Assembly: GCA_027622665.1 (NCBI GenBank)
Contig: JAQBYT010000020.1
Span: forward strand, 1-61,634
Reading direction: 5' to 3'
Length of the DNA: 61,634 bases
DNA from: Verrucomicrobiota bacterium
Lineage (GTDB): Bacteria; Verrucomicrobiota; Verrucomicrobiia; Opitutales; Seribacteraceae
Shown: one piece after another, positions 1 to 61,634 of the stretch
Numbering within the stretch: the first letter of the stretch is position 1
Layout: every line of letters starts with the position of its first letter
Made by a program: the position numbers and the translations under genes
The notes under the pieces: model-generated
What the model saw: the letters and a program-made list of their open reading frames with translations, nothing else
Database searches by the model: none
What the model was told of the DNA's origin: nothing

Positions 1-1
1 T

Positions 2-673
2 GAAGGAGATAGTTACCTGGGTGCGCTGCAGCATTACGTGCATTTGAATCCGGTGCGCGCAGGGATGTGCACCGTGGATGAGTTGAAGGAGTATCGGTGG
101 TCGAGTTATTGGTATTTATGGAATCCGCGCAAGCGGCCTGAGTTCATGGATTTTTCCGGTGCTTTGGAGCATGCCGGGGGCTTGAAGGACACGCCTGCGG
201 GGCGCCGGGAATATCGGGAGTATCTTGTTTGGCTCAGTGCGAATGGAGCTGCTCAAAAAGAGATGGCCTTTGAAAAGATGTGCCGAGGGTGGGCGCTTGG
301 CACTAAGTCCTTTAAGCAAGGTCTGCTTGAATCGGAAGGGCTGCTGAAGGAGGGCTCTTTCGAGGGGTTGCGACGGGAAGGCAAGGAGTTGCACGAAGCC
401 AATGAGCTTCAGTGGGAGAACCTTTTGGAAAGAATGCTCTCTACGTTGCAGAAGAACGATAGCGCAATTTTGTCTGAGAAGAAGTCGGCGCAATGGAAAG
501 TGTGGGTCGCCGATGTGCTCAAACGCCACACTGCCGCCACAAACGTGTGGATCGCGTCAAAACTTAATATGGGAGCGCCTCAGTCGGTTTCGATACTCAC
601 GAGCCGATTGAAACAACAACAGAAGCAGAGGAAGGATATTGCTTATTATGAATTTATTCAAAACATTACGTAA
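2..673 (+). mobile_element. Y1 HUH transposase (REP-associated tyrosine transposase/IS200-like), 5'-truncated by window edge
   Basis: Frame open from position 2: ...YLGALQHYVHLNPVRAG...EYRWSSY. YxHxNPVRAG and Y(R/P)WSS are typical RAYT/Y1_Tnp motifs; possible C-terminal HTH extension. Confidence 0.85.
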
Positions 674-698
674 TGACCCCTTTTCTGGTGAGAAAAAA

Positions 699-774
<76 letters not shown>

Positions 775-1347
775 ATACCCGTTCGAGAAGAACGCCTCAT
801 GTAGGTGACTTGGCCCTTGATTTGATTTTCATAAGGTAGGTTTGTAAGGGGTTCAAAATCGAATCCCTAAGCCATGCCTACCTGGACAAAAGTCAAAAAC
901 GTAGAGTCTCCGCACCTTCATAAGAACATTGGATACTACGTCAGGACCCACGCCGGTCAAGAATCTTTCAAATCGTTCCGTACCAAGAGGCTCGCGAGGA
1001 ATGGGAAATAATGGGGTTGAAGCAGTCGCAAATCCCGCGCTGCGTCTTTCCGGACGAACCTCGTGAATGGATTCTACCAAAGTTACCTGAACGGAGAATA
1101 ACAAAGGATAGAACCTCGATCCCCTAACGGTACTTCGCCCAGCCAAGAGTAAAATGAGACGGGGAGTGCCTTCCTAATCCAGTAGAACTCCCGACCCAAC
1201 GCCTAGAGGTTATCCAAGACTTCGTCGTCCAGCTTGTCTTGACCTTAGCGCAAAATCTTCAGGTCCTTTTCGATGCGGACTATCCTCAATACTCATTTTC
1301 GACTTGCGAAGTCCGTCTGTGCATGGAACACAGGCAAAGCCTTTATT

Positions 1348-2607
1348 ATGTCTGATTCCAGATCTACAACTAAAACTTCCTCCGAAGAGACCAATGCGCG
1401 CCGCAACATCATTGTCGCCGCACTGGCGATTCTGGTGATCGCAGCTACCATTTATAGTGTAAGGCTGATGCAAGATGCGCCCATTGCCGGATCGGGTGGT
1501 CCGGATGGAGCACCGATGTCAATGCCGCCCGCCGCAGTATACGTAGAAACGCTACTCAAAGAATCCGTACAGGCGGAAGCCATCGTGACGGGAATCTTAC
1601 GCGCGGCGTCCGAAGCTAAAATTGCAGCGCGCGAACCGGGCGCGATAGTGGAAATGCTAGTCGACGAGGGTGATGAGATTAAGCAAAACGACGTCATTGC
1701 CAAGCTCGACGACCGAAGAATAACGGCTTTGATCGAAGAGGCTCAAGCCACATTGGCATCGGCAAAGGGACTGGCAGGTCAAAGGAAGGCCGAACTCGAA
1801 AGGGCCGAGTCCGATCTCGGCATGAAACGCAGATTGAGAGATTCGAAGGCAGTTTCGCAAAGCGACGTGCTAGATGCGGAACGAGCATTGGCGGTAGCAA
1901 TTGCGCAAAGCGGCGTGGCCACCGATGGAATCGCCGAAGCGGAAAGCCGCCTGAGTTTTCTGAGCGTTCAGCTGGAGGATCTTACCATTCGAGCACCCTT
2001 CGACGGCGTTATAGTAGAGCGTCGATCCGAGCCGGGCGAATGGGTCGCCGCCGGTACAATTGTGGCCTCGCTAGTAACAATCGATCCAGTTGAGGCTTGG
2101 CTGCGCGTCCCGTCTAGGCATCTCGACTACCTGAATTCCGATTCTCCAAACTTCCGTGTACGCCGGTCGTCCTCCGGACAAATCATAACTCCGCATAAAA
2201 TTGAAATCATTCCGAAGGTTGAATCATTGAGTCAGTTGTTCACGATAGTCGCAACCATCCCCAATACCACGAGAAAGCTTGCCTCCGGCGAATCCGTAAC
2301 AGGTCTTCTGCCCGTGGGAGAACTGGAGCCTCACTGGCTCTTTTCCACAGATGCCGTGATCCGGTCGGTTTCGGGCGAGTTTGCCTATGTCGCAGCAAAG
2401 TCCGAAAAAGAAGGTGACTTGCCGGTGGCACGAAGAATTCCCATAAATATCGCTTTTGAAAGGGGCAATAAGGTCTATGTTCCCGTCGCTGGGAGTGAGT
2501 TCACCATGGACGATCAAATTATCGTAGAAGGCAATGAACGCCTAATGCCCGGCAGGTCGCTAATGGTAAAGGTCAGAGAAGAACCTCGCTCGGCCCCTGC
2601 TCGATGA
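1348..2607 (+). CDS. RND efflux periplasmic adaptor (membrane fusion protein)
   Basis: N-terminal TM, lipoyl halves (GAIVEMLVDEGD; IRAPFDGVIVER), coiled coil; overlaps RND permease start. Start chosen at ATG 1348. Confidence 0.9.
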   Translation: MSDSRSTTKTSSEETNARRNIIVAALAILVIAATIYSVRLMQDAPIAGSGGPDGAPMSMPPAAVYVETLLKESVQAEAIVTGILRAASEAKIAAREPGAIVEMLVDEGDEIKQNDVIAKLDDRRITALIEEAQATLASAKGLAGQRKAELERAESDLGMKRRLRDSKAVSQSDVLDAERALAVAIAQSGVATDGIAEAESRLSFLSVQLEDLTIRAPFDGVIVERRSEPGEWVAAGTIVASLVTIDPVEAWLRVPSRHLDYLNSDSPNFRVRRSSSGQIITPHKIEIIPKVESLSQLFTIVATIPNTTRKLASGESVTGLLPVGELEPHWLFSTDAVIRSVSGEFAYVAAKSEKEGDLPVARRIPINIAFERGNKVYVPVAGSEFTMDDQIIVEGNERLMPGRSLMVKVREEPRSAPAR

Positions 2608-5600
2608 ATTTAATCGAGTATTGCATCCGGCGGCCTATTTCCGTCGCGGTGGGAATAGGCTTGTCCCTGTTGGCGGGCATTATGGCCTTTACGAGCGTGC
2701 CCGTGCAGATGAAACCAGAGGTCGATTCGGTCGTCATCTCGGTGACGACGGGTTGGGAAAGCGCATCGGCGGAAGAAATAGAGAGCGATATCGTGGAAGA
2801 GCAGGAGAAGGTCTTGGGCGACATTGCAGGTCTGGTGTCAATGACCAGCAACAGTCAAGCCGGCCGGGGTAACGTTCGGTTAGAATTTGCAACGGGAACG
2901 AACATCAAAGAGGCCAAGGCAGAGGTGTTGCAGAAACTCGATGAAGTGCCTGGTTATCCTGAAGCCGTCCTGCAACCCGTAGTAGAGGACATTGATCCCG
3001 AATCGGTTGATTTCATTGCTTGGGTGGGGCTTTCCTCAACCGACGTCGAGTTCGATACCACTACTCTTTACGACTTCATGGAGCGCCGATTGAAGCCTCG
3101 TTTCGATAGACTGGAGGGCGTATCTCAGGTTGGTATTCGCGGAGGCAGGAAATCGGAGATTCAGATTCGCGTAAAAGCACGAGCACTTGCTGAACGAGGC
3201 TTGACCTGGAACCAGCTGAGTACGGCCATCCGTAATGCCAACCAAAATTTTTCAGCAGGTAAGCTAAAGGAAGGTAAGCGCGACATTCGAGTCCGCTCCA
3301 CAGGACGATTCGAAACGCCGAAATCGATCATGGATATGATCATAAGGCGAGATAGCGGAGGACCAGTCTACGTTCGAGACGTCGCGGAAGTCGTGGAAAC
3401 TTACAAGGAAAAAACCGACTGGGCGCGAGCACGCGGCAACCAGATGCCATTCTTCAATTTCTTGCTCCAACGAGGAGGCAACCTGATCGGCACTATGGAT
3501 CGGATCAAGGAAGAGATCGCCTCGATGAATGGACCGGCAGGATTACTTGAGGAGCATTCACGCGAACTCGGGCTCAACGGCAAACTCGAACTCGTTCAAG
3601 TTTATGACGCCACCACCTACGTAGAAGATGCGATAGACTTGGTTCAAAGCAACATCGTGATCGGAGGTATTTTGGCGACGTTGACCTTGTTGTTCTTCCT
3701 GCGCTCACTCCGAACCGTCGGCATTATAGGCGTGGCCATTCCCATTTCCGTAATCGCCGCCATAGTGGTACTTGTCTCGCTTGGACGTTCAGTAAACATA
3801 ATTTCACTGGCAGGAATGGCCTTCGCCGTGGGAATGGTCGTCGACAATGCAATAGTGGTAATCGAGAACATCTATCGACATCTCGAACTAGGGAAAAACC
3901 CAAGGATTGCGGCGAAGGACGGTGCCACGGAGGTGGCTGGGGCAGTCATGGCCTCAACCATAACGACAATGGCGGTGTTCCTTCCTATTCTGCTCATACA
4001 AGAAACCGCAGGACAATTATTCAAAGACATAGCTTATGCAATAATGGCTGCGGTAGGATTGAGCTTGATCGTATCCCTAACAGTGATTCCGACGGCTGCC
4101 GCCCGTGTCCTCAAACAAGGAGAAACCATGCCAAAGGGAAGAAAGCGAATAGGGTTCGCCCCCTTGGCATTCCTCCGTCGCATGGCAAACGCCCTACCCG
4201 ATCTCGTTGGGGGTATCGTCGCCTTCGTGAACAGAAGCTGGTCACTCCGAATAGGGGTCATATTGATTTTCACAATCGGAACTGTAGTCGGTATAAAACT
4301 TCTAATGCCCCCACTCGATTACCTTCCGAAGGGAAACCGCAATCTAGTGTTCGGGCTTCTGATTCCTCCTCCCGGGTATAATCTCGACCAACTCACAAAG
4401 ATGGGCGAACGCATCGAGTCTCGGATGAAGCCGTTCTGGGAAGCGGCGCCCGATCAATTTGCCGTAGAAACCGTCCAACGCGGAAACTCTCCAAAGGAGG
4501 ATCGCAGAACCAAGGTTCCCTCATTTCCAGGGGGACCTCCTACAGTACTTCCTCCACCAATCGAAAATTATTTCCTAGTCAGTTTTGAAGGGCGAATGTT
4601 TCACGGAGCCATCTCCGCCGACAAAAGTAAGGTCGCAGACCTGATCCCATTGATGAACAACGCAGCCGGGGGGCACAACGCACCCGATGCGATTGCATTC
4701 TCTTTTCAAATGCCTCTCTTCCGCGTCGGAGGTAACACCGGCTCGGCAATCAAGATCGATTTAAAAGGTCGAGACCTCGATCAAGTCATCGCTTCCGCTC
4801 AGTCAGTGATGTTCGGGCTCATCGGCAACTTCGGTCCCTATAGCGTAAATCCTGATCCGGCAAACTTCGCAATGCCTTCGACGGAGTTGCGAATCGTGCC
4901 GCTCGATCGCGCCCTGCTCAAGGTGGGACTTACGCGACGCGACGTCGGGCTAGCGGCGCAAGCCAACGGAGACGGCATACTTTTTTTTAGAGACTATGAG
5001 CGAGAAGGTGAATTGCTTGACTTGAAAGTCATCAGCGAGGATGCCAATGGCAAACACCCCATCGATGGAATTCTCAATGCACCGATCGCGACAGGCAACG
5101 GATCCATCGTTGATTTGCGCACTCTGGCTTCCGTAGAGCGAGTCCGCGGACCCAATGAGATTCGCCATGTGGATCGCTCGCGAGCCGTTACTCTTCAATT
5201 CACTCCACCGGCGGGTATGCCATTGGAGACAGCAATCGAGAAAGTAGAGGCCTTGGTGGCACAATTGCGCGATAGCGGTAAAATCCACCCCGGACTTGAA
5301 GTCGGTCTGGCAGGATCGGCCGGCAAGCTGAATGAGATCAAACGGGCTCTGCTCGGCGAAGGCGGCATTCTCGGAACTGTGTCGAGCTCGTTGTTTCTAT
5401 CGTTCCTAGTAGTTTATCTCGTGATGGTCGTTCTTTTCCAGAGCTGGAGTTCGCCAGTGGTCATAATGTTGACAGTACCGCTCGCGACACTCGGTGGGTT
5501 CCTTGGACTGGCGGCAGTTCATTTCTGGAGCAACCTCGACCCTTACATGCCGGTTCAAAACCTCGATATGTTGAGCATTCTCGGGTTCATCATCCTCGCC

Positions 5601-5969
5601 GGCGTAGTGGTGAATAACGCCATACTCATCATTCACCAGACATTGAATTTTCTTAAAAACCCAGAGTCGGGAGCCGAGACACCGGAAAAGGCGATTATTG
5701 CTTCTGTGCGAACTCGTGTGCGGCCTATCCTCATGAGTTCGCTTACCTCAGTAGGCGGAATGATCCCACTGGTACTGCTGCCAGGCGCAGGCTCCGAGCT
5801 TTACCGAGGACTTGGCGCCGTAGTGGTTGGAGGGCTTTTGGTCTCGACTATTTTCACTCTAGTTCTGGTACCCGCAGTCCTAAGTATCGTTTATTCCGTA
5901 CTCGATCCGCGGAAAAACCTAAGAATCAACGAGACCATTCAAGAATTCACTGAGAACCCAACTACCTGA
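2604..5969 (+). CDS. RND efflux permease (AcrB/AcrD/AcrF family)
   Basis: 1121 aa; IRRPISV N-terminus, GMVVDNAIVVIENI and GVVVNNAIL motifs, RVRPILMS. Confidence 0.95.
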   Translation: MNLIEYCIRRPISVAVGIGLSLLAGIMAFTSVPVQMKPEVDSVVISVTTGWESASAEEIESDIVEEQEKVLGDIAGLVSMTSNSQAGRGNVRLEFATGTNIKEAKAEVLQKLDEVPGYPEAVLQPVVEDIDPESVDFIAWVGLSSTDVEFDTTTLYDFMERRLKPRFDRLEGVSQVGIRGGRKSEIQIRVKARALAERGLTWNQLSTAIRNANQNFSAGKLKEGKRDIRVRSTGRFETPKSIMDMIIRRDSGGPVYVRDVAEVVETYKEKTDWARARGNQMPFFNFLLQRGGNLIGTMDRIKEEIASMNGPAGLLEEHSRELGLNGKLELVQVYDATTYVEDAIDLVQSNIVIGGILATLTLLFFLRSLRTVGIIGVAIPISVIAAIVVLVSLGRSVNIISLAGMAFAVGMVVDNAIVVIENIYRHLELGKNPRIAAKDGATEVAGAVMASTITTMAVFLPILLIQETAGQLFKDIAYAIMAAVGLSLIVSLTVIPTAAARVLKQGETMPKGRKRIGFAPLAFLRRMANALPDLVGGIVAFVNRSWSLRIGVILIFTIGTVVGIKLLMPPLDYLPKGNRNLVFGLLIPPPGYNLDQLTKMGERIESRMKPFWEAAPDQFAVETVQRGNSPKEDRRTKVPSFPGGPPTVLPPPIENYFLVSFEGRMFHGAISADKSKVADLIPLMNNAAGGHNAPDAIAFSFQMPLFRVGGNTGSAIKIDLKGRDLDQVIASAQSVMFGLIGNFGPYSVNPDPANFAMPSTELRIVPLDRALLKVGLTRRDVGLAAQANGDGILFFRDYEREGELLDLKVISEDANGKHPIDGILNAPIATGNGSIVDLRTLASVERVRGPNEIRHVDRSRAVTLQFTPPAGMPLETAIEKVEALVAQLRDSGKIHPGLEVGLAGSAGKLNEIKRALLGEGGILGTVSSSLFLSFLVVYLVMVVLFQSWSSPVVIMLTVPLATLGGFLGLAAVHFWSNLDPYMPVQNLDMLSILGFIILAGVVVNNAILIIHQTLNFLKNPESGAETPEKAIIASVRTRVRPILMSSLTSVGGMIPLVLLPGAGSELYRGLGAVVVGGLLVSTIFTLVLVPAVLSIVYSVLDPRKNLRINETIQEFTENPTT

Positions 5970-5972
5970 CGC

Positions 5973-7400
5973 ATGTCGAGATCATTTAAAAAATTACAAT
6001 TCAAAGCCTTGGTTGCTACGGCTGTAATTCTTTCAGGTTGCGGCTCGTTTACCGAAAGTCGAAGCCCGAACCCGGACGAAGGGGTTCCCCTTGCCCCTGA
6101 TAAATTTCTCCACAATGAAGCCCCCTCTAGCGAAGCTATCATTTCCTCGCCGGAAGCATGGTGGCGTATCTTCAACGATCCCACTCTAGACTCCTTGATC
6201 GAGAAACTAGAAAACGCAAATCCGGACATCGAAGCCGCTCTCGCCCGAATGGATCAGAGTTTCGCAGTTCTAGGCATTACTCGTTCCGCGCTGTTTCCAA
6301 CCGTTAAAGGAGAATTGTCCGCCGGTCGCCGCCGCGATTCGCTAAATAACCTTCTCTTTCCTCTATCGACTCCCGAATACGAACGCTATGGAATCGGGGT
6401 CAGCGCATCGTGGGAATGGGATCTATGGGGACGCGTCCGCGGTACAGTCAAGCGAGACCGACTTAGGGCCGAAGCCGAAAAATTTGATTTCCAATACCTA
6501 CTGCTTTCACTGCAGGCAAATCTTGCACGCCAGTATTTCGCCATTAGGTCGACAGAGGCAGAATTGGAAATCCTTAAAGATGCAGTAAGAATCCGTGAAG
6601 AAAATCTAAACTTACAGGAATCTCGCCTAAAGCTTGGAACCGGAGTGGAGATCGACGTAGCCCGGGCAAGAGTCGAGTTCCACAATGCGCTCGCGGTGAA
6701 AGAATCCGCCACAAGAAAGCTCGGGAAACTAAAACATGCAATTGCCGTGCTTATCGGCGTTGCCACCTCCGAATTCAAAGGAGAATTGCCGACGATCGAA
6801 AAGTCGTCACTGGCCACTCCGGTAATCCCCCCGGGAATCCCTTCCTCACTTCTAGACCGTCGAGCCGACCTACGCGCTGCCGATCAAACGCTAAGAGCAG
6901 CAGCAATTCAAATCGGCATTCGCAAATCGGACTTCCTTCCCAAGATCACGCTTAACGGGAGCAGCGGCCTCGCAAGCCTGAAATCCAGTGACCTTTTTTC
7001 TGCCGACAGCCAATTTTTCGATATTGGCCCAAAGATAAACATTCCGATCTTCCAAGCACGAGCACGGCAATCATCGCTTGACCATGCCAAGGCTCAATGG
7101 CAAGAAGCCGTCGCCAACTATAGAAGCACAGTACTGACAGCCGTTCGAGAAGTCGACGACGCTCTGCTTGACCTCCAAAGCCTGCAACGCGAGTTGATGG
7201 CAAGAAACGAAGCGGTAAAAGCCGCCACTCAAACCGCCGAGTCGGCGAAAAACCGTCACGACAGTGGCCTAGCCAGCTACTTTGAATTCATCGATGCAGA
7301 ACGCGAGCGCCTACAAGCAAGACTTTCCGAAAACTCCTTGATAGGGGAAAGACGGGCGGCCGCCGTCAGCTTGGTTCAAGCACTCGGAGGTAGTTGGTAG
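5973..7400 (+). CDS. RND efflux outer-membrane lipoprotein (NodT/OprM/TolC family)
   Basis: Lipobox ILSGC, WWRIFNDPTL, SWEWDLWGR, C-terminal LVQALGGSW. Confidence 0.93.
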   Translation: MSRSFKKLQFKALVATAVILSGCGSFTESRSPNPDEGVPLAPDKFLHNEAPSSEAIISSPEAWWRIFNDPTLDSLIEKLENANPDIEAALARMDQSFAVLGITRSALFPTVKGELSAGRRRDSLNNLLFPLSTPEYERYGIGVSASWEWDLWGRVRGTVKRDRLRAEAEKFDFQYLLLSLQANLARQYFAIRSTEAELEILKDAVRIREENLNLQESRLKLGTGVEIDVARARVEFHNALAVKESATRKLGKLKHAIAVLIGVATSEFKGELPTIEKSSLATPVIPPGIPSSLLDRRADLRAADQTLRAAAIQIGIRKSDFLPKITLNGSSGLASLKSSDLFSADSQFFDIGPKINIPIFQARARQSSLDHAKAQWQEAVANYRSTVLTAVREVDDALLDLQSLQRELMARNEAVKAATQTAESAKNRHDSGLASYFEFIDAERERLQARLSENSLIGERRAAAVSLVQALGGSW

Positions 7401-7653
7401 TTGGGCGCATTTATGGTTAAAACCACAATTAGCCTGTTGATTCACTACAACTTTTTCGCCGAACAAAACCCGAAGGCCTGACACCACTTCCAATTACTCT
7501 CCAGCGAGGAAGTATGGAGCTCCATTTAAGCTTAAAAAGCAACCATTCAAAGAATTCTCATCAATCACAGAAAGAGGTGCCTTTTGCATACAAAGTTGCT
7601 TGCGAGTCCAGAGTCTTTCATTGATTCTAAAACTTCAAAAAGGAAATGTTATT

Positions 7654-7965
7654 ATGTCTGAATTTAGTGAAGTAACAGTGGTTCGAGAGGCGAATGTTTA
7701 TTTTGACGGCAAAGTGACAAGTCGAACCGTCAAATTTGAGGACGGAACAAAAAAGACATTGGGCTTCATGCAAGCGGGTGAATATTCATTTGATACCGGT
7801 GTAGCCGAAGTGATGGAAATAATAGGCGGAGAAATGGAAGTGAAACTTCCGGCATCCGACTCGTGGCAAAACTTCAAAACCGGCGAACAGTTTGAAGTTC
7901 CAGAGAACTCGAAGTTTGATCTGATGGTCAAAGAGTTCGCTGACTATTGTTGCTCATATCTTTAA
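7654..7965 (+). CDS. ppnP: pyrimidine/purine nucleoside phosphorylase (DUF1255)
   Basis: [12 protein letters not shown]...KTLGFM..GEYSFDT...E.MEI...DYCCSY matches the PpnP/YaiE family. Confidence 0.88.
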
Positions 7966-8050
7966 AAGCACTCATCTTCAAAATTCACCGTATTCGAAGG
8001 ACCATCGCTCGATGGGAAACCCTTGTTTTGCTAATAAGAACGAAGCGAAA

Positions 8051-9811
8051 ATGAAAAAGCACTTTTCGCAAATAAAAATCCTGCATACCCTCTTTATCGG
8101 TTTATTAACTTGGGGCCTGTTCGGCGACTTGACGGCAGCTAAAAAGCCGAATGTCTTGCTTATCGTTTGTGACGACTTGAACGATTACGTCGAGACGCTA
8201 GGAGGACATCCGCAAGTAAAGACACCGAACATCAAAAAACTTATAGATAGCGGGGTTTCCTTCACCCAAGCGCATTGTAATATTCCCATCTGCAATCCTT
8301 CGCGGGCCAGCTTTGCCACCGGAATTTACCCCCATACCTCTCAAGTGTTCGGGTTCGAGGATTGGGACAAGAACGAGATCCTCAAGAACTCGCGCACCAT
8401 GATGGCTCATTTCTCGGCCAACGGCTACCACACTCTCGGCACTGGAAAAATCATGCACAATCGAGACCGTCAGGAATGGAGCGAGTACGGACACCCTTCC
8501 GATTACGGTCCTTTCCTCTTCGATGGAAAGGACAAGATTCCACACCTTGGAGTCCCCAGCCCGTTCAGGGACGATTTCGGAATTATCGACGGTACCTTTG
8601 GTCCACTCGAAAAAGTCTCCCACAAAAAGTCACCCGCTACGGGAAAACCTTATTCTTGGGTAACCGGGGGGTGGAAGGCCCAACGCGAGCTCAAGTACGA
8701 GTCGGAGGAAAAACGCGACTCGACCGGGGACGAACTCAACGCTCAATGGGCGGTCAAACGGCTGAAGGAACTGGCTGCAGCAAAGAAACGCAAACCCTTC
8801 TTCATGGGCGTGGGCTTCGTTCGTCCGCACACGCCCTTGATCGTCCCTCAAAAATACTTCGACCGCTTTCCCCTAGACTCGATCGAGTTGCCCCTAATCA
8901 AGGAGGGCGACATCGACGACACTTTCAAGCTCACCGTTACATCCAAAGAAGACGATCGAAGCGGAAACCGAGGAACCAAGATGTACGACAGCTTGGTCGC
9001 CTCCTACAAGGGCGACCGGGTCCTTGCCCTAAAGAAATTCATCCAAGCCTACCTCGCCAGCGTTGCCTCGGTGGACGACTTGATCGGTGAAATCCTCGAC
9101 GTCGTGGACGGTTCCTCACTCAATAAGAATACCATAATCGTGTTCACCAGCGACCACGGCTGGGGAATGGGGGAAAAGGACTATTTGTACAAAAACTCCC
9201 TTTGGCAGGAAAGTACCCGCATACCTTTGGTATTACGGGCTCCCGGACTCTCCAAGGTCGGGGAAACCTGTGACCGCCCCGTCTCTCTCGTCGACCTTTA
9301 CCCCACCCTACTGGATCTTTGCGATCTCCCGTCCAACACAATGAAAAACGACAAGGGACGCCCCCTCGACGGGTTCTCCATCAAGCCCTTGCTCAAGAAC
9401 CCCACCATGGGAAAATGGAATGGCCCGGACTCCGCCCTTACCTCTCTTTACAAATGGGCCCAGTATTATGATCCGGCCAAGCAAAACTATTCCTTGCGCT
9501 CAAGCGAATGGCGCTACGTCCGCTATGAAAACGGTAAGGAGGAACTTTATGCCGTAACGAAGGATCCCTACGAATGGGATAATCTCGCGCTTGATCCAAA
9601 CCACGAGAAAACGCTGAAAAAGTATCGAGCCAAACTACTCGCCCGCATTCCCCAAAGCATTCCCGAAAAACCAAAGAGCAACGAACAATGGAAAAACGAT
9701 TACTTCAAGAAGAACCCCAAGGCGGATACGAACAAGGACGGGGATTTGTCTTGGCCCGAACTGAACGCTCACAAGAAATTAATGAATGCCCCGAAGGACG
9801 CCGAATATTAG
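8051..9811 (+). CDS. secreted sulfatase (iduronate/choline sulfatase-like) with C-terminal EF-hand-like repeat
   Basis: KKPNVLLIVCDDL, formylglycine motif CNPSRAS, GKIMH, RPHTP, FTSDHG; DTNKDGDLSWPE EF-hand-like loop. Confidence 0.92.
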   Translation: MKKHFSQIKILHTLFIGLLTWGLFGDLTAAKKPNVLLIVCDDLNDYVETLGGHPQVKTPNIKKLIDSGVSFTQAHCNIPICNPSRASFATGIYPHTSQVFGFEDWDKNEILKNSRTMMAHFSANGYHTLGTGKIMHNRDRQEWSEYGHPSDYGPFLFDGKDKIPHLGVPSPFRDDFGIIDGTFGPLEKVSHKKSPATGKPYSWVTGGWKAQRELKYESEEKRDSTGDELNAQWAVKRLKELAAAKKRKPFFMGVGFVRPHTPLIVPQKYFDRFPLDSIELPLIKEGDIDDTFKLTVTSKEDDRSGNRGTKMYDSLVASYKGDRVLALKKFIQAYLASVASVDDLIGEILDVVDGSSLNKNTIIVFTSDHGWGMGEKDYLYKNSLWQESTRIPLVLRAPGLSKVGETCDRPVSLVDLYPTLLDLCDLPSNTMKNDKGRPLDGFSIKPLLKNPTMGKWNGPDSALTSLYKWAQYYDPAKQNYSLRSSEWRYVRYENGKEELYAVTKDPYEWDNLALDPNHEKTLKKYRAKLLARIPQSIPEKPKSNEQWKNDYFKKNPKADTNKDGDLSWPELNAHKKLMNAPKDAEY

Positions 9812-10028
9812 AAGAAGCACTATTTCAAGAAAAACCCCAAGGCCGATGCCAACAAGGACGGTAAGCTTTCCTGGTCGGAATTTCACGAACACAAGAAAAG
9901 CAAGCCTCGGCAATAGAAAACATTGATTCAGTCGGAAGATTTTGAACTCCGAAAACAATTAAGGGCAAAGCCTAATGTTAAGGTTTGCGGGAGATGCAAG
10001 AGTTGCCATTCGTTTAAAGAAAACTGAA

Positions 10029-12332
10029 ATGAAATTGCTTCAACAGACTCTCTTGGCCCTTCTTCTTTTCGTATCTTCGGCCTATCTCTCCTTGGGCATA
10101 GAGCTAAAGAAAGAAGTTCTTCGGGGAACTAAACAACTAACGCTAGAAGGCGATCTTGCCGAGAGAATGCTTGTTGGCGCCCATCGATTCCTCGATCGCA
10201 AACTGGCCGAGACCTTAGTCCGTCGATCGAAACATTGGGAAAAGGGTTTATCTTCTCCGAAAAAAAAGGAAGGTTTTTTAGACGACAATCGAAAGGAACT
10301 TGCTCGCATTTCAGGAGTAACGGATAAAAGAGTTCCCTTCGAAGCTCCTTCGCTAATGTCCACCACCACAAGGTCGGCCAAGGTAACGACAGGTTCAGGC
10401 TACGAGGTTCTTGCCATCCGCTGGCCAGTTCTAGAGGGAGTTTTCGGGGAAGGCTTGTTACTGCAACCTACAGGGCGAAAGCCTGTGGCAAACGTCCTTG
10501 CAATACCCGACGCCGATCAATCCCCGGAAGATATTGCAGGACTAACGACAAGTATCCCTCCCGCTGGTCAATTTGCGCGAAGATTGGCCGAAAGCGGCTG
10601 CCGGGTCGTCGTACCAGCGCTCGTCGGGCGAAACGTTCGAGTCCAAAGCGAGAGACGCAAGGGCATAAAAATAAGCGACAGGGAATTCCTGCATCGTTCG
10701 GCTTTTCTGATGGGGAGAACCTTGCAGGGATTCGAAATCCAAAAAGCCTTGGCCATGGTTGATTGGTTCGAGAAGGACAAGAGCACGCGGATCGGCCTGA
10801 TCGGTTGGGGCGAAGGAGGTTTGCTGGCCTTGCAGGCAGGGGCACTCGACCCACGCGTCGACGCCGTCTGCGTATCGGGACAATTCGGGCCACGCGAAGA
10901 CATGTGGCGTGAACCACTGGAACGAAACCTGTTCGGATTCCTCAATCATTTCGGAGACGCCGAACTGGCAGGTCTATTGGCCGAGAGAGCTTTGGTGGTG
11001 GAAGCAGCCAAGGGTCCGGAAGTGACCATCGATTCCACCGGCGCGGCTCCGGGCAAGTTAATCACGCCCTCTCTCGCCAAAGTTCGCGATGAGTTTTCCA
11101 GAGCGAAGATTTTGGTAAGTTCAACCAAATCCGCTTTAAGCTTATTTACCAGCGGGGAAGAGGGGAAGGGATCTCCCGGAGAAAGCCAAGCCCTGTTGAA
11201 ATTCTTGCAGTCGCTTTCCCCCGATGGACATTTAAGCAAGCGGGACAAGACCCAAAAAACGGCAACCACCCTACCCGACTCGAAAGCTCGCGAGAAACGA
11301 TCCTTCACCGAAATCGCATCTTACGTTCAAGAACTGGTGGAACAATCTCACCTTGTGCGAACGAGCGATTTTCAGCCCAGCCTCTCGTCACTCGACGCCT
11401 ACGCCAAGAGCACGGTTTCCCATCGTCGACGTTTCGAGGAGGAAGTCATTGGACGTTTCGAAGAGGATTTCCTCCCTCTCTCTCCTCGTTCCCGAAAAAT
11501 ATACGACAAGAAGAAATGGACGGGCCACGAAGTCGTTCTCGACGTGTACCCGGAACTCTTCGCCTATGGCGTCCTCCTCGTGCCGAAAAACATTCAGCCC
11601 GGCGAGCGGCGTCCCGTGGTGGTATGCCAGCATGGTCTGGAAGGACGCCCAAAAGACGTGATCGAGGGCGACCACCGAGCCTATCACGATTTCGCCGCCA
11701 AGCTCTGCGAAAAAGGCTACGTCGTATTCGCGCCCCAGAATCCGTACCTGATGGGAGACAAGTTTCGTTCCCTCCAAAGGAAGGCCAACCCGTTGGGAAA
11801 AACTCTCTTCTCCTTAATCGTGGCCCAGCATCGACAGATCGTACGATGGTTGGGCGAACTCCCCTTCACCGATCCCAAGAGCATCGCCTTCTACGGATTG
11901 TCCTACGGAGGTAAAACCGCCATGCGCGTTCCCGCTCTCGTGGAAGGATATTGTCTCTCCATTTGTTCGGCCGACTTCAACGACTGGATACGCAAAACCG
12001 GTTCCACGCGCCCCGGTGACGACCGATACAGCTACCCCTTCACGAACGAGTACGAAATCTTCGAGTTCAACTTGGGCCACACCTTCAACTATGCGGAAAT
12101 GGCGGCGCTAATCGCCCCGCGCCCCTTCATGGTCGAACGCGGTCACTTCGACGGTGTGGCCCCCGATGAGTGGGTCGCCGCCGAGTACTCGAAGATTCGC
12201 CGTCTTTACACACGACTCAAGATTTCCGATCGAACCGAAATCGAATGGTTCCTAGGCCCCCACACCATAAACGGCCAAGGCACCTTTCGCTTCCTCGACA
12301 AATGGCTCGATTGGCCGCCAATGGACAAGTAA
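10029..12332 (+). CDS. secreted double alpha/beta-hydrolase (dienelactone hydrolase-like), PVC-type
   Basis: Signal peptide; two hydrolase-like halves (GLIGWGEGG; VVCQHGLEG; FYGLSYGG nucleophile elbow; GPH). Confidence 0.75.
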   Translation: MKLLQQTLLALLLFVSSAYLSLGIELKKEVLRGTKQLTLEGDLAERMLVGAHRFLDRKLAETLVRRSKHWEKGLSSPKKKEGFLDDNRKELARISGVTDKRVPFEAPSLMSTTTRSAKVTTGSGYEVLAIRWPVLEGVFGEGLLLQPTGRKPVANVLAIPDADQSPEDIAGLTTSIPPAGQFARRLAESGCRVVVPALVGRNVRVQSERRKGIKISDREFLHRSAFLMGRTLQGFEIQKALAMVDWFEKDKSTRIGLIGWGEGGLLALQAGALDPRVDAVCVSGQFGPREDMWREPLERNLFGFLNHFGDAELAGLLAERALVVEAAKGPEVTIDSTGAAPGKLITPSLAKVRDEFSRAKILVSSTKSALSLFTSGEEGKGSPGESQALLKFLQSLSPDGHLSKRDKTQKTATTLPDSKAREKRSFTEIASYVQELVEQSHLVRTSDFQPSLSSLDAYAKSTVSHRRRFEEEVIGRFEEDFLPLSPRSRKIYDKKKWTGHEVVLDVYPELFAYGVLLVPKNIQPGERRPVVVCQHGLEGRPKDVIEGDHRAYHDFAAKLCEKGYVVFAPQNPYLMGDKFRSLQRKANPLGKTLFSLIVAQHRQIVRWLGELPFTDPKSIAFYGLSYGGKTAMRVPALVEGYCLSICSADFNDWIRKTGSTRPGDDRYSYPFTNEYEIFEFNLGHTFNYAEMAALIAPRPFMVERGHFDGVAPDEWVAAEYSKIRRLYTRLKISDRTEIEWFLGPHTINGQGTFRFLDKWLDWPPMDK

Positions 12333-12334
12333 AT

Positions 12335-13699
12335 CTAGCCGTTAAGGCCTCCGAAATACTTCCGCGCGGCTTGCATTACTTTGGGTGCGAGCAAGAGTGA
12401 AGAGAGTATAGTCGGTACCGCCATGAGACCGAAGGAAACATCCAGAAAGTTGATTACATCGTCCATAGCCACCACCGCCGAGATCACGATGGCGGCGAGA
12501 TAAAATATGGCCAATGGGATTCTTGCCCGCGACCCGAACAAAAAGCACCCACACTTGGTTACATAGTAGGAAAAACCGATCATCGATGAAAAACTAAGGA
12601 ACAGTACACAGATCAGCAGTAGGTAAGGCCCGGCTCCCGGGATTCCCTCCTTAAAGGCACGAGCAGTCAGGATCACGCCATCCTCTCCACCGGCTTCCGA
12701 AACTCCGGTCACTAGGATTACTAGGCCAGTGATGGTGCAGACGATCAAGGTATCGATCATCGGGCCCAACATGGCGACCATTCCTTCGCGAATCGGTTCG
12801 CGGGTCTTGGCGGCCCCATGGGCCATAGCCTCCGTCCCCATTCCAGCCTCGTTGGAAAAAGCGGCTCGTTGGACCCCAATCATAATCACGGTGCCCAAAG
12901 CCCCACCGGCCACAGCCTCACCCGAAAAGGCATACTTGAAAATCGAGGCCAAGGCGTCGGGTATCTCGGACAAATGCCCGCCTAGAATGACCAAAGCGCA
13001 TACCGCGTAGAGAATAACCATCCCGGGAACGAGCCATGCAGCGACTCGGCCGATACGCTTTATGCCGCCAATAATGACACTCCCCACAAGCAACGCCACA
13101 CACAAACCGAAGAGGCCGTTTCCAAAGTTCACTCGATCCTCCGAACCCACGAACAATCCGTAGGGCTCGAAAAACATGTCCCGAACGATCTGTGTAAGTT
13201 GATTCGACTGAAGCAGCGGCAAACACCCAAACATACCGCAGATGCAAAACATGACTGCCAAAGGCTTCCACTTTGGGCCGAGCCCCTCAATGATGAAATA
13301 CATCGGGCCACCCTGAACCTGCCCCGCGTCGTCTGTGCCCCTATACATGATGGACAAGCTACAAGTAAAAAACTTCGTCGCCATCCCGACCAAGGCGCAC
13401 ACCCACATCCAAAACAAAGCCCCGGGGCCACCGGTAGTGACTGCAATCGCCACCCCCGCCACGTTCCCCATACCAACCGTACCCGACAAGGCGCTGCACA
13501 AGGCTTGAAAATGACTAACTTCGCCGGGCGCCCGCTCATCATCATACTTGCCCAGCAATACACGAACACCATGCCCAAGATATAGGAAAGGAAGGAATCT
13601 TGAGTAAAAAGTGAAGAATACTCCACCACCCAACAAAAGCACCAACAAGGGAAGCCCCCATAGCCAACCGGATGCAACCTTCAAGAATTCTGACATCAC
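12335..13699 (-). CDS. alanine/glycine:cation symporter (AGCS family)
   Basis: SGTVGMGNVAGVA, GGPGALFWMW, GGPMY, AFSNEAGMG, IDTLIVCT. Confidence 0.93.
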   Translation of the reverse strand: MMSEFLKVASGWLWGLPLLVLLLGGGVFFTFYSRFLPFLYLGHGVRVLLGKYDDERAPGEVSHFQALCSALSGTVGMGNVAGVAIAVTTGGPGALFWMWVCALVGMATKFFTCSLSIMYRGTDDAGQVQGGPMYFIIEGLGPKWKPLAVMFCICGMFGCLPLLQSNQLTQIVRDMFFEPYGLFVGSEDRVNFGNGLFGLCVALLVGSVIIGGIKRIGRVAAWLVPGMVILYAVCALVILGGHLSEIPDALASIFKYAFSGEAVAGGALGTVIMIGVQRAAFSNEAGMGTEAMAHGAAKTREPIREGMVAMLGPMIDTLIVCTITGLVILVTGVSEAGGEDGVILTARAFKEGIPGAGPYLLLICVLFLSFSSMIGFSYYVTKCGCFLFGSRARIPLAIFYLAAIVISAVVAMDDVINFLDVSFGLMAVPTILSSLLLAPKVMQAARKYFGGLNG

Positions 13700-13802
13700 T
13701 CATGTTCCTTCCGGAAGCCTAGACAAAGTCAAGACTTGCCGAAGCAATAATGAACAAGGGATTGCTTGACCCCGAGTTCGTCGAGACTAATGATTACATG
13801 GA

Positions 13803-13997
13803 ATGAAAAACCTACTATTGATATCTCTAGCGTCTATCTGCCTTGCCTTCGCTTCCTCCTGCGGTTCCGAAGCCGGAGCCAAGGATCTCTGCGACAAATG
13901 TGGAGACGAGAAGGGCACCGAACAATGCTGCAACGTCGGCGCCGAAAAATGCGAAAAGTGCAGCAAGAACAAAGGTTCTCCCGGCTGCTGCAAGTAG
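13803..13997 (+). CDS. small cysteine-rich lipoprotein
   Basis: Signal peptide with lipobox FASSC, then two repeats CxKC-x4-G(T/S)xxCC. Confidence 0.7.
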   Translation: MKNLLLISLASICLAFASSCGSEAGAKDLCDKCGDEKGTEQCCNVGAEKCEKCSKNKGSPGCCK

Positions 13998-14157
13998 CTC
14001 GCCTTTAATTCTGCAGGCCAATTGTTCCTGCACGCCCAAGCCGAACTCGCCGAGTTTCGGTTTAGTTCTGTTTAGCTCCCTTGCAGGATTTAATCCCCTA
14101 AACGAGCAAGCGTAATTAGCATTTCAGGTTTGTCCAAGTCATGATCGTGAGAGACTC

Positions 14158-15531
14158 ATGCAAAATTGGTTGAACAAGGCTTTTATATGCTGCTTGTCGA
14201 TGTACGCGTTGGCTTGTTTGGGACGAGCAAAAGCCGACAAACAAGACAACGCAAATTGGCCTTCGTTTCGCGGTGTTCATGCTGCGGGGATAAGCGAAGG
14301 ACCTGGCTTGCCGAAGAAGTTTGATGGCCGAACGAGCGAAGGATTGATCTTCAAAGTCGAGATCCCGGGCTTGGCCCATTCGAGCCCGATCGTGTGGGGC
14401 AAAACGTTGTTTCTGACAACAGCAGTAAGCAGAGAAGCCGGAGCTTCCTTCAACCCGGGTTTGTACGGTTCGGGTGAGGCGTCCAAGGATCGAACCGTGC
14501 ACGAGTGGCTGATCATGTGTTACGACAAGCGCACGGGAAAACTGCTCTGGAAAAAAACCGCGACGAAGGGACGACCGACAGACAAACGCCACGTAAAGGC
14601 GACCTACGCCAACTCGACGCCGGCAACGGACGGCAAGCACGTTGTGGCTTTTTTTGGTTCCGAGGGATTGTTCGCCTACACGGTGGAGGGTGATTTCTTA
14701 TGGAAGAAGGACTTGGGACGTCTAGACGTGGGAGCCTACGACCTTCCCAGCTACGAATGGGGTTCCGCCAGTTCGCCTGTAATTCATGAAGGGAAAGTCA
14801 TCGTCCAATGCGACACGCAGGGTGAATCGTTTCTCACCGCGCTGGACGTCCGCACAGGGCGAACTCTCTGGAAAACCCCTAGGGACGAGTTGCCTTCCTG
14901 GGGCACGCCAACGGTGGTGCCGGGCAAGAAGCGAACGCAGGTGGTAGCAAACGGTTCGAACTTTATCCGTGGGTATGAATTCGAAACCGGGAAAGAACTT
15001 TGGAGATTGGGTGGCAGTTCGAAAATCACAGCCCCCACGCCCGTCTTCGAGGCAGGACTCATCGTAGTGGCCAGTGGACGAGCTCCGGAACGCCCCATCT
15101 TCGCGATACGAGAGGAGGCTTTGGGGGACCTTACGCTAAACCCGGGCAAAACCAAGAACGAGTTCGTGGCATGGAGTCACGTAAAGCGCGGACCTTACAT
15201 GCCGACGCCGCTTATTTATAGAGAAAAGGTATACCTCCTCCACAACGGCGGCATTTTCGCATGCCACGACCTGAGAAGCGGCCACGAATTAAACCGAAGT
15301 AGAATCCCGCATAAGGCATTTGGATTCAGTGCTTCGCCCGTGGCAACGAACGGAAAGATTTATCTTTCAGGCGAAGATGGACTCGTGTTCGAAATGAAGG
15401 CGGGAGACGAGCCGATACTGCTTGCTGTTCACGAAATGGGCGAACCATTATTGGCTTCTCCGGCTCTTTCGGAAGGCGTGATGTACCTACGAGGACAGAA
15501 GCATTTGTTCGCAGTGGGAAAGCATAAGTAG
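14158..15531 (+). CDS. PQQ-binding-like beta-propeller protein (BamB-like repeats)
   Basis: Signal peptide, NWPSFRG, HSSPIVWG, repeated D..TGK.LW and SPA motifs. Confidence 0.88.
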   Translation: MQNWLNKAFICCLSMYALACLGRAKADKQDNANWPSFRGVHAAGISEGPGLPKKFDGRTSEGLIFKVEIPGLAHSSPIVWGKTLFLTTAVSREAGASFNPGLYGSGEASKDRTVHEWLIMCYDKRTGKLLWKKTATKGRPTDKRHVKATYANSTPATDGKHVVAFFGSEGLFAYTVEGDFLWKKDLGRLDVGAYDLPSYEWGSASSPVIHEGKVIVQCDTQGESFLTALDVRTGRTLWKTPRDELPSWGTPTVVPGKKRTQVVANGSNFIRGYEFETGKELWRLGGSSKITAPTPVFEAGLIVVASGRAPERPIFAIREEALGDLTLNPGKTKNEFVAWSHVKRGPYMPTPLIYREKVYLLHNGGIFACHDLRSGHELNRSRIPHKAFGFSASPVATNGKIYLSGEDGLVFEMKAGDEPILLAVHEMGEPLLASPALSEGVMYLRGQKHLFAVGKHK

Positions 15532-15602
15532 GGAACGGGAATTACTCTTTTTTAGTGGTTCTCGATTGCGAAACAATGCATTGCAGGCATTTTCTCTAGG
15601 AA

Positions 15603-18600
15603 ATGCTTAGATGGCGCCCAAGGTTTTCCCGAGCTCGGAGATTCGCACTGCTTGCAACGATTTCTTGTGCAGGTGTTTCGCTCCAAGGCATGGATGGATT
15701 ACGGATACTTAAGGAAAATTGCTTTCGGTGTCATGGGGAAGACAAGCGAAAGGGCGGATTGGTACTAACCTCACGTGAATTGGCGCTCAAAGGCGGCGAC
15801 GAGGGCAAGGTAATAGATCTCGAAAAACCCGAGGAAAGCCGAATTTTGAAACTTATCCTCGAAAATGCCGACCCACATATGCCGCCAAAGAAGCAATTAA
15901 CGGCAAAAGAAATCCAACAAGTTACCGAGTGGCTATCCAATGGAGCAAAATGGGACGCGGAAATATTGGCGGAATTACCGGAAAGGAAAGTGGAAAAGTG
16001 GCGGGCGTTGCCGAAGGGGTTTCTTCCGGTGGGAGCGTTGGCGACTTCGCCGGACGGAACGAAATTGGCGGTGGGTCGCGGCAAAGCCGTCGAGCTGTTC
16101 GACTTATCGGAAAAGGATACCAACGGCTCGGGAGTATGGAAAGGACATCAAGATGAGGTACGTTCCTTGGCATGGAACCCTACCGGCAAGCTTTTGGCGT
16201 CCGGAGGATTTGGCCAAGTTCTCGTGCGGGAGACAAAGCTCGGTAAGCTGATTCAAAAAATTGACGACGGTTTGTCCGGCAGAATCACAAGCCTGACCTT
16301 TGCGGGGAAGAACGGCGAATGGTTGGTTGTCGCGGACGGCGAGCCGACAGTGTCGGGTCGCTTGGTGATTTTCAATACAAAGACTTGGGAGCGAACTGAG
16401 ACGATTCGAGCTCATAGCGATTCCATTTACGGCCTTTCCACTAGCCCCGACGGAAAACTGGTGGCAACTGCAAGCGCGGACAAGTTGGCGAAACTGTGGA
16501 AGAGTGGTTCCTGGAAGTCTACAGGAAGCTTGGAAGGACATACCGAATACGTAATGGCAGCGGCTTTCTCTCCGGATGGGGAACGTATTGCAACGGCGGG
16601 AGCGGATGCCTCCATCAAGGCTTGGAAGGTGAAGACGCTAAAGGAGTTCAGTACTTTTTCCGGGAGGCAAGCAAAGTTGCCCAAAACGGATTTGTTATGG
16701 AAACTCAATCCCACAAAGGAAAAGCCGGATAAGGACGATGATTGGATCATCGCCGTGGGAGCGGATGGAACGCCAAGAGTGTTCACTGATTTGGTCGAGC
16801 ATGAGGGAGCCCAAACCTCGACCGGAGCCAAGGAACGAGCGTGGACGAATAACGAAGTCGCGCATACTGCAGTAGCTTTTTCGGAATCGAACAAACAAGT
16901 GATCACAGGCGACGTAAAAGGCGTGATCACCGTTTGGGATAAAAACGGAAAAAGCCTAAGGCAGTTGAAACCTGAACCAACGGACAACAATGCGACCGCC
17001 GAAGGTGGCCTGATTAGCTTCCGCAACGATGTCTTGCCTATACTTTCTCGTTCCGGATGCGCGGGGGGTAGTTGTCATGCAAAAGCGGGCGGCCGAAACG
17101 GTTTTCAGCTTTCGATTTTCTCTTTTGACCCCAAGAGCGACCATCGTGAAATCGTGTGGGATTCCAGGAGTCGAAGAGTGATGCCGGCGGCTCCGGAGGA
17201 AAGCCTGTTGCTTCGGAAACCGACGCAGGCAATCGATCACGAAGGAGGAAAGCGCTTCGAAAAGAACTCGGCATTCTACAAAGTGCTACGGGACTGGATT
17301 GCGCAAGGCGCCCCCTACTCCGTCCCGGGTGAACCCGAGCTCGATTTAATCGCAGCAACTCCGCCAACGGGGCGTTACAAAAGGGGGCAGAAGCTTCGAC
17401 TTAAAGTAACCGCTCGCTATTCCGACGAATCCGAAAGAAGCGTCACCCACCTCGCCGAGTACCAATCGAACGATGAAGGGATGGCGATCGTTGACGAGGA
17501 TGGTGTCGTCACTTTGGGCCAACAACCGGGAGAAGGGGTGGTGATGGTCCGCTATCTGGATGAAGTGGCAATTGTCCGCCTTACGATACCCGTAGACAAA
17601 CTGCTTCCAAAAGATGCATACGACGGCTTGGCGGTCGGCAACGAAATCGACCGTCTCGTTTATTCAAGGCACAAGGAAATGGGGTTGCTCGTTTCCGAAA
17701 TCTGCACCGACTCCGAATTCATTCGGCGGGCCTCGCTCGACACGGTGGGCAAGTTGCCAAAGGGTACGACCGTTCGCAAGTTTCTAGCCGACGAGTCTCC
17801 CGACAAACGCCAAAAGCTGGTCGATTCGTTGTTAACCGATTCCGACTGGGCCGACTACTGGGCGATCAAGTTCGGGGATCTGCTTCGCCCAAACATACAA
17901 CGGGTGGGTGTTAAGCCCGTCTACCTAATGGATCGCTGGATTCGCAGGCGCTTTCGCGAAAACGTACCGTACGACGACTTTGTTCATGAGTTGTTGACGG
18001 CCGAGGGCAGTAGCCATGAATACGGGCCAATCGCACTCTATCGCCACAAGCGAGAACCCGCCGATACGGGAGCCTTCGTAAGTCGCATCTTTTTAGGCGT
18101 TCGATTGGAGTGTGCGAAGTGCCATCACCATCCGAATGAAAAATGGAGCCAAGACGATTACTACCAAATGGCGGCTTTCTTTGGTTCAATGAAAAGGAAG
18201 GGACAAGGTATTTCAGCCCCGATCTCGGGCGAACCCGAGTATTGGTGGTTCCAACCCGGAGGAGAAGTAAAGCATCCTGTATCGGGAGAGAAAATGGTAT
18301 GTAAAGCGCCGGACGGGCCCGTTGCCGAAATCCCCGAAGACCTCGACCCACGCAAAGCCTTGCTCGACTGGATGCTGACCGCCGAAAACCCTTTCTTTGC
18401 CCAAGCCGCTACAAACCGTATCTGGGCAGAGTTCTTCGGTTTTGGAATCGTCCATCCGGTGGATGACTTCCGAGCCTCGAATCCACCATCCAACGGTCCG
18501 CTGTTGGCATGGTTGGCCAAGGATTTCATCGCTCACGATTACGATCTCAAGCACCTCATGCGACGCATACTGAATTCCCGTGTCTATCAGGCATCCTCAA

Positions 18601-19121
18601 TGCCCAACCAGACCAATGCTCGCGACGAACGAAACTACGCAAGGTCTCTGCGTCGTAGATATGCCGCTGAGGTCATGGCAGGAGCGGTAGTGCAAGCTAC
18701 GGGGATCTCGGAAAAGTTCGACGGACTTCCCCCCGACGCCCGAGCAACGACAGTCTGGAACACTAGCGTGGATTCTCTCTTCCTCGATGTTTTCGGCAGG
18801 CCCGATGCCAGCGCGGAGGCACCATGCGAACGAGACCCGTCCCCCACCATTGTACACTCTCTACACCTAATGAATTCGGAAAAGCTCCAGGCCCGCATTT
18901 CACATAAGAATGGACGTGCCGCCACGCTCGCCAAAAGCGATAAAAAGCCCGAGGCACTCGTGGAGGAAATTTACCTCGAGTTGTATGCTCGCTTCCCATC
19001 CGAGGAAGAACGGGAAATTGCGACAAAATCCTTTGAGGATGAAAACGCCACTAGAAAAACTGCATCCGAAGACTTAATCTGGGCCTTGATCAACACGCCC
19101 GAATTCGTATTGAATCATTAG
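15603..19121 (+). CDS. planctomycete cytochrome c / WD40 / Ig-like / DUF1549-DUF1553 protein
   Basis: CxxCH haem motifs (CFRCH, CAKCHHHP), WD40 repeats (GH..V..LA.SPDG), EFIRRASLD, ANRIW-like motif, EDLIWALINTPEFVLNH. Confidence 0.9.
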   Translation: MLRWRPRFSRARRFALLATISCAGVSLQGMDGLRILKENCFRCHGEDKRKGGLVLTSRELALKGGDEGKVIDLEKPEESRILKLILENADPHMPPKKQLTAKEIQQVTEWLSNGAKWDAEILAELPERKVEKWRALPKGFLPVGALATSPDGTKLAVGRGKAVELFDLSEKDTNGSGVWKGHQDEVRSLAWNPTGKLLASGGFGQVLVRETKLGKLIQKIDDGLSGRITSLTFAGKNGEWLVVADGEPTVSGRLVIFNTKTWERTETIRAHSDSIYGLSTSPDGKLVATASADKLAKLWKSGSWKSTGSLEGHTEYVMAAAFSPDGERIATAGADASIKAWKVKTLKEFSTFSGRQAKLPKTDLLWKLNPTKEKPDKDDDWIIAVGADGTPRVFTDLVEHEGAQTSTGAKERAWTNNEVAHTAVAFSESNKQVITGDVKGVITVWDKNGKSLRQLKPEPTDNNATAEGGLISFRNDVLPILSRSGCAGGSCHAKAGGRNGFQLSIFSFDPKSDHREIVWDSRSRRVMPAAPEESLLLRKPTQAIDHEGGKRFEKNSAFYKVLRDWIAQGAPYSVPGEPELDLIAATPPTGRYKRGQKLRLKVTARYSDESERSVTHLAEYQSNDEGMAIVDEDGVVTLGQQPGEGVVMVRYLDEVAIVRLTIPVDKLLPKDAYDGLAVGNEIDRLVYSRHKEMGLLVSEICTDSEFIRRASLDTVGKLPKGTTVRKFLADESPDKRQKLVDSLLTDSDWADYWAIKFGDLLRPNIQRVGVKPVYLMDRWIRRRFRENVPYDDFVHELLTAEGSSHEYGPIALYRHKREPADTGAFVSRIFLGVRLECAKCHHHPNEKWSQDDYYQMAAFFGSMKRKGQGISAPISGEPEYWWFQPGGEVKHPVSGEKMVCKAPDGPVAEIPEDLDPRKALLDWMLTAENPFFAQAATNRIWAEFFGFGIVHPVDDFRASNPPSNGPLLAWLAKDFIAHDYDLKHLMRRILNSRVYQASSMPNQTNARDERNYARSLRRRYAAEVMAGAVVQATGISEKFDGLPPDARATTVWNTSVDSLFLDVFGRPDASAEAPCERDPSPTIVHSLHLMNSEKLQARISHKNGRAATLAKSDKKPEALVEEIYLELYARFPSEEEREIATKSFEDENATRKTASEDLIWALINTPEFVLNH

Positions 19122-19130
19122 TAATAAAAT

Positions 19131-20462
19131 ATGAGGAATTCAAAAAGGAACTGCAATGGCTTGGCTCGTCGAGATTTTCTTCAAGTCGGAATGGGGGCAT
19201 TGGGAGGTCTGGGCCTGACCGATCTCCTTCGCCTTCGCGCCGAGGCAAAAGCTGCAGGCAGCCAGATAAAAGACGTTCGCTGTATTTTCGTTTGGCTCGA
19301 CGGTGGCCCCAGTCACTACGAAACCTTCGACCCAAAACCTGATGCCCCCGAAGGGATCAAGGGCGAGTTCGGAACCGTAAAGACCCCTGTGCCCGGTGTC
19401 CGCTTCAGCGAGCACATACCACATTTGGCCAAGGCTTTCGACAAGTACACCGTGGTGCGTTCGATAGCCCACAAGCAAAATAATCACGGAGCGGGCAATC
19501 ACTACCTGATGACCGGTCGCCCTACCCCAGTGCCCGTAGGCTGCGGCGCGTCCGTCACCTTTCATCCGTCATTCGGTTCCGTGGTGGCAAAGGAGCGCGG
19601 AATTCGCGAAGGGTTGCCGAGTTATGTTAGCCTACTCCGCATGTCCCGCTCGGGTGGACCGAATTTCCTCGGAGCGCCATTCGCTCCATTCGTGATTAAG
19701 GATGATCCGAATAATGAGAATTTCAAGGTCAGAGACGTCAGCATTCCAAAGGGGATTGCCGACGTTCGTTCCGACAACCGTCGCCTACTCCGCAAAAACC
19801 TCGACCGACTAGAACGAATCCAAGACAAGGCCGCTAACGACCCCGCCGTCAGCATCGACGAATTCTACCGGCAGGGCTACCAGCTGGTGTACTCCAAAAA
19901 GGCTCAAGCCGCGTTCGATATTTCGAGTGAGCCTGAGAAAACTAGAGAAAAATATGGAAGCAACGACTTTGGGCAACGTCTACTGTTAGCGCGACGCCTC
20001 ACCGAGGTGGGCGTGCCCTTCGTCACCGTTTACTACGGAGGTTGGGACCACCATACTGATATTTTCCCGACCTTAAAAGACAAAGCCCTGCCCAAGCTCG
20101 ACCAAGGGCTTGCAGCTCTCATGGACGACCTGCACGATCGCGGTTCCATAGAGAACACACTCGTTATTTGCCTCGGCGAATTCGGGCGCACGCCAAAGGT
20201 GAATCCCCAAGGAGGTCGTGACCACTGGTCTTTCGCGATGTCCGTGATGATGGGCGGAGCAGGTATTCCCGGAGGGCAAATAGTTGGGGCAACCGACCTC
20301 AAGGGTTACTACGCAAACGAAAACGTTTACGCACCCGAGGATTTCGCCGCCTCCCTCTACACAAAAATGGGAATCGATCACGCACAAGTTCTCCATACGC
20401 CCGTAGGTCGCCCTATCCAACTCATAGACAAGGGACGGCTCATCAAGGAACTTTTCGCTTGA
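19131..20462 (+). CDS. DUF1501 domain protein (Tat-exported)
   Basis: RRDFLQVG Tat motif, WLDGGPSHYETFDPKP, LLARRL, GGWDHH, GEFGRTP, GRDHW. Confidence 0.92.
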   Translation: MRNSKRNCNGLARRDFLQVGMGALGGLGLTDLLRLRAEAKAAGSQIKDVRCIFVWLDGGPSHYETFDPKPDAPEGIKGEFGTVKTPVPGVRFSEHIPHLAKAFDKYTVVRSIAHKQNNHGAGNHYLMTGRPTPVPVGCGASVTFHPSFGSVVAKERGIREGLPSYVSLLRMSRSGGPNFLGAPFAPFVIKDDPNNENFKVRDVSIPKGIADVRSDNRRLLRKNLDRLERIQDKAANDPAVSIDEFYRQGYQLVYSKKAQAAFDISSEPEKTREKYGSNDFGQRLLLARRLTEVGVPFVTVYYGGWDHHTDIFPTLKDKALPKLDQGLAALMDDLHDRGSIENTLVICLGEFGRTPKVNPQGGRDHWSFAMSVMMGGAGIPGGQIVGATDLKGYYANENVYAPEDFAASLYTKMGIDHAQVLHTPVGRPIQLIDKGRLIKELFA

Positions 20463-21985
20463 TGTTTTGGCGTCTGCCAGTGCCTGTGCCGGCGCTCCTG
20501 TTTTCAGTACTCCTGCTACCAGCAACTCCGCCAAAGCTCGATGCACTCTTTCCCACAGGCGGTCAGCGGGGTAAAACCGTAGAAGTTAAGGCAATCGGAA
20601 GCTTCGATGTTTGGCCTCCAGAAGTGTGGACGGATCACGATGGACTAAAAATAGAAGCCAAGGAAACAAAAGGCCTACTTTCCGTAAGCATCAATCAGGA
20701 TGCCAAAATGTATCCGGCCTTGATTCGCTTATTCGATGCAAACGGCTCCACCAACGCCCGGACCTTTGTAATCTCAAAACTCAAGGAAGCCAACGAATCC
20801 GAACCAAACGACAATACTGCTCAGGCACAAGAGGTCAATGCCACCGCCACGGGCATTGTCATCAATGGCATCCTAAAGAAAGGAGACTCCGACTTCTTTC
20901 GAATCGCACTTCGACAAGGCAAAGCTTTTGTGGCCGAAACAAACGCGTACTCGCTCGGTTCACTCATCGACCCATTCCTCGTCATGCTGGGCCCCGATGG
21001 TCACGAGGTCGGCTTCGCAAGCGATTCTCACAACTTGGATCCGATTTTAAACTATACGGCAAAAATCTCAGGAGTTCACTATCTCCAGTTGTTTGCCGTG
21101 GCCCATCCCGCGGCTACGGCCATAGGTTTCTCCGGCTCCGATTCCGCGACCTACCGGCTCACCCTAACTCTGGGAGAGTTGAAGAAGAAATCGATTCAAG
21201 CGGACCGAGGCGAAGAACAGCTTAAGGATGACAACGGGAGTAGGCGCTTCCAAGCGCCCCTAACGGTCCAAGGTACTCTATCCGAGAAGCTCGAAGTGGA
21301 CTCCTATGTATTCTCCGGAAAAAAGGGGGAACAATGGCTAGTGAGCGTGGATGCTCATCGGCTTCACCTTCCCACCGATCCCGTACTCGCAGTATATCGA
21401 GCGAATGGAGCATTACTAAAGGAAGTGGACGACGTAAAGCCCACCAATGACCCCGAGTATCTCCTAAAGGTCTCGGCAGACGGCAATTACACCTTGCGTA
21501 TTCGGGACAGGTTCAACCGAGGCGGAACCAATTTCTGCTACCGACTTAACATATCCAAACCCAAGCCCGAGCTATCGGTTGTCGTGGACAAGCAAAATCT
21601 TGTTCTAGAAGCCAACGGGACGACCGAGCTAAAGCTTACGCTTAACCGCAAGCAAGGGCATTCTCTCCCCCTTCGCTTCGCAATCACCCCTCCTCTCCCC
21701 TCAGGAGTCAGTCTCGAAGACGCCAACGCTTCCGCAAAGGCAAAAACCGCGGCCATCACCTTCCGAGCCTCAAAGGAGGCGAAACCGGTCAATCATACAT
21801 TTCAATTGCAAGTGTTCGAAACCGATGAGACGAACGCCACCAAAGAAAGTCTCGCATCGTATTCCTTCCTCACCGCTAAATCCCGAGGTGATTACCTCGT
21901 GAACAAAACCAACCATCTTCATCTCACCGTTGTAAAGGCGGCAAAGCCAAAAAAGGAAAACGCCGAAGAGGAAGAAAAAGACTGA
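20462..21985 (+). CDS. PPC (pre-peptidase C-terminal) repeat secreted protein
   Basis: FPTGGQRGKTVEV, ESEPNDN, D.F.. and DP.L repeats typical of PVC PPC proteins that accompany DUF1501/DUF1549. Confidence 0.8.
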   Translation: MFWRLPVPVPALLFSVLLLPATPPKLDALFPTGGQRGKTVEVKAIGSFDVWPPEVWTDHDGLKIEAKETKGLLSVSINQDAKMYPALIRLFDANGSTNARTFVISKLKEANESEPNDNTAQAQEVNATATGIVINGILKKGDSDFFRIALRQGKAFVAETNAYSLGSLIDPFLVMLGPDGHEVGFASDSHNLDPILNYTAKISGVHYLQLFAVAHPAATAIGFSGSDSATYRLTLTLGELKKKSIQADRGEEQLKDDNGSRRFQAPLTVQGTLSEKLEVDSYVFSGKKGEQWLVSVDAHRLHLPTDPVLAVYRANGALLKEVDDVKPTNDPEYLLKVSADGNYTLRIRDRFNRGGTNFCYRLNISKPKPELSVVVDKQNLVLEANGTTELKLTLNRKQGHSLPLRFAITPPLPSGVSLEDANASAKAKTAAITFRASKEAKPVNHTFQLQVFETDETNATKESLASYSFLTAKSRGDYLVNKTNHLHLTVVKAAKPKKENAEEEEKD

Positions 21986-22263
21986 GCTACCTTTTCGGTC
22001 CATAAAGTCGATTTGTCAAAGTCTCTGGCAACCTATTTTCGATAGGAATGGGATTAACTGATGTTGTGACGGAAACGGATGTTTTTTGAGAGTTCTCTTT
22101 CAGCCTCGTAATTTACAACGAGACATGTCATAAGAAATGATTATTAGAGTTATCCATACACATCTGCTTGTGGATAAGGAAAATAAATTGGTGTCTATCA
22201 AAATGATTTGCCGCAAGTTCAGAAATGGCTGTCAGCACCGTATAAAAAAGCATCTTTAGACTA

Positions 22264-24018
22264 ATGAATAACGAAGATACAGGCAGTTCATCCGAGCAAG
22301 CCGTTGCCACTTTTTCCGATTTACCATTGTCTCCCGAGATTCGGGAGGCAATTGAGGCGATTGGTTATGAAACCCCCTCGCCAATCCAAGCAGAGGCAAT
22401 CCCATACTTGGCTGAAGGTCGAGACCTTCTTGGAGTCGCCCAAACCGGAACGGGAAAGACCGCCGCTTTCGCTTTGCCACTTTTGTCCAACCTCGACACA
22501 AAGGCCGGTGGGCCACAGATTCTGTGCCTCACTCCGACCCGAGAATTGGCAATACAAGTGGCAAAGGCTTTCGAAACCTTCGGTCAGAGGATGAAAAACT
22601 TCCGAGCTCTCGCCATTTACGGTGGAGACGAGTACAGGAGACAGATTCAAGGATTGGCCCAAGGAGCTCACGTCGTCGTCGGCACACCTGGCAGGATGAT
22701 GGACCACCTTCGGAAAGGAACGCTGAAAACGGATAAGATTAAGGCTCTGATACTGGATGAAGCTGACGAGATGCTCAGCATGGGTTTTATCGAAGACGTC
22801 GAATGGATCTTGGAACAAATGCCCGAAAAACGGCAAACCGCTTTGTTTTCGGCCACCATGCCTTCCCAGATAAAGAAATTGGCGGACAAGTATCTGAAGA
22901 ATCCCGCAGAAATCAACATCCGAGCTAAGACGGCTACTTCATCGAACACCCGACAACGATTCATCCAAAGTCGCAACCCGGAAAAAACGGGTACCTTGCT
23001 CCGTATTCTTGAAGTGGAGGATTTTGATGCGGTTCTTGTTTTCTCTCGTACCAAAAACGCCACTTCCGAAATAGCCGAAAGCCTACAGGGGAAAGGCTAC
23101 GCCGCCGAAGCGCTAAATGGCGACATGGCCCAAAACCTGAGGGAAAAGACCCTCGCCAGAGTTAAAAACGGTAAAATCGACATATTGGTCGCCACGGACG
23201 TCGCGGCTCGCGGTCTGGACGTCGACCGCATAAGTCACGTCATCAATTACGATGCGCCTTTCGACGTGGAATCCTACATCCACCGAATAGGTCGCACGGG
23301 TCGAGCAGGTCGCCAAGGAGATGCCATTCTCTTTATCAACGGCAGAGAAAACCGAATGCTTCAGGCCATTGAGCGTACCGTGCGCTCAAAACTGGAAAAG
23401 TATACCTTCCCTTCGACCAAGGAACTCAACGAACGAAAGATTCAGCGATTATTTACTCGGCTCGATGAGACCTTGGCAAAAGACCTAAACGACTACAAGG
23501 AAGTTTTAGCAAAATACCTCGAAGAAAAGGACGCTGATCCTCTTTCGATTGCTGCCGCCATGGCCTTCTTGGAATCAGGGAACCAACCCTTTTACCTCAA
23601 GGCTGTTAGAGAACCCAAGCAGCGTGATAGGGAAAGGGGAGACGGAGGTCGGAGAAGTGATGGACCCAGAGAGAAATCTCGATTTCAAAGTGGCGATCTC
23701 TCCATGCAAAGCTTTCGGCTGGAAGTGGGAGAAAGCCATGGAGTCGGAAAAGGAGACATTGTTGGGGCTATTGCCAACGAAGCGGGCATCGAACCAAAGA
23801 ACATGGGCAAGATTCGGATGTTCGAGGAACACAGCTTCATCGAATTACCGGAGAGCATGCCCAAGGATGCTTTTCAGGCATTAAGAAAGATTTGGGTGCG
23901 CGGGAATAAACTAGAAATCAGCAAGGACGAAGGAAGCCATACAGGGACAAGAAAACCTCGCCCTTTCAAAAAATTCGGCAAGAAGAAATATTTCAAGAAA
24001 TCGTCTTCTCGCGATTAG
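22264..24018 (+). CDS. deaD: DEAD-box RNA helicase DeaD/CsdA
   Basis: Q-motif, AQTGTGKT, PTRELA, DEAD, SAT, ARGLD, HRIGRTGR; C-terminal DbpA-type domain (GDIVGAIANEAG). Confidence 0.92.
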   Translation: MNNEDTGSSSEQAVATFSDLPLSPEIREAIEAIGYETPSPIQAEAIPYLAEGRDLLGVAQTGTGKTAAFALPLLSNLDTKAGGPQILCLTPTRELAIQVAKAFETFGQRMKNFRALAIYGGDEYRRQIQGLAQGAHVVVGTPGRMMDHLRKGTLKTDKIKALILDEADEMLSMGFIEDVEWILEQMPEKRQTALFSATMPSQIKKLADKYLKNPAEINIRAKTATSSNTRQRFIQSRNPEKTGTLLRILEVEDFDAVLVFSRTKNATSEIAESLQGKGYAAEALNGDMAQNLREKTLARVKNGKIDILVATDVAARGLDVDRISHVINYDAPFDVESYIHRIGRTGRAGRQGDAILFINGRENRMLQAIERTVRSKLEKYTFPSTKELNERKIQRLFTRLDETLAKDLNDYKEVLAKYLEEKDADPLSIAAAMAFLESGNQPFYLKAVREPKQRDRERGDGGRRSDGPREKSRFQSGDLSMQSFRLEVGESHGVGKGDIVGAIANEAGIEPKNMGKIRMFEEHSFIELPESMPKDAFQALRKIWVRGNKLEISKDEGSHTGTRKPRPFKKFGKKKYFKKSSSRD

Positions 24019-24061
24019 GGATTCTGCACGAGGGTCTGAAAAGCTTCCCGACCCAAAGCAA

Positions 24062-25009
24062 TCAATCGACGGGGGTGAGTGGGTCGGAACCCTCCAGAAA
24101 AGCACGCACATTGTCCATGCATAGTTGAGACATTGCCCGTCGCGTATCATGGGTGGCACTAGCTTGATGTGGTTGAAGGATTACATTGTCCGTCATCCGA
24201 ATCAATTCATCGGGCACATTCGGTTCATCGGAAAACACATCTAGACCGGCAGCCCCGAGACGCCCATCTCGCAAAGCCGAGATGAGAGCGGCATCCTCCA
24301 CCGTCTGTCCTCGCCCGATATTCACCAAAACGCCCTGTGGGCCGATGGCCTCGATAACGGCAGCATCCACCAAGTTGTGAGTGTCCTCCCCTCCGGGAGT
24401 GATAATAATGAAGTAGTCCGCCCACCGGCCAAGAGCTACCAAATCCTCGAAGTAACTGTATTCGACATCCTTTCGGCGGTTCCTGTTGTGATAACCGATC
24501 TTCATACCGAAAGCCTCGCAGCGACGGGCTACGGCAAGACCGATTCTGCCAAGCCCAAGAATTCCGAGACGACTCCCATACACGCGCTGACCATATTCCA
24601 TGGCTCCCTCTCTAGCCCATCGCCCATCACGAACATAACGATCTCCCATCGCAAGGCGACGAGCCACCGCTAACATCAAGGCCACACCGTAATCCGCCAC
24701 CTCCTCGGTGAGAACGTCGGGAGTATTTGTCACGACGATGCCCCGCCGTTTGGCAGCCTCAACCTCAACGCCGTCGTACCCTACCCCACAAACGGCGATG
24801 ATTCCGAGATTGGGCAGTTTGTCCATCCAGTCCTCGGGAAAGACAGACCGAGTGACTGCCGCCCGACAAGTCGGGGCGATAGCACCCAGCAAGGCATCGG
24901 CATCCTCAGCCTCCCATAGTTTGTGAGCCTCACAAAAGCCGGCCACCTCATCCAGTGGGTAACTGTAAAGCGGTCGAGCAAAGAGGACGTCGGGTTTGTC
25001 TAAGTTCAT
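24062..25009 (-). CDS. D-isomer-specific 2-hydroxyacid dehydrogenase
   Basis: GVGYD, VTNTPDVL, GILGLGRIG, VNIGRG, GLDVFSDEP, PHQAS. Start moved to ATG 25009 (MNLDKP) because the upstream extension overlaps the DUF2237 gene. Confidence 0.92.
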   Translation of the reverse strand: MNLDKPDVLFARPLYSYPLDEVAGFCEAHKLWEAEDADALLGAIAPTCRAAVTRSVFPEDWMDKLPNLGIIAVCGVGYDGVEVEAAKRRGIVVTNTPDVLTEEVADYGVALMLAVARRLAMGDRYVRDGRWAREGAMEYGQRVYGSRLGILGLGRIGLAVARRCEAFGMKIGYHNRNRRKDVEYSYFEDLVALGRWADYFIIITPGGEDTHNLVDAAVIEAIGPQGVLVNIGRGQTVEDAALISALRDGRLGAAGLDVFSDEPNVPDELIRMTDNVILQPHQASATHDTRRAMSQLCMDNVRAFLEGSDPLTPVD

Positions 25010-25072
25010 GTAACCTTTCAAAAAAGGTTTTTTGCTCTTGTCGGCAAGTGCCTTTGATTCCTTGATCGTAAA

Positions 25073-25459
25073 ATGATCGCACCGATAAAAAATACTCCAT
25101 TGAACATTCTTGGGACGTCCCTTCAACCATGCTGCAAGAAACACAAGACCGGATGGTATCGAAACGGCAGCTGCGAAACTGACGGAAGCGATACCGGGCG
25201 ACATGTCGTCTGCACCGTGATGACCGAGGAATTTCTCGCATTCAGCAAGATGGCCGGAAACGACCTAAGCACTCCGAGACCCGAGTTTTCTTTCCCTGGC
25301 CTAAAAGAAGGTGACTGCTGGTGCCTTTGCGCTTTACGCTGGCAGGAAGCCTTCGAGTCGGACATGGCCCCGAAGGTAAAACTAGAATCCTGCGAACAAA
25401 GTGCTCTCGAAGTGCTCGACTTGAAGAACCTAAAAACTCACGCAGTTGAAACGCCATGA
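25073..25459 (+). CDS. DUF2237 family protein
   Basis: NILGTSLQPCC..TGWYRNGSC, GNDLSTP, FPGLKEGDCWCLCALRW. Confidence 0.9.
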   Translation: MIAPIKNTPLNILGTSLQPCCKKHKTGWYRNGSCETDGSDTGRHVVCTVMTEEFLAFSKMAGNDLSTPRPEFSFPGLKEGDCWCLCALRWQEAFESDMAPKVKLESCEQSALEVLDLKNLKTHAVETP

Positions 25460-26640
25460 CCACGAGAAGAACCTTTCTGTTGAAAGGAGCGGGGGTGGCG
25501 TCCGCTCCAGCAATTTTCGGGCAAAAGACAAAAAAGACTTGGCGAGTAGGGGTAATTGGACACACGGGACGAGGAAATTTCGGCCACGGTCTGGATACGG
25601 TTTGGACTCTTCTGGACGAAACCTCCATCGAAGCCGTAGCTGATGCACATCCCGGCGGATTAGCCAAGGCAAAGCTAAAGCTAAAGACGGACAGAACCTA
25701 TGCGGACTATCGCGAGATGCTTGCAAAAGAAAGACCCGAAATCGTCGCCGTGTGCCCTCGGCACGTCGACCAACGGGTGCCCATGATCACTGCAGCTTGC
25801 GAGATGGGGGCAAAGGGTATATACATTGAAAAGCCGTTTGCTCGTTCACTGGCGGAAGCTGATGAAATTGCCGAGGCTTGCGCTAAGGCAGGCACAAAGC
25901 TAGCGATAGCCCACCGCAATAGATACCACCCGGCAATGCCGGTATTGAAAAAATTGCTCAAGGAAGGCATTGTTGGAAATGTTTTGGAAATGCGAGGGCG
26001 AGGAAAGGAAGATCGCAGAGGGGGTGGCGAAGACTTGTGGATTCTAGGTACCCATATCCTCGACCTGTACAATTATCTGGCCGGAAAACCGCTCACCTGT
26101 TCCGCGGAAATGCTACAAGAAGGGCGGCCTGTAACCAAGAAAGACGTTAACGAGGGCAACGAAGGGCTAGGTCCACTCGCGGGGGACGAGGTGCACGCCC
26201 GATGGCGAATGGAGAACGGTTGGACAGCCTGTTTCGACAGCGTCCGCAACCGCGGGTCAAAACAGGCGGGTTTCGGGCTTCAGATTATTGGCAACCAAGG
26301 AATTATAGATATCAGAAACGACCGCGAGCCTCTCATCCACTTCATGAAAGATTCCCCATGGGAACCTGCAAAAGCCGATCGAAAATGGCTTCCCATCACA
26401 TCTGCCGGCATAGGAAAGCCTGAACCTCAGGACATTCGCGGAACGGTACACAACCACGTCGCCGCAACCCGCGACCTCCTCGACTCCATCAAAAATAACC
26501 GCTCACCGATCTGTGGGCTTAACGAAGGAATCTCGACCGTGGAGTTCGTTAGTTCCGTCTTCGAGTCGCACAGGCTCCAAGGAGCAAGTGTAAGCATCCC
26601 TCTGAAAACGAGGGTCAATCCGCTCCTCTTATTGAGCTAA
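25456..26640 (+). CDS. Gfo/Idh/MocA oxidoreductase, Tat-exported
   Basis: TRRTFL Tat signal, RVGVIGHTGRG, IYIEKPF. Confidence 0.88.
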   Translation: MTTRRTFLLKGAGVASAPAIFGQKTKKTWRVGVIGHTGRGNFGHGLDTVWTLLDETSIEAVADAHPGGLAKAKLKLKTDRTYADYREMLAKERPEIVAVCPRHVDQRVPMITAACEMGAKGIYIEKPFARSLAEADEIAEACAKAGTKLAIAHRNRYHPAMPVLKKLLKEGIVGNVLEMRGRGKEDRRGGGEDLWILGTHILDLYNYLAGKPLTCSAEMLQEGRPVTKKDVNEGNEGLGPLAGDEVHARWRMENGWTACFDSVRNRGSKQAGFGLQIIGNQGIIDIRNDREPLIHFMKDSPWEPAKADRKWLPITSAGIGKPEPQDIRGTVHNHVAATRDLLDSIKNNRSPICGLNEGISTVEFVSSVFESHRLQGASVSIPLKTRVNPLLLLS

Positions 26641-26711
26641 AAAGACAGCTGGACAAGGAAATGAATTATTTCCTTGAGCTCAAAAATTGAGGAGACAGTC
26701 ATCGATCAAAA

Positions 26712-26738
26712 TGATCTGACGCAAAAGTTCTGTCGTTA
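26712..26738 (+). promoter_or_regulatory. putative ECF-sigma promoter, copy 1
   Basis: TGATCT-N15-TCGTTA; same spacing as the copies at 33610, 37928 and 40444. Confidence 0.5.
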
Positions 26739-26772
26739 AGAAACTTGAACTAACTAATAAAAACGACAACCA

Positions 26773-26982
26773 ATGAATCAAAACACACTCAAACAACTAT
26801 CAGGACTATGCTTCGCTATGGGATTTGCGTCCATAATTGGATCGATTGCAATTTGGATGCTCACAAAAGGAATCTCCGTTGAAGAGATCGCTCATGCCGA
26901 AAGGTTCGGCATTTTCGTAGGATTGTGGGCACCGACGTTCTTCGTACTTTCTGGGAGACTCAAGGAAATTAAAACATTGTAA
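26773..26982 (+). CDS. small two-TM membrane protein
   Basis: 69 aa, two hydrophobic segments, conserved-looking HAERFGIFVGLWAPTFF. Confidence 0.75.
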   Translation: MNQNTLKQLSGLCFAMGFASIIGSIAIWMLTKGISVEEIAHAERFGIFVGLWAPTFFVLSGRLKEIKTL

Positions 26983-27158
26983 GACCTAGAATGTGGAGAG
27001 GAGCCTAGCGTATCTAATATATTGAATTCAAACATCTGCGTATTACGTATCATAGTAGACAAGCAAGTAACCGAATTCACGAAGCGTGTAGAATGTTCAG
27101 TAATCAAAAATTCCTATCTATCGACAGGCAGACCTAGTTATGGTATGCAAGTCGTAAC

Positions 27159-27716
27159 ATGAAGGTAGTAGAAGAAGAATTTTGGGAAAGAATTGCTACA
27201 GGAGACACATCGGCACTGGCCGAATTGTATGATTCCATAGGCACCAAACTATTTTCGCTTTCCTATCAAATACTAAATGACAGGTGGGATGCGGAAGAAG
27301 TGGTACAGGATGCTTTCGCCGCTCTTTGGAAAAAACCTCAGGCATTCAATCCACAGAAAGGTAAGCTAACTAGTTGGCTAATGGTTTTAGTACGAAATCG
27401 AAGCGTTGATCGGTACAGGTCCCGCAAACGAAGAAAAGACACTGCCAGTTTAGACACAGTCTTGGAAGTACATCCCGCGGACGAAAGTGAGGACATCCCA
27501 TCATCAGCTTCGCAAACCGATGAAAAGCAACTGTTAGGCAGTGCTATTGAAAACCTTCCTCCAAAACAAATAAAAGTATTGAAGCTTTCTTATTTCAAAG
27601 GTTTGACGCATCCTGAAATCGCTCAAGAACTCGGAATATCCCTGGGAACCGTAAAATCTCGCATACGCTTGGGAGTGGAAAAACTAAGGCTATCACTTCC
27701 CAACAGCTTAAGATGA
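27159..27716 (+). CDS. ECF RNA polymerase sigma factor (SigK/RpoE-like)
   Basis: DAEEVVQDAF region 2, SWLMVLVRNRSVD, region 4 LSYFKGLTHPEIA...LGTVKSRIRLG. Confidence 0.93.
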   Translation: MKVVEEEFWERIATGDTSALAELYDSIGTKLFSLSYQILNDRWDAEEVVQDAFAALWKKPQAFNPQKGKLTSWLMVLVRNRSVDRYRSRKRRKDTASLDTVLEVHPADESEDIPSSASQTDEKQLLGSAIENLPPKQIKVLKLSYFKGLTHPEIAQELGISLGTVKSRIRLGVEKLRLSLPNSLR

Positions 27717-27792
27717 GTGAGAAACCGAAAGTCCTAAACGACCAAAAAAAAGTAGTTTGAAAAAGCCATCTTTAAACATAGACCTATATTAG

Positions 27793-29031
27793 ATGCCAGA
27801 TTTGGAACAGACACTTATTGACTATTCTCTAGGTCTTTTAAAAAGAAAAGACTCAGAGGAAGTTGAGACCTTAATAGCTAAGGACAAACAAGTCGCTCAG
27901 CAGTTTTCAGTAGTTCAAGACAGTCTATGTTTAATGGGGACTTCGGCCAGACACGCGAAGCCAAACGATGATTTGAAAGCGCGGGTGATGGAAATCTGCG
28001 AATCTGCGAAACCGGAGATAACGCCCCACCCACTTGAGCTTTTGAATTTGGCTCCTGCCCTCCCAATAAAAAGATACATTGGAGGCGGAGCATCAGTAGA
28101 TTTAGGAGATTTGGGCAAAAGCGATTTAAAAGACAGGGTCAACCGTCTCTACGAAGGGATGCTGGAATTGAGGGATCTTGTCTGTGGAACTTCCGCTGCA
28201 TCCGAAGGTGACTTAAGTGAACTTTGCAAGAGTGCTGACTCTATTTCAGTGGAACTACCTAAACATAACTCGGTATGCTCTAATGGGGTTTCGTCAGTTC
28301 CTCATGAACAAGCGATTCAATCTTTCCTGAGAACACAATTAACGAGTCTTCCGAGTATGGGTTATTTCCTCAAAAAGATTCGTGAAGGCTTCGGCAATGC
28401 AGGTGATGCCAGAAGGCTGTTCTACCTCTGCCGAGATCAAATGAAGATTATGAGAGCATCCTTTGCTGACTTGGATGCAACTCTGCTCGCGGAGGATGAA
28501 AAACTGCGTTTACATGGAGCGGGATTGCTCAGAACCAAGTGGTGGGGCGCCGAACATTCCTACTATAATAGACCTGGCAAAGTTATGTGTGGAAATTTTT
28601 TCGAGGGCCCGGTAACCGAAAGGTGCGTAGAATTCGCCGAGTATGACTCCAATCTTTACTGCTTTGCCAACTTGCTGGGATCTAAATCCGAAAACGGGGG
28701 ATTCCAAATAGAATTAGACAATTCCAAGATACCAGAATGCGTTTTGGCAACTTTGTCAGCAATCACAAGTTCTGAAAACCACTCGGAGCTCAAAGATATA
28801 ATTGTTAAAAAGTACCATCGAGAGACAATGGACGAAGATGGTTACTTGGCCCACTTAGTAAAATCCTCAATCTCAAGGGCTTTCCAATTAAGCACCACAT
28901 CCGAGGCATTGAACACAAAGCTTCTAGGGTGTGAGCGGACGGGGAATCAGACGTTACTGTGGTTTGTCTGGCCGGCGATTCTCCCGAACCATGGTGGCGG
29001 AGAAGCAACGACGTCAAATCCTCTACAGTAA
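27793..29031 (+). CDS. putative anti-sigma factor with large uncharacterised C-terminal domain
   Basis: Directly after the ECF sigma; N-terminal DYSLGLL...EVE..I...P..DLKARVM resembles an anti-sigma domain; no TM seen. Confidence 0.6.
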   Translation: MPDLEQTLIDYSLGLLKRKDSEEVETLIAKDKQVAQQFSVVQDSLCLMGTSARHAKPNDDLKARVMEICESAKPEITPHPLELLNLAPALPIKRYIGGGASVDLGDLGKSDLKDRVNRLYEGMLELRDLVCGTSAASEGDLSELCKSADSISVELPKHNSVCSNGVSSVPHEQAIQSFLRTQLTSLPSMGYFLKKIREGFGNAGDARRLFYLCRDQMKIMRASFADLDATLLAEDEKLRLHGAGLLRTKWWGAEHSYYNRPGKVMCGNFFEGPVTERCVEFAEYDSNLYCFANLLGSKSENGGFQIELDNSKIPECVLATLSAITSSENHSELKDIIVKKYHRETMDEDGYLAHLVKSSISRAFQLSTTSEALNTKLLGCERTGNQTLLWFVWPAILPNHGGGEATTSNPLQ

Positions 29032-29695
29032 TGGGATAAAACCGGATGGCATTCAGGTTCTTCCAGTCCTTGAGCGCGAAATAAATCTCCACTGTACTTA
29101 GCATCCTCCAAACCAACCGGATCATATGGACGATGCTCGACGAAGCTAGGAAAAGAGGAGTAACTAAACTTTCGCTTACTCCAAAAACAATATCGCTCTA
29201 AAAGAAATTGCTGAGCGAATTCTTGTAATCTGAAACATTAGAAGTAGTAGTACTGGCGGAAATGGAGGCAGAAGTAAATCCTTCAGAGCTTTTTCTCCTA
29301 GATTCCCAGACATAACCAGTCGTTTCCCGATACATTGATATTTTAGACTTGTGGTAGGGAAGTCCAAAGAGCAATCGTGCCCCCCAAGTGGCGAGAAGAT
29401 CCGAAGAGTCCAAAGAATAAAACCAAACCCCTCTTTGGCCATCGGGACCTATAACGTAAGTCCGGAGATTAACTTCAAGAAAATCGTTCCAAGATAATTG
29501 TCGAAAAGGGAAAATCTTAAGATTCGTCAGCTTGAATGCCACTACGCTTATCCAAGCGCGGTCATCGAAAAGGTCTACTTTCAAATCATTGGGCAAAGTA
29601 AGTCTGAGAGCACTCTCTGAAATTGGCCAATGAAGAAATAATAAATCATCCCATCGTTGCGAAAGGAAAGGAAAAACTGGAATACAATTCTTCAA
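28947..29695 (-). pseudogene. YqjF/DUF2071 family gene, frameshifted near 29200
   Basis: QRWDDLLFLHWP, FLEVNLRTYV, GVWFYSLD, GLPYH. The ORF stops at NFF*, but the shifted frame continues LERYCFW...HRPY...HYCRGFDV to TGA at 28947. Confidence 0.75.
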
Positions 29696-29715
29696 AGTAC
29701 TAGAGCCAAGAGAAA

Positions 29716-30168
29716 CTACTGAGGAAAAATCTCTTCCAAAGCCTGTCGGCGAAAACTAAATATACTTTCAAGGTTTCTGCGGACAAACAACCAGTGAGAA
29801 ATTTTCCCCAGAGGACCAAAAGGCAAAACATAACGAACCTCGTCAGTCATAGCAGTGCCCCCCTCGACATCTAGTAAAGTGTGATGGTGGAGCCACAATG
29901 CATAGGGTCCAACTCTTTGTTCATCGACAAAGGAAAACCCTTCTTCTACATATTTGATTTCAGTAAGCCAAGAGATTCGACCCAAAACCGGGACCTTCAC
30001 TCGATACTCAATGAATTGGCCGGAAGCTATACTTTTCGGAATCTCTCCGACAATTTGGAATCCCATTTCGGGAGGGGTAATACGGTTCAAATTTTCTGGA
30101 GACGACACAAAATTCCAAAGAACTTCTCGCGACACAGGCAATGTCTGATTTTGACTCAAGCAATACAT
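29716..30168 (-). CDS. SRPBCC family protein
   Basis: WNFVSSPENLNRITP, FVDEQRVGPYALWLHHH, M.DEVRY.LPFG. Confidence 0.88.
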   Translation of the reverse strand: MYCLSQNQTLPVSREVLWNFVSSPENLNRITPPEMGFQIVGEIPKSIASGQFIEYRVKVPVLGRISWLTEIKYVEEGFSFVDEQRVGPYALWLHHHTLLDVEGGTAMTDEVRYVLPFGPLGKISHWLFVRRNLESIFSFRRQALEEIFPQ

Positions 30169-30248
30169 AATTTTAAAAGCATATTTATTATAGGAACTTT
30201 GACAACCGTACCTTGACGAGTGCCTTTTAGTCTAATAGCTAGTGCCTC

Positions 30249-31115
30249 ATGAAAACGCAAGTTGCACTCATCCTGCTTACCCTCACTTTTGGATACAGCC
30301 CAATATTCCCCAAGGAACAGGACTTCATGTCCGATGCAGCCGCGGTGCGGTTGTCGTTTTCAGGTTCTCCCGAAAGAACAGTTGAGGGAACTTCGACGGA
30401 GATTGGCTTACGGCAATGGACATTAATTACGCCTTTGTTTTATAAAAAAGGAGATGCTTGGTCTTTTGCCGCAGGACTTCGATACGAAGGTACGGATTTG
30501 GAATTTTCAGATGCTACTTTGTTAAACGAAAGTTGGCTCCAGTCGATTGATCTTCCCTTGCTCCTAATGAAAGAACAATCGGAAAGCCTAAACTGGATGC
30601 TTCTCTTTAATCCGACCATGGCGGGTGATTACGACAGTATAGACGGGGACACCTTCAATTATTTGACAATTATTGGAGCTCGATATCGAACAAGTGAAAC
30701 CTTCCAATGGTTCTTTGGAGCCGTGCATACCACCGGATACGACGACAATCTATTTCTTCCAGCCATTGGTTTCCACTGGGAAGCCTCCAAAAACGCAGAC
30801 CTACTCTTTGCCGGGCCATACCTGAGGTACAAATACTCGATTACAGATTCGCTGGATTTTATTCTAGGAGGTCGGTTTTCAGGATCGAAATGGAACACCA
30901 GCTCCAATTATGGAGAGAGAGATTTTCGCCTAAAAGCCTATCGTACAAGTGCGACTCTTCAATGGAGCATTCATGAAAAACATGCTGTTTTGGCTTCTTT
31001 CGGTTGGGAGTTCGCCAGAGAAGTCGAGATTAAGGCTTCGGATGACACATTGATATTAGAACGGGATCTCGACCATGCTCCTTATTACGAAATAGCTTAT
31101 CGTTTCAGGTTCTGA
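30249..31115 (+). CDS. outer-membrane beta-barrel protein (DUF6268-like)
   Basis: Signal peptide, alternating amphipathic strands, C-terminal YRFRF. Confidence 0.65.
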   Translation: MKTQVALILLTLTFGYSPIFPKEQDFMSDAAAVRLSFSGSPERTVEGTSTEIGLRQWTLITPLFYKKGDAWSFAAGLRYEGTDLEFSDATLLNESWLQSIDLPLLLMKEQSESLNWMLLFNPTMAGDYDSIDGDTFNYLTIIGARYRTSETFQWFFGAVHTTGYDDNLFLPAIGFHWEASKNADLLFAGPYLRYKYSITDSLDFILGGRFSGSKWNTSSNYGERDFRLKAYRTSATLQWSIHEKHAVLASFGWEFAREVEIKASDDTLILERDLDHAPYYEIAYRFRF

Positions 31116-31142
31116 ATAGATAAAAAAGTCAATCCGGGGGAA

Positions 31143-32108
31143 TCAAGCCCCTTGCGTTATTGATTCGGCAGCCTCCCATCCGGAAATTGCCGCACTCTCA
31201 ACTCTTTCCCCTGAAAAACCATCACCAGCTAGGCTCAAGTGCCTGTCCGGAGAATGGAAATGGCTCTCTCCAAAGGTAACTAAGGGCTTGGAAAAGTGCC
31301 ATCGATGAATGGCCCACTCCAAAATTTTCGCCTGCATTAGCCCTTCCACCACTGGAACCAAGGAGAGAATTCCATCATTATCGGGAACATTCCAGATTTC
31401 GTCAGAAAACTGGGATGAGGCATGAAGAGTAAAAGCTGGTTTTGGAGAAATGCCTTTGAGTTGATTATCGGCTATCCAGTCAATTTGGGGTGTAGGATGC
31501 GCAATCGTGCCTGGAATAGGAACGGACGACACACGATCAAGCAAACCAAACAGAGCAAAGCAACGAGTATATCGTATTTTCATCAACTTGCTCATCACTT
31601 TCGTTTCCAATTCGAAACTGCTCCGAGAAAAAAGCTCGAGCGTTTGGGGTACGGGAAGAGTAAGAACCAGATGGTCGGCGTTAAGGGACCTTCCGTTAGT
31701 TCCTTTCTCCTCGACCATCCAAGTTCCTCTTGACCATTTGATGAATTGCACAAAAAAGTTCTTCTCTATCTTTAAAGCACGCGAAAGATGTTTTGCAGGG
31801 GCCGTCATACCCCAAACCCCTCGAAATCTCGAACGACAAGCCAAATCGGGTCGATTCGGAACATGGTCGTACCACTCGACAACATGATCATCATCACGCC
31901 ATTCTTGAAGATATCCAAGTAAACGCTTATCCCGAAAAGTAAAGAATTGAGCTCCATGGTCTACTATTGCTCCATTCATTCGTCGCGTGGACATGCGCCC
32001 TCCAACTCCTCGCCCTTTTTCGACTACCATAACCTCATGGCCCATATCTGATAAACGACGAGCACAAATGCAGCCCGCTATTCCTGCCCCAACAACTATC
32101 ACTTTCAT
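31143..32108 (-). CDS. renalase-like NAD/FAD-dependent oxidoreductase
   Basis: VVGAGIAG, EKGRGVGGRMSTRR, DHGAQFFT, LAGD...VESAAISG. Confidence 0.9.
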   Translation of the reverse strand: MKVIVVGAGIAGCICARRLSDMGHEVMVVEKGRGVGGRMSTRRMNGAIVDHGAQFFTFRDKRLLGYLQEWRDDDHVVEWYDHVPNRPDLACRSRFRGVWGMTAPAKHLSRALKIEKNFFVQFIKWSRGTWMVEEKGTNGRSLNADHLVLTLPVPQTLELFSRSSFELETKVMSKLMKIRYTRCFALFGLLDRVSSVPIPGTIAHPTPQIDWIADNQLKGISPKPAFTLHASSQFSDEIWNVPDNDGILSLVPVVEGLMQAKILEWAIHRWHFSKPLVTFGESHFHSPDRHLSLAGDGFSGERVESAAISGWEAAESITQGA

Positions 32109-32199
32109 GAAGAGAATGATACCCTTGAAAAGGAAAATTTAAACTCACTTTTAAAAGATGAGTTTGGATAAAGGGACTTCTACGCTAAGTTGAAATTAA

Positions 32200-32907
32200 A
32201 TGAGGACGAAAATAAGACCTGCCGGAGAGCGTGGGAAATCAGATTCAGGGTGGCTGCATGCTCGCTTCACCTTTTCTTTTTCAGACTATCATGATCCCAA
32301 TCATTCGGGTTTTCGTTCCCTGAAGGTCATCAACAACGACTTAATTGAACCCAGCGGTGGTTTTGCCACTCACCCCCACAGAAACATGGAAATCTTCACC
32401 TATGTCATGAAGGGATCCTTAGAGCACAAGGACAGCATGGGCAACGGCTCAATCCTTTCGGAAGGACAGCTTCAGTATATGAGTGCAGGAAGTGGAGTCT
32501 ATCATAGTGAATTCAACCCATCGAAGGAAAAGCAGACGGAACTGTATCAAATTTGGTTGGAACCAAAACAAAACGGAGGCTCGCCACTGTACGAAGAAAA
32601 GGACTTGGACGCAGGAATCCTCCGTAACGATTTAAACATTTTATTTTCGGGTAATGGACGAAATGGCTCAACAGTTATTCACCAAGATGCGGAATTTTCA
32701 TTGGTACATCTTGACGCGGGGAAAACCCTTAAACTAAAACCCAATCCATTATTCCCTTTTGGTTGGATTCAAGTAGTTTCAGGAACGCTCCGTGCAGGAG
32801 AACAGCAATTATGCCGGGCTGATGGATTGGCAATCGAAGATTGGAATGAAAACATTGATCTTCAGGCACAAACAGATTCTGTTCTTTTCCTTTTTCATCT
32901 TCAATGA
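32200..32907 (+). CDS. pirin family protein (YhhW-like)
   Basis: GWLHARFTFSFSDY, F.THPHRNMEI, HKDSMGN, MSAGSGVYHSE. Confidence 0.93.
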   Translation: MRTKIRPAGERGKSDSGWLHARFTFSFSDYHDPNHSGFRSLKVINNDLIEPSGGFATHPHRNMEIFTYVMKGSLEHKDSMGNGSILSEGQLQYMSAGSGVYHSEFNPSKEKQTELYQIWLEPKQNGGSPLYEEKDLDAGILRNDLNILFSGNGRNGSTVIHQDAEFSLVHLDAGKTLKLKPNPLFPFGWIQVVSGTLRAGEQQLCRADGLAIEDWNENIDLQAQTDSVLFLFHLQ

Positions 32908-33533
32908 ATTCTCAACAAGTTGAACAAGGGGAGTTGTTTACGAATAATCCGATACCCGAGAATCTACCGAATGCTGACATTCAGTACATTTCTGATTTTT
33001 TTTCTAAAAAAAAATCGGATCAAATGCTCAAAACTTTGATTCAGAATATCAAATGGCGTCAAAATACGATTCAATTTTATGGAAAAAGAAGCTTAGTTCC
33101 ACGACTAGAGGCTTGGTACGGAGATGTAGGGAAAAGCTATTCTTATTCGGGCATTCAAATGAACCCCACACCGTGGAGCGAGGAACTTCTTGAAATCAAG
33201 CAAGCAATCGAAAAACATACCAAATCCCCATTCAACTCCGTTCTCATAAACTACTATCGCGATGGAAAGGACCGGGTAGCCTGGCACAGTGACGACGAAA
33301 AGGAATTAGGCAGGAATCCTGTAATCGGATCGATCAGTTTTGGCGCCGAAAGAAAGTTCAAGCTGAGGCACAAAGAATATCAAAGAAATGGCTGTAGGGT
33401 AGAAATGAAATTGGAGCACGGCAGTTTATTATTAATGAAAGGAGAAACTCAACATCATTGGGTGCACGAAATACCACGTACTGCTCTTGCCATCGCTCCT
33501 CGGATAAACCTAACGTTTAGGTCCATTCGATAA
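32904..33533 (+). CDS. AlkB-family 2OG-Fe(II) dioxygenase (ALKBH2/3-like)
   Basis: PRLEAWYG, FNSVLINYYRDGKD, WHSDDE, H..P, RINLTFR. Confidence 0.92.
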   Translation: MNSQQVEQGELFTNNPIPENLPNADIQYISDFFSKKKSDQMLKTLIQNIKWRQNTIQFYGKRSLVPRLEAWYGDVGKSYSYSGIQMNPTPWSEELLEIKQAIEKHTKSPFNSVLINYYRDGKDRVAWHSDDEKELGRNPVIGSISFGAERKFKLRHKEYQRNGCRVEMKLEHGSLLLMKGETQHHWVHEIPRTALAIAPRINLTFRSIR

Positions 33534-33609
33534 AGATTTTGAAATGCTCAAAGAAAGGAGTTATCCACATCAACCTAAGCAAGATTAACCTAAAGTTCTT
33601 AAATTTTGT

Positions 33610-33636
33610 TGAACCGCAACCCTAATTTGAACGATG
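33610..33636 (+). promoter_or_regulatory. putative ECF-sigma promoter, copy 2
   Basis: TGAACC-N15-ACGATG, then 8 nt to ATG 33645. Confidence 0.55.
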
Positions 33637-33644
33637 TAAATAGA

Positions 33645-34229
33645 ATGAAAAAGAGTATGAACACATTCACCGCATTTTTGGTATTCTCATCGTGCTTAAA
33701 TGCTTACGAACCCATGCAACAGAAAACGCCTGTCGGCGAAATCAAAATCCTGCGGCTGCCAGGAAGGGTAGCCTTAGAGACTCATTCCGAGGTATCATAT
33801 TTCCAGGCTGACAATGGACTCTTCCGCAACCTGTTTCGCTACATCAATGTAAACGACATTTCCATGACAACGCCAGTGGAAGCGGAAATAAACCCCGGCT
33901 CAATGAGATTCTTCGTTGGAAAAAAAGATCAGCTAAAAGCCATACAGTCTACATCCGCAGTCGAAGTAAAAAAAATCGATCCACTTGTCGTTCTGGCAAT
34001 AGGGATTAGAGGCGGTTATTCGGAGGATCGATTTCGCAAAAGCCAAAAACGCCTGCTTTCATGGATTAACAAGAATGGAAAATACGAAGCGGTATCCGAA
34101 GCCTATGCGGTGTATTGGAACGGGCCTTTCGTTCCAGGATTCTTCAAGCGTTCGGAAGTTCATTTGCCGATCAGAAAAAAGAAGATCGACAGACAAAAAC
34201 CTAATCTAAAAATTGAGACAACAAGATGA
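33645..34229 (+). CDS. SOUL family heme-binding protein
   Basis: FRNLFRYI, ISMTTPVE, M.FFV, YWNGPFVP.F.KRSEV. Confidence 0.82.
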   Translation: MKKSMNTFTAFLVFSSCLNAYEPMQQKTPVGEIKILRLPGRVALETHSEVSYFQADNGLFRNLFRYINVNDISMTTPVEAEINPGSMRFFVGKKDQLKAIQSTSAVEVKKIDPLVVLAIGIRGGYSEDRFRKSQKRLLSWINKNGKYEAVSEAYAVYWNGPFVPGFFKRSEVHLPIRKKKIDRQKPNLKIETTR

Positions 34230-34762
34230 GAGAATTCTTAATCCTTCTAGCTATGGCAATTACAACAAACATCACCGCCAAACCCGTCTATGAACACGGA
34301 CTCCTCGACATTGACGGAAGTGAGACTTCGCTACTAAAGCACAAGGGGAAAGTAATGCTTATTGTGAACGTAGCATCTAGATGTGGCTTCACGAGGCAAT
34401 ACAAAGGACTTGAGGAATTATATGAAAAGTACAAATCTAAAGGTTTTGTGGTATGCGGCTTTCCTTGCAACCAGTTTGGAAAACAAGAACCTGCCGATGA
34501 AAAAGAAATTAAAGAATTTTGCACTACCAAGTTCGGGGTCACCTTCCCCATGTTTTCTAAAATAGAGGTCAATGGAGCGACAAGACACCCGCTCTACGAG
34601 ACGCTAGTGGGCAAAGACTCCCCTACCAAAGGAAACGTCAAATGGAACTTCACAAAGATCTTAGTCGGAAGGGACGGCAAACCAATTGATAGATTTGGTT
34701 CGTTAACATCTCCGTCTTCAAGTAAACTCGGAAAAGCCATCGAAAAGGCTCTTGGAGAATAA
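34226..34762 (+). CDS. glutathione peroxidase (Cys type), exported
   Basis: LIVNVASRCGFT, GFPCNQFGKQEP, FPMFSKIEVNG, KWNFTK. Confidence 0.95.
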   Translation: MREFLILLAMAITTNITAKPVYEHGLLDIDGSETSLLKHKGKVMLIVNVASRCGFTRQYKGLEELYEKYKSKGFVVCGFPCNQFGKQEPADEKEIKEFCTTKFGVTFPMFSKIEVNGATRHPLYETLVGKDSPTKGNVKWNFTKILVGRDGKPIDRFGSLTSPSSSKLGKAIEKALGE

Positions 34763-34769
34763 TACATTC

Positions 34770-36116
34770 ATGAAACTTCTCACCCTAACTGCACCGGGAA
34801 CTTTGATCTGTATGGTGTTACTGTCGAGTTGCGTAAAAATCGAGTGGCGGGGCGGCATGACGCCTTCCTTCAAATGGAAAGGGAAAAAGGATAAAAGTAG
34901 GCTTGAGCTGCCCGCCCCCAAAGCGGATGAATTCCGCCTCAAGGATAATTCGACCACAGCCGACTGGCCTGACTTTCGAGGACCCGGCAGGCTCGGCATC
35001 GCCCCCGAACAAGGCGTAGACCTCAACTGGATGAAGGAACCTGCAACGGTATGGCGTAAGCACATCGGCCAAGGACATTCCTCCATTATCATTGTCGAAA
35101 ATCGCCTCTACACTCTAGAACAGCAAGGAGAATTCGAGGTTCTGTCCTGTTGCTCGTTGATGAATGGTTCAGTCATTTGGGAACACCGAACCAAGGACCG
35201 ATGGAGCGATTCCATGGGTGGACCAGGTCCTCGAAGCACCCCCGTCTTCTCAAAAGGGAAAGTTTTCTCACTGTCTTCGAGCGGTAAACTGGCTTGTCTC
35301 GATGCCGCCACGGGAGAACCCGGATGGGAGCAAGCCACCCTTGCCACCGACTACGAGTACCCGCACTGGGGAATCGCTGGCTCACCACTGGTGATTGACG
35401 ACCTGATCGTAGTATCCCTCGGCGGCAAGGCCGGTGCCGTCAAGGCTTATGACGCCGCGACGGGCGAACCCCGCTGGACCTCCGAACTGAAAGGTGCGGG
35501 CGTCTACCTGTCTCCCACGATGCTCGACCTGCTCGGGACAAAATACCTGACGGTGGCTGTGGAGGGGAAATTGGCGGGACTCGATCCAACCAACGGCAAG
35601 ACCCTGTGGGAGCATCCGTGGAAAATCTTCATGATCAATGCCCAAATTGTCCAACCCCTCCCATTATCGGAAGATGTCTTCCTGCTTTCCGCAGGTTACG
35701 GCAAGGGAGCCGAAGCCATTCGCTTGAAGAAGACCGAAAATGGTTTCGAAACGGAACAAATCTGGAAATCGAAGAACCTCAAAACCAAGTTCTCCAACCC
35801 GGTCCTCAAGGACGGCTATCTCTACGGCTTGAGCGAGAGTTCCCTCACCTGCCTCGACGCAAGTACGGGAGAGCTCCAGTGGCGAGGAAAGAAATACGGA
35901 TATGGTCGCGTTCTGCTTGCAACCGACAAGTTGCTAATCCTCGGAAACACGGGAACACTCGGCATCGTCGAGGCAAAGGCCGGCTCCTTCAATGAGATAG
36001 CTTCCCACCAAGTCCTAAAGAAGGAACGCTGCTGGAACGGGCCCGCTTTGGTCGGAGGCTACCTAGTGGTCCGCAACGGTAGCGAGATCGCCTGCTACGA
36101 TTTCGCCAAACGCTAG
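34770..36116 (+). CDS. PQQ-binding-like beta-propeller lipoprotein
   Basis: LSSC lipobox, DWPDFRGP, GPRSTP, LDA.TGE..W repeats. Confidence 0.87.
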   Translation: MKLLTLTAPGTLICMVLLSSCVKIEWRGGMTPSFKWKGKKDKSRLELPAPKADEFRLKDNSTTADWPDFRGPGRLGIAPEQGVDLNWMKEPATVWRKHIGQGHSSIIIVENRLYTLEQQGEFEVLSCCSLMNGSVIWEHRTKDRWSDSMGGPGPRSTPVFSKGKVFSLSSSGKLACLDAATGEPGWEQATLATDYEYPHWGIAGSPLVIDDLIVVSLGGKAGAVKAYDAATGEPRWTSELKGAGVYLSPTMLDLLGTKYLTVAVEGKLAGLDPTNGKTLWEHPWKIFMINAQIVQPLPLSEDVFLLSAGYGKGAEAIRLKKTENGFETEQIWKSKNLKTKFSNPVLKDGYLYGLSESSLTCLDASTGELQWRGKKYGYGRVLLATDKLLILGNTGTLGIVEAKAGSFNEIASHQVLKKERCWNGPALVGGYLVVRNGSEIACYDFAKR

Positions 36117-36119
36117 TTC

Positions 36120-37361
36120 CTAGCCAACCACGGGCAACTCTTTCCAGCTGGTCGTGTAACGAGGGGTGCGACTTTCCCGCTTCATACTCCATGACCGGTT
36201 TACGCCTTGAGCGGCGAGAAAGCCCGCGCTTGGTCCGTAGATGGCTACGACTTGCTCCATGGAGCGAACGAATTTCCTGCGATTTTCGCTGCCGTATTCT
36301 TCGAAGAGTAAACCTTGCATCCGCTTGCTTGAGACGAGATCGAGTAGGATAACCCCAGCCTTTTTGTAAGCGAAACCTTGACGGTAGATAGAACGCAACA
36401 GAATTTTGGCATTAGTGACGATACGGATGGGGTCGTCGGTCGGTTCGTCGAATGCCAAGGTTCGCGAGTTAGCGTACTGAGGCAGATTTTCGCTAAAGCG
36501 ATTGGTTGCAAGGAACACTTGTATACCAGAGGCAAGTGATCCTTCCTTGCGAACCTTACTCCCTGCCTTGACCGCGTAGTTCGCAACGGCTTCCTCCAAA
36601 TCTTCAAGTTTCGTCACAGGCGTTCCAAAGGAACGCGAAGAGCAAGTGTTTTTCTTTGGCTGGGGAACATCCTCCATACCGATGCAGCGAAGTCCTCCGA
36701 GCTCCCTCTGCGTACGTTCCAGAGTAACTCCGCCAACGGAGCGAATGGCCAAGGTCGGGGCTTCAATCAAACCAAGTGCATTGCGAACACCAATTCTACG
36801 GAGACGAACACCCAACCTTTGCCCTACTCCCCAGATATCCTCGACCTCCACTTTGGCAAGAGCCTCCAGATCTGTCTCTCGAATCTCGAGGCAGCCCACT
36901 CCATCCTTTTTAGAAAGACGATTGGCGAGCTTGGATAAAGTCTTGGTGGGACCCAAGCCAATCGATATCGGAATACCCGTCCAACGTCCAACGGTCTCGC
37001 AAATTCTTCGCGAAAGAACGAGCGGGCTTTTAACTCCGTCAAAGTTAAGAAAAGATTCGTCGATGGAATAAACCTCCATCTCCTGAGCAACGCGAGAGAG
37101 CACGGAAACGACTCGACGAGACATGTCGCCGTAGAGCTCATAGTTGGAAGACAGGACCGTCACGCCGTTACGTTCGCAAAGCTTCTTCACCTGATGGTAC
37201 GGAACTCCCATGGAAATCCCAAGTTCCTTTGCCTCGTTGGAACGGGCAACGGCGCAACCGTCGTTGTTGGATAGGACGATCACGGGGCGACCCTCCAGAG
37301 AAGGTCGAAAAACCCTTTCACAGGATACGTAGAAGTTGTTGCAGTCCGCCAGTGCGATCAC
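36120..37361 (-). CDS. umuC: Y-family error-prone DNA polymerase V subunit
   Basis: [40 protein letters not shown]-terminal W.MKR...TPRYTT. GTG start at 37361 overlaps the umuD stop. Confidence 0.93.
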
Positions 37362-37873
37362 AGAGGATGAATCACATTTGTTACGACACCCCAAAGCCGA
37401 ACATCGTCCTCCTCATTAAGGATCAGCGCCCGATAGGCGGGATTCTCGGGGGCCAACCACACCTTGCCATTCCGGCGGACGTAACGCTTTACGGTCAATT
37501 CGCCATTGATGGAGGCGATAACCACTTTTCCGTCCGTTGCCTCGACACTGCGATCAACCACCAGAAGATCGCCGTCATGGATGCCCGCTCCAATCATTGA
37601 CTCGCCTTGAGCGCGAACAAAGAAGGTCGCAGCGGGTTCGCGCACCAAATGCTCGTTTAAGTCGAGGGCGGACTCAACGTAGTCATCGGCGGGCGAGGGA
37701 AAGCCTGCCGATACTCTACTAGCATAGAGTGGCAAGGCGTATTCTTTTTCACGAACGAAGCGAAGCACTCGATCCACTTGGCTCAAAGGAATCCGAACCG
37801 GGTGCGTAGCTTCTCCATACGCCCCGCCACCCATAGGTCTACCCGCTCCTTTTCGTTTTCCACCCCTGCCCAT
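37358..37873 (-). CDS. umuD: UmuD/S24 peptidase with N-terminal DNA-binding extension (UmuDAb-like)
   Basis: [11 protein letters not shown] cleavage site, GESM (Ser), TVK (Lys); N-terminal [10 protein letters not shown]...T.PVRIP extension. Confidence 0.9.
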
Positions 37874-37906
37874 ACCTTTTGAAATACGTAACGCAATTCA
37901 AAAGGT
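37874..37906. promoter_or_regulatory. inverted-repeat operator directly upstream of umuD
   Basis: ACCTTTTGAA-ATACGTAACGCAA-TTCAAAAGGT: perfect 10-bp arms abutting the umuD start codon. Confidence 0.7.
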
Positions 37907-37927
37907 CAAGCAACGCTGACCAAAACA

Positions 37928-37954
37928 TGATCCAGTACAACACCTTTTACGATA
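37928..37954 (+). promoter_or_regulatory. putative ECF-sigma promoter, copy 3
   Basis: TGATCC-N15-ACGATA, then 8 nt to ATG 37963. Confidence 0.6.
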
Positions 37955-37962
37955 TAATATAG

Positions 37963-38691
37963 ATGGAAACAAATAACACACTCCCTCGACCCTTCCATGT
38001 GATTGCAGGAGCCTCAAAAGGAATCGGCAGGGCTCTCGTTGAAAAAGCCGGGCAAGCAGGACATTCAGTCTACGCAATTTCTCGAAATGCTCCGAAATCA
38101 CCTTCCAAGTATGGACAATGGATCAAGGGAGATGTCACTCAGCCCCAAAGCTTCCTCGAGCAGCTGCCCTCGGTCATAAATTGTCTTACTTTCTGTCCAG
38201 GTACAGTCATCCTAGGACCGATAAAAAGACTGACTACTGAACAGATGATCGAGGCTTATCGGACAAACGTACTGGATGCATTTATATTGATCCAAAGCCT
38301 GCTGCCAAGACTTGGCAGAAATGAAAACGGATCCATTGCCTTCCTCTCCTCGGTGGCCGCGAGGTCAGGTCTGCCAAACCACTGTGCAATATCCACTGCG
38401 AAATCAGCGCTCGAAGGATTTGCCATTGCATTGGCTGCGGATCTAGCGCCAAACATTCGCGTAAACGTCGTCGCCCCAACCTTAACCCCCACCGAAATGG
38501 GTAAACGCATGGTGGGTGGAGAAACAGCGATCCGCATGATTGAAAACAAACATCCTTTGAAAAAACTGCCCGGGGTCGATGAAGTCGCCGCTACAATCAA
38601 TTTTTTACATTCTCCGGATGCTGCTTCGATAACCGGACAAATTCTAAAAGTCGATGCAGGACTCTCTAGCCTTCGTCTCAATGAGCACTGA
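37963..38691 (+). CDS. short-chain dehydrogenase/reductase
   Basis: IAGASKGIG, SSVAA, IRVNVVAP, ITGQILKVDAG; catalytic YxxxK replaced by ISTAK. Confidence 0.88.
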   Translation: METNNTLPRPFHVIAGASKGIGRALVEKAGQAGHSVYAISRNAPKSPSKYGQWIKGDVTQPQSFLEQLPSVINCLTFCPGTVILGPIKRLTTEQMIEAYRTNVLDAFILIQSLLPRLGRNENGSIAFLSSVAARSGLPNHCAISTAKSALEGFAIALAADLAPNIRVNVVAPTLTPTEMGKRMVGGETAIRMIENKHPLKKLPGVDEVAATINFLHSPDAASITGQILKVDAGLSSLRLNEH

Positions 38692-40144
38692 AAAAAGTCC
38701 TTCGAGGAAGTCACGGGCAATCGTTTGGTTTCGCAAAGACCTGCGAGTCAAAGATAACCCTGCCTTAGTCGCTGCCTACAATGCCAAGAAGGAAATTGTT
38801 CCGGTATTCATCTGGAACGAGAAAGAAGGTGGCCAATGGAGCCCGGGAGCGGCCTCAAGATGGTGGCTGCATCAATCACTCATAGATCTCGGTAAATCCA
38901 TAGACTCCAATAATGGGAAGCTGATTCTACGAAAAGGAATTGCCGAATACATTTTGCCCCTGATAGCCAAAGTGGTTGGAGCAGACACTGTATTTTTCAA
39001 CCGCAGTTATGATCCCGCAGGCCGACAAACGGAAATTTCGGTAAAGGATGCGCTTTCACGGAATGGAATTCAATGCGAGTCCTTCAATGGCTCCCTCCTC
39101 AACGAACCGTGGGAAATTAAAAATGGTTCGGGAAAACCCTACCAAATATTTACTCCATACTGGAAGCTTTCTCGATCCGGAATTCACAAGAAACCGACAT
39201 GCTATGAGCCATCTAAATTCACATTCTCCAAGGACAATTCTCCAACAGAATCATTGCATGAACTTGGATTATTGACCGAGCATCCTTGGCATGAAAAACT
39301 CCATTCTCATTGGATCGTTTCAGAAGACGAGGGTCATAAAATGATAAGTCGGACCACTCAAGAGGTAACTCGTCACTATTCGCATCGAAGAAACATCCCA
39401 TCGATCAACGGCACATCCAGATTATCGCCTTATCTTGCTTGGGGTAACATTAGCCCACGACAAATTTGCCAAGCCGTTCTACATTCCCATTCCAATGACG
39501 ATCCGACTTCAACAGATGGGAACCAATTCTTGGCCGAGATAGGTTGGAGAGAATTTTCCTATCATTTACTTTATCACTTTCCTCATTTACCTGAAAATCC
39601 GTTAAGACCGAAGTATGCTGAATTCCCTTGGAGAAAAGACGCACAGGCACTGTCCAACTGGCAATTGGGGAAAACAGGTTACCCATTAGTTGATGCGGGA
39701 ATGCGACAACTCTACGAAACGGGCTGGATGCACAACCGTGTTCGCATGGTCGTAGCCTCCTTTCTCGTAAAGCACCTTCTCATGTCTTGGACTGAAGGTA
39801 CCAAATGGTTCTGGGACACTCTCGTCGACGCAGACTTAGCCAGCAATACTCAAGGATGGCAATGGGCAGCAGGGTGCGGAGCCGATGCCGCCCCTTACTT
39901 TAGAATCTTCAATCCGATTCTTCAGGGCGAAAAGTTCGACACCTCGGGCAAGTATGCTCGAAGGTGGATTGAGCCATTGAAGGAATTACCGTCCAAATGG
40001 CTCTTCAAACCTTGGGAAGCCCCAACCATTGTTCTTTCTCAAAGCAATGTGACATTGGGACAAAACTACCCACAACCATGCGTTGACCACCCTCAAGCTC
40101 GCGCAAGGGCTTTGGAGGCATTGGCGACCTTGCCCAAGAACTGA
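38681..40144 (+). CDS. phr: deoxyribodipyrimidine photolyase (class I/III CPD photolyase)
   Basis: WFRKDLRVKDNPAL, TSRLSPYL, EIGWREF, TGYPLVDAGMRQL, WMHNRVRM, DAD.ASN..GWQW, YFRIFNP. Confidence 0.95.
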   Translation: MSTEKSPSRKSRAIVWFRKDLRVKDNPALVAAYNAKKEIVPVFIWNEKEGGQWSPGAASRWWLHQSLIDLGKSIDSNNGKLILRKGIAEYILPLIAKVVGADTVFFNRSYDPAGRQTEISVKDALSRNGIQCESFNGSLLNEPWEIKNGSGKPYQIFTPYWKLSRSGIHKKPTCYEPSKFTFSKDNSPTESLHELGLLTEHPWHEKLHSHWIVSEDEGHKMISRTTQEVTRHYSHRRNIPSINGTSRLSPYLAWGNISPRQICQAVLHSHSNDDPTSTDGNQFLAEIGWREFSYHLLYHFPHLPENPLRPKYAEFPWRKDAQALSNWQLGKTGYPLVDAGMRQLYETGWMHNRVRMVVASFLVKHLLMSWTEGTKWFWDTLVDADLASNTQGWQWAAGCGADAAPYFRIFNPILQGEKFDTSGKYARRWIEPLKELPSKWLFKPWEAPTIVLSQSNVTLGQNYPQPCVDHPQARARALEALATLPKN

Positions 40145-40443
40145 AAAACAATGGCTTCCCCCTCTTTGCTCGGTAGGTTCTTCGTTATTCTTAGGGACAA
40201 ATTGGATTAAGATCGTTTTCGCCCTGACGACTTTGATTTCAGCTCAAATCTTTGGGTTCGCGAAATCTTCAGTGGTCAAATTTAGTAATAGCTCTCCAAG
40301 AAGTCTACCAAAACAGCCCAGCTTTAATTAGCGTACTTTCTACATCTGTCTGCAAGTAACAAGAAAATGGCAGATTCACTCTAGCAGACAGTAATTCGAC
40401 TCGTCAGTCGAAGAGAGACCTTCAGTGATTATTAAGAAAAAAA

Positions 40444-40470
40444 TGATCCGGGTTATGGTAGAAATCGATC
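40444..40470 (+). promoter_or_regulatory. putative ECF-sigma promoter, copy 4
   Basis: TGATCC-N15-TCGATC, then 8 nt to ATG 40479. Confidence 0.6.
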
Positions 40471-40478
40471 TGTATTAT

Positions 40479-41426
40479 ATGAAGTGTTTTTCAGAAGAAG
40501 AAATGTCAGCCGATAAAGTCCGAACCAAAGATCCAATTGGTGGATTCATGACCGTCCGCTCTCGTGTTGCCCCTCCTACAAAAGAGGAGTGTGCGAAGTT
40601 GTTCGAGGAAATGAAAAACGGATCCGAAGACGCTAGAAACGAACTAATAGAAAGGCACCTGAGGTTAGTTGCTTCTTTAGCTTTAAAATTCAAAAATTCA
40701 AAGATGCCCGTTGAGGATTTAATGGCCGAGGGGATATTAGGCTTGATTATAGCCATAGATAAATTTGATCATACCAGAGGTCTCAAGTTGGGTACCTATG
40801 CGGCATGGTGGATCAGGCAGAGGATACAAAGGTACATCAGCAAATTGCAGGGGGCAGTATCTGTGCCCCATGATGTATTTCAGGAAAAGAGAAGAGAAAA
40901 GGCAATCGAGACACAGCTTCAAGCAAATCTGGGACGCGAACCGACCGAAAAAGAAATCAATGAAAATATTGGGAACGAGAGAAACCTAGCCAACAGAGTT
41001 AAAATGGCTCCCGTATGTTCCACATCGATCGATAAAACTATTAATGATTCCGAATTAACACTCGCGGATCTACTTGTTTACAAAGATGACGAAACTTCCT
41101 CCTACAGAGACAGTGGATCTCTTCCCGACGACATAAACGTAGCTGTCGACTTTCTCGATGTACGAGAGAAAAAAGTCATCTCCATGAGATTTGGATTGGG
41201 CAACCATTTACCAATGAAACTGGAAGAGATTGCTCTAAAAATGAAAGTGTCAGCTGAAAGGATCAGGCAAATTGAAGCTAGAAGTGTAAGAAAGCTAAGG
41301 GCTATTATTTTGCGTAACGGCAAGTTGGATTTCAGGAAACTTGATCAATTCGTAAATCTAGGAATATGCGGTAAAAACAGCATGAGTCCATTAGAACTGA
41401 CGCTAGCCCTTAGAGCAGCTGCCTAA
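40479..41426 (+). CDS. alternative sigma-70 factor (non-ECF, RpoD/RpoS/RpoH-like)
   Basis: ARNELIERHLRLVAS, DLMAEG.LGL..AIDKFD, TYAAWWIRQ, LGREPT, RFGL...LEEIA...ERIRQIE; lacks region 1.1. Start placed at 40479 on the promoter motif. Confidence 0.88.
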   Translation: MKCFSEEEMSADKVRTKDPIGGFMTVRSRVAPPTKEECAKLFEEMKNGSEDARNELIERHLRLVASLALKFKNSKMPVEDLMAEGILGLIIAIDKFDHTRGLKLGTYAAWWIRQRIQRYISKLQGAVSVPHDVFQEKRREKAIETQLQANLGREPTEKEINENIGNERNLANRVKMAPVCSTSIDKTINDSELTLADLLVYKDDETSSYRDSGSLPDDINVAVDFLDVREKKVISMRFGLGNHLPMKLEEIALKMKVSAERIRQIEARSVRKLRAIILRNGKLDFRKLDQFVNLGICGKNSMSPLELTLALRAAA

Positions 41427-41430
41427 TATA

Positions 41431-42342
41431 ATGCTCTCGGCAGTACTACGGTGGATCTTGCCACCCCCTGAAACCTTTGAAAATCCAGTCGAAGGACAAG
41501 AAAAAGTTGAGTGGTTTAGGTGCATTCCCTTCATACTGATTCATCTTTCGGTCATAGGGGTCTTGTTTGTCAATTTCTCTTGGTGGTGCGTGGCTATAGC
41601 TTTTATCTCTTACTGTGTGCGGATGTTTGCCATAACCGCCTTCTACCATCGATACTTCTCTCACAGAGCATTTGAAACTAATCGAATTGTACAGTTCTTG
41701 GGGGCTTTCGTTGCGTGCAGTGCCGGCCAACGCGGTCCTCTATGGTGGTCCGCACACCATAGGCGTCATCATAAATATTCGGATACGGACTTAGACGTAC
41801 ACTCACCAAAGAGTAAGAGTGTTCTATGGAGCCATGCGTTATGGTTTATGTCCGACTATGCACTACCAACCTTCCTAAGAGAAATCCCAGACTGGTTAAA
41901 ATACAAGGAGTTACGATTTATAAATCGCTATGATTGGATCCCCGTACTTACTTTAGCCTTATTTTGTTATTGGTTGGGAGAAACTTCTTGGGCAATTTCC
42001 AAATTGGAAACTTCAGGAGCACAGTTATTCGTTTGGGGATTCTTAGTTCCGACAGTCGCCCTGTATCACGCTACATTCTCTGTCAATTCTTTGGCTCATA
42101 TATTTGGAAAAAGAAAATTCGAGACCTTAGATGAAAGCAGAAACAATGCACTTGTCTCCGTTCTAACCTTGGGAGAGGGATGGCATAACAACCACCATTT
42201 TTTCCCAAGTTCCGCGAGGCAGGGGTTTTTCAAAGGACAGTTTGATCCAACCCATAGGATACTGCAGGTACTATCATTCTTTGGATTCGTATGGGGATTA
42301 AAAAAGACGCCTTCTTGGGTACAAGAAAAAGCGATAAGTTAG
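41431..42342 (+). CDS. delta-9-type fatty acyl desaturase
   Basis: His boxes YHRYFSH, HHRRHH, GEGWHNNHH. Confidence 0.93.
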   Translation: MLSAVLRWILPPPETFENPVEGQEKVEWFRCIPFILIHLSVIGVLFVNFSWWCVAIAFISYCVRMFAITAFYHRYFSHRAFETNRIVQFLGAFVACSAGQRGPLWWSAHHRRHHKYSDTDLDVHSPKSKSVLWSHALWFMSDYALPTFLREIPDWLKYKELRFINRYDWIPVLTLALFCYWLGETSWAISKLETSGAQLFVWGFLVPTVALYHATFSVNSLAHIFGKRKFETLDESRNNALVSVLTLGEGWHNNHHFFPSSARQGFFKGQFDPTHRILQVLSFFGFVWGLKKTPSWVQEKAIS

Positions 42343-42362
42343 AAAATTCCTGAGACGACTAA

Positions 42363-43601
42363 GTGAAGGTTGGTATCATTGGTTCTGGAATATCGGGTTT
42401 GATCTGTGCCTACTTGCTTCGCCGCAAATGCGAGGTTACAATCTATGAATCTGATGGGAAACCCGGCGGACACGTAAATACAGTCGAAGTTAAAGGTGAG
42501 ACGGAAAGCCACAAAATCGATACTGGCTTTATTGTCTTCAACGAAAGCAATTATCCAAATTTCGTCCGTTTGCTGAAGCATCTAGAAGTCGAATCCAAGA
42601 AGACTCGTATGGGTTTCTCCGTACGATGCGCCAAATCGGGAATAGAGTACAGTGGAGAAAGCTTAAAGGGATTATTTGGGGCTAGTCGAAACCTTATAGA
42701 CTTCAAGCACTGGGGAATGGTTCGTGATATTTCTCGCTTTCATTCAATTGCAAAACGCAATCAAAGAAGCCAATCATCAGTGGACGATTTCCTATCAAAA
42801 CATCACTTTAGCCAACGCTTTCGAGATGCCTTTCTCTTGCCTTTGGGTTCAGCTCTTTGGTCCTGCTCCACGGAAAGATTTGGCAAGTTCCCGATGGAAT
42901 TCGTTTTCGACTTCCTGTCCAATCATAAAATGCTTCAATCATTTGATCGCCCGATTTGGCGAGTACTCAAAGGCGGATCTCGCACATACGTGGATAAAAT
43001 GGTTAAACAGATTGGGAACAGGCTTCATCTGAATACTCCCATCAAAAGGGTCTTTAGAACTAAGGAAGGAGTAAGCCTAGACCTACAAGATGGAACAATG
43101 GCCACATTCGATGAAGTCATTCTAGCCTGCCACGCAGACCAGTCTCTCCGGATGATAGACCAACCCACGCAAGAAGAGAAAAAACTGTTAGAAGCCTTTC
43201 CCTACGAACAAAACTTAGTTTCTCTGCATAGTGACGATTCCCTGCTTCCACGCCGCAATTCGGCTCGAGCAAGCTGGAATGCTTATTTACCTGAGGGTCA
43301 TTCAGATAAGGCAACGGTCACTTACGACATGAATATCCTGCAAGGACTTACTTGCTCGCAACCCTTTTGCGTTTCCCTAAACCAAGAAGAGAGCATAGAA
43401 ACCAGCCTTCATCACGGTGATTTCAAATTTTCTCACCCCACATACCACAAAGGTCGTAAAGACGCCCAGAAACGACATCGAGAATTCATCCGAAACCAAG
43501 GTATTTCTCTCTGCGGGGCATACTGGGGCTATGGTTTCCACGAAGATGGTCTATCCAGCGGATTAAGAGTATGCGAAGCCTTTGGAGAAAGACTCAAATG
43601 A
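42363..43601 (+). CDS. FAD-dependent oxidoreductase (UfaD/RSP_1091-like)
   Basis: IIGSGISG, GGHVNT, IDTGFIVFN...YPNF, ASWN, CGAYWGYGFHEDGL. Confidence 0.88.
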   Translation: MKVGIIGSGISGLICAYLLRRKCEVTIYESDGKPGGHVNTVEVKGETESHKIDTGFIVFNESNYPNFVRLLKHLEVESKKTRMGFSVRCAKSGIEYSGESLKGLFGASRNLIDFKHWGMVRDISRFHSIAKRNQRSQSSVDDFLSKHHFSQRFRDAFLLPLGSALWSCSTERFGKFPMEFVFDFLSNHKMLQSFDRPIWRVLKGGSRTYVDKMVKQIGNRLHLNTPIKRVFRTKEGVSLDLQDGTMATFDEVILACHADQSLRMIDQPTQEEKKLLEAFPYEQNLVSLHSDDSLLPRRNSARASWNAYLPEGHSDKATVTYDMNILQGLTCSQPFCVSLNQEESIETSLHHGDFKFSHPTYHKGRKDAQKRHREFIRNQGISLCGAYWGYGFHEDGLSSGLRVCEAFGERLK

Positions 43602-44386
43602 ATAGCTGCCTGTACTTCGGCGAGGTTCGTCATCATCGCCGTTCCCCTAAGACGCATAACCTCTGTTACAAACTCTTCATGCCCCACCTTTTCCTGGACG
43701 AACTACCCGAAGTTTTCAAAAGCCGTTGGCTATGGTCGGTTAACAGCCCGAACCTATCCGTTTTTCGGCGCGAAGATTATCATAGTAAAGGAACCAGTTG
43801 CTTGGACAAGGCTGTAAGGCGAACAATGGCTGAACAAATTGGACGACCGATTGAAGGACGCATTTCCGTCCTGACTCATTTGCGAACTTTTGGTTATTGC
43901 TTCAATCCTATCAGCTTTTACTACGCATGGGACAAGGAAGTTAACCGCCCTCATGCCATCATGGCGGAGATCACCAACACCCCTTGGGGAGAGCGGTATG
44001 CAAAAGCCTTCAGCTGGGATGATTCAGACAAAAAACCAAATGAACGCAGCCAGCATGAGTTCAAAAAGGAATTCCATGTTTCTCCCTTCATCGGCATGGA
44101 TGTCGCCTACGATTGGCGCTTCACCTCTCCATCCAAAAGACTGAAGGTCGACATGATACTAAAGGAAAAGAAAAAAGTGTTCTTTACGGTCCACCTCAAT
44201 CTTCGACGCAAAAAAATTAGCTCAGGAAATTTAGCCTGGGCACTGGCGCGCTTTCCCTTCCTTACTTTTAGCATAACGGCAGGAATATATTGGCACGCCT
44301 TACTTTTGCGGCTCAAGGGATGCCCCTTTCATTCCCATCCAAAGCACTTGGCAAACTCAACTTCTCATGGACAAGCAAGCAACTGA
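43598..44386 (+). CDS. DUF1365 family protein (UfaO-like)
   Basis: G.VRHHR..P..H, FGYCFNPISFYY, EITNTPWGE, KEFHVSPF, IYWHAL.L.LKG. Confidence 0.9.
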   Translation: MNSCLYFGEVRHHRRSPKTHNLCYKLFMPHLFLDELPEVFKSRWLWSVNSPNLSVFRREDYHSKGTSCLDKAVRRTMAEQIGRPIEGRISVLTHLRTFGYCFNPISFYYAWDKEVNRPHAIMAEITNTPWGERYAKAFSWDDSDKKPNERSQHEFKKEFHVSPFIGMDVAYDWRFTSPSKRLKVDMILKEKKKVFFTVHLNLRRKKISSGNLAWALARFPFLTFSITAGIYWHALLLRLKGCPFHSHPKHLANSTSHGQASN

Positions 44387-45635
44387 ACGGACATCGAGTT
44401 TACCAATCGAATTCTCTTCCAAAAGGGGGTTTTTCGAGAACGCCTTTGTTTCACGACTTCGGAAGATTACTCAAGGAACTCTGCAAATAGATAGCCCCTC
44501 GGATTCTCTTATCTTAGGAGATTCATCCAAAGAAGGGATACATGCCAAAATTCGAGTTTCGGAAAAGGTCTTCTTTCGTAAGGCTTGCTTGGGAGGTTCC
44601 CTCGGCGTCGCAGACAGCTTTGCGAACGGCGACTGGACGTCACCGGATCTAGTTATGCTTTTTCGCCTTTTCCTACAGAATCAGGAAGCAATGGACGGAA
44701 TGGAAGGTGGTTGGGCAACTTTTCTCAACAAAGTCGCAAGATGGGGCTATGCCATCGGACAAAAGAATACGATAAAGGGAAGCCGTAAAAACATAGCTCT
44801 CCACTACGATCTGGGGAACGACTTCTACGAGCTCATGCTCGACCCTACCATGACCTACTCGTGCGGCATCTTCGCTACCCCCCAGAGCACCCTAGAGGAC
44901 GCCTCCATAGCCAAATACGACCGCATCATAGAGCAACTTGACATCAAACCCGGCCATCGCCTTTTGGAAATCGGATGCGGTTGGGGCGGATTCGCACATC
45001 GGCTAGCCGAAAGAACGGAAGCCACACTCACGGCGACGACTATTTCCGAGCGCCAGTACAAGTTTGCCATCGAACGAATTCATAAGAACGGATGGGAGGA
45101 ACGGATCCGTATCGTCAAGCAAGACTACCGGAATCTATCTGGCAAATTCGACAGGATCGTCTCGATAGAGATGATCGAGGCCGTGGGCCACGAATATCTT
45201 CCCGCCTATTTTTCCAAGATTTCCGACCTGCTCGCTTCCGACGGTGCGGCCATGATCCAAGGCATCACAATGCCTGACCATCGATATGCGCAATACCTCA
45301 AGGAAGTCGATTACATCCGAACGCGGGTCTTTCCCGGCAGTTGCGTTCCCTCTGCCTCAGCCATGATTGCGGCAGCGGTCGAGCGCTCCGACCTTCGCCC
45401 CGCCGCCCTCCACGATTTCGGACACCACTATGCCCGAACACTGCGCGAATGGCGCCTGCGCTTCAAGGAAAACGAGAACAAGATAAGCTCCCTTGGGTAC
45501 AACGATTCCTTCAGAAGAGCTTGGGAATATTACCTTTGCTACTGCGAAGCGGGTTTCGAGGAAGGATATACCGGGGACGTCCACCTCCTCCTCGCCAAGC
45601 CCGAGTGCAAACTTGCCCGGGGCTTCCCGCAATGA
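44367..45635 (+). CDS. cfa: cyclopropane-fatty-acyl-phospholipid synthase family methyltransferase
   Basis: NIALHYDLGNDFY, MTYSC, LEIGCGWGG, SIEMIEAVG, YYLCYCEAGF. Confidence 0.9.
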   Translation: MDKQATERTSSLPIEFSSKRGFFENAFVSRLRKITQGTLQIDSPSDSLILGDSSKEGIHAKIRVSEKVFFRKACLGGSLGVADSFANGDWTSPDLVMLFRLFLQNQEAMDGMEGGWATFLNKVARWGYAIGQKNTIKGSRKNIALHYDLGNDFYELMLDPTMTYSCGIFATPQSTLEDASIAKYDRIIEQLDIKPGHRLLEIGCGWGGFAHRLAERTEATLTATTISERQYKFAIERIHKNGWEERIRIVKQDYRNLSGKFDRIVSIEMIEAVGHEYLPAYFSKISDLLASDGAAMIQGITMPDHRYAQYLKEVDYIRTRVFPGSCVPSASAMIAAAVERSDLRPAALHDFGHHYARTLREWRLRFKENENKISSLGYNDSFRRAWEYYLCYCEAGFEEGYTGDVHLLLAKPECKLARGFPQ

Positions 45636-46159
45636 ACACGCGTCTTTCCTTCCTCATCGATCTGGCGATTTTTCAAACGGCTTGGTTTGCCTGCGTGCTC
45701 GCGAGCATCAGCCCCAACCCATATGTTCTCCCTCTGGCAGGATCAGTCCTCGTTCTGGGTCGGGTCATCCAAAAAAAGCGGATTCGGAAAGCTCTGCCCT
45801 TGGCTTTCACCTGCCTCGCCTTCGGAACCCTTGGAGACGCTTTACTCGTCAACCTTGAATTTCTCGCATTCGCCCCCTATCCCAGCCTCCTCGGATCTCC
45901 CCTCTGGATGATTGCCCTTTGGCTTAATTTCGGATTCATGCTCCGCCCACTGTTCGAATGGTTTTTGGACACTTACACTCGAACCTTTTCAGGATTTTCA
46001 ATTGGAGGAGTAATAGCCTATTATTCCGGAGAAAAGATCGGGGTCCTCAGCCTGGAAAAGGGCTGGGAATCAGCCATTGCCATTGGGGCGGAATGGGCCA
46101 TCGCCGGCATTGCGCTACGCCACCTTTCATTGAGGCACTCGGACGGTAAAGAGACATGA
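45632..46159 (+). CDS. DUF2878 family membrane protein
   Basis: FQTAWFACV, PLWMIALWLNF, GG..AY.SG; ATG overlaps the cfa stop. Confidence 0.8.
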   Translation: MNTRLSFLIDLAIFQTAWFACVLASISPNPYVLPLAGSVLVLGRVIQKKRIRKALPLAFTCLAFGTLGDALLVNLEFLAFAPYPSLLGSPLWMIALWLNFGFMLRPLFEWFLDTYTRTFSGFSIGGVIAYYSGEKIGVLSLEKGWESAIAIGAEWAIAGIALRHLSLRHSDGKET

Positions 46160-46956
46160 GCCAACTCGATCTGCTGCTCTACGGCCAAGCCTGTGCATCC
46201 ACGCTGATGACCATTGGTTGGATGGTTGCTACCAAGATCAAGAACACTTCCTACGTCGATGTCCTCTGGGCCTATGGCGTGGGAATTTCAGGCTTTGCCT
46301 ATCTCCACTCTCAACAGGACCTGAGAAACCCGACCCGGCTTCTTGTTCTACAGGTCCTGTTAGTCGTCTGGTCACTCCGGTTGGGAACCCACTTGCTGTT
46401 AAGATGCCTGGGAAAACCGGAGGATGCTCGCTATGATTATCTGAGGCAGTGGATGGGCAAACGGGCAAATCTCGGCTTTTTCCTGTTTTTCCAAATTCAG
46501 GCCTTCTGGATTGTCCTTTTCGCCTCCCCCTTTCTTATCCTTGCCCACAATAGCGCACCCATCGATCCGTTCGACTACCTAGGGCTCGCAATTTGGATAA
46601 TCGGATTCATCGGGCTGACTACAGCAGACCGTCAGCTCGCACGATTCAAGCAAGCTCCAAAGAGAAAACGAGCGGAAGTATGTGACACTGGCCTCTGGAG
46701 ATATTCACGACACCCAAACTATTTCTTTGAGTGGGTCTTGTGGCTCGGATACCTCCCCATGGGATGGTCCGCACCAGAGGGAGATTGGTTACTGGTCCTT
46801 CCTGTCATGCTCTACCTCTTTCTGACCAAAATCACCGGCATCCCTTTCGTGGAGGCCCGCAAGCTCGAAGCCAGCGGAGAAGCTTATGCTTCTTATGTAC
46901 AACGGACCTCCTCCTTTTTTCTGTGGTTTCCAAAAAACAAGGAAACTCCTTCATGA
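46156..46956 (+). CDS. DUF1295 family membrane protein
   Basis: VDVLW, WSLRLG, EDARY, GLWRYSRHPNYFFEW, Y..RTS.F. Confidence 0.9.
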   Translation: MSQLDLLLYGQACASTLMTIGWMVATKIKNTSYVDVLWAYGVGISGFAYLHSQQDLRNPTRLLVLQVLLVVWSLRLGTHLLLRCLGKPEDARYDYLRQWMGKRANLGFFLFFQIQAFWIVLFASPFLILAHNSAPIDPFDYLGLAIWIIGFIGLTTADRQLARFKQAPKRKRAEVCDTGLWRYSRHPNYFFEWVLWLGYLPMGWSAPEGDWLLVLPVMLYLFLTKITGIPFVEARKLEASGEAYASYVQRTSSFFLWFPKNKETPS

Positions 46957-47993
46957 GCCTTACCGACACCTTTATCGAACTTGCCGAACGCGGTCTTGTT
47001 CCGGATTTTCTCGTTCGGGCGGGAATTCGTAATCTCTGTCACAAGAGACTCGGACAATGCAGAACGAATGACTGCGAGGCCAATGCAGAGTTAGCGGAAA
47101 AGTACCTCAAGGAATCCGACGCCTCGACCATGGCGGTCCTTACGGACAAGGCCAACGAGCAACACTATGAAGTCCCGACCGAGTTTTACCAGAAAGTCCT
47201 CGGTGAGAATCTCAAGTACAGTTGTTGCTACTTCGAGTCGTTCACCGGCGACCTATCGAAAGCCGAGAATCATGCACTTGAGCTAAGTTGCCAACATGCC
47301 CAACTGAAAGACGAATTTGAAATTCTCGAGCTTGGATGTGGCTGGGGTTCCCTATCTCTCTGGATGGCTAATAGATTTCCGAAAGCTCGAATCACCTCCG
47401 TTTCAAATTCCCATTCCCAACGCCAGCACATCCTCTGCAAAGCGAAGGAACGCGGGCTGAAAAACCTCGAGGTCATTACCGAGGACGTCAACGCATTCGA
47501 GACCGATAAGCACTTTGACCGTGTGGTTTCGGTCGAGATGTTCGAGCATGTCCGGAATCATCGAGAACTCTTCAGGCGTATTCACTCTTGGTTAAAACCA
47601 GGCGGGAAATTATTCGCTCACGTCTTCTGTCATCGCTCTACCTCCTACCCCTTCGAAGCAGAGGGACAGGACGACTGGATGTCGAAACATTTCTTCAGTG
47701 GAGGAACCATGCCTGCGGACGAACTATTCCTTCGCATCTCCGGTTCCCTCGAACTGGAAAGCAGGTGGCGTTGGTCCGGCAAGCACTACGCACAGACATC
47801 GGAATGCTGGTTGCACAACATGGACGCAAATCGAAAGGATATTCTTAAGCTCCTTCAAGAGGAACTTTCTTCAAAAGAAGCTCGTATTGCATTCAATCGT
47901 TGGCAAATCTTCTTCCTTGCATGTGCCGAAACCTTCGGTTTTCGAAATGGACAGGAATGGTGGGTCTCTCATTATCTCTTTGGAAAAAAATGA
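46953..47993 (+). CDS. SAM-dependent methyltransferase (Cfa/coclaurine N-methyltransferase-like)
   Basis: ANEQHYEVP, LKYSCC, LELGCGWGS, SVEMFEH, WM..HFFSGG.MP, EWWVSHY. Confidence 0.9.
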   Translation: MSLTDTFIELAERGLVPDFLVRAGIRNLCHKRLGQCRTNDCEANAELAEKYLKESDASTMAVLTDKANEQHYEVPTEFYQKVLGENLKYSCCYFESFTGDLSKAENHALELSCQHAQLKDEFEILELGCGWGSLSLWMANRFPKARITSVSNSHSQRQHILCKAKERGLKNLEVITEDVNAFETDKHFDRVVSVEMFEHVRNHRELFRRIHSWLKPGGKLFAHVFCHRSTSYPFEAEGQDDWMSKHFFSGGTMPADELFLRISGSLELESRWRWSGKHYAQTSECWLHNMDANRKDILKLLQEELSSKEARIAFNRWQIFFLACAETFGFRNGQEWWVSHYLFGKK

Positions 47994-49237
47994 ACATGAC
48001 CACCATATACCTTCTTTTTTGTATCTGCCTGACTCTACTGGCTAATACAGCAGCCGGGGCTTCTTTAGAGCTATCTTGGCCACAGTGGCGAGGACCGACT
48101 CGCGATGGTTTCGTTGAAAAAGAGTCGCCTTGGCCCCAAACTATAGCAAAGGACAAACTTCGTTTGGCTTGGCGAAAAGAAATCGGGAAAGGTTATCCCG
48201 GTCCGGTAGTATCGGAAAAATTGGTCTTCATCGTCGAGACCAAGGGAAAGAACGAGATCGTTAGGGCCTTCGACAGGCTGAACGGAGAACAGAAGTGGCA
48301 AGCGAGTTGGCCTGGTTCCATGAGCGTTCCCTTCTTTGCTTGGAAAAACGGAAGCTGGGTGCGTTCGACCCCGGCTTACGACGGCAATAATCTTTATGTT
48401 GCCGGGATGCGCGACTTCCTCGTCTGCCTCGATGCCAATACAGGAAAGAAAAAATGGTCGGTCGACTTCATGAAGCGATACAAGGCGCCTCTGCCGGCTT
48501 TCGGCTTCGTCTGTTCCCCACTAATCGATGGAGACCACCTATACGTTCAGGCTGGATCCGGCTTCGTTAAACTGGAGAAGGAAACAGGCAAGTCGATTTG
48601 GCTCACACTCTCCGACAAGGGCGGCATGTACGGTAGTGCCTTTTCCTCCCCCTCCATCGCTTCTCCTCAAGGAAAACGACAACTGCTGGTCCAGACGAGA
48701 ACCGACTTGGCAGGAGTCGACTTGAAGGATGGCAAAGTGCTATGGCGTCAACCAATAAAGGCCTTTCGCGGCATGAACATTCTGACTCCCACCATTTTCG
48801 GCAACGGGATTTTCACCAGCAGTTACGGCGGCAAAACCCTCTTGTTCGACTTGTCGGAAACCCCGTCAGGATTCTCCGTTAGTGAAAAGTGGCAAAACCG
48901 TCAGGAAGGATACATGTCCGGGCCGATCATAATCGATGGTTTTTGCTACCTTCATCTTCGGAAGCAACGAATGACGTGCATCGACATGAAGAACGGAGAC
49001 ACCAAATGGATCAGTGAAAAATCCTTCGGCAAATATATGTCAATGATATCTAACGGTAAACAAATTCTAGCACTCGATGAAGACGGCACTCTCTACCTTA
49101 TTGAACCTAATTCCAAAAAACTTGTAATTAAGGAAAGCCGTGAGATATCCGATGAACCTAGTTGGGCCCACCTCGCCATATCGGGTCGTCAAATGTTCGT
49201 TCGAGAACTCGAAGCCATAGCCTGTTACGAATGGTGA
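47990..49237 (+). CDS. PQQ-binding-like beta-propeller protein
   Basis: Signal peptide, WPQWRGPTRDG, RSTPA, LDANTGKKKW. Confidence 0.87.
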   Translation: MNMTTIYLLFCICLTLLANTAAGASLELSWPQWRGPTRDGFVEKESPWPQTIAKDKLRLAWRKEIGKGYPGPVVSEKLVFIVETKGKNEIVRAFDRLNGEQKWQASWPGSMSVPFFAWKNGSWVRSTPAYDGNNLYVAGMRDFLVCLDANTGKKKWSVDFMKRYKAPLPAFGFVCSPLIDGDHLYVQAGSGFVKLEKETGKSIWLTLSDKGGMYGSAFSSPSIASPQGKRQLLVQTRTDLAGVDLKDGKVLWRQPIKAFRGMNILTPTIFGNGIFTSSYGGKTLLFDLSETPSGFSVSEKWQNRQEGYMSGPIIIDGFCYLHLRKQRMTCIDMKNGDTKWISEKSFGKYMSMISNGKQILALDEDGTLYLIEPNSKKLVIKESREISDEPSWAHLAISGRQMFVRELEAIACYEW

Positions 49238-49252
49238 CTCCTTAGGCAGGTC

Positions 49253-49942
49253 ATGCGCGTACATTGGCTTCAACACGTGCCCTTCGAGGACTTGGGTTGC
49301 ATGGGCGAATGGTTCCTCTCAAGAGGTCATGAACTTGCTTGCACCCGCCTCTTCGAGAAATCTTCTCTACCTGCTGTCGAGAATTTCGATTGGCTCGTGG
49401 TCATGGGAGGACCAATGGGAGTTGACGACTCAAGTACGTTCCCGTGGTTAATCTCCGAGATGAATCTGATCCAATCCGCAATTATGAACGGCAAGCGGGT
49501 TCTAGGCGTGTGCCTCGGAGCTCAGTTGATGGCTGCGGCAATGGGTGCGAAGGTTAGTAGAAATCCTCACAAGGAAATTGGATGGTTCCCCGTAAACAAC
49601 ACAGGAGCTGTGAATACTGTATTCGCCAAAGACATACCGAACACCTTCGATGCCTTTCATTGGCATAGCGATAGCTTCGACATACCCCAAGGAGCCGAGC
49701 ATTTGGTTTCGAGCGCGGCCACCCCGAACCAAGGGTTTTGCGTTGGTAGAAGTGCTCTGGCCCTGCAATTCCACTTGGAGCTTAGAACTAGCGACGCCAC
49801 TAGAATCGCCGAGGCATGCCCCGATGATCTAACACCCGGAACCTATGTTCAGCAACCGGAAGAATTCACCACGAATAAGGATTTGTTCGCAAAAGCGAAC
49901 AAGCTGATGAGACGACTGCTCGAAACCTTGGAAAAGGGTTAA
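49253..49942 (+). CDS. type 1 glutamine amidotransferase
   Basis: LQHVPFE, MGGPMG, LGVCLGAQL, EIGW, FHWH.D.F, QFHLE. Confidence 0.92.
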   Translation: MRVHWLQHVPFEDLGCMGEWFLSRGHELACTRLFEKSSLPAVENFDWLVVMGGPMGVDDSSTFPWLISEMNLIQSAIMNGKRVLGVCLGAQLMAAAMGAKVSRNPHKEIGWFPVNNTGAVNTVFAKDIPNTFDAFHWHSDSFDIPQGAEHLVSSAATPNQGFCVGRSALALQFHLELRTSDATRIAEACPDDLTPGTYVQQPEEFTTNKDLFAKANKLMRRLLETLEKG

Positions 49943-49983
49943 TCATCGAGAAACCAGGCGAAAACCTGACCACCGTACAGGCG

Positions 49984-50328
49984 TGGAAAAACAAACGGGA
50001 GAGTTACATTTTCCGGCCGATCATCATCGACGGTTCCCACTACATCCATCTGAGAAAACCGCGTATAGCTTGCCAGGATATGAAGAGCAGGAACACGAAG
50101 TGGATCAGCAGCGAATCCTTCGAAAAATCACATGTCCATGGTTTCCAACGGACAGGAGAATCTCGCCCTCGATGAGGACGGTCTCCCTTACCTGATCGAA
50201 GTAAACCCGGAAAACTAGTGATCAGGGAGAATCGAACCATTTCCGAGTCTCCCTCCTGGGACCAATTGGCCGTTGCAGACAACCAATTGTTCGTGCCCTA
50301 ACTCGAGACCTTCGTCTGTTACGAATGG
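49984..50328 (+). pseudogene. degenerate remnant homologous to the 3' third of the 47990-49237 propeller gene
   Basis: Translates as WKNKRESYIFRPIIIDG.HY.HLRK.R..C.DMK...TKWIS..SF / MS.VSNG..NLALDEDG..YLIE / W..LA....LFV.*LE...CYEW, collinear with 48890-49234, with frameshifts and a stop. Confidence 0.85.
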
Positions 50329-50395
50329 AAATCCGAAGAGGCTTGGCAGGCATTCCCCCCTTGACACACCTGGACTTTCGGAGTATCGAGTAGCC

Positions 50396-51766
50396 ATGAC
50401 CTCACCAAAACTCCTCTGTCTCTTTTTCTCATGGAAAGGGGAACTGGGTCGATCGGTCTATGCCTTTACGGGCATCGCCCTTTTCCTGGTCAAGTGGAAC
50501 CTCGACAAGCTCATTTCTTTTCTCGTCTTCGATTCCTATCCCTCCCCTTTTTCCTACTTGCTACCCGTAACGTACTTCCCAACGGAAAACGAGCTTTCCA
50601 CAGTGCTCCTCATGCTGGCTCTGGCCCTCCCCTTCATCTATGTTGGGATCGTCCTCACGGTGAAGCGGCTCCGGTCCATACAGTGGCCCATCTACACATG
50701 CTTCCTCTTCTTCGTTCCCTTTGTGAACCTCCTGTTTTTCTTCCTGCTCTCCATCCTGCCTAAGGTCGGGGCCTCAAACCGTGACCAAGAAAGTAAGGGA
50801 AAAGCAAAGGGCTGGCTCGACTGGGCCATCCCGAAAGGACAAGTGGCCTGCGCCGCTCTCTCCGCCGGCCTTTCCGCGGTTCTGGGCACCCTTCTTGTTT
50901 CCCTCAGCCTAACGGCAGAAATTACCCAAAACTACGGATGGGGGGTTTTCGTCGGCTTGCCCTTCGTCATGGGACTGGTAGCCGCCGTAACCTACGGCCA
51001 CCATGCCCGGCGAAAAGCCAGTCAATGTCAAGTCGTCGCCTGCCTGTCCCTTGCCTTTTCCTTCGTCTTTCTTCTCCTTCTGGCGATCGAGGGGATCCTT
51101 TGCCTTGCCATGGCGGCACCCATCGCCTTGCCCTTAGCGTGTTTGGGCGGATGGGTCGGTTACATGATTCAAAACCGATCAAGCTTCAACCCATCTCTGG
51201 CCCTTTTCCTGGCCACCTTTCTGCTAATGGGCTTTGAAAAAAAGGCCCTTCCCGAGGCTCCCCTTTTCTCCGTTCGTTCGGAGGTCTTCGTCAACGCCTC
51301 CCCTGAGAAAGTCTGGAACAACGTGGTCACCTTTTCCGAGCTTCCGTCGTCGGACGACTGGCTCTTCGACTTGGGAATTGCCTGCCCGACCTGTGCCACG
51401 ATTGAGGGAACGGGTGTGGGAGCCATTCGACACTGCAACTTCACCACCGGAGCGTTCGTCGAACCGATCACGGTCTGGGACGAGCCCAACGTCCTCGCCT
51501 TCGACGTTACCGCCCAACCTCCTCCGATGAAGGAAATCTCACCCTACGACATCCATCCGCCCCATTTGGACGGTCATCTGGAAAGCAAGCGGGGCGAGTT
51601 TCGGCTGGAAAGAATGGAAGATGGAAAAACCCGCCTCATCGGCACAACTTGGTACAAACATCACATGTGGCCGGCCAGCTACTGGAAGCTTTGGTCGGAC
51701 TTTCTAATCGGTCGGATCCACCGGCGCGTGCTCAAGCACGTCAAGAAACTGTCGGAGACGGACTAG
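50396..51766 (+). CDS. DUF805 membrane domain fused to SRPBCC domain
   Basis: G.LGR..Y, VKRLR.I N-terminal DUF805-like TMs; EG..C..MAAP; C-terminal SRPBCC (GVGAIRHC.F.TG.FVEPIT.W). Confidence 0.8.
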   Translation: MTSPKLLCLFFSWKGELGRSVYAFTGIALFLVKWNLDKLISFLVFDSYPSPFSYLLPVTYFPTENELSTVLLMLALALPFIYVGIVLTVKRLRSIQWPIYTCFLFFVPFVNLLFFFLLSILPKVGASNRDQESKGKAKGWLDWAIPKGQVACAALSAGLSAVLGTLLVSLSLTAEITQNYGWGVFVGLPFVMGLVAAVTYGHHARRKASQCQVVACLSLAFSFVFLLLLAIEGILCLAMAAPIALPLACLGGWVGYMIQNRSSFNPSLALFLATFLLMGFEKKALPEAPLFSVRSEVFVNASPEKVWNNVVTFSELPSSDDWLFDLGIACPTCATIEGTGVGAIRHCNFTTGAFVEPITVWDEPNVLAFDVTAQPPPMKEISPYDIHPPHLDGHLESKRGEFRLERMEDGKTRLIGTTWYKHHMWPASYWKLWSDFLIGRIHRRVLKHVKKLSETD

Positions 51767-52122
51767 GCTTCCTCCGTTTTCGGGGAGTAGGGTTTCTCTT
51801 CCCCGAGGAAGAAGAGTTTGGGGTCACCCTTGCTGCGGAGTAGTGCGATCACAGCGTAGAGCCCGCTGACAACGTTTCCGCCCAACAGGATTGCAACCGA
51901 CCAGCCCACAATGATCCCCGGGCAACTTTCCCGGTAGCAGACCCAACCGATGAAGAGGAAGAAACCGACGTAAACGTCGTAGAGCGAGACGATTCCCCAA
52001 GGGTTGTCCATCAACTCGGCACCGTCCTTCCAAAAATCGCCCACAATAAATCCATAGGTCAAGGCTCCGGCCATGACCAAGGTCAGGGCGACTAGGTAAG
52101 CGAGAGCAAACTTTCTGCCCAT
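51763..52122 (-). CDS. DUF1475 family membrane protein
   Basis: NPWGIVSLYDVYVGFFLF..WV.YRE. Confidence 0.8.
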   Translation of the reverse strand: MGRKFALAYLVALTLVMAGALTYGFIVGDFWKDGAELMDNPWGIVSLYDVYVGFFLFIGWVCYRESCPGIIVGWSVAILLGGNVVSGLYAVIALLRSKGDPKLFFLGEEKPYSPKTEEA

Positions 52123-52132
52123 GGCAGTTAGC

Positions 52133-53416
52133 TTACGCGGTGGCGACAGCGAGGGCTTGCTCGATGTCGGCAATGATGTCTGCGACGTGCTCCAAACCTA
52201 CCGAAAGCCGAACTAGTTCGGGTGTAATGCCGCCCGCCGCTTGTTGTTCCTCGTTCATCTGGGAGTGCGTGGTCGTGGCGGGATGAATCGCCAAGCTTTT
52301 GGCATCCCCGACATTGGCCAAGTGCGAGAAAAGTTTGAGGTTATCGATAAACTTAGAACCTGCTTCCGCACCACCCTTGATTCCGAAAACGACCATGGAA
52401 CCACCCTTACCTTCCAGATATTGCTGGTTAAGGGCATACATGGGATCGCTCTCCAAACCGGGAAAGCGAACCCATTCCACGGATTCGTGCTCCTTCAAAT
52501 GCTTGGCGACTGCAAGCGAATTCTCGCAATGCCTATCCATGCGTAAGTGTAGGGTTTCAATGCCTTGCAAGAACTGCCAGGAATTCTCCGGTGAAATACA
52601 CGCTCCCAGATTTCGGAGAGGAACGGTACGCATTCTCAATATGTATGACAGCGGAGCCAAGGGTTCGGGCAAATCATGTCCCCAACGCAAACCGTGGTAA
52701 CTGTTATCAGGTTGGTCAAACAGCGGGAAATTTCCATTGGCCCAGTTGAATCTGCCTGAATCGACCACTACGCCCCCTATGCCATTACCGTGGCCACCCA
52801 ACCACTTGGTAAGCGAATGGACCACGACATCGGCTCCATGCTCTATGGGACGAGTTAGGTAAGGTGTCGAAAACGTGCTGTCCACGATCAAAGGAATCCC
52901 ATGAGAGGAGGCAATTTCCCCAATTGCCTTGAGGTCTGCGACATCCAGCCCGGGATTGCTCACGCTTTCGCAAAAGAGAGCTTTTGTCTTTTCCGTTATG
53001 GCGGCTGCGAAATTTTGTGGATCGTTGGGATCGACGAACTTCACGGTAATTCCTAGTTTCGGAAGGATGTCGTTGAACTGAGTGTAAGTACCGCCGTAAA
53101 GGTTGTTGGCGGAGACGATCTCATCACCTGCCTCGGCGAGATTAATGATCGAATAAAAGACCGCACTCGTGCCGGAGGCTACACCTAGTCCGGCCGCACC
53201 ACCTTCCAAACCTGCTACCCGCTGCTCTAGAACGTCGGTTGTCGGGTTCATCAACCGCGTGTAAATATTTCCTAGTTCGCGCAGGCCGAAAAGGTTGGCC
53301 GCGTGCTCGGTGTTGTTGAACACGAAGGAACTCGTCTTATAGACGGGCACAGCGCGTTAAAGCGTTGTAGGTTCGGGAGAGTAGCCGAGGTGAAGGCATT
53401 TGGTCTCGATTTTCAT
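52133..53416 (-). CDS. metY: O-acetylhomoserine aminocarboxypropyltransferase (sulfhydrylase), in-frame TAA at codon 20
   Basis: GNIYTRLMNPT, LYGGT, HSLTKWLGGHG (PLP Lys), HLANVGDAKSL.IHPA.TTH. The N-terminus MKIETKCLHLGYSPEPTTL is separated from RAVPVY by TAA at 53357-53359. Confidence 0.88.
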
Positions 53417-53583
53417 GGGTTGTATCGGGATGGGATTAGCGAAAATGGAAAAGTTTAGGAGGTTGGATAAAATTCGATATTATTCAACCTTTTATCCCTT
53501 AATAGAAAAAGGGTAGGAAATCGAAGAACAACATTTTTCCTCTATGCGAAAATAAGATCAAGAACAATGGTAAGAGTCCATTC

Positions 53584-54567
53584 TTATGGAGCCATCACAA
53601 TACCTATTTCCGCAGCGGTTGCATTCGGTTTTCCATTGATCTCCGAGAGAACCCTGACCAGCAGGTAGCGACCGGAAACCGGCTTGGGACAGTTAGCGAC
53701 TTGAGCTGATTTCAAACCCAGAAAAGTTTTTTTTGCCGCAGGCTTACCCTCAAAGGAGTCAGACCGTTCGCTCAGGTAAAACTCCGTCTCCGAGAATTGT
53801 CCCACGACCTCTGGGTTTTGTCGGGCAAGGTAGCGGAATCCGGAGATACGTCTTGATCTCCCAAGGTCGAGAATCAACTCATGCGGTGGAGAGGCAACCG
53901 AATCGGCGAAACTCGATTGCCAAATCGTTTGAGAATCGCCGTCGATCAAGTTTTTAGCATGTCCGTCAAATCGGGCTTCCTCACTACTGAAACGGACTAC
54001 CTTCATCTCGTGCACAGGCACAAGGTCGGAGGATTCGATACGATAGTTCATCGTAACCCGTCTCTTGATGAGCTCAGATTCCAACTCGCCCAACGTTACC
54101 TTACCGGGGGAGATCCATACGGACAGTCGCCCTTTTCCAAAATCGGCTGTCGTCCGGGCAACGCCTTCGAGCTTGTTCACCGAAAGATAAGCAGCATAGG
54201 CACAGGCCTTACAATCAAGACCGGCGATGGGAATGACAATTTTATTCCAATCTTGAAACGGAGTAGAGACCCGCGGCAGGAATTCGAACATCCCTCGGGT
54301 CGCGCCTCTAAGTTGACTGCTCATCGACTGAAGCTGTTGCTTTGAATCATCTCTCGCAAATCGCTTCCCGAAGCGAACGGTTAACTCACCGCGACCATAA
54401 TCTACTTTGACGAGTTCAATGTCCTCGAGTTCGGAAATCGCACGTCGAAGGCGATCGGTTTGATCGGGATGAAAAAGACCAGTCACGCGATAGCTCGCTA
54501 GGTTATTTTCGGCATGCAAAGTAAAAAAACCGAGTAAAAGGATCGAGAGGATTATTCCTTTTTTCAT
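53584..54567 (-). CDS. secreted protein with two HMA-like domains and an F5/8 type C (discoidin) domain
   Basis: Signal peptide; IAGLDCKAC HMA motif; NLIDGD..TIWQS, LILDLG, F.YLARQ, RY, AAEI. Confidence 0.75.
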   Translation of the reverse strand: MKKGIILSILLLGFFTLHAENNLASYRVTGLFHPDQTDRLRRAISELEDIELVKVDYGRGELTVRFGKRFARDDSKQQLQSMSSQLRGATRGMFEFLPRVSTPFQDWNKIVIPIAGLDCKACAYAAYLSVNKLEGVARTTADFGKGRLSVWISPGKVTLGELESELIKRRVTMNYRIESSDLVPVHEMKVVRFSSEEARFDGHAKNLIDGDSQTIWQSSFADSVASPPHELILDLGRSRRISGFRYLARQNPEVVGQFSETEFYLSERSDSFEGKPAAKKTFLGLKSAQVANCPKPVSGRYLLVRVLSEINGKPNATAAEIGIVMAP

Positions 54568-54596
54568 TGAGGTCACAAGAGTTCGTTATTCCAAAA

Positions 54597-57197
54597 TCAT
54601 TTGCCGACAAATATCTCGCTTGCGACCAATTCGTGGATGAGAGAACGCAGTCCTCCTCCCTTGGATTTGACTCTATTGAGAATACCTTCGTGTACTTTCC
54701 GGTCGGCAAACATCGGAGCCCGACCGATCGCATAGGTCTGCAACTGCCTAAGCAAGTTAAGAGTAAGCCCATCTCCATCCTTTGAAGCCAGAAACTGGAA
54801 ATGATTGATTCCTGCAAATTCTCGGCCATCCGGCAAAACACCAGAAGCATCGACAACCGGACCTAGCAGAAAGGATAGAGAGATGAAAGGATCGATTGTC
54901 CCACGCTCAGGCTTGTCTCCCTCCCCCACGGTACGGTAGCGATTCCGTTGGCGACCAATGACGTCAAAGGATTCCAGAGCAAAGCCGGGAGGATCCATCT
55001 TGGCGTGGCAACCTGCGCATGCCGCATGGTTGCGGTGCAGGTCCAGCTGCTCTCGGATAGTGGTCGCTCCACTGATGTCCGGCTCGATAGCAGGCACGTT
55101 AGCCGGTGGAGGCGGGATCGTATTGCCCAGCAACCGATCCATTACGAACGCCCCTCTTGGCACGGGTGAGGTGGTCGTCCCGTTTGCAGTTATCTTGAGG
55201 ATCGAGGCTTGGGTAAGAAAAGGTCCCCGGGGATGATCGGGAGGCAACGAGACTCTTCTGACCTGGGGACCACTCACTCCCTCGATTTCATAGTGAACCG
55301 CCAACTTCTCGTTGATCATGGCGAAATCCGAGCGAACCAAATGCCCAGCCCCCAAATCCTCGTCGAGCATTTCGCGAAAAAAGGAACGCGTCTCAGACAC
55401 CATAGAGTCCTGCAGGTAAGGATTGAACTCCGGATACAGTTTCCGGTCCGGGTCGTTTTTAGCGATTTCCTTGAGACGAAGCCACTGGTCTAGAAAATCG
55501 TTCACGAATCGATCGGATTTCGGATCTTTCAGCATGCGTTCGACCTGCACTTTCAGCACCTCTGGATCATCAAGTTTTCCAGACGCCGCCAGCTCCTTGT
55601 CGGGAAGGGAATTCCAAAGAAAATAAGAAAGTCGATTGGCCCGCTGCACCAGATCCAACTCGCCCTTCTCCTCAAGATGGAAAAGAAAATCGGGTGAGCA
55701 CAGAGCCGCCCGGTAAACCCACCGCATGGCGAACTCGAACGATTCGTTGGCATCCAGTCTCTCTCTGACTCCCTCAAGGTAAAGGGCACGTTCTTCCTCA
55801 GAGACCTTTCGCCGGAAGGCTCGGGGCAAAAAGTCCGCAAGCAACCGCCCGGCGTCCTCGATTGGTCTTTCGGAAAAAACGGTCCACAGTCCCGGCTCCG
55901 TTTGCCTCCTGTTCTGCCCCGCCCCCAGTTGACGAATCTTCTTTCTCAAAGGCGGACGGACGATCGGGTTCTCATCCTTGAGGAACTCTCGGATCGGCAA
56001 GTTGCCGAAAAGTCTCTTGTGCGAAAGCGGAGGCCATTCCTCGTGAAAAGGCCCCTCCACCTCCAGCCAATCGACCGTGATGCCCGGACCCGTAAAGGCC
56101 ATCGCCCTGCCTTTTCGGTTGTAATTGGCTGTCGGGGCAAGGGAGGCGGCATTGAAACCGATCAGCTCATTGTGGTTAAGCCAAACCTTCAATTCATGCT
56201 GCTTGGGGGCAAGCGAGGGAGCGTCATAGTATCCGAGCACGTAACTGGGGTGGCCCCCTCCCCTCCCGTCGCCCGTCAACCGGACGACCGACAAGCGGGC
56301 CGCTTCGGTGCCTCGGGCGGGAAGAACTTTACCCTTGTCCCACTGAAAAGCCCACAGGGAGGTTCTCACTCGGTAGATTCCAGGATAGACCGTTACGTGC
56401 TCCATGAAATAAGGACTGACGGACTCGTCCTCGTGTCGGAACAAGCCGACCGAGCTTCCCGATTGAAACGATCCGTAAGCCTCGTGAGCCCCTTGGCTCA
56501 TATGGTTAAAATGTCCGGCGGGCGGAAAATCCGGATCGGGTTTCATGTCCTTTAGCAACACACCGTCGCCATTCATGATGATATGGGCAACGAACCCCCC
56601 CCGGTTGGCCAGGGAAATCCTTCGTTTTGCCACAACGGGTGCGACCGGTCGAGTGGCAATGGCCAAGTCGAGGGCATGATCCGCTGCCTCCATGTACTTG
56701 GCCAAGTTTACGTGAGAGAGGTCGAGGGCTGCGCTTTGCTTGTCGAATCCATGGACTGATCCATCCTCCGGAAGAAGTTCCTTCAAGGCGATCCCCGGCA
56801 TATCGAACAAATCGCGTAACGAGTATTCGTATTCCGTCCTCGTCAATCTCCGCAGGCGAGTACGAGCCAAGCCTCGGTATTTCTCGGCCTCCGACTCGAG
56901 AATGATTTCCGACAGGGATCCGAGCGCTTTTTTCTTTTCCGCTCCGCTCGGTCGATCCCGCTTAGGAGGCGGCATCTCTCCTCTCTCGATCCGGTCATAG
57001 GCGTACAGCCACTTGGCGAAAGTTTCCTCCGCCCCCAGGTCACGGGAAAGGGAGAGCATGTCCAAGCCTCCCTTCTTCGATTCCCCATCATGGCAATCAT
57101 AGCAATGCTTCTCCAAAAAATCGTCAGGCCAATGCTCCCTCGCCAACAAGGGAAGGCCCATGCCAAGGGCCAGCAGGTAAAGCAAGGGGACTCTCAT
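54597..57197 (-). CDS. DUF1592/1588/1587/1585/1595 cytochrome c-type protein (PVC)
   Basis: CYDCH, LRRLTRTEY, RAFRR, SPDFLF, RLSYFLW, TSPVPRG, CAGCHAKMDPPGFALE. Confidence 0.9.
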   Translation of the reverse strand: MRVPLLYLLALGMGLPLLAREHWPDDFLEKHCYDCHDGESKKGGLDMLSLSRDLGAEETFAKWLYAYDRIERGEMPPPKRDRPSGAEKKKALGSLSEIILESEAEKYRGLARTRLRRLTRTEYEYSLRDLFDMPGIALKELLPEDGSVHGFDKQSAALDLSHVNLAKYMEAADHALDLAIATRPVAPVVAKRRISLANRGGFVAHIIMNGDGVLLKDMKPDPDFPPAGHFNHMSQGAHEAYGSFQSGSSVGLFRHEDESVSPYFMEHVTVYPGIYRVRTSLWAFQWDKGKVLPARGTEAARLSVVRLTGDGRGGGHPSYVLGYYDAPSLAPKQHELKVWLNHNELIGFNAASLAPTANYNRKGRAMAFTGPGITVDWLEVEGPFHEEWPPLSHKRLFGNLPIREFLKDENPIVRPPLRKKIRQLGAGQNRRQTEPGLWTVFSERPIEDAGRLLADFLPRAFRRKVSEEERALYLEGVRERLDANESFEFAMRWVYRAALCSPDFLFHLEEKGELDLVQRANRLSYFLWNSLPDKELAASGKLDDPEVLKVQVERMLKDPKSDRFVNDFLDQWLRLKEIAKNDPDRKLYPEFNPYLQDSMVSETRSFFREMLDEDLGAGHLVRSDFAMINEKLAVHYEIEGVSGPQVRRVSLPPDHPRGPFLTQASILKITANGTTTSPVPRGAFVMDRLLGNTIPPPPANVPAIEPDISGATTIREQLDLHRNHAACAGCHAKMDPPGFALESFDVIGRQRNRYRTVGEGDKPERGTIDPFISLSFLLGPVVDASGVLPDGREFAGINHFQFLASKDGDGLTLNLLRQLQTYAIGRAPMFADRKVHEGILNRVKSKGGGLRSLIHELVASEIFVGK

Positions 57198-57201
57198 GGT
57201 C

Positions 57202-58071
57202 TCAGGCCAAATCCAGCCCGCGCATCAACCCCGTCGAGGTCGAGAACTTATCCTTGCGGATGCCCATGCGATGCAGCATGGAGAGGTACAGGTTGGTCAG
57301 GGGATAATTGTTCTTATCATCGAAGACGAGATGCTGCCCATGCTTAAATCCTCCGCCGGCCAGCAATACAGGTAAATTGTAGTTGGAGTGGGAATTCGCG
57401 CTACCCATGCAGGTTCCGTAAAGTACCATGGTGCGATCAAGCAGGTTGTCTTCCTTCTCGCCGCTTTCCGACAAGGCGGACAGGAAGCCGTTCAAGGCCT
57501 CGAATTGGCCCGTCTCATGGTTCTTCAACTCAGCCAAGGTTTCCGGCCGGTTTCCGTGGTGCGTGATGTTATGGATGACGGTCGTATCGATGAACAGGGA
57601 AACAACCCGGGTCGAATCGGTCTCTAAGGCCAGACGAATCATATCGAACATGGTTCGCGAACGCGAGACGAAGGCCAGTCGGTCCTTGTTCTCATCCGGA
57701 ATCTTCGTATCCACCTTGGGCTTGGGTTCGTATTCCCATTGCTCGGAGGCATGCATTCTCTTTTCCAGTTCCCTCACAGAAGTGAAATACTGGTCCATCC
57801 GGTCGCGGTCCTCACTCGAGAGGCTGCGGTTTAACTTCTTCGCCCGCTCGCTGAGAAAATCCATCGTGCTCCGACCTTGCCTCAACGCTTCGACTTTGGC
57901 CTCGATCTCGCTCGGTTTGCCTTGAAGGAAAAGATTCTCGTAGAGCTTCCGGGGGCTCTGGTCCGAGGGAACCGCCGCCCCGCTCCTGGTATAACTCAAG
58001 GTCGCGTTCTCATTGGTTACCGCCAAGCTCAGGGAGGGAAAGCGAGTGGCGGAACCGATTTCCTCGGCCGC
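57202..58071 (-). CDS. DUF1552 protein, 5'-truncated at the junction
   Basis: Frame reads AAEEIGSATRFPSLSL... from 58071; D.TRV, HNITHHG, LLDRTMVLYG, ANSH...LPVLLAGG. The N-terminal part of the family is missing. Confidence 0.85.
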   Translation of the reverse strand, partial: AAEEIGSATRFPSLSLAVTNENATLSYTRSGAAVPSDQSPRKLYENLFLQGKPSEIEAKVEALRQGRSTMDFLSERAKKLNRSLSSEDRDRMDQYFTSVRELEKRMHASEQWEYEPKPKVDTKIPDENKDRLAFVSRSRTMFDMIRLALETDSTRVVSLFIDTTVIHNITHHGNRPETLAELKNHETGQFEALNGFLSALSESGEKEDNLLDRTMVLYGTCMGSANSHSNYNLPVLLAGGGFKHGQHLVFDDKNNYPLTNLYLSMLHRMGIRKDKFSTSTGLMRGLDLA

Positions 58072-58634
58072 TCAAATAAATATTTGTTAGGTGAATATTC
58101 CTTATAGTACTCTCTAAGTAATAATAGAATGTTTTCTGATAGTGGTAGATTTCTGTCTTTATAATTTTTAGCCCCCCTTACGGTTATACTCATCCGTTCA
58201 GAATCAATATCTATAATCTCCAAGCCTACGACTTCACTAATACGCAACCCAGCAGAATACATTAATGAAATAATGCATTTGTGTTTTATATTTGACAAAC
58301 CATTTATCAACCTCTTAACTTCATTTTTAGAAAGGACTGAAGGTAATTTCTTTTCTCTTCTGCTTGGGATTAGGTATTGAATATTTATAGTTCTATTTAA
58401 AACTTCTTTATAATATAGTTTTAGGGACATTACCATTTGTTTCTGATATGAAAAAGAAATCTTTTTATGATGAATAAGATTGTATACGTATTCATACAAA
58501 TCTTGTTCTGAAACCTTATTTAATGGCTTTTTAAAATAACCTTTTGCTAAACTCACAAAAGATGAATATGTTTTTATGGTGTTAGGACTATAGCGTTTAA
58601 CCTCAAGTATCTTAACGAAATCAGCAACTGACAT
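58071..58634 (-). CDS. tyrosine recombinase (integron-integrase-like, no IntI insertion), 3'-truncated
   Basis: N-terminal SAM-like domain (RYSPNTIKTY), KKLPSVLS..EV, box I YSAGLRISE, AKNYKDR, YLFE. Sequence after YLFE is the unrelated GC-rich segment, so HxxR and the catalytic Tyr are absent. Confidence 0.88.
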
Positions 58635-58667
58635 TTTTAGTGTTTTTTAGTGATTTATTTGCTTTTA

Positions 58668-58675
58668 CAAACATA
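58668..58675 (-). promoter_or_regulatory. Bacteroidota-type -7 promoter element for the integrase
   Basis: TATGTTTG on the minus strand matches TAnnTTTG, 33 nt upstream of the integrase ATG. Confidence 0.5.
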
Positions 58676-58739
58676 ACCAAATAAAATCAATTGGTTATCT
58701 TTTGAATTTTGTATTATTGCACATAACCAATTGTTAGCT
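58671..58739 (+). other. attI-like primary recombination site
   Basis: TAAC-CAATT-GTTA core ending in GTTAGCT (58733-58739), with further ATAACCAA copies at 58673 (direct) and 58691-58698 (inverted). Lies between the divergent integrase and the first cassette. Confidence 0.7.
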
Positions 58740-58776
58740 ACAAGAATAAGAAACCATTAACCTAAATAAAAATGAT

Positions 58777-59268
58777 ATGATTTTTCAAAAAGTAAGAGTG
58801 CTTTTTATCTCAATTATTCTATTACAAGCCTCATTAGCCTATTCGCAAGAATCATATGAAGATATTTTAGGAAGAACCTATGTGCCTGCCAATCAAGAAT
58901 TGTATGAAACGATTGTATCATTGGATAAAAAATTATTTGACGCTTACAATTCCTGTGATATGGATACACAAGCCGCTCTTTATTCGGAAGATTTAGAGTT
59001 TTTTCATGACGAAGGAGGACTATCTACCTCACAAGAAAAACTTTTAATAGCCCTTAAAAATAATATTTGCGAAAAGGTTACAAGAACCTTGATTGAGGGT
59101 AGTATAGAGGTTTACCCTATAAAAGATTACGGAGCTGTTGAAATAGGGTATCATGCCTTTAATGACAAAAAAACACCAGAAAATATATCTAAAGGAAGTA
59201 GATTTATTATGATTTGGAAAAAAACGGATGAAAATTGGACTGTGACAAGAGTCATTAGTCTTCATTAA
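58777..59268 (+). CDS. cassette 1: secreted NTF2-like/DUF4440 protein
   Basis: Signal peptide; LD..LFDAYN.CD, DLEFFHDEGGL, IEVYPI..YGAVEIG.H.F, W.VTRVISLH. Confidence 0.85.
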   Translation: MIFQKVRVLFISIILLQASLAYSQESYEDILGRTYVPANQELYETIVSLDKKLFDAYNSCDMDTQAALYSEDLEFFHDEGGLSTSQEKLLIALKNNICEKVTRTLIEGSIEVYPIKDYGAVEIGYHAFNDKKTPENISKGSRFIMIWKKTDENWTVTRVISLH

Positions 59269-59284
59269 AATCCGAAACTCCAGC

Positions 59285-59413
59285 AGCTAACACGGTGTAT
59301 AAAACATAGCTATTATAGGCTTTCCGAAATGTTTTAGATATTTACAAAGTACGCCAAATCCGAAAAGTTAGTGTCTTTTTATACGCTACGTTTCATACAC
59401 AAGACCGTTACCT
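59285..59413 (+). repeat. attC-like palindromic cassette site 1 (129 bp)
   Basis: AGCTAAC (59285-91) ... GTGTATAAAACATAGC (59295-310) pairs with GCTACGTTTCATACAC (59385-400) ... GTTACCT (59407-13). Confidence 0.85.
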
Positions 59414-59456
59414 GCAAGCGTAACGAACGACAAAAAAATGAAAAACTATACATATA

Positions 59457-60803
59457 ATGACAAAAACAATTTTCAAAACTATTGCTTTAATGGGGCTATT
59501 AAATTCAACAACATTAAAAGCACAAATCAATCCGACAAATAATTTCATAGGGGTAGATGTCAGCACATTTCCTCAAAACGCAAGTTTTGATTATGACTCT
59601 TGCTTTGCTCTTGGAGCAAATTTAGGAATGGGTAGCATGGGACTTTTTCAGAATTGGACAGCCATTGAAACGGCACCTAATACTTTTAATCTAACTATCT
59701 TCGATATAGCAGATTATTATTACCCTTTGCACAATATGCCTATTGATTTAACACTTACCCCAATACATACTAACAATTTAGAAGTGCCGTCAGACCTGAC
59801 AACAACAGCATTCAATAATCCTATTTTAATAAATCGTTTCAAAACACTTTTGGACAGTGTTAAAGCTCACATACCAAATGTTACACTTTCTTCTTTGGTA
59901 ATTGGTTCGGAACACGATGTGTATATGGGGACAAATGCAACGTTATGGTCGCAATACACAACATTTTATAATTCTGTTTCTACTTATGCAAAAACACTTT
60001 GGCCAGGTTTAAAAGTAGCGACTGAATTAACATTTGACGGAATCACTACCTATAACTCATATGCTCAAACATTGAATACAAACAGCGATTACATTGGCGT
60101 ATCCTACTATCCCATAAATTCTAATTTTACTGTCAAGCCTGTTTCAACAATCCCAATTGACTTTGGCACACTTGTAGCTTTATATCCTCTCAAACCATTA
60201 TACTTTTATCAATATGGTTATCCTTCAAGTCCAACTTGTAACAGTTCTGAAACGCAACAAGCACAGTTTATTACACAAACATTTACAACTTGGGACACTT
60301 ATGCTTCTAATGTCAAAAAGATTGATTTTACTTGGCTTCACGATTTAGATACTGCGGCAGTAAATTTTTATGGAACATACTATGGTATTACCGATACCAT
60401 ATTTTTGGAATTTTTACATACATTGGGACTTCGAACTTGGAATGGAAATGGTGTGGATAAGCAAGCATTTGTTGAGTTAGAATGTCAGGCAAAACAAAGA
60501 GGATACAACAATTTAAACATCAATTGCACAACAGGAATTACAGACCAAAGTAACAACGACAATAATCTATTTATTGTATTTCCAAATCCTGTTCAAAACA
60601 AATTGAATATTGAAATGTCATTTGACATGATAAATGCGGAAATTAAAATTTATAATCAGTTAGGACAAATCGAAAAAACCATTTCAAATATTAGTAGCAG
60701 AAACATAAGCATAGAAACATTTGACTCTTCAAACGGTGTATATTTTATAGTATTGCAAAATGGGGACAGACAGGTAAACGGAAAATTTATTATAAACAAA
60801 TGA
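59457..60803 (+). CDS. cassette 2: secreted glycoside-hydrolase-like protein with T9SS type A sorting domain
   Basis: Signal peptide ending KAQ; IGSE, DYIGVSYYP, QYGYPS barrel-like motifs; C-terminal VFPNPV..KLNI...IYNQLGQ...NGVYFI......KFII. Confidence 0.85.
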   Translation: MTKTIFKTIALMGLLNSTTLKAQINPTNNFIGVDVSTFPQNASFDYDSCFALGANLGMGSMGLFQNWTAIETAPNTFNLTIFDIADYYYPLHNMPIDLTLTPIHTNNLEVPSDLTTTAFNNPILINRFKTLLDSVKAHIPNVTLSSLVIGSEHDVYMGTNATLWSQYTTFYNSVSTYAKTLWPGLKVATELTFDGITTYNSYAQTLNTNSDYIGVSYYPINSNFTVKPVSTIPIDFGTLVALYPLKPLYFYQYGYPSSPTCNSSETQQAQFITQTFTTWDTYASNVKKIDFTWLHDLDTAAVNFYGTYYGITDTIFLEFLHTLGLRTWNGNGVDKQAFVELECQAKQRGYNNLNINCTTGITDQSNNDNNLFIVFPNPVQNKLNIEMSFDMINAEIKIYNQLGQIEKTISNISSRNISIETFDSSNGVYFIVLQNGDRQVNGKFIINK

Positions 60804-60822
60804 CGGCAGACAGAGCGCCAGC

Positions 60823-61000
60823 AGGTAACATGGGTTTTGTGAATATGCTGGTTTTGTGCAAGCTGCAACTTTATTTTTTCAGCGGTATAAATTTATATTT
60901 TAAAAGTTGCAATAAAGTTCAGTACATTTAATTCACGTTTTCGGTTAAGACAGTTTAGTGCTATTAATTCCAGCACATCACAAAGCCCCAAACGTTATGC
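60823..61000 (+). repeat. attC-like palindromic cassette site 2 (178 bp)
   Basis: AGGTAAC (60823-29) ... GGGTTTTGTGAATATGCTGG (60832-51) pairs with CCAGCACATCACAAAGCCC (60970-88) ... GTTATGC (60994-61000). Confidence 0.85.
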
Positions 61001-61027
61001 CTCATTGTGAAAGGACAAACCAGAAAT

Positions 61028-61634
61028 ATGAAAACATCTCTGACAATTATATTACTCTTAGTTTTTCTGACGAACAACGCCATAGCTCAAGTTGGTTTGA
61101 CTAAGAAGGAAAACCCATTAAATGACGACTCGTATCTTCACCCCATAGACGCAATTACACCCTACACCCTAAAAAAAGGAGAATGGATTTATGCACAATC
61201 TATTCAAACACTACCGTTCCCCAGTTGGGCATTTTATGGTATAACTGACAGATTGACTGCACAGATAGATTTGTTACCGTGGCTTTACGGTGCATTTTCT
61301 GACTTAAAAAAACCAATCCCAAGTTTGAACTTAAGGTATAGATTTAATGAACAACAAGGGATTATACCAACAATTGGCATTGAAGCAATGTTTGTGCATT
61401 TTTGGGACACACTCCAAAGATTTGAAACCCCCACTCTGACTGTTTGGGAAAACGGCTCTTACTTTCATCTGAAACCATCATTTGGATATAATTTCAAAGA
61501 CAAATATTACATTAATCTATCAGCTGGACTAGATTATATTGGAGAACTTATTTTGCAAAACAACGATTCGTTGAATTTTCAATCCGAAACATTTCAAAAA
61601 AGTTGGAATCCAAATTTTTCAATAGGGTTCGATT
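61028..61634 (+). CDS. cassette 3: secreted/outer-membrane protein, runs off window end
   Basis: Not in the ORF track. ATG 61028 gives MKTSLTIIILLVFLTNNAIAQVGL...TPYTLKKGEW...FYGITDRLT..., open to the end, with a signal peptide and beta-strand-like pattern. Confidence 0.8.
   Translation, partial: MKTSLTIILLLVFLTNNAIAQVGLTKKENPLNDDSYLHPIDAITPYTLKKGEWIYAQSIQTLPFPSWAFYGITDRLTAQIDLLPWLYGAFSDLKKPIPSLNLRYRFNEQQGIIPTIGIEAMFVHFWDTLQRFETPTLTVWENGSYFHLKPSFGYNFKDKYYINLSAGLDYIGELILQNNDSLNFQSETFQKSWNPNFSIGFD

Follow-up and report, generated by a model that had tools for sequence, protein, structure and literature searches.

The window analysed here, 61,634 nucleotides long, is the entire contig C5 of a Verrucomicrobiota genome. 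Towards its end, as the original prediction had noticed, a tyrosine recombinase gene starting at 58634 on the minus strand diverges from three co-oriented and unrelated genes (58777-59268, 59457-60803 and 61028 to >61634). The long palindromes reported between these genes are also there: both fold as long terminal stems and, counted from TAAC to GTT, measure 122 and 171 nt. The features are as follows.

57202..58071, minus strand: host DUF1552 gene, of Verrucomicrobiota type, without its 5' part (Pfam PF07586); context, outside the system
58071..58072, no strand: blunt junction from host DNA (~54% GC) to Flavobacteriales DNA (26-38% GC), with loose ends at 58071 and 58072
58072..58634, minus strand: tyrosine recombinase gene, first 187-188 of 273 codons (PF00589 and PF13495)
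58668..58675, minus strand: TATGTTTG, a candidate -7 promoter box for the recombinase gene, which overlaps the attI repeat in the most distal position
58672..58741, plus strand: attI-like docking site, core TAAC(58724)-CAATT-GTT(58733-35), from the divergence of relatives and contig branching
58733..59406, plus strand: cassette 1, 674 bp, gene 58777-59268 (163 aa, DUF4440/NTF2-like), from Pfam and GTT boundaries
59283..59415, plus strand: attC-like site 1, TAAC 59288 to GTT 59407-09, 122 nt, from fold and end comparison
59407..60993, plus strand: cassette 2, 1587 bp, gene 59457-60803 (448 aa), from Pfam and GTT boundaries
60821..61002, plus strand: attC-like site 2, TAAC 60826 to GTT 60994-96, 171 nt, from fold and end comparison
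60994..61634, plus strand: cassette 3, incomplete at the contig end, its gene starting with ATG at 61028 and matching no Pfam family

The N-terminus of the cassette 1 protein resembles, by eye, a signal peptide, and the protein belongs to a cluster of 26 members that includes one from Gaetbulibacter. At its tail, the cassette 2 protein carries the T9SS type A sorting domain that had been predicted; the domain passes its cut-off and is the sole match to TIGR04183 in the host genome. The resemblance of this protein to glycoside hydrolases (GH53/GH10 look-alikes) is a lead only. Cassette 3 has look-alikes mostly in unnamed Bacteroidota clusters. It cannot be extended in this assembly because the window is the whole contig, and none of the eight loci with homologues of it (67-75% identity) is an intact self-complementary cassette, an observation that counts against the explanation developed below.

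The DNA had been assigned to Bacteroidota. This stands for the array segment, which is Flavobacteriales DNA with a T9SS tail, but not for the genome, which is Verrucomicrobiota at ~52% GC and in whose relatives the recombinase was found in 0 of 40 (E<=1e-40). A close relative of a protein neighbouring the segment is likewise labelled Verrucomicrobiota. The junction between 58071 and 58072 has no microhomology and truncates both flanking genes: the PF07586 match of the DUF1552 gene covers profile positions 118-304 only, and in run X6 this gene runs on past 58071 with different letters. The segment was probably joined to the Verrucomicrobiota contig as a chimera, by a chimeric molecule and a coverage-guided path. 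That Flavobacteriales DNA truly entered a Verrucomicrobiota chromosome, by an illegitimate insertion of very recent date, is possible for this copy, if somewhat doubtful. Such an event would fit the 42.7-kb host contig of run X1 that extends 30 nt over the junction, so that the junction words are present in reads, as well as the host-like depth of cassettes 1 and 3 in X1 and an intact continuation of the host gene that is absent from the X1 matches listed and was not found in the genome. Yet the join is blunt, breaks two genes and sits at a contig end, both genes are intact and separate in X6, depth in X2 is 5 for the host and 9 for cassettes 1 and 3, the insertion is carried by none of the 40 host relatives, and no difference is listed between the segment and the contigs of X1 that have 155-fold and 140-fold depth. 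X1 may be the source sample, and the cassette order in the window may result from mosaic assembly. Other AT-rich contig ends of the host genome have no hairpin site and hold, by look, mostly glycosylation-type genes. Runs with shares of 0.18-0.19 were discarded as habitat evidence.

The recombinase of the window has its core-binding domain, R131 and K156, and is cut at 58072 after about residue 188, without H220, R223, H246 and Y255 (numbering of P0001, a 273-aa relative that is 97% identical). This copy is therefore catalytically dead, and its truncation means that the question of the IntI insertion cannot be read from the window itself. The full-length continuation was found in runs X1, X2 and X6, and all six residues, the catalytic R-K-H-R-H/W-Y set, are conserved in full-length relatives. 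That the recombinase is without the IntI insertion holds in these relatives, although the window copy ends too early: their alignment leaves a gap of ~40 residues against 2A3V, with 59 residues where 34 insertion-bearing proteins (211 aligned) have 100-103 over the same span. The enzyme also falls outside canonical IntI, as had been anticipated: the FastTree tree (106/210 rows) separates an IntI group with support 100 from a mostly-Bacteroidota group of 60 rows with support 95; the tree is unrooted, has no clade test and does not settle how the two groups relate. P0001 stays below the TIGR02249 cut-off (195 < 265), fails those of TIGR02224 and TIGR02225 and passes the XerA-type NF040815 (242.9 > 220). 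Its predicted model has the highest TM-score against 2A3V (0.79-0.80), and the best PDB sequence matches of the recombinase are XerA, XerC and XerD structures (4A8E, 5HXY, 1A0P), which it resembles in length and fold too. Unlike XerC/XerD, whose cut-offs P0001 fails, the family occurs at variable cassette arrays and on plasmids; unlike the Xer resolvases acting at dif, it is not core housekeeping, being found beside arrays and in 206 of 401 Flavobacteriaceae genomes (E<=1e-60). Two Flavobacteriaceae genomes have a second match at E<=1e-30, one of them a separate 322-aa paralogue with 34% identity. In three close relatives, uvrC comes next after the recombinase. A phage origin of this copy was rejected, as viral contigs (14 loci) give near-full-length matches at 26-35% identity only and annotated phages (7 records) at most 36%. 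A link to IS91 was discarded as well, with no transposase ORF adjoining the close relatives. Among plasmids, P0371 gave no match at 1e-80.

The candidate promoter box, called with a -7 consensus that we take to apply here, lies at -41/-42 and is kept in 5 of 6 close relatives and in 3 of 39 across the family. Inside hairpin sites the -7 box is not enriched (18 on the top and 21 on the bottom strand of 264, against 14 +/- 3 in shuffled sequences). The Bacteroidetes LexA box motifs of PMC8565304, searched as exact GGA-N5-TCC or CTAA-N5-TTAG, which diverged forms would escape, were found upstream of none of 39 recombinases, which again counts against the explanation below; in integrons, SOS control of the integrase is common but not universal.

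Each complete cassette starts and ends with complementary sequences, in agreement with the original prediction: GTTAGCTAC (58733) and GCAGCTAAC (59283-91) match at 8 of 9 positions in cassette 1, GTTACCTGC (59407) and GCAGGTAAC (60821-29) at 9 of 9 in cassette 2. The further claim that the ends of each palindrome, as it sits in the array, match only at TAAC/GTTA is right for site 2 (4/9) and wrong for site 1 (8/9), so that cassette 1 alone does not discriminate. Site 1 has a 15-bp arm without bulge, whose positions 10 and 15 are A·C oppositions, equivalent to T·G on the bottom strand, and in both sites the right spacer exceeds the left by 3 nt. A strand-neutral detector gave 193 matches in 705 kb of related loci, none in five shuffles of those loci and none in 261 kb of IntI loci; its single match in the 4.5-Mb host genome is site 1 of the window, and it missed site 2. 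Rfam returned two chance matches only (E 0.86 and 3.4), so the hairpin sites are not a catalogued RNA motif, and blastn of site 1 against plasmids gave no match.

Contigs of runs X1, X2 and X6 switch to other cassettes exactly at the window's GTTs. Five other continuations start at 58735-58738, at the GTT of the docking site, and identity to five close relatives stops at 58735-58746, with other DNA beyond. Cassette 2 has different neighbours at both ends: the attI arm is joined straight to it in X2, another attC precedes it elsewhere in the same run, and other cassettes follow site 2 in X1 and X2. Depths in X1 are 155 for the recombinase with attI and 10.8, 140 and 12 for cassettes 1-3. The docking site has upstream repeats at 58672-80 and 58691-98. 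A crossover at G|TT had been proposed; what stands is an exchange within the shared GTT, whose exact base is not placeable.

Arrays of such palindromes also adjoin the homologues of the recombinase, as expected by the original prediction. Among 40 survey loci chosen from the best recombinase matches, with a length and offset filter fixed after data inspection, 33 of the 39 from Flavobacteriaceae have 264 sites, and in 25 of 31 a sequence complementary to the end of the first cassette occurs no more than 450 nt from the recombinase. Six of the 39 have no site and 6 of the 31 no exact docking match, both counting against the explanation below. Sites gather on one side and strand of the recombinase, at densities of 3.4 and 7.5 per 10 kb compared with 0.05-0.63 elsewhere, in arrays of up to at least 19 sites headed by this family in two layouts, divergent and co-oriented. 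A co-oriented ORF was found in 152 of 179 cassettes, and the proteins are diverse (163 in 148 families). The signal appeared only once array-side DNA was included; when 79 distant loci were first scanned with a permissive detector, the output was mostly noise. With the detection used here, related recombinases of other phyla showed no such arrays, another observation on the contrary side. One might object that ordinary genes are separated here by terminators or REP-like repeats, which would be the palindromes, and that the end matches arise by chance, given that AT-rich intergenic DNA folds readily and that the in-array ends of site 1 match as well as its own. We consider this extremely improbable, and indeed refuted. 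Cassettes match their own ends at 6 of 6 positions beyond the core in 179 of 195 cases (mean 5.74), whereas pairing of in-array ends has a mean of 2.36 and 2000 shuffles give 2.19 +/- 0.10 with a maximum of 2.53; shuffled loci yield no site; and contigs branch exactly at GTTs.

The locus shares with integrons (class 1 and the Vibrio cholerae chromosomal one; VchIntIA, PDB 2A3V) a recombinase beside an AAC-N5-GTT docking site, promoter-less single-gene cassettes with self-complementary ends, hairpin sites bounded by AAC and GTT, a bottom-strand bias, divergent and co-oriented layouts, and chromosomal and plasmid copies. It differs from them in its recombinase, which has no IntI insertion, scores below TIGR02249, lies outside the IntI clade and has no Bacteroidetes LexA box upstream. 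Canonical attC sites have an extrahelical conserved G in L'' and a T 6-8 nt further on the R''-L'' arm, and the insertion is needed for IntI activity (PMC2727003). That our recombinase is without this segment counts against the explanation below. The sites, too, are unlike those of integrons, with no extrahelical base on the R''-L'' arm and bulges, if any, on the other, a spacer asymmetry of 2-4 nt, a near-invariant T·G pair and length classes of their own (near 60-70, 124-127 and 188-191 nt). No bulge was found within 16 aligned arm positions in 167 of 264 sites; among those listed, left-arm bulges are single cases only, whereas 86 fall at two right-arm positions. Arm mismatches are A·C or C·A in 559 cases against 12 G·T or T·G, and A·C occupies position 15 in 192 of the 193 sites given by the detector without strand preference. 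The registers of this invariant A at 15 and of the canonical extrahelical T differ.

The same platform and enzyme could instead recombine double-stranded DNA with two strand exchanges, the hairpins being paired binding sites or cruciforms. An enzyme of Xer length that passes the XerA-type model, inverted repeats adjoining the GTT in long-form docking sites and the missing canonical extrahelical G would all suit such a reaction. However, partner sites have only AAC/GTT in common, with heterologous spacers, arm positions vary in compensatory fashion (at position 6, G-C 92, C-G 84, A-T 78), nearly all mismatches are of types that pair on the bottom strand, and a Riemerella cassette integrated after natural transformation (PMC13148043). 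We regard the double-stranded route as unlikely.

Our literature search found no description of this Bacteroidota cassette system. In the IntegronFinder 2.0 table, each of the 29 Flavobacteriaceae rows covered, of 106 matching and counted irrespective of arrays of this type in those genomes, reads 0/0/0, with no IntI, integron or CALIN; for Bacteroidetes proper, IntegronFinder 2.0 names one complete integron. CALINs and the 21 attC-adjacent recombinases without intI_Cterm (PMC4889954) are similar in being cassette arrays without a recognised IntI. They differ in having been found by the canonical attC model, with recombinases judged non-IntI, whereas here one specific recombinase family heads the arrays; supplementary file 12 of that work holds no Flavobacteriia element, only four Salinibacter In0 rows.

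Natural transformation delivers single strands. In Riemerella anatipestifer, aph(3')-IVb, and also lnu(H) and blaRATA, are captured independently of homology, and integration is site-specific and follows natural transformation (PMC13148043). The integrated aph(3')-IVb unit (27 bp + gene + 140 bp; PMC13148043) is 956 bp, an exact GTT-to-GTT period, and corresponds to the base to one cassette of our family; its 3' hairpin, 126 nt long with offset 3 and A·C at 15, conforms to the pattern of the family. The study notes attC-like folding without naming a recombinase, docking site or array family (PMC13148043). Two plasmids have 7905 bp in common at 99.99%, ending at the attI GTT, and an erm(F) cassette is common to a marine plasmid and the plasmid of a poultry pathogen. 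Plasmids L261 and L263 were rejected as a before-and-after pair, as L261 matches, past its two cassettes, only the 9-nt start of L263's first cassette. The arrays of the Riemerella plasmid come without a recombinase of this family, no Riemerella occurs among the recombinase matches and cluster members listed, and no mobile element lies within 100 kb of the insertion site (PMC13148043); these three observations count against our explanation. The first of them, together with recombinase relatives that adjoin no detected array, would suit cassettes moved in trans by a canonical IntI, an HUH/IS91-type transposase or the host Xer, the adjacent recombinase being a passenger. This is very unlikely in our view, given that in 25 of 31 loci, and in two orientations, the docking site from which the array starts is at most 450 nt away from the recombinase, that 261 kb of IntI loci hold none of these sites and that the 29 Flavobacteriaceae rows have no IntI.

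We return to the reading in which the resident enzyme acts on folded single strands. Modular cassettes, GTT exchange points, recombinase-tied docking sites and the bottom-strand bias of hairpins are established at the level of sequence, where the self-complementary cassette ends rebuild a longer stem in the circle only. An integron-like platform with a non-IntI recombinase and atypical sites, as originally proposed, is upheld by the GTT branching, these ends, the docking sites (25/31), the absent insertion, the position outside IntI and the lack of integrons and CALINs in the 29 rows covered of the IntegronFinder 2.0 table. The segment is likely the head of such a Bacteroidota platform, by the following steps taken together. 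It would derive from a chromosome of marine Flavobacteriales, on which uvrC is the usual neighbour of the intact gene. The resident 273-aa recombinase, the presumed catalyst, would excise cassettes as circles between two hairpin sites and insert them next to its own promoter, at the docking site, with a crossover within the shared GTT. By analogy with IntI, the folded bottom strand would be used, one strand would be exchanged and replication would resolve the product. As strand determinants, extrahelical bases may be replaced by the spacer asymmetry of 2-4 nt together with the conserved T·G pairs.

The window's own copy carries little weight, being truncated and probably mis-joined to its genome. 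On balance, we lean towards a joint reading in which Bacteroidota capture cassettes mainly by a second integron lineage, whose recombinases never had the IntI insertion or have lost it (the enzyme occurs in about half of the Flavobacteriaceae genomes sampled). This lineage would read folded bottom strands by T·G pairs and spacer asymmetry, not extrahelical bases, it would be the homology-free route of Riemerella to resistance genes, and plasmids of Acinetobacter and Klebsiella would carry fragments of it as the 'xerD' genes before tet(X3) and blaVEB-3. The system offers a concrete candidate mechanism for the unexplained published uptake of resistance genes in Riemerella, a duck pathogen (PMC13148043), and hints that tools for resistance surveillance have a gap. 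Bacteroidota count as almost integron-free; if the inferred mode of action is right, this major phylum possesses a cassette platform that is widespread and has been overlooked. If so, cassette capture does not require the insertion held to define and enable integron integrases, which would make the origin of integrons testable.

The stretch is the whole of contig C5 in a genome of 4.5 Mb (66 contigs, about 52% GC), and around position 58070 its GC content drops from about 54% to 26-38%. The features are these:

Left of 58071: DUF1552 gene, first third missing
Left part of the window, coming after the DUF1552 gene: DUF1592-family gene
58634 to 58072, minus strand: tyrosine recombinase
Right of the recombinase, plus strand: three co-oriented genes (cassettes 1-3)

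The original prediction saw here an integron-like platform with a non-IntI recombinase and atypical sites. After three corrections the observation is real, and for the family as a whole the interpretation stands. On recheck, the coordinates of recombinase, genes and cassettes were correct, as was the complementarity of the cassette ends (8/9 in cassette 1, 9/9 in cassette 2). The further claim, that palindrome ends as they sit in the array match at TAAC/GTTA only, is true of site 2 (4/9) and false for site 1 (8/9). Rfam has no family for the window's hairpins.

Relatives of the recombinase (E<=1e-60) occur in 206 of 401 Flavobacteriaceae genomes evenly sampled from the family of genome G001, a Winogradskyella going by its title. 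We picked 40 regions around good hits and dropped one with a broken gene; the remaining 39 loci are kin rather than independent samples. With a site filter fixed after inspection of the data (offset 2-4, three length classes), 33 of the 39 loci showed hairpin sites, 264 in all, lying on one side and one strand of the recombinase. For the 11 short enzymes they are upstream and on the opposite strand, at a density of 3.35 per 10 kb (0.2-0.63 elsewhere); for the 28 longer ones they are downstream and co-oriented, at 7.54 (0.05-0.33 elsewhere). Most family members have 300-390 aa (L224-L243, L217-L223), an N-terminal extension and co-oriented downstream arrays. The extension had no Pfam match in the three long members scanned. 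Layout and length are loosely coupled: L216, with 280 aa, has the co-oriented layout and L025, with 355 aa, the divergent one.

In 179 of 195 adjacent pairs, the 6 nt past the opening GTT are fully complementary to the 6 nt before the cassette's own closing AAC. Cassette ends match at 5.74 positions on average, against 2.36 for in-array pairing and 2.19 +/- 0.10 in 2000 shuffles; that chance produced the pattern seems hardly credible. Such self-complementary ends are the footprint one would expect of circular intermediates. Applied to the DNA beside the recombinase, this rule locates a docking GTT no more than 450 nt from the gene in 25 of 31 loci. These 179 cassettes carry a co-oriented ORF (152), a reversed one (11) or none (16), and their 163 proteins fall into 148 families, four of which are common to both layouts. 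In one array (L204, on G006:C13), a GC-rich element of roughly 165 nt that has AAC...GTT bounds of its own appears four times between 2.9 and 9.7 kb upstream of the recombinase, each copy behind a GTTGTGGCG start; this is apparently an ORF-less cassette. Homologues of the cassette 3 gene (L251-L258, 67-75% identity) lie chiefly in ordinary chromosomal contexts, one of them (L253) comes after a hairpin site and its own end is degenerate; a source, or a domestication, of cassette genes is possible.

Past 58736-58738 the contigs listed show three alternative continuations in sequencing run X1 and a single one each in X2 and X6. In X2 an attI arm of 18 nt with one difference runs straight into cassette 2, a different hairpin end also precedes cassette 2, and a different sequence precedes cassette 3; in both X1 and X2 a different sequence follows cassette 2. 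Five close metagenome loci (L094, L095, L096, L140, L143) follow the window until 58735-58746 and then diverge; in a sixth close locus (L098) the site has decayed. In L094, L096 and L097 the recombinase gene faces uvrC, which places the window-type clade on chromosomes. Two plasmids, from Flagellimonas and Arenibacter, share 7905 bp at 99.99% up to the attI GTT, and carry different cassettes beyond it. These comparisons indicate that cassettes move at the GTTs, with a crossover resolvable to the shared GTT and no finer.

The window's own copy is a dead fragment, probably mis-joined to the contig. Its recombinase ends after about residue 188, with H220, R223, H246 and Y255 beyond the cut. The nearest full-length relative, P0001 (273 aa), is 97% identical and belongs to a cluster with Flavobacteriales and Cryomorphaceae labels. 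The single TIGR04183 match in the whole genome is the T9SS tail of cassette 2, and none of 40 relatives of the host genome has the recombinase at E<=1e-40. One cluster member of the DUF1592-family protein is labelled Verrucomicrobiota. We compared 56500-61634 with four of 24 listed runs. In X1, possibly the source sample, the host contig has a depth of 11 and recombinase plus attI one of 155; cassettes 1-3 stand at 10.8, 140 and 12. The recombinase continues to full length in X1, X2 and X6, and in X6 the host gene also goes on intact past the junction. The 58071|58072 join is blunt, and its probable explanation is a molecule of chimeric origin, extended along an assembly path that coverage guided. 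A real, recent insertion of a foreign segment is a less likely reading: the X1 host contig overruns the junction by 30 nt, so junction molecules do occur in the X1 reads, and neither the X1 continuations listed nor the genome contain the host gene carried on intact. Contig overlaps in X1 bridge the joins between cassettes 1 and 2 and between 2 and 3; since no single listed piece spans the whole array, the cassette order may be a mosaic of strains. Cassette 2 (59407-60996) reaches 140-fold in X1 and 60-fold in X2, and its protein cluster has just two members in the collection compared, suggesting a locally dominant, globally rare cassette.

The recombinase is not IntI, as originally claimed. 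P0001 aligns with VchIntIA in two blocks, with about 40 VchIntIA residues in between, and has 59 residues across the insertion span; among 211 aligned proteins this span is 59-69 in 176 and 100-103 in 34, one being broken. P0001 passes the XerA-type model NF040815 and falls below the TIGR02249, XerC and XerD cut-offs. In a FastTree tree (106 of 210 rows, redundancy cut 58%, L056 excluded, long N-termini trimmed) it joins 60 mostly Bacteroidota rows in a group with support 95, and the IntI group (support 100) stands separate; the tree is unrooted and its deeper branching order lacks resolution. The best matches to the AlphaFold model of P0001 (pLDDT 85.9) are XerA and VchIntIA; the top TM-score, to VchIntIA, may reflect merely the DNA-bound domain arrangement. 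A Bacteroidetes LexA box turned up in none of the 39 regions upstream of recombinases. In the close clade only, the distal attI repeat overlaps a candidate -7 box of the recombinase, and this would permit autorepression. On one metagenome contig (L145) an IntI-clade protein has lost most of the insertion region, either naturally or by assembly error.

The sites differ too. In canonical attC the R''-L'' arm carries extrahelical bases, a G within L'' and, 6-8 nt beyond it, a T, and these sit in integrase pockets (PMC2727003). In contrast, 167 of the 264 family sites are bulge-free over 16 aligned arm positions, the listed bulges are nearly all on the right arm, and the right spacer exceeds the left by 2-4 nt. 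Arm positions covary through compensatory changes. Mismatches pairing as T·G on the bottom strand number 559 against 12 of the reverse, a count that the first detector slightly favoured. A second detector, built to treat both strands alike, picked up 193 sites in 705 kb of related loci, 192 of them with A·C at position 15; it gave a single site in the host genome and none in five shuffles or in 261 kb of IntI loci.

Taken as sequence evidence, these data show modularity, exchange points, the circle footprint and strand bias; the resident recombinase as catalyst and the single-strand route are what we infer. Most likely this enzyme works as IntI does. It would bind duplex DNA at the docking site and folded bottom strands at the hairpin sites, the strand being chosen by spacer asymmetry and T·G pairs; a single strand would be exchanged within GTT and resolution handed to replication. 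Double-stranded recombination by the same enzyme is unlikely.

Integration of one such cassette has been demonstrated in Riemerella anatipestifer. [quoted passage not shown] Its supplement lists NZ_CP073240.1 as a carrier; the donor was another strain, the 140 bp being stated as identical in all isolates. On NZ_CP073240.1 the published limits become 16531-17486, 956 bp, and the distance from opening GTT (16529) to closing GTT (17485) is exactly 956 bp, with ends 9/9 complementary and a hairpin of the family pattern. By these coordinates, the published integration fits one cassette of this family. The plasmid-borne loci are:

NZ_CP073240.1 (L264), 1089-2120, 9974-11027, 14280-18378: resistance cassettes, 4/5 detected sites
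NZ_CP092416.1 (L261), 6911-9819, and NZ_CP022516.1 (L263), 6263-7173: plasmid-borne short-form platform
Acinetobacter plasmids L265, 3534-5670, and L266, 3552-5760; Klebsiella plasmid L267, 3627-5248: 5'-truncated recombinases

In L264, aadS, lnu(I), estT and aph(3')-IVb sit in family cassettes with ends 9/9 self-complementary, the phosphotransferase cassette sharing its 9-nt ends with the window's cassette 2; the ere(D) site lacks self-complementary cassette ends. A recombinase of this family is absent from NZ_CP073240.1, and no Riemerella name appears among the matches and cluster members listed. A different enzyme acting in trans would accommodate such arrays, and leaves the arrangement of sites around the resident gene to be explained; we consider it quite improbable. 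At its attI the Flagellimonas plasmid (L261) holds an erm(F) cassette, gene reversed, and a DHFR-family cassette; the former, its first, matches the Riemerella plasmid erm(F) cassette at 96.9% over 894 bp, from GTT. The recombinases ahead of tet(X3) and blaVEB-3 (L265-L267) are AT-rich family relatives (62-66% and 50-53% against the long forms of Bacteroidota); behind each stand an inverted repeat and a GTT that resemble long-form docking sites. Downstream of tet(X3) stands a left half-site alone, and the tie to the family is partial because these units lack self-complementary ends. An IS110 transposase and a group II intron interrupt the array of a Chryseobacterium plasmid (L262, NZ_CP041688.1, 11890-17480), in which one family site was detected. 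Near-identical members of 279-301 aa (P0371, in the cluster of P0305, and P0399) occur on up to 1000 or more contigs and bear Bacteroidales, Sphingobacterium and Chryseobacterium labels, which makes them candidates for a clade that is mobile among gut bacteria.

We found no description of the system in our searches of PubMed Central open papers and bioRxiv, among them PMC8138268, PMC8565304, PMC13616975, PMC8435808, PMC8618304 and bioRxiv 2024.07.02.601686; subscription journals lie mostly outside this coverage and a published account elsewhere is possible. Cury et al. 2016 (PMC4889954) had 21 recombinases that adjoin attC sites but lack intI_Cterm, and judged them not to be IntI. The IntegronFinder 2.0 paper names one complete integron in Bacteroidetes proper, and its table gives zero in all 29 listed of 106 matching Flavobacteriaceae rows. 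Given the differences in insertion, clade and extrahelical bases, we do not class the system as a member of the integrons, yet it works like one.

Follow-up and report, generated by a model that had tools for sequence, protein, structure and literature searches.

The integrons served by IntI1 and VchIntIA (PDB 2a3v) place a recombinase gene beside an attI site and a row of cassettes, with a GTT/AAC boundary and a 5-nt attI spacer. In their attC sites, R and L stems enclose an unpaired loop whose right side is the longer; the bottom strand is more stable, an A follows AAC, a C precedes GTT and position 7 is a T. All of these features recur in the locus studied here or its relatives. The I2 helix of IntI is held to have enabled single-strand cassette recombination, direct proof being stated to be missing because its deletion is reported to abolish the activity of IntI1 (PMC7790495). 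Integron surveys require a match to an I2 profile (10.1101/2022.02.06.479319); almost no integrons are reported in Bacteroidetes in the data given by PMC9024848, and none in those given for Elizabethkingia anophelis by PMC11523902. Since the surveys demand I2 and Bacteroidetes appear nearly devoid of integrons, a large cassette pool may have gone uncounted. An 'Integron-like' tyrosine recombinase subgroup has been named, and the parts of the paper that deal with it give no cassette arrays or sites for its insertion-less members (PMC8138268). In the papers searched, mostly open-access main texts, we found no description of arrays with such short enzymes.

The window (the whole stretch analysed, 61,634 nt) contains two attC-like sites that are quite likely the cassette-end sites of an integron-like array, with exchange at GTT probably carried out by the adjacent recombinase, which lacks I2, and probably on a folded bottom strand. 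We regard the array as a variant of the integron and infer how it works. Because it lacks I2, conserved extrahelical bases and the GTTRRRY consensus, we did not file it as a classical integron, despite its integron-like working. A natural I2-less family whose arrays visibly exchange cassettes makes the question of I2 testable with wild-type parts.

The contig junction and the recombinase

The window is an entire contig. Its GC content is 0.54 at positions 50000-58071 and 0.33 from 58072 to the end. Genes of the DUF1552/DUF1592 type lie to the left of this break; to its right are a tyrosine recombinase gene on the minus strand and three genes on the plus strand, one of them with a type IX secretion sorting domain. 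GC content and public contigs together indicate a probable chimeric junction at 58071..58072, where PVC-type DNA meets Bacteroidota DNA. Among the public runs compared, the join was present in the possible source run only, the left-hand DNA had other continuations in runs X4 and X10, and the recombinase gene ran past the break normally in X1, X2 and X4 (X1-X3 come from one study; X4, X9 and X10 come from three others). Because the join is confined to one run and both flanks continue differently in others, it is probably an artefact and the array DNA Bacteroidota; the array thus probably belongs to a marine Bacteroidota bacterium, from whose genome a fragment was wrongly fused to PVC-type DNA. 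We rejected a true transfer into that PVC-type genome, since two genes are broken mid-frame at the join and no att site lies there; the confinement of the join to the possible source run also speaks against it. Twenty relatives matched the left-hand DNA only, bar one 35-bp match at E 0.001. The window sites themselves are not assembly products, because each of them, up to its GTT, lies within a single contig in two samples. The 3.6 kb of Bacteroidota DNA sit at a contig end in a genome rated 0.13% contaminated, and the last 14 apparent residues of the window recombinase ORF are contributed by the foreign DNA.

The recombinase gene (58072..58634, minus strand; PF00589, PF13495) encodes a short Xer/IntI-like tyrosine recombinase, the 3' third of which is missing at the junction. 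Over the gene and the 120 bp after it, DNA identity to locus L001, from a Flavobacteriales MAG, is 98.7%; in L001 the enzyme is complete (273 aa) and lies upstream of a gene that, from its translation, we take to be uvrC. The L001 protein aligned with VchIntIA in two pieces with about 40 residues skipped, residues ~207-247 of VchIntIA having no counterpart. The spacing from the catalytic R to HxxR was 89-90 in 91 of 92 short enzymes (the remaining one was not measured; 8 of the 80 first loci had been left out for coverage), as against 130-141 in 16 of 17 IntI rows and 88-96 in seven XerC/D rows. The family enzyme is thus about 41 residues shorter than those of classical integrons, and the IntI-specific insertion that marks integron recombinases is absent.

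In profile searches, the IntI model TIGR02249 gave 194 bits (cut-off 265), while the XerA-like model NF040815 gave the best HMM match, 241.4 bits, above its cut-off of 220; as NF040815 is a naming model, this score is no proof of a function in dimer resolution. The XerC and XerD models gave 190-192 bits against cut-offs of 330-335, placing the enzyme outside that clade, and the best PDB matches were archaeal Xer proteins. In core length, best HMM match and PDB matches the family therefore resembles XerA, XerC and XerD. It differs from XerC/XerD in forming a separate clade and in lying beside cassette arrays. A quick-mode tree of 58 rows, chosen from about 120, with long-branch outgroups and no archaeal XerA, separated three groups (SH-aLRT 92 for the short enzymes, 96 for IntI and 99 for XerC/D), with an unresolved base; given the mode, the choice of rows, the long branches and the lack of archaeal XerA, a sister relation to IntI is not demonstrable from it. 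The short enzymes lay on a branch separate from the XerC/D-like genes of their own hosts. A C-terminal SP-x-D motif, only a lead, was present in 36/92 short enzymes, 16/18 IntI and 0/7 XerC/D.

The attI-like site and exchange at GTT

The attI-like site (58716..58744, plus strand) consists of two 12-bp half-sites that face each other across a 5-nt spacer, with its GTT at 58733-58735. Two extra copies of the left half-site, one direct (58671-58680) and one inverted (58691-58698), are seen upstream in the sequence and may be accessory binding sites over the recombinase promoter. Elsewhere, many attI candidates show a short palindrome just upstream rather than extra half-site copies. A promoter scan gave results close to chance (9 found, 5.7 expected).

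Three plus-strand cassettes follow. The first (58734..59407, 674 bp) carries a DUF4440 gene (58777-59268; PF14534). The second (59408..60994, 1587 bp) encodes a 448-aa protein (59457-60803) with a type IX secretion sorting domain (PF18962, TIGR04183), apart from which it has no solved relative. The third (60995..61634) is incomplete at the contig end, and its ORF, which starts at 61007, had no match in Pfam and NCBIfam searches. Array and enzyme gene are divergent in the window and in L001, whereas most family arrays lie downstream of a co-oriented enzyme gene.

Public contigs showed that the DNA is rearranged at the GTT triplets. Behind the attI GTT, divergent sequences were present in five of six runs (X1, X2, X4, X9, X10), branching at 58733-58738. 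A contig of run X3 joined 58732 to 59407, so that exactly cassette 1 (674 bp) was absent; its short side measured 93 nt. In run X2, cassette 2 stood in two places, after an attI variant and after a different attC; cassette 3 likewise followed a different attC, and site 2 led into another cassette. Several alternative sequences stood before or behind both attC GTTs. In these joints the base 5' of GTT goes with the upstream partner and the base 3' of it with the cassette, leaving only the GTT triplet for the crossover. The branching contigs are alternative arrangements in populations and do not by themselves point to one enzyme, the adjacent recombinase being the likely one. Similarly, L001 has another first cassette from the same GTT on. 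That cassette (7727-9880) is unusual in being about 2.2 kb long with at least four genes.

Cassette ends are also self-complementary: the first 10 nt of cassette 2 are complementary to its own far end, and the match of cassette starts to their own far end was 5.5 versus 2.4 of 6 nt in the family (n=85 cassettes), and 5.0 versus 2.4 in held-out cassettes (n=21). The locus thus has, as integrons do, an attI site beside the recombinase with cassette entry at GTT, and core sites complementary to their own inverse core sites.

The Xer-like profile match, the Xer-like length of the catalytic core and the near-palindromic attI would all fit double-stranded recombination of the Xer type through the right end of the sites only, the hairpin being there for something else. 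Two-step duplex exchange by tyrosine recombinases needs a spacer sequence common to both partners. The right-end spacers are 5 to 8 nt long and have no sequence in common with the attI spacer. Furthermore, the left arm keeps to a single register and the stem contains each of the four pair types, so that we consider such a mode of exchange improbable and retain that of an integron-like array.

The attC-like sites and their relatives

Site 1 (59285..59413, minus strand) is 129 bp long, and its bottom strand has G·T pairs at positions 10 and 15 of the stem as well as at position 11 of the outer half-site. Site 2 (60823..61000, minus strand) is 178 bp long, has one extra base in its left arm (A13 or A14), and shows the wobble at 16, i.e. 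15 plus the extra base, and again at outer position 11. The right arm exceeds the left by 3 nt in both. The preliminary description, that of two sites differing in length and sharing an architecture, proved nearly exact when followed base by base: the common prefix CCAGCAG(C/G)TAAC, the spacers (ACG vs AAGACC; AT vs CAAAC), the top-strand A/C mismatches of the site 1 stem (positions 10 and 15 after AAC), the additional left-arm base of site 2 and the R' boxes GTTACCT and GTTATGC are all as it gave them. It omitted a top-strand T/G pair at position 6 of site 2, and its interpretation held in part only, having overlooked the outer wobble, the common half-site, the absence of I2 and the probable chimerism.

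Using DNA parameters on whole sites, the minimum free energies were -13.3 (bottom) and -8.9 kcal/mol (top) for site 1 and -19.7 (bottom) and -20.2 kcal/mol (top) for site 2. The weak bias of site 2 is due to its T/G pair at position 6, which disfavours the bottom strand. In both sites the TAAC/GTTA (R) box was paired in the bottom-strand fold only. Because the whole-site folding z-scores of the bottom strand were modest (-1.2 for site 1 and -2.2 for site 2), energy alone is insufficient and significance rests on the paired-arm detector described below. The prefix CCAGCAG is no constant of the family, since it was found in 4 of 189 sites, two of them those of the window; one of its Cs belongs to the outer C·A wobble present at both, and the rest mostly mirrors two cassette starts that are alike by chance (10/12 nt). 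A plasmid search with site 1 gave no match. A terminator-like stem at 59405-59426 on the minus strand, which covers the R' box of site 1 and the first bases of cassette 2, may be due to chance.

The first sample took in 80 loci encoding related recombinases, together with 3 plasmid loci and the tip of the window. An initial loose stem search had returned 6986 matches, mostly chance, and was replaced. The first detector was neutral to strand and register and already gave registers of +1 to +4; the second used three motif bases learned from the first sample, allowed one bulge and weighted A·C and G·T equally, both under a normal pair. It gave 150 matches in 84 sequences and none in one shuffled copy, corresponding to 149 non-overlapping sites in 49 sequences. 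In a held-out set of 20 regions, picked from 66 matches for score and length of contig, 40 sites were detected in 15 regions, the other five having none. No match was found in eight XerC/XerD-like regions (156 kb), so that sites lay beside the short enzyme in 15/20 regions and beside XerC/D-like genes in 0/8 (p = 0.0004). The window's own 4.5-Mb genome gave nine isolated matches besides the two window sites, none of them with the family A at position 8. The rates of own-arm and other-arm pairing (0.89 and 0.36) were not counted as evidence because they are circular, the sites having been selected for pairing.

Recombinase matches at E <= 1e-40 were present in 51 of 151 genomes of Bacteroidota, the phylum of L001. 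Short-family recombinases were also seen in records labelled Cloacimonas (L004), Gracilibacteria (L020) and Brevinematales (L078), with family sites in the first two. Site lengths clustered near 60, 110, 126, 188 and 225 bp (L001-L080, L101-L120); a step of about 63 bp is suggested by the series 60/126/188.

If a canonical IntI encoded elsewhere moved the cassettes, the short recombinase would be a bystander. IntI1 does weakly recombine the attC site of the veb1 cassette (PMC3518468), and one complete integron has been reported in Salinibacter (PMC9024848). However, none of the four array-bearing genomes searched contained an IntI above the cut-off, and in 15 of the 20 held-out regions the array has the short enzyme as its neighbour. 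Moreover, 25 short loci of canonical IntI contained no family-type site with the wobble at 15, the five matches there being weak (scores 18-19). We therefore regard such a bystander role as very improbable. It is more improbable still that the hairpins are RNA elements (terminators or stabilisers) or ordinary intergenic repeats. Their placement 3' of genes on the coding strand (123/189 sites) would suit this, but the A·C mismatches fall on the transcript strand, an Rfam scan gave no significant family (best E 0.75), and the DNA rearrangement joints at GTT largely refute it.

The preliminary description had taken the +3 excess of the right arm for part of a code, to be given up if further sites did not conserve it. 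The excess is not fixed, and a +3 code is thereby refuted: in the 189 sites it was 0 in 2, +1 in 55, +2 in 50, +3 in 47, +4 in 34 and +5 in 1. It differs within single arrays, was +4, +3 and +4 in L001 with nearly the same enzyme, and partly follows lineage (+1 goes with ~225-bp sites in loci labelled Cyclobacteriaceae). What is conserved is its direction, the right arm being longer in 187/189 sites; as the spacers of three classical attC sites from a class 1 integron, measured by eye, are 5 and 6 nt in the same sense, the longer right spacer is not new. The broader claims fared better. Structure rather than sequence is conserved, and the bottom strand is favoured, with the lower energy in 124/149 sites and in 35/40 held-out sites; 24 of the 149 fold better on the top strand and the median bias of the family is -2.3 kcal/mol. 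Like classical attC sites, those of the window have R''/R' and L''/L' stems, an unpaired spacer and a favoured bottom strand, the last weakly so in site 2.

The code does differ from that of classical attC, as had been surmised. The RYYYAAC/GTTRRRY consensus is lacking, GTTRRRY occurring in 12/149 sites and RYYYAAC in 19/149. The departure from GTTRRRY already noticed at the window sites is accounted for by the bases after GTT, which are those of the next cassette and complementary to that cassette's own far end. Family sites reach 240 bp, 72/149 being longer than 150 bp, whereas classical sites measure 57-141 bp (PMC5027507), and their loop (4 vs 5-8 nt) is also different. They have no conserved extrahelical G16/T23; the two or three extrahelical L'' bases of classical sites (G16, T23/24) were not found. 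Bulges were absent from 94/149 sites, lay on the left arm in 32 and on the right in 23, at scattered positions and mostly as T; 34 of the 40 held-out sites were bulge-free. Because the detector allows one bulge, classical sites with two bulges are under-counted by it (1/3 found in L100).

The family has fixed G·T wobbles on both half-sites. Counted from AAC, the left arm has conserved A1, T7 and A8 and then an A·C mismatch (G·T on the bottom strand) at position 15, which was present in 183/189 sites (144/149, and 39/40 held-out) and in 53/56 of the non-redundant set. A second A·C at position 10 was present in 75/149 and 11/40. All four pair types occur along the stem, in which top-strand A·C or C·A (263) far outnumber G·T (25), and the left arm keeps a fixed register. 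Cassette starts have GTTR-N5-(A/C)-A-T in common, with A11 in 179/187. Laid along the left arm, the profile of this half-site fits only when its G (the first base) is placed at position 5, which makes the wobble at 15 fall on position 11 of the half-site. The same position of the outer R half-site, which lies outside the detector, was a top-strand C·A in 129 of 187 array hairpins, G·T in none and a normal pair in 5, the outer wobble being missing from 58; in 92 modelled excised circles it was C·A in 67 and never G·T. Among attI candidates, 29/33 had the 5-nt spacer with T3-A4, and only 15/33 had A11 in the left half-site.

Proposed mechanism and the veb1 cassette

The scheme proposed here starts from the layout, the GTT boundaries, the complementarity of cassette ends, the fixed A·C mismatches and the absence of I2, all of them direct observations. 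The bottom strand would fold so that R''/R' and L''/L' each form a duplex half-site, the two being separated by an unpaired loop with 4 nt in its left and 5-8 nt in its right side. A single strand exchange would then occur at the G|TT boundary, and the junction would be resolved by replication, as in integrons. Taken over from integron biochemistry, which supplies the folding, the single exchange and the replicative resolution (PMC5027507), these steps appear very likely to apply to the family.

For the choice of strand, we lean towards a read-out in which each subunit would read the 12-bp half-site GTTR-N5-(A/C)-A-T, including the T opposite A11. That T is present in the duplex attI; in the hairpin it would be offered by the bottom strand only, as G·T, in both half-sites, the top strand presenting C·A at position 11. 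The wobbles would in this way take over strand selection from the extrahelical bases and the I2 pocket. An A-T pair is almost never found at the wobble position, perhaps because it would serve both strands. The extrahelical T of classical sites (23 or 24), counted by eye with inner bulges discounted, lies as far from AAC as the wobble T does, at 15 helical steps (PMC5027507).

Alternatively, within the same system, the wobbles would only stabilise the bottom-strand fold, and the strand would be set by the uneven loop or by stability, with no reading of the T. In classical attC sites an excess of bottom-strand G·T is a general skew as well, with G:T pairs averaging 1.24 on the bottom and 0.39 on the top strand and a bias of 2.1 kcal/mol (PMC5027507); the median bias of the family is similar and its right arm is nearly always longer. 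Against this, the mismatch is pinned to one position, which is the same half-site position on both arms, and the more stable A-T pair is almost never used there. We thus think that mere stabilisation is rather unlikely to be the whole explanation, and keep the read-out of the T.

In IntI, I2 prevents a second exchange (PMC7790495). In the I2-less family, this second, lethal exchange might be blocked by the unevenness of the loop together with the degeneracy of the L half-site at its first two bases, which we suggest tentatively. It counts against the whole scheme that I2 is held to be necessary for cassette capture (PMC7790495). We also counted against it that the enzyme copy of the window is truncated, that site 2 is nearly devoid of an energetic strand bias, that 24/149 sites are top-favoured, 58/187 lack the outer wobble and A11 is present in 15/33 attI only, that bulges occur on either arm in 55/149 sites, and that 5/20 held-out regions have no site.

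A plasmid of E. coli (LC745731.1) carries the veb1 attC site (133 bp; positions 2448-2580 of the locus) in a cassette row of the class 1 type, and this site fits the code of the family. It passed the detector with a score of 33, an excess of +3, A·C at 10 and 15 and one left bulge; it also has the family half-site at its start, and the outer wobble. It is reported to be functional and a poor substrate of IntI1; its L boxes diverge, its spacer is larger and a single base is extrahelical, and the parts of that paper concerned with it treat it as an atypical classical attC with no link to a second enzyme family (PMC3518468). In another plasmid locus (CP006657.1, positions 7001-7824 of the locus), a truncated short-family recombinase, 48% identical, lies directly upstream of blaVEB-3, and between the two are an attI-like spacer and a family half-site. 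From these sequences we infer, on a single example, that the veb1 cassette originates from the pool of the short family. The fit of its site suggests that a Bacteroidota cassette pool has already given class 1 integrons a clinical resistance gene. Going further, it is conceivable, though we put it forward tentatively, that integrons have a second widespread chemistry. An I2-less family, with a relative in about one third of Bacteroidota genomes, would recombine single-stranded DNA hairpins and tell the strands apart by two symmetric G·T wobbles rather than by extrahelical bases. As a living model, this family would illustrate the passage from Xer to IntI, and it would have been the first home of the veb1 beta-lactamase cassette, later borrowed by class 1 integrons.

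A recombinase match of the same size as that upstream of blaVEB-3 was present on four more plasmids of Klebsiella and Aeromonas. On a Flagellimonas plasmid (L083, 8047-10819), a short-family recombinase is flanked by erm(F) and a gene of the dihydrofolate reductase family and, at its opposite end, by a resolvase; two family sites were detected in this locus. IS110 transposases and group II introns target classical attC sites. On a Chryseobacterium plasmid (L082, 10001-19892), an array with three family sites is split by an IS110 transposase and a group II intron reverse transcriptase.
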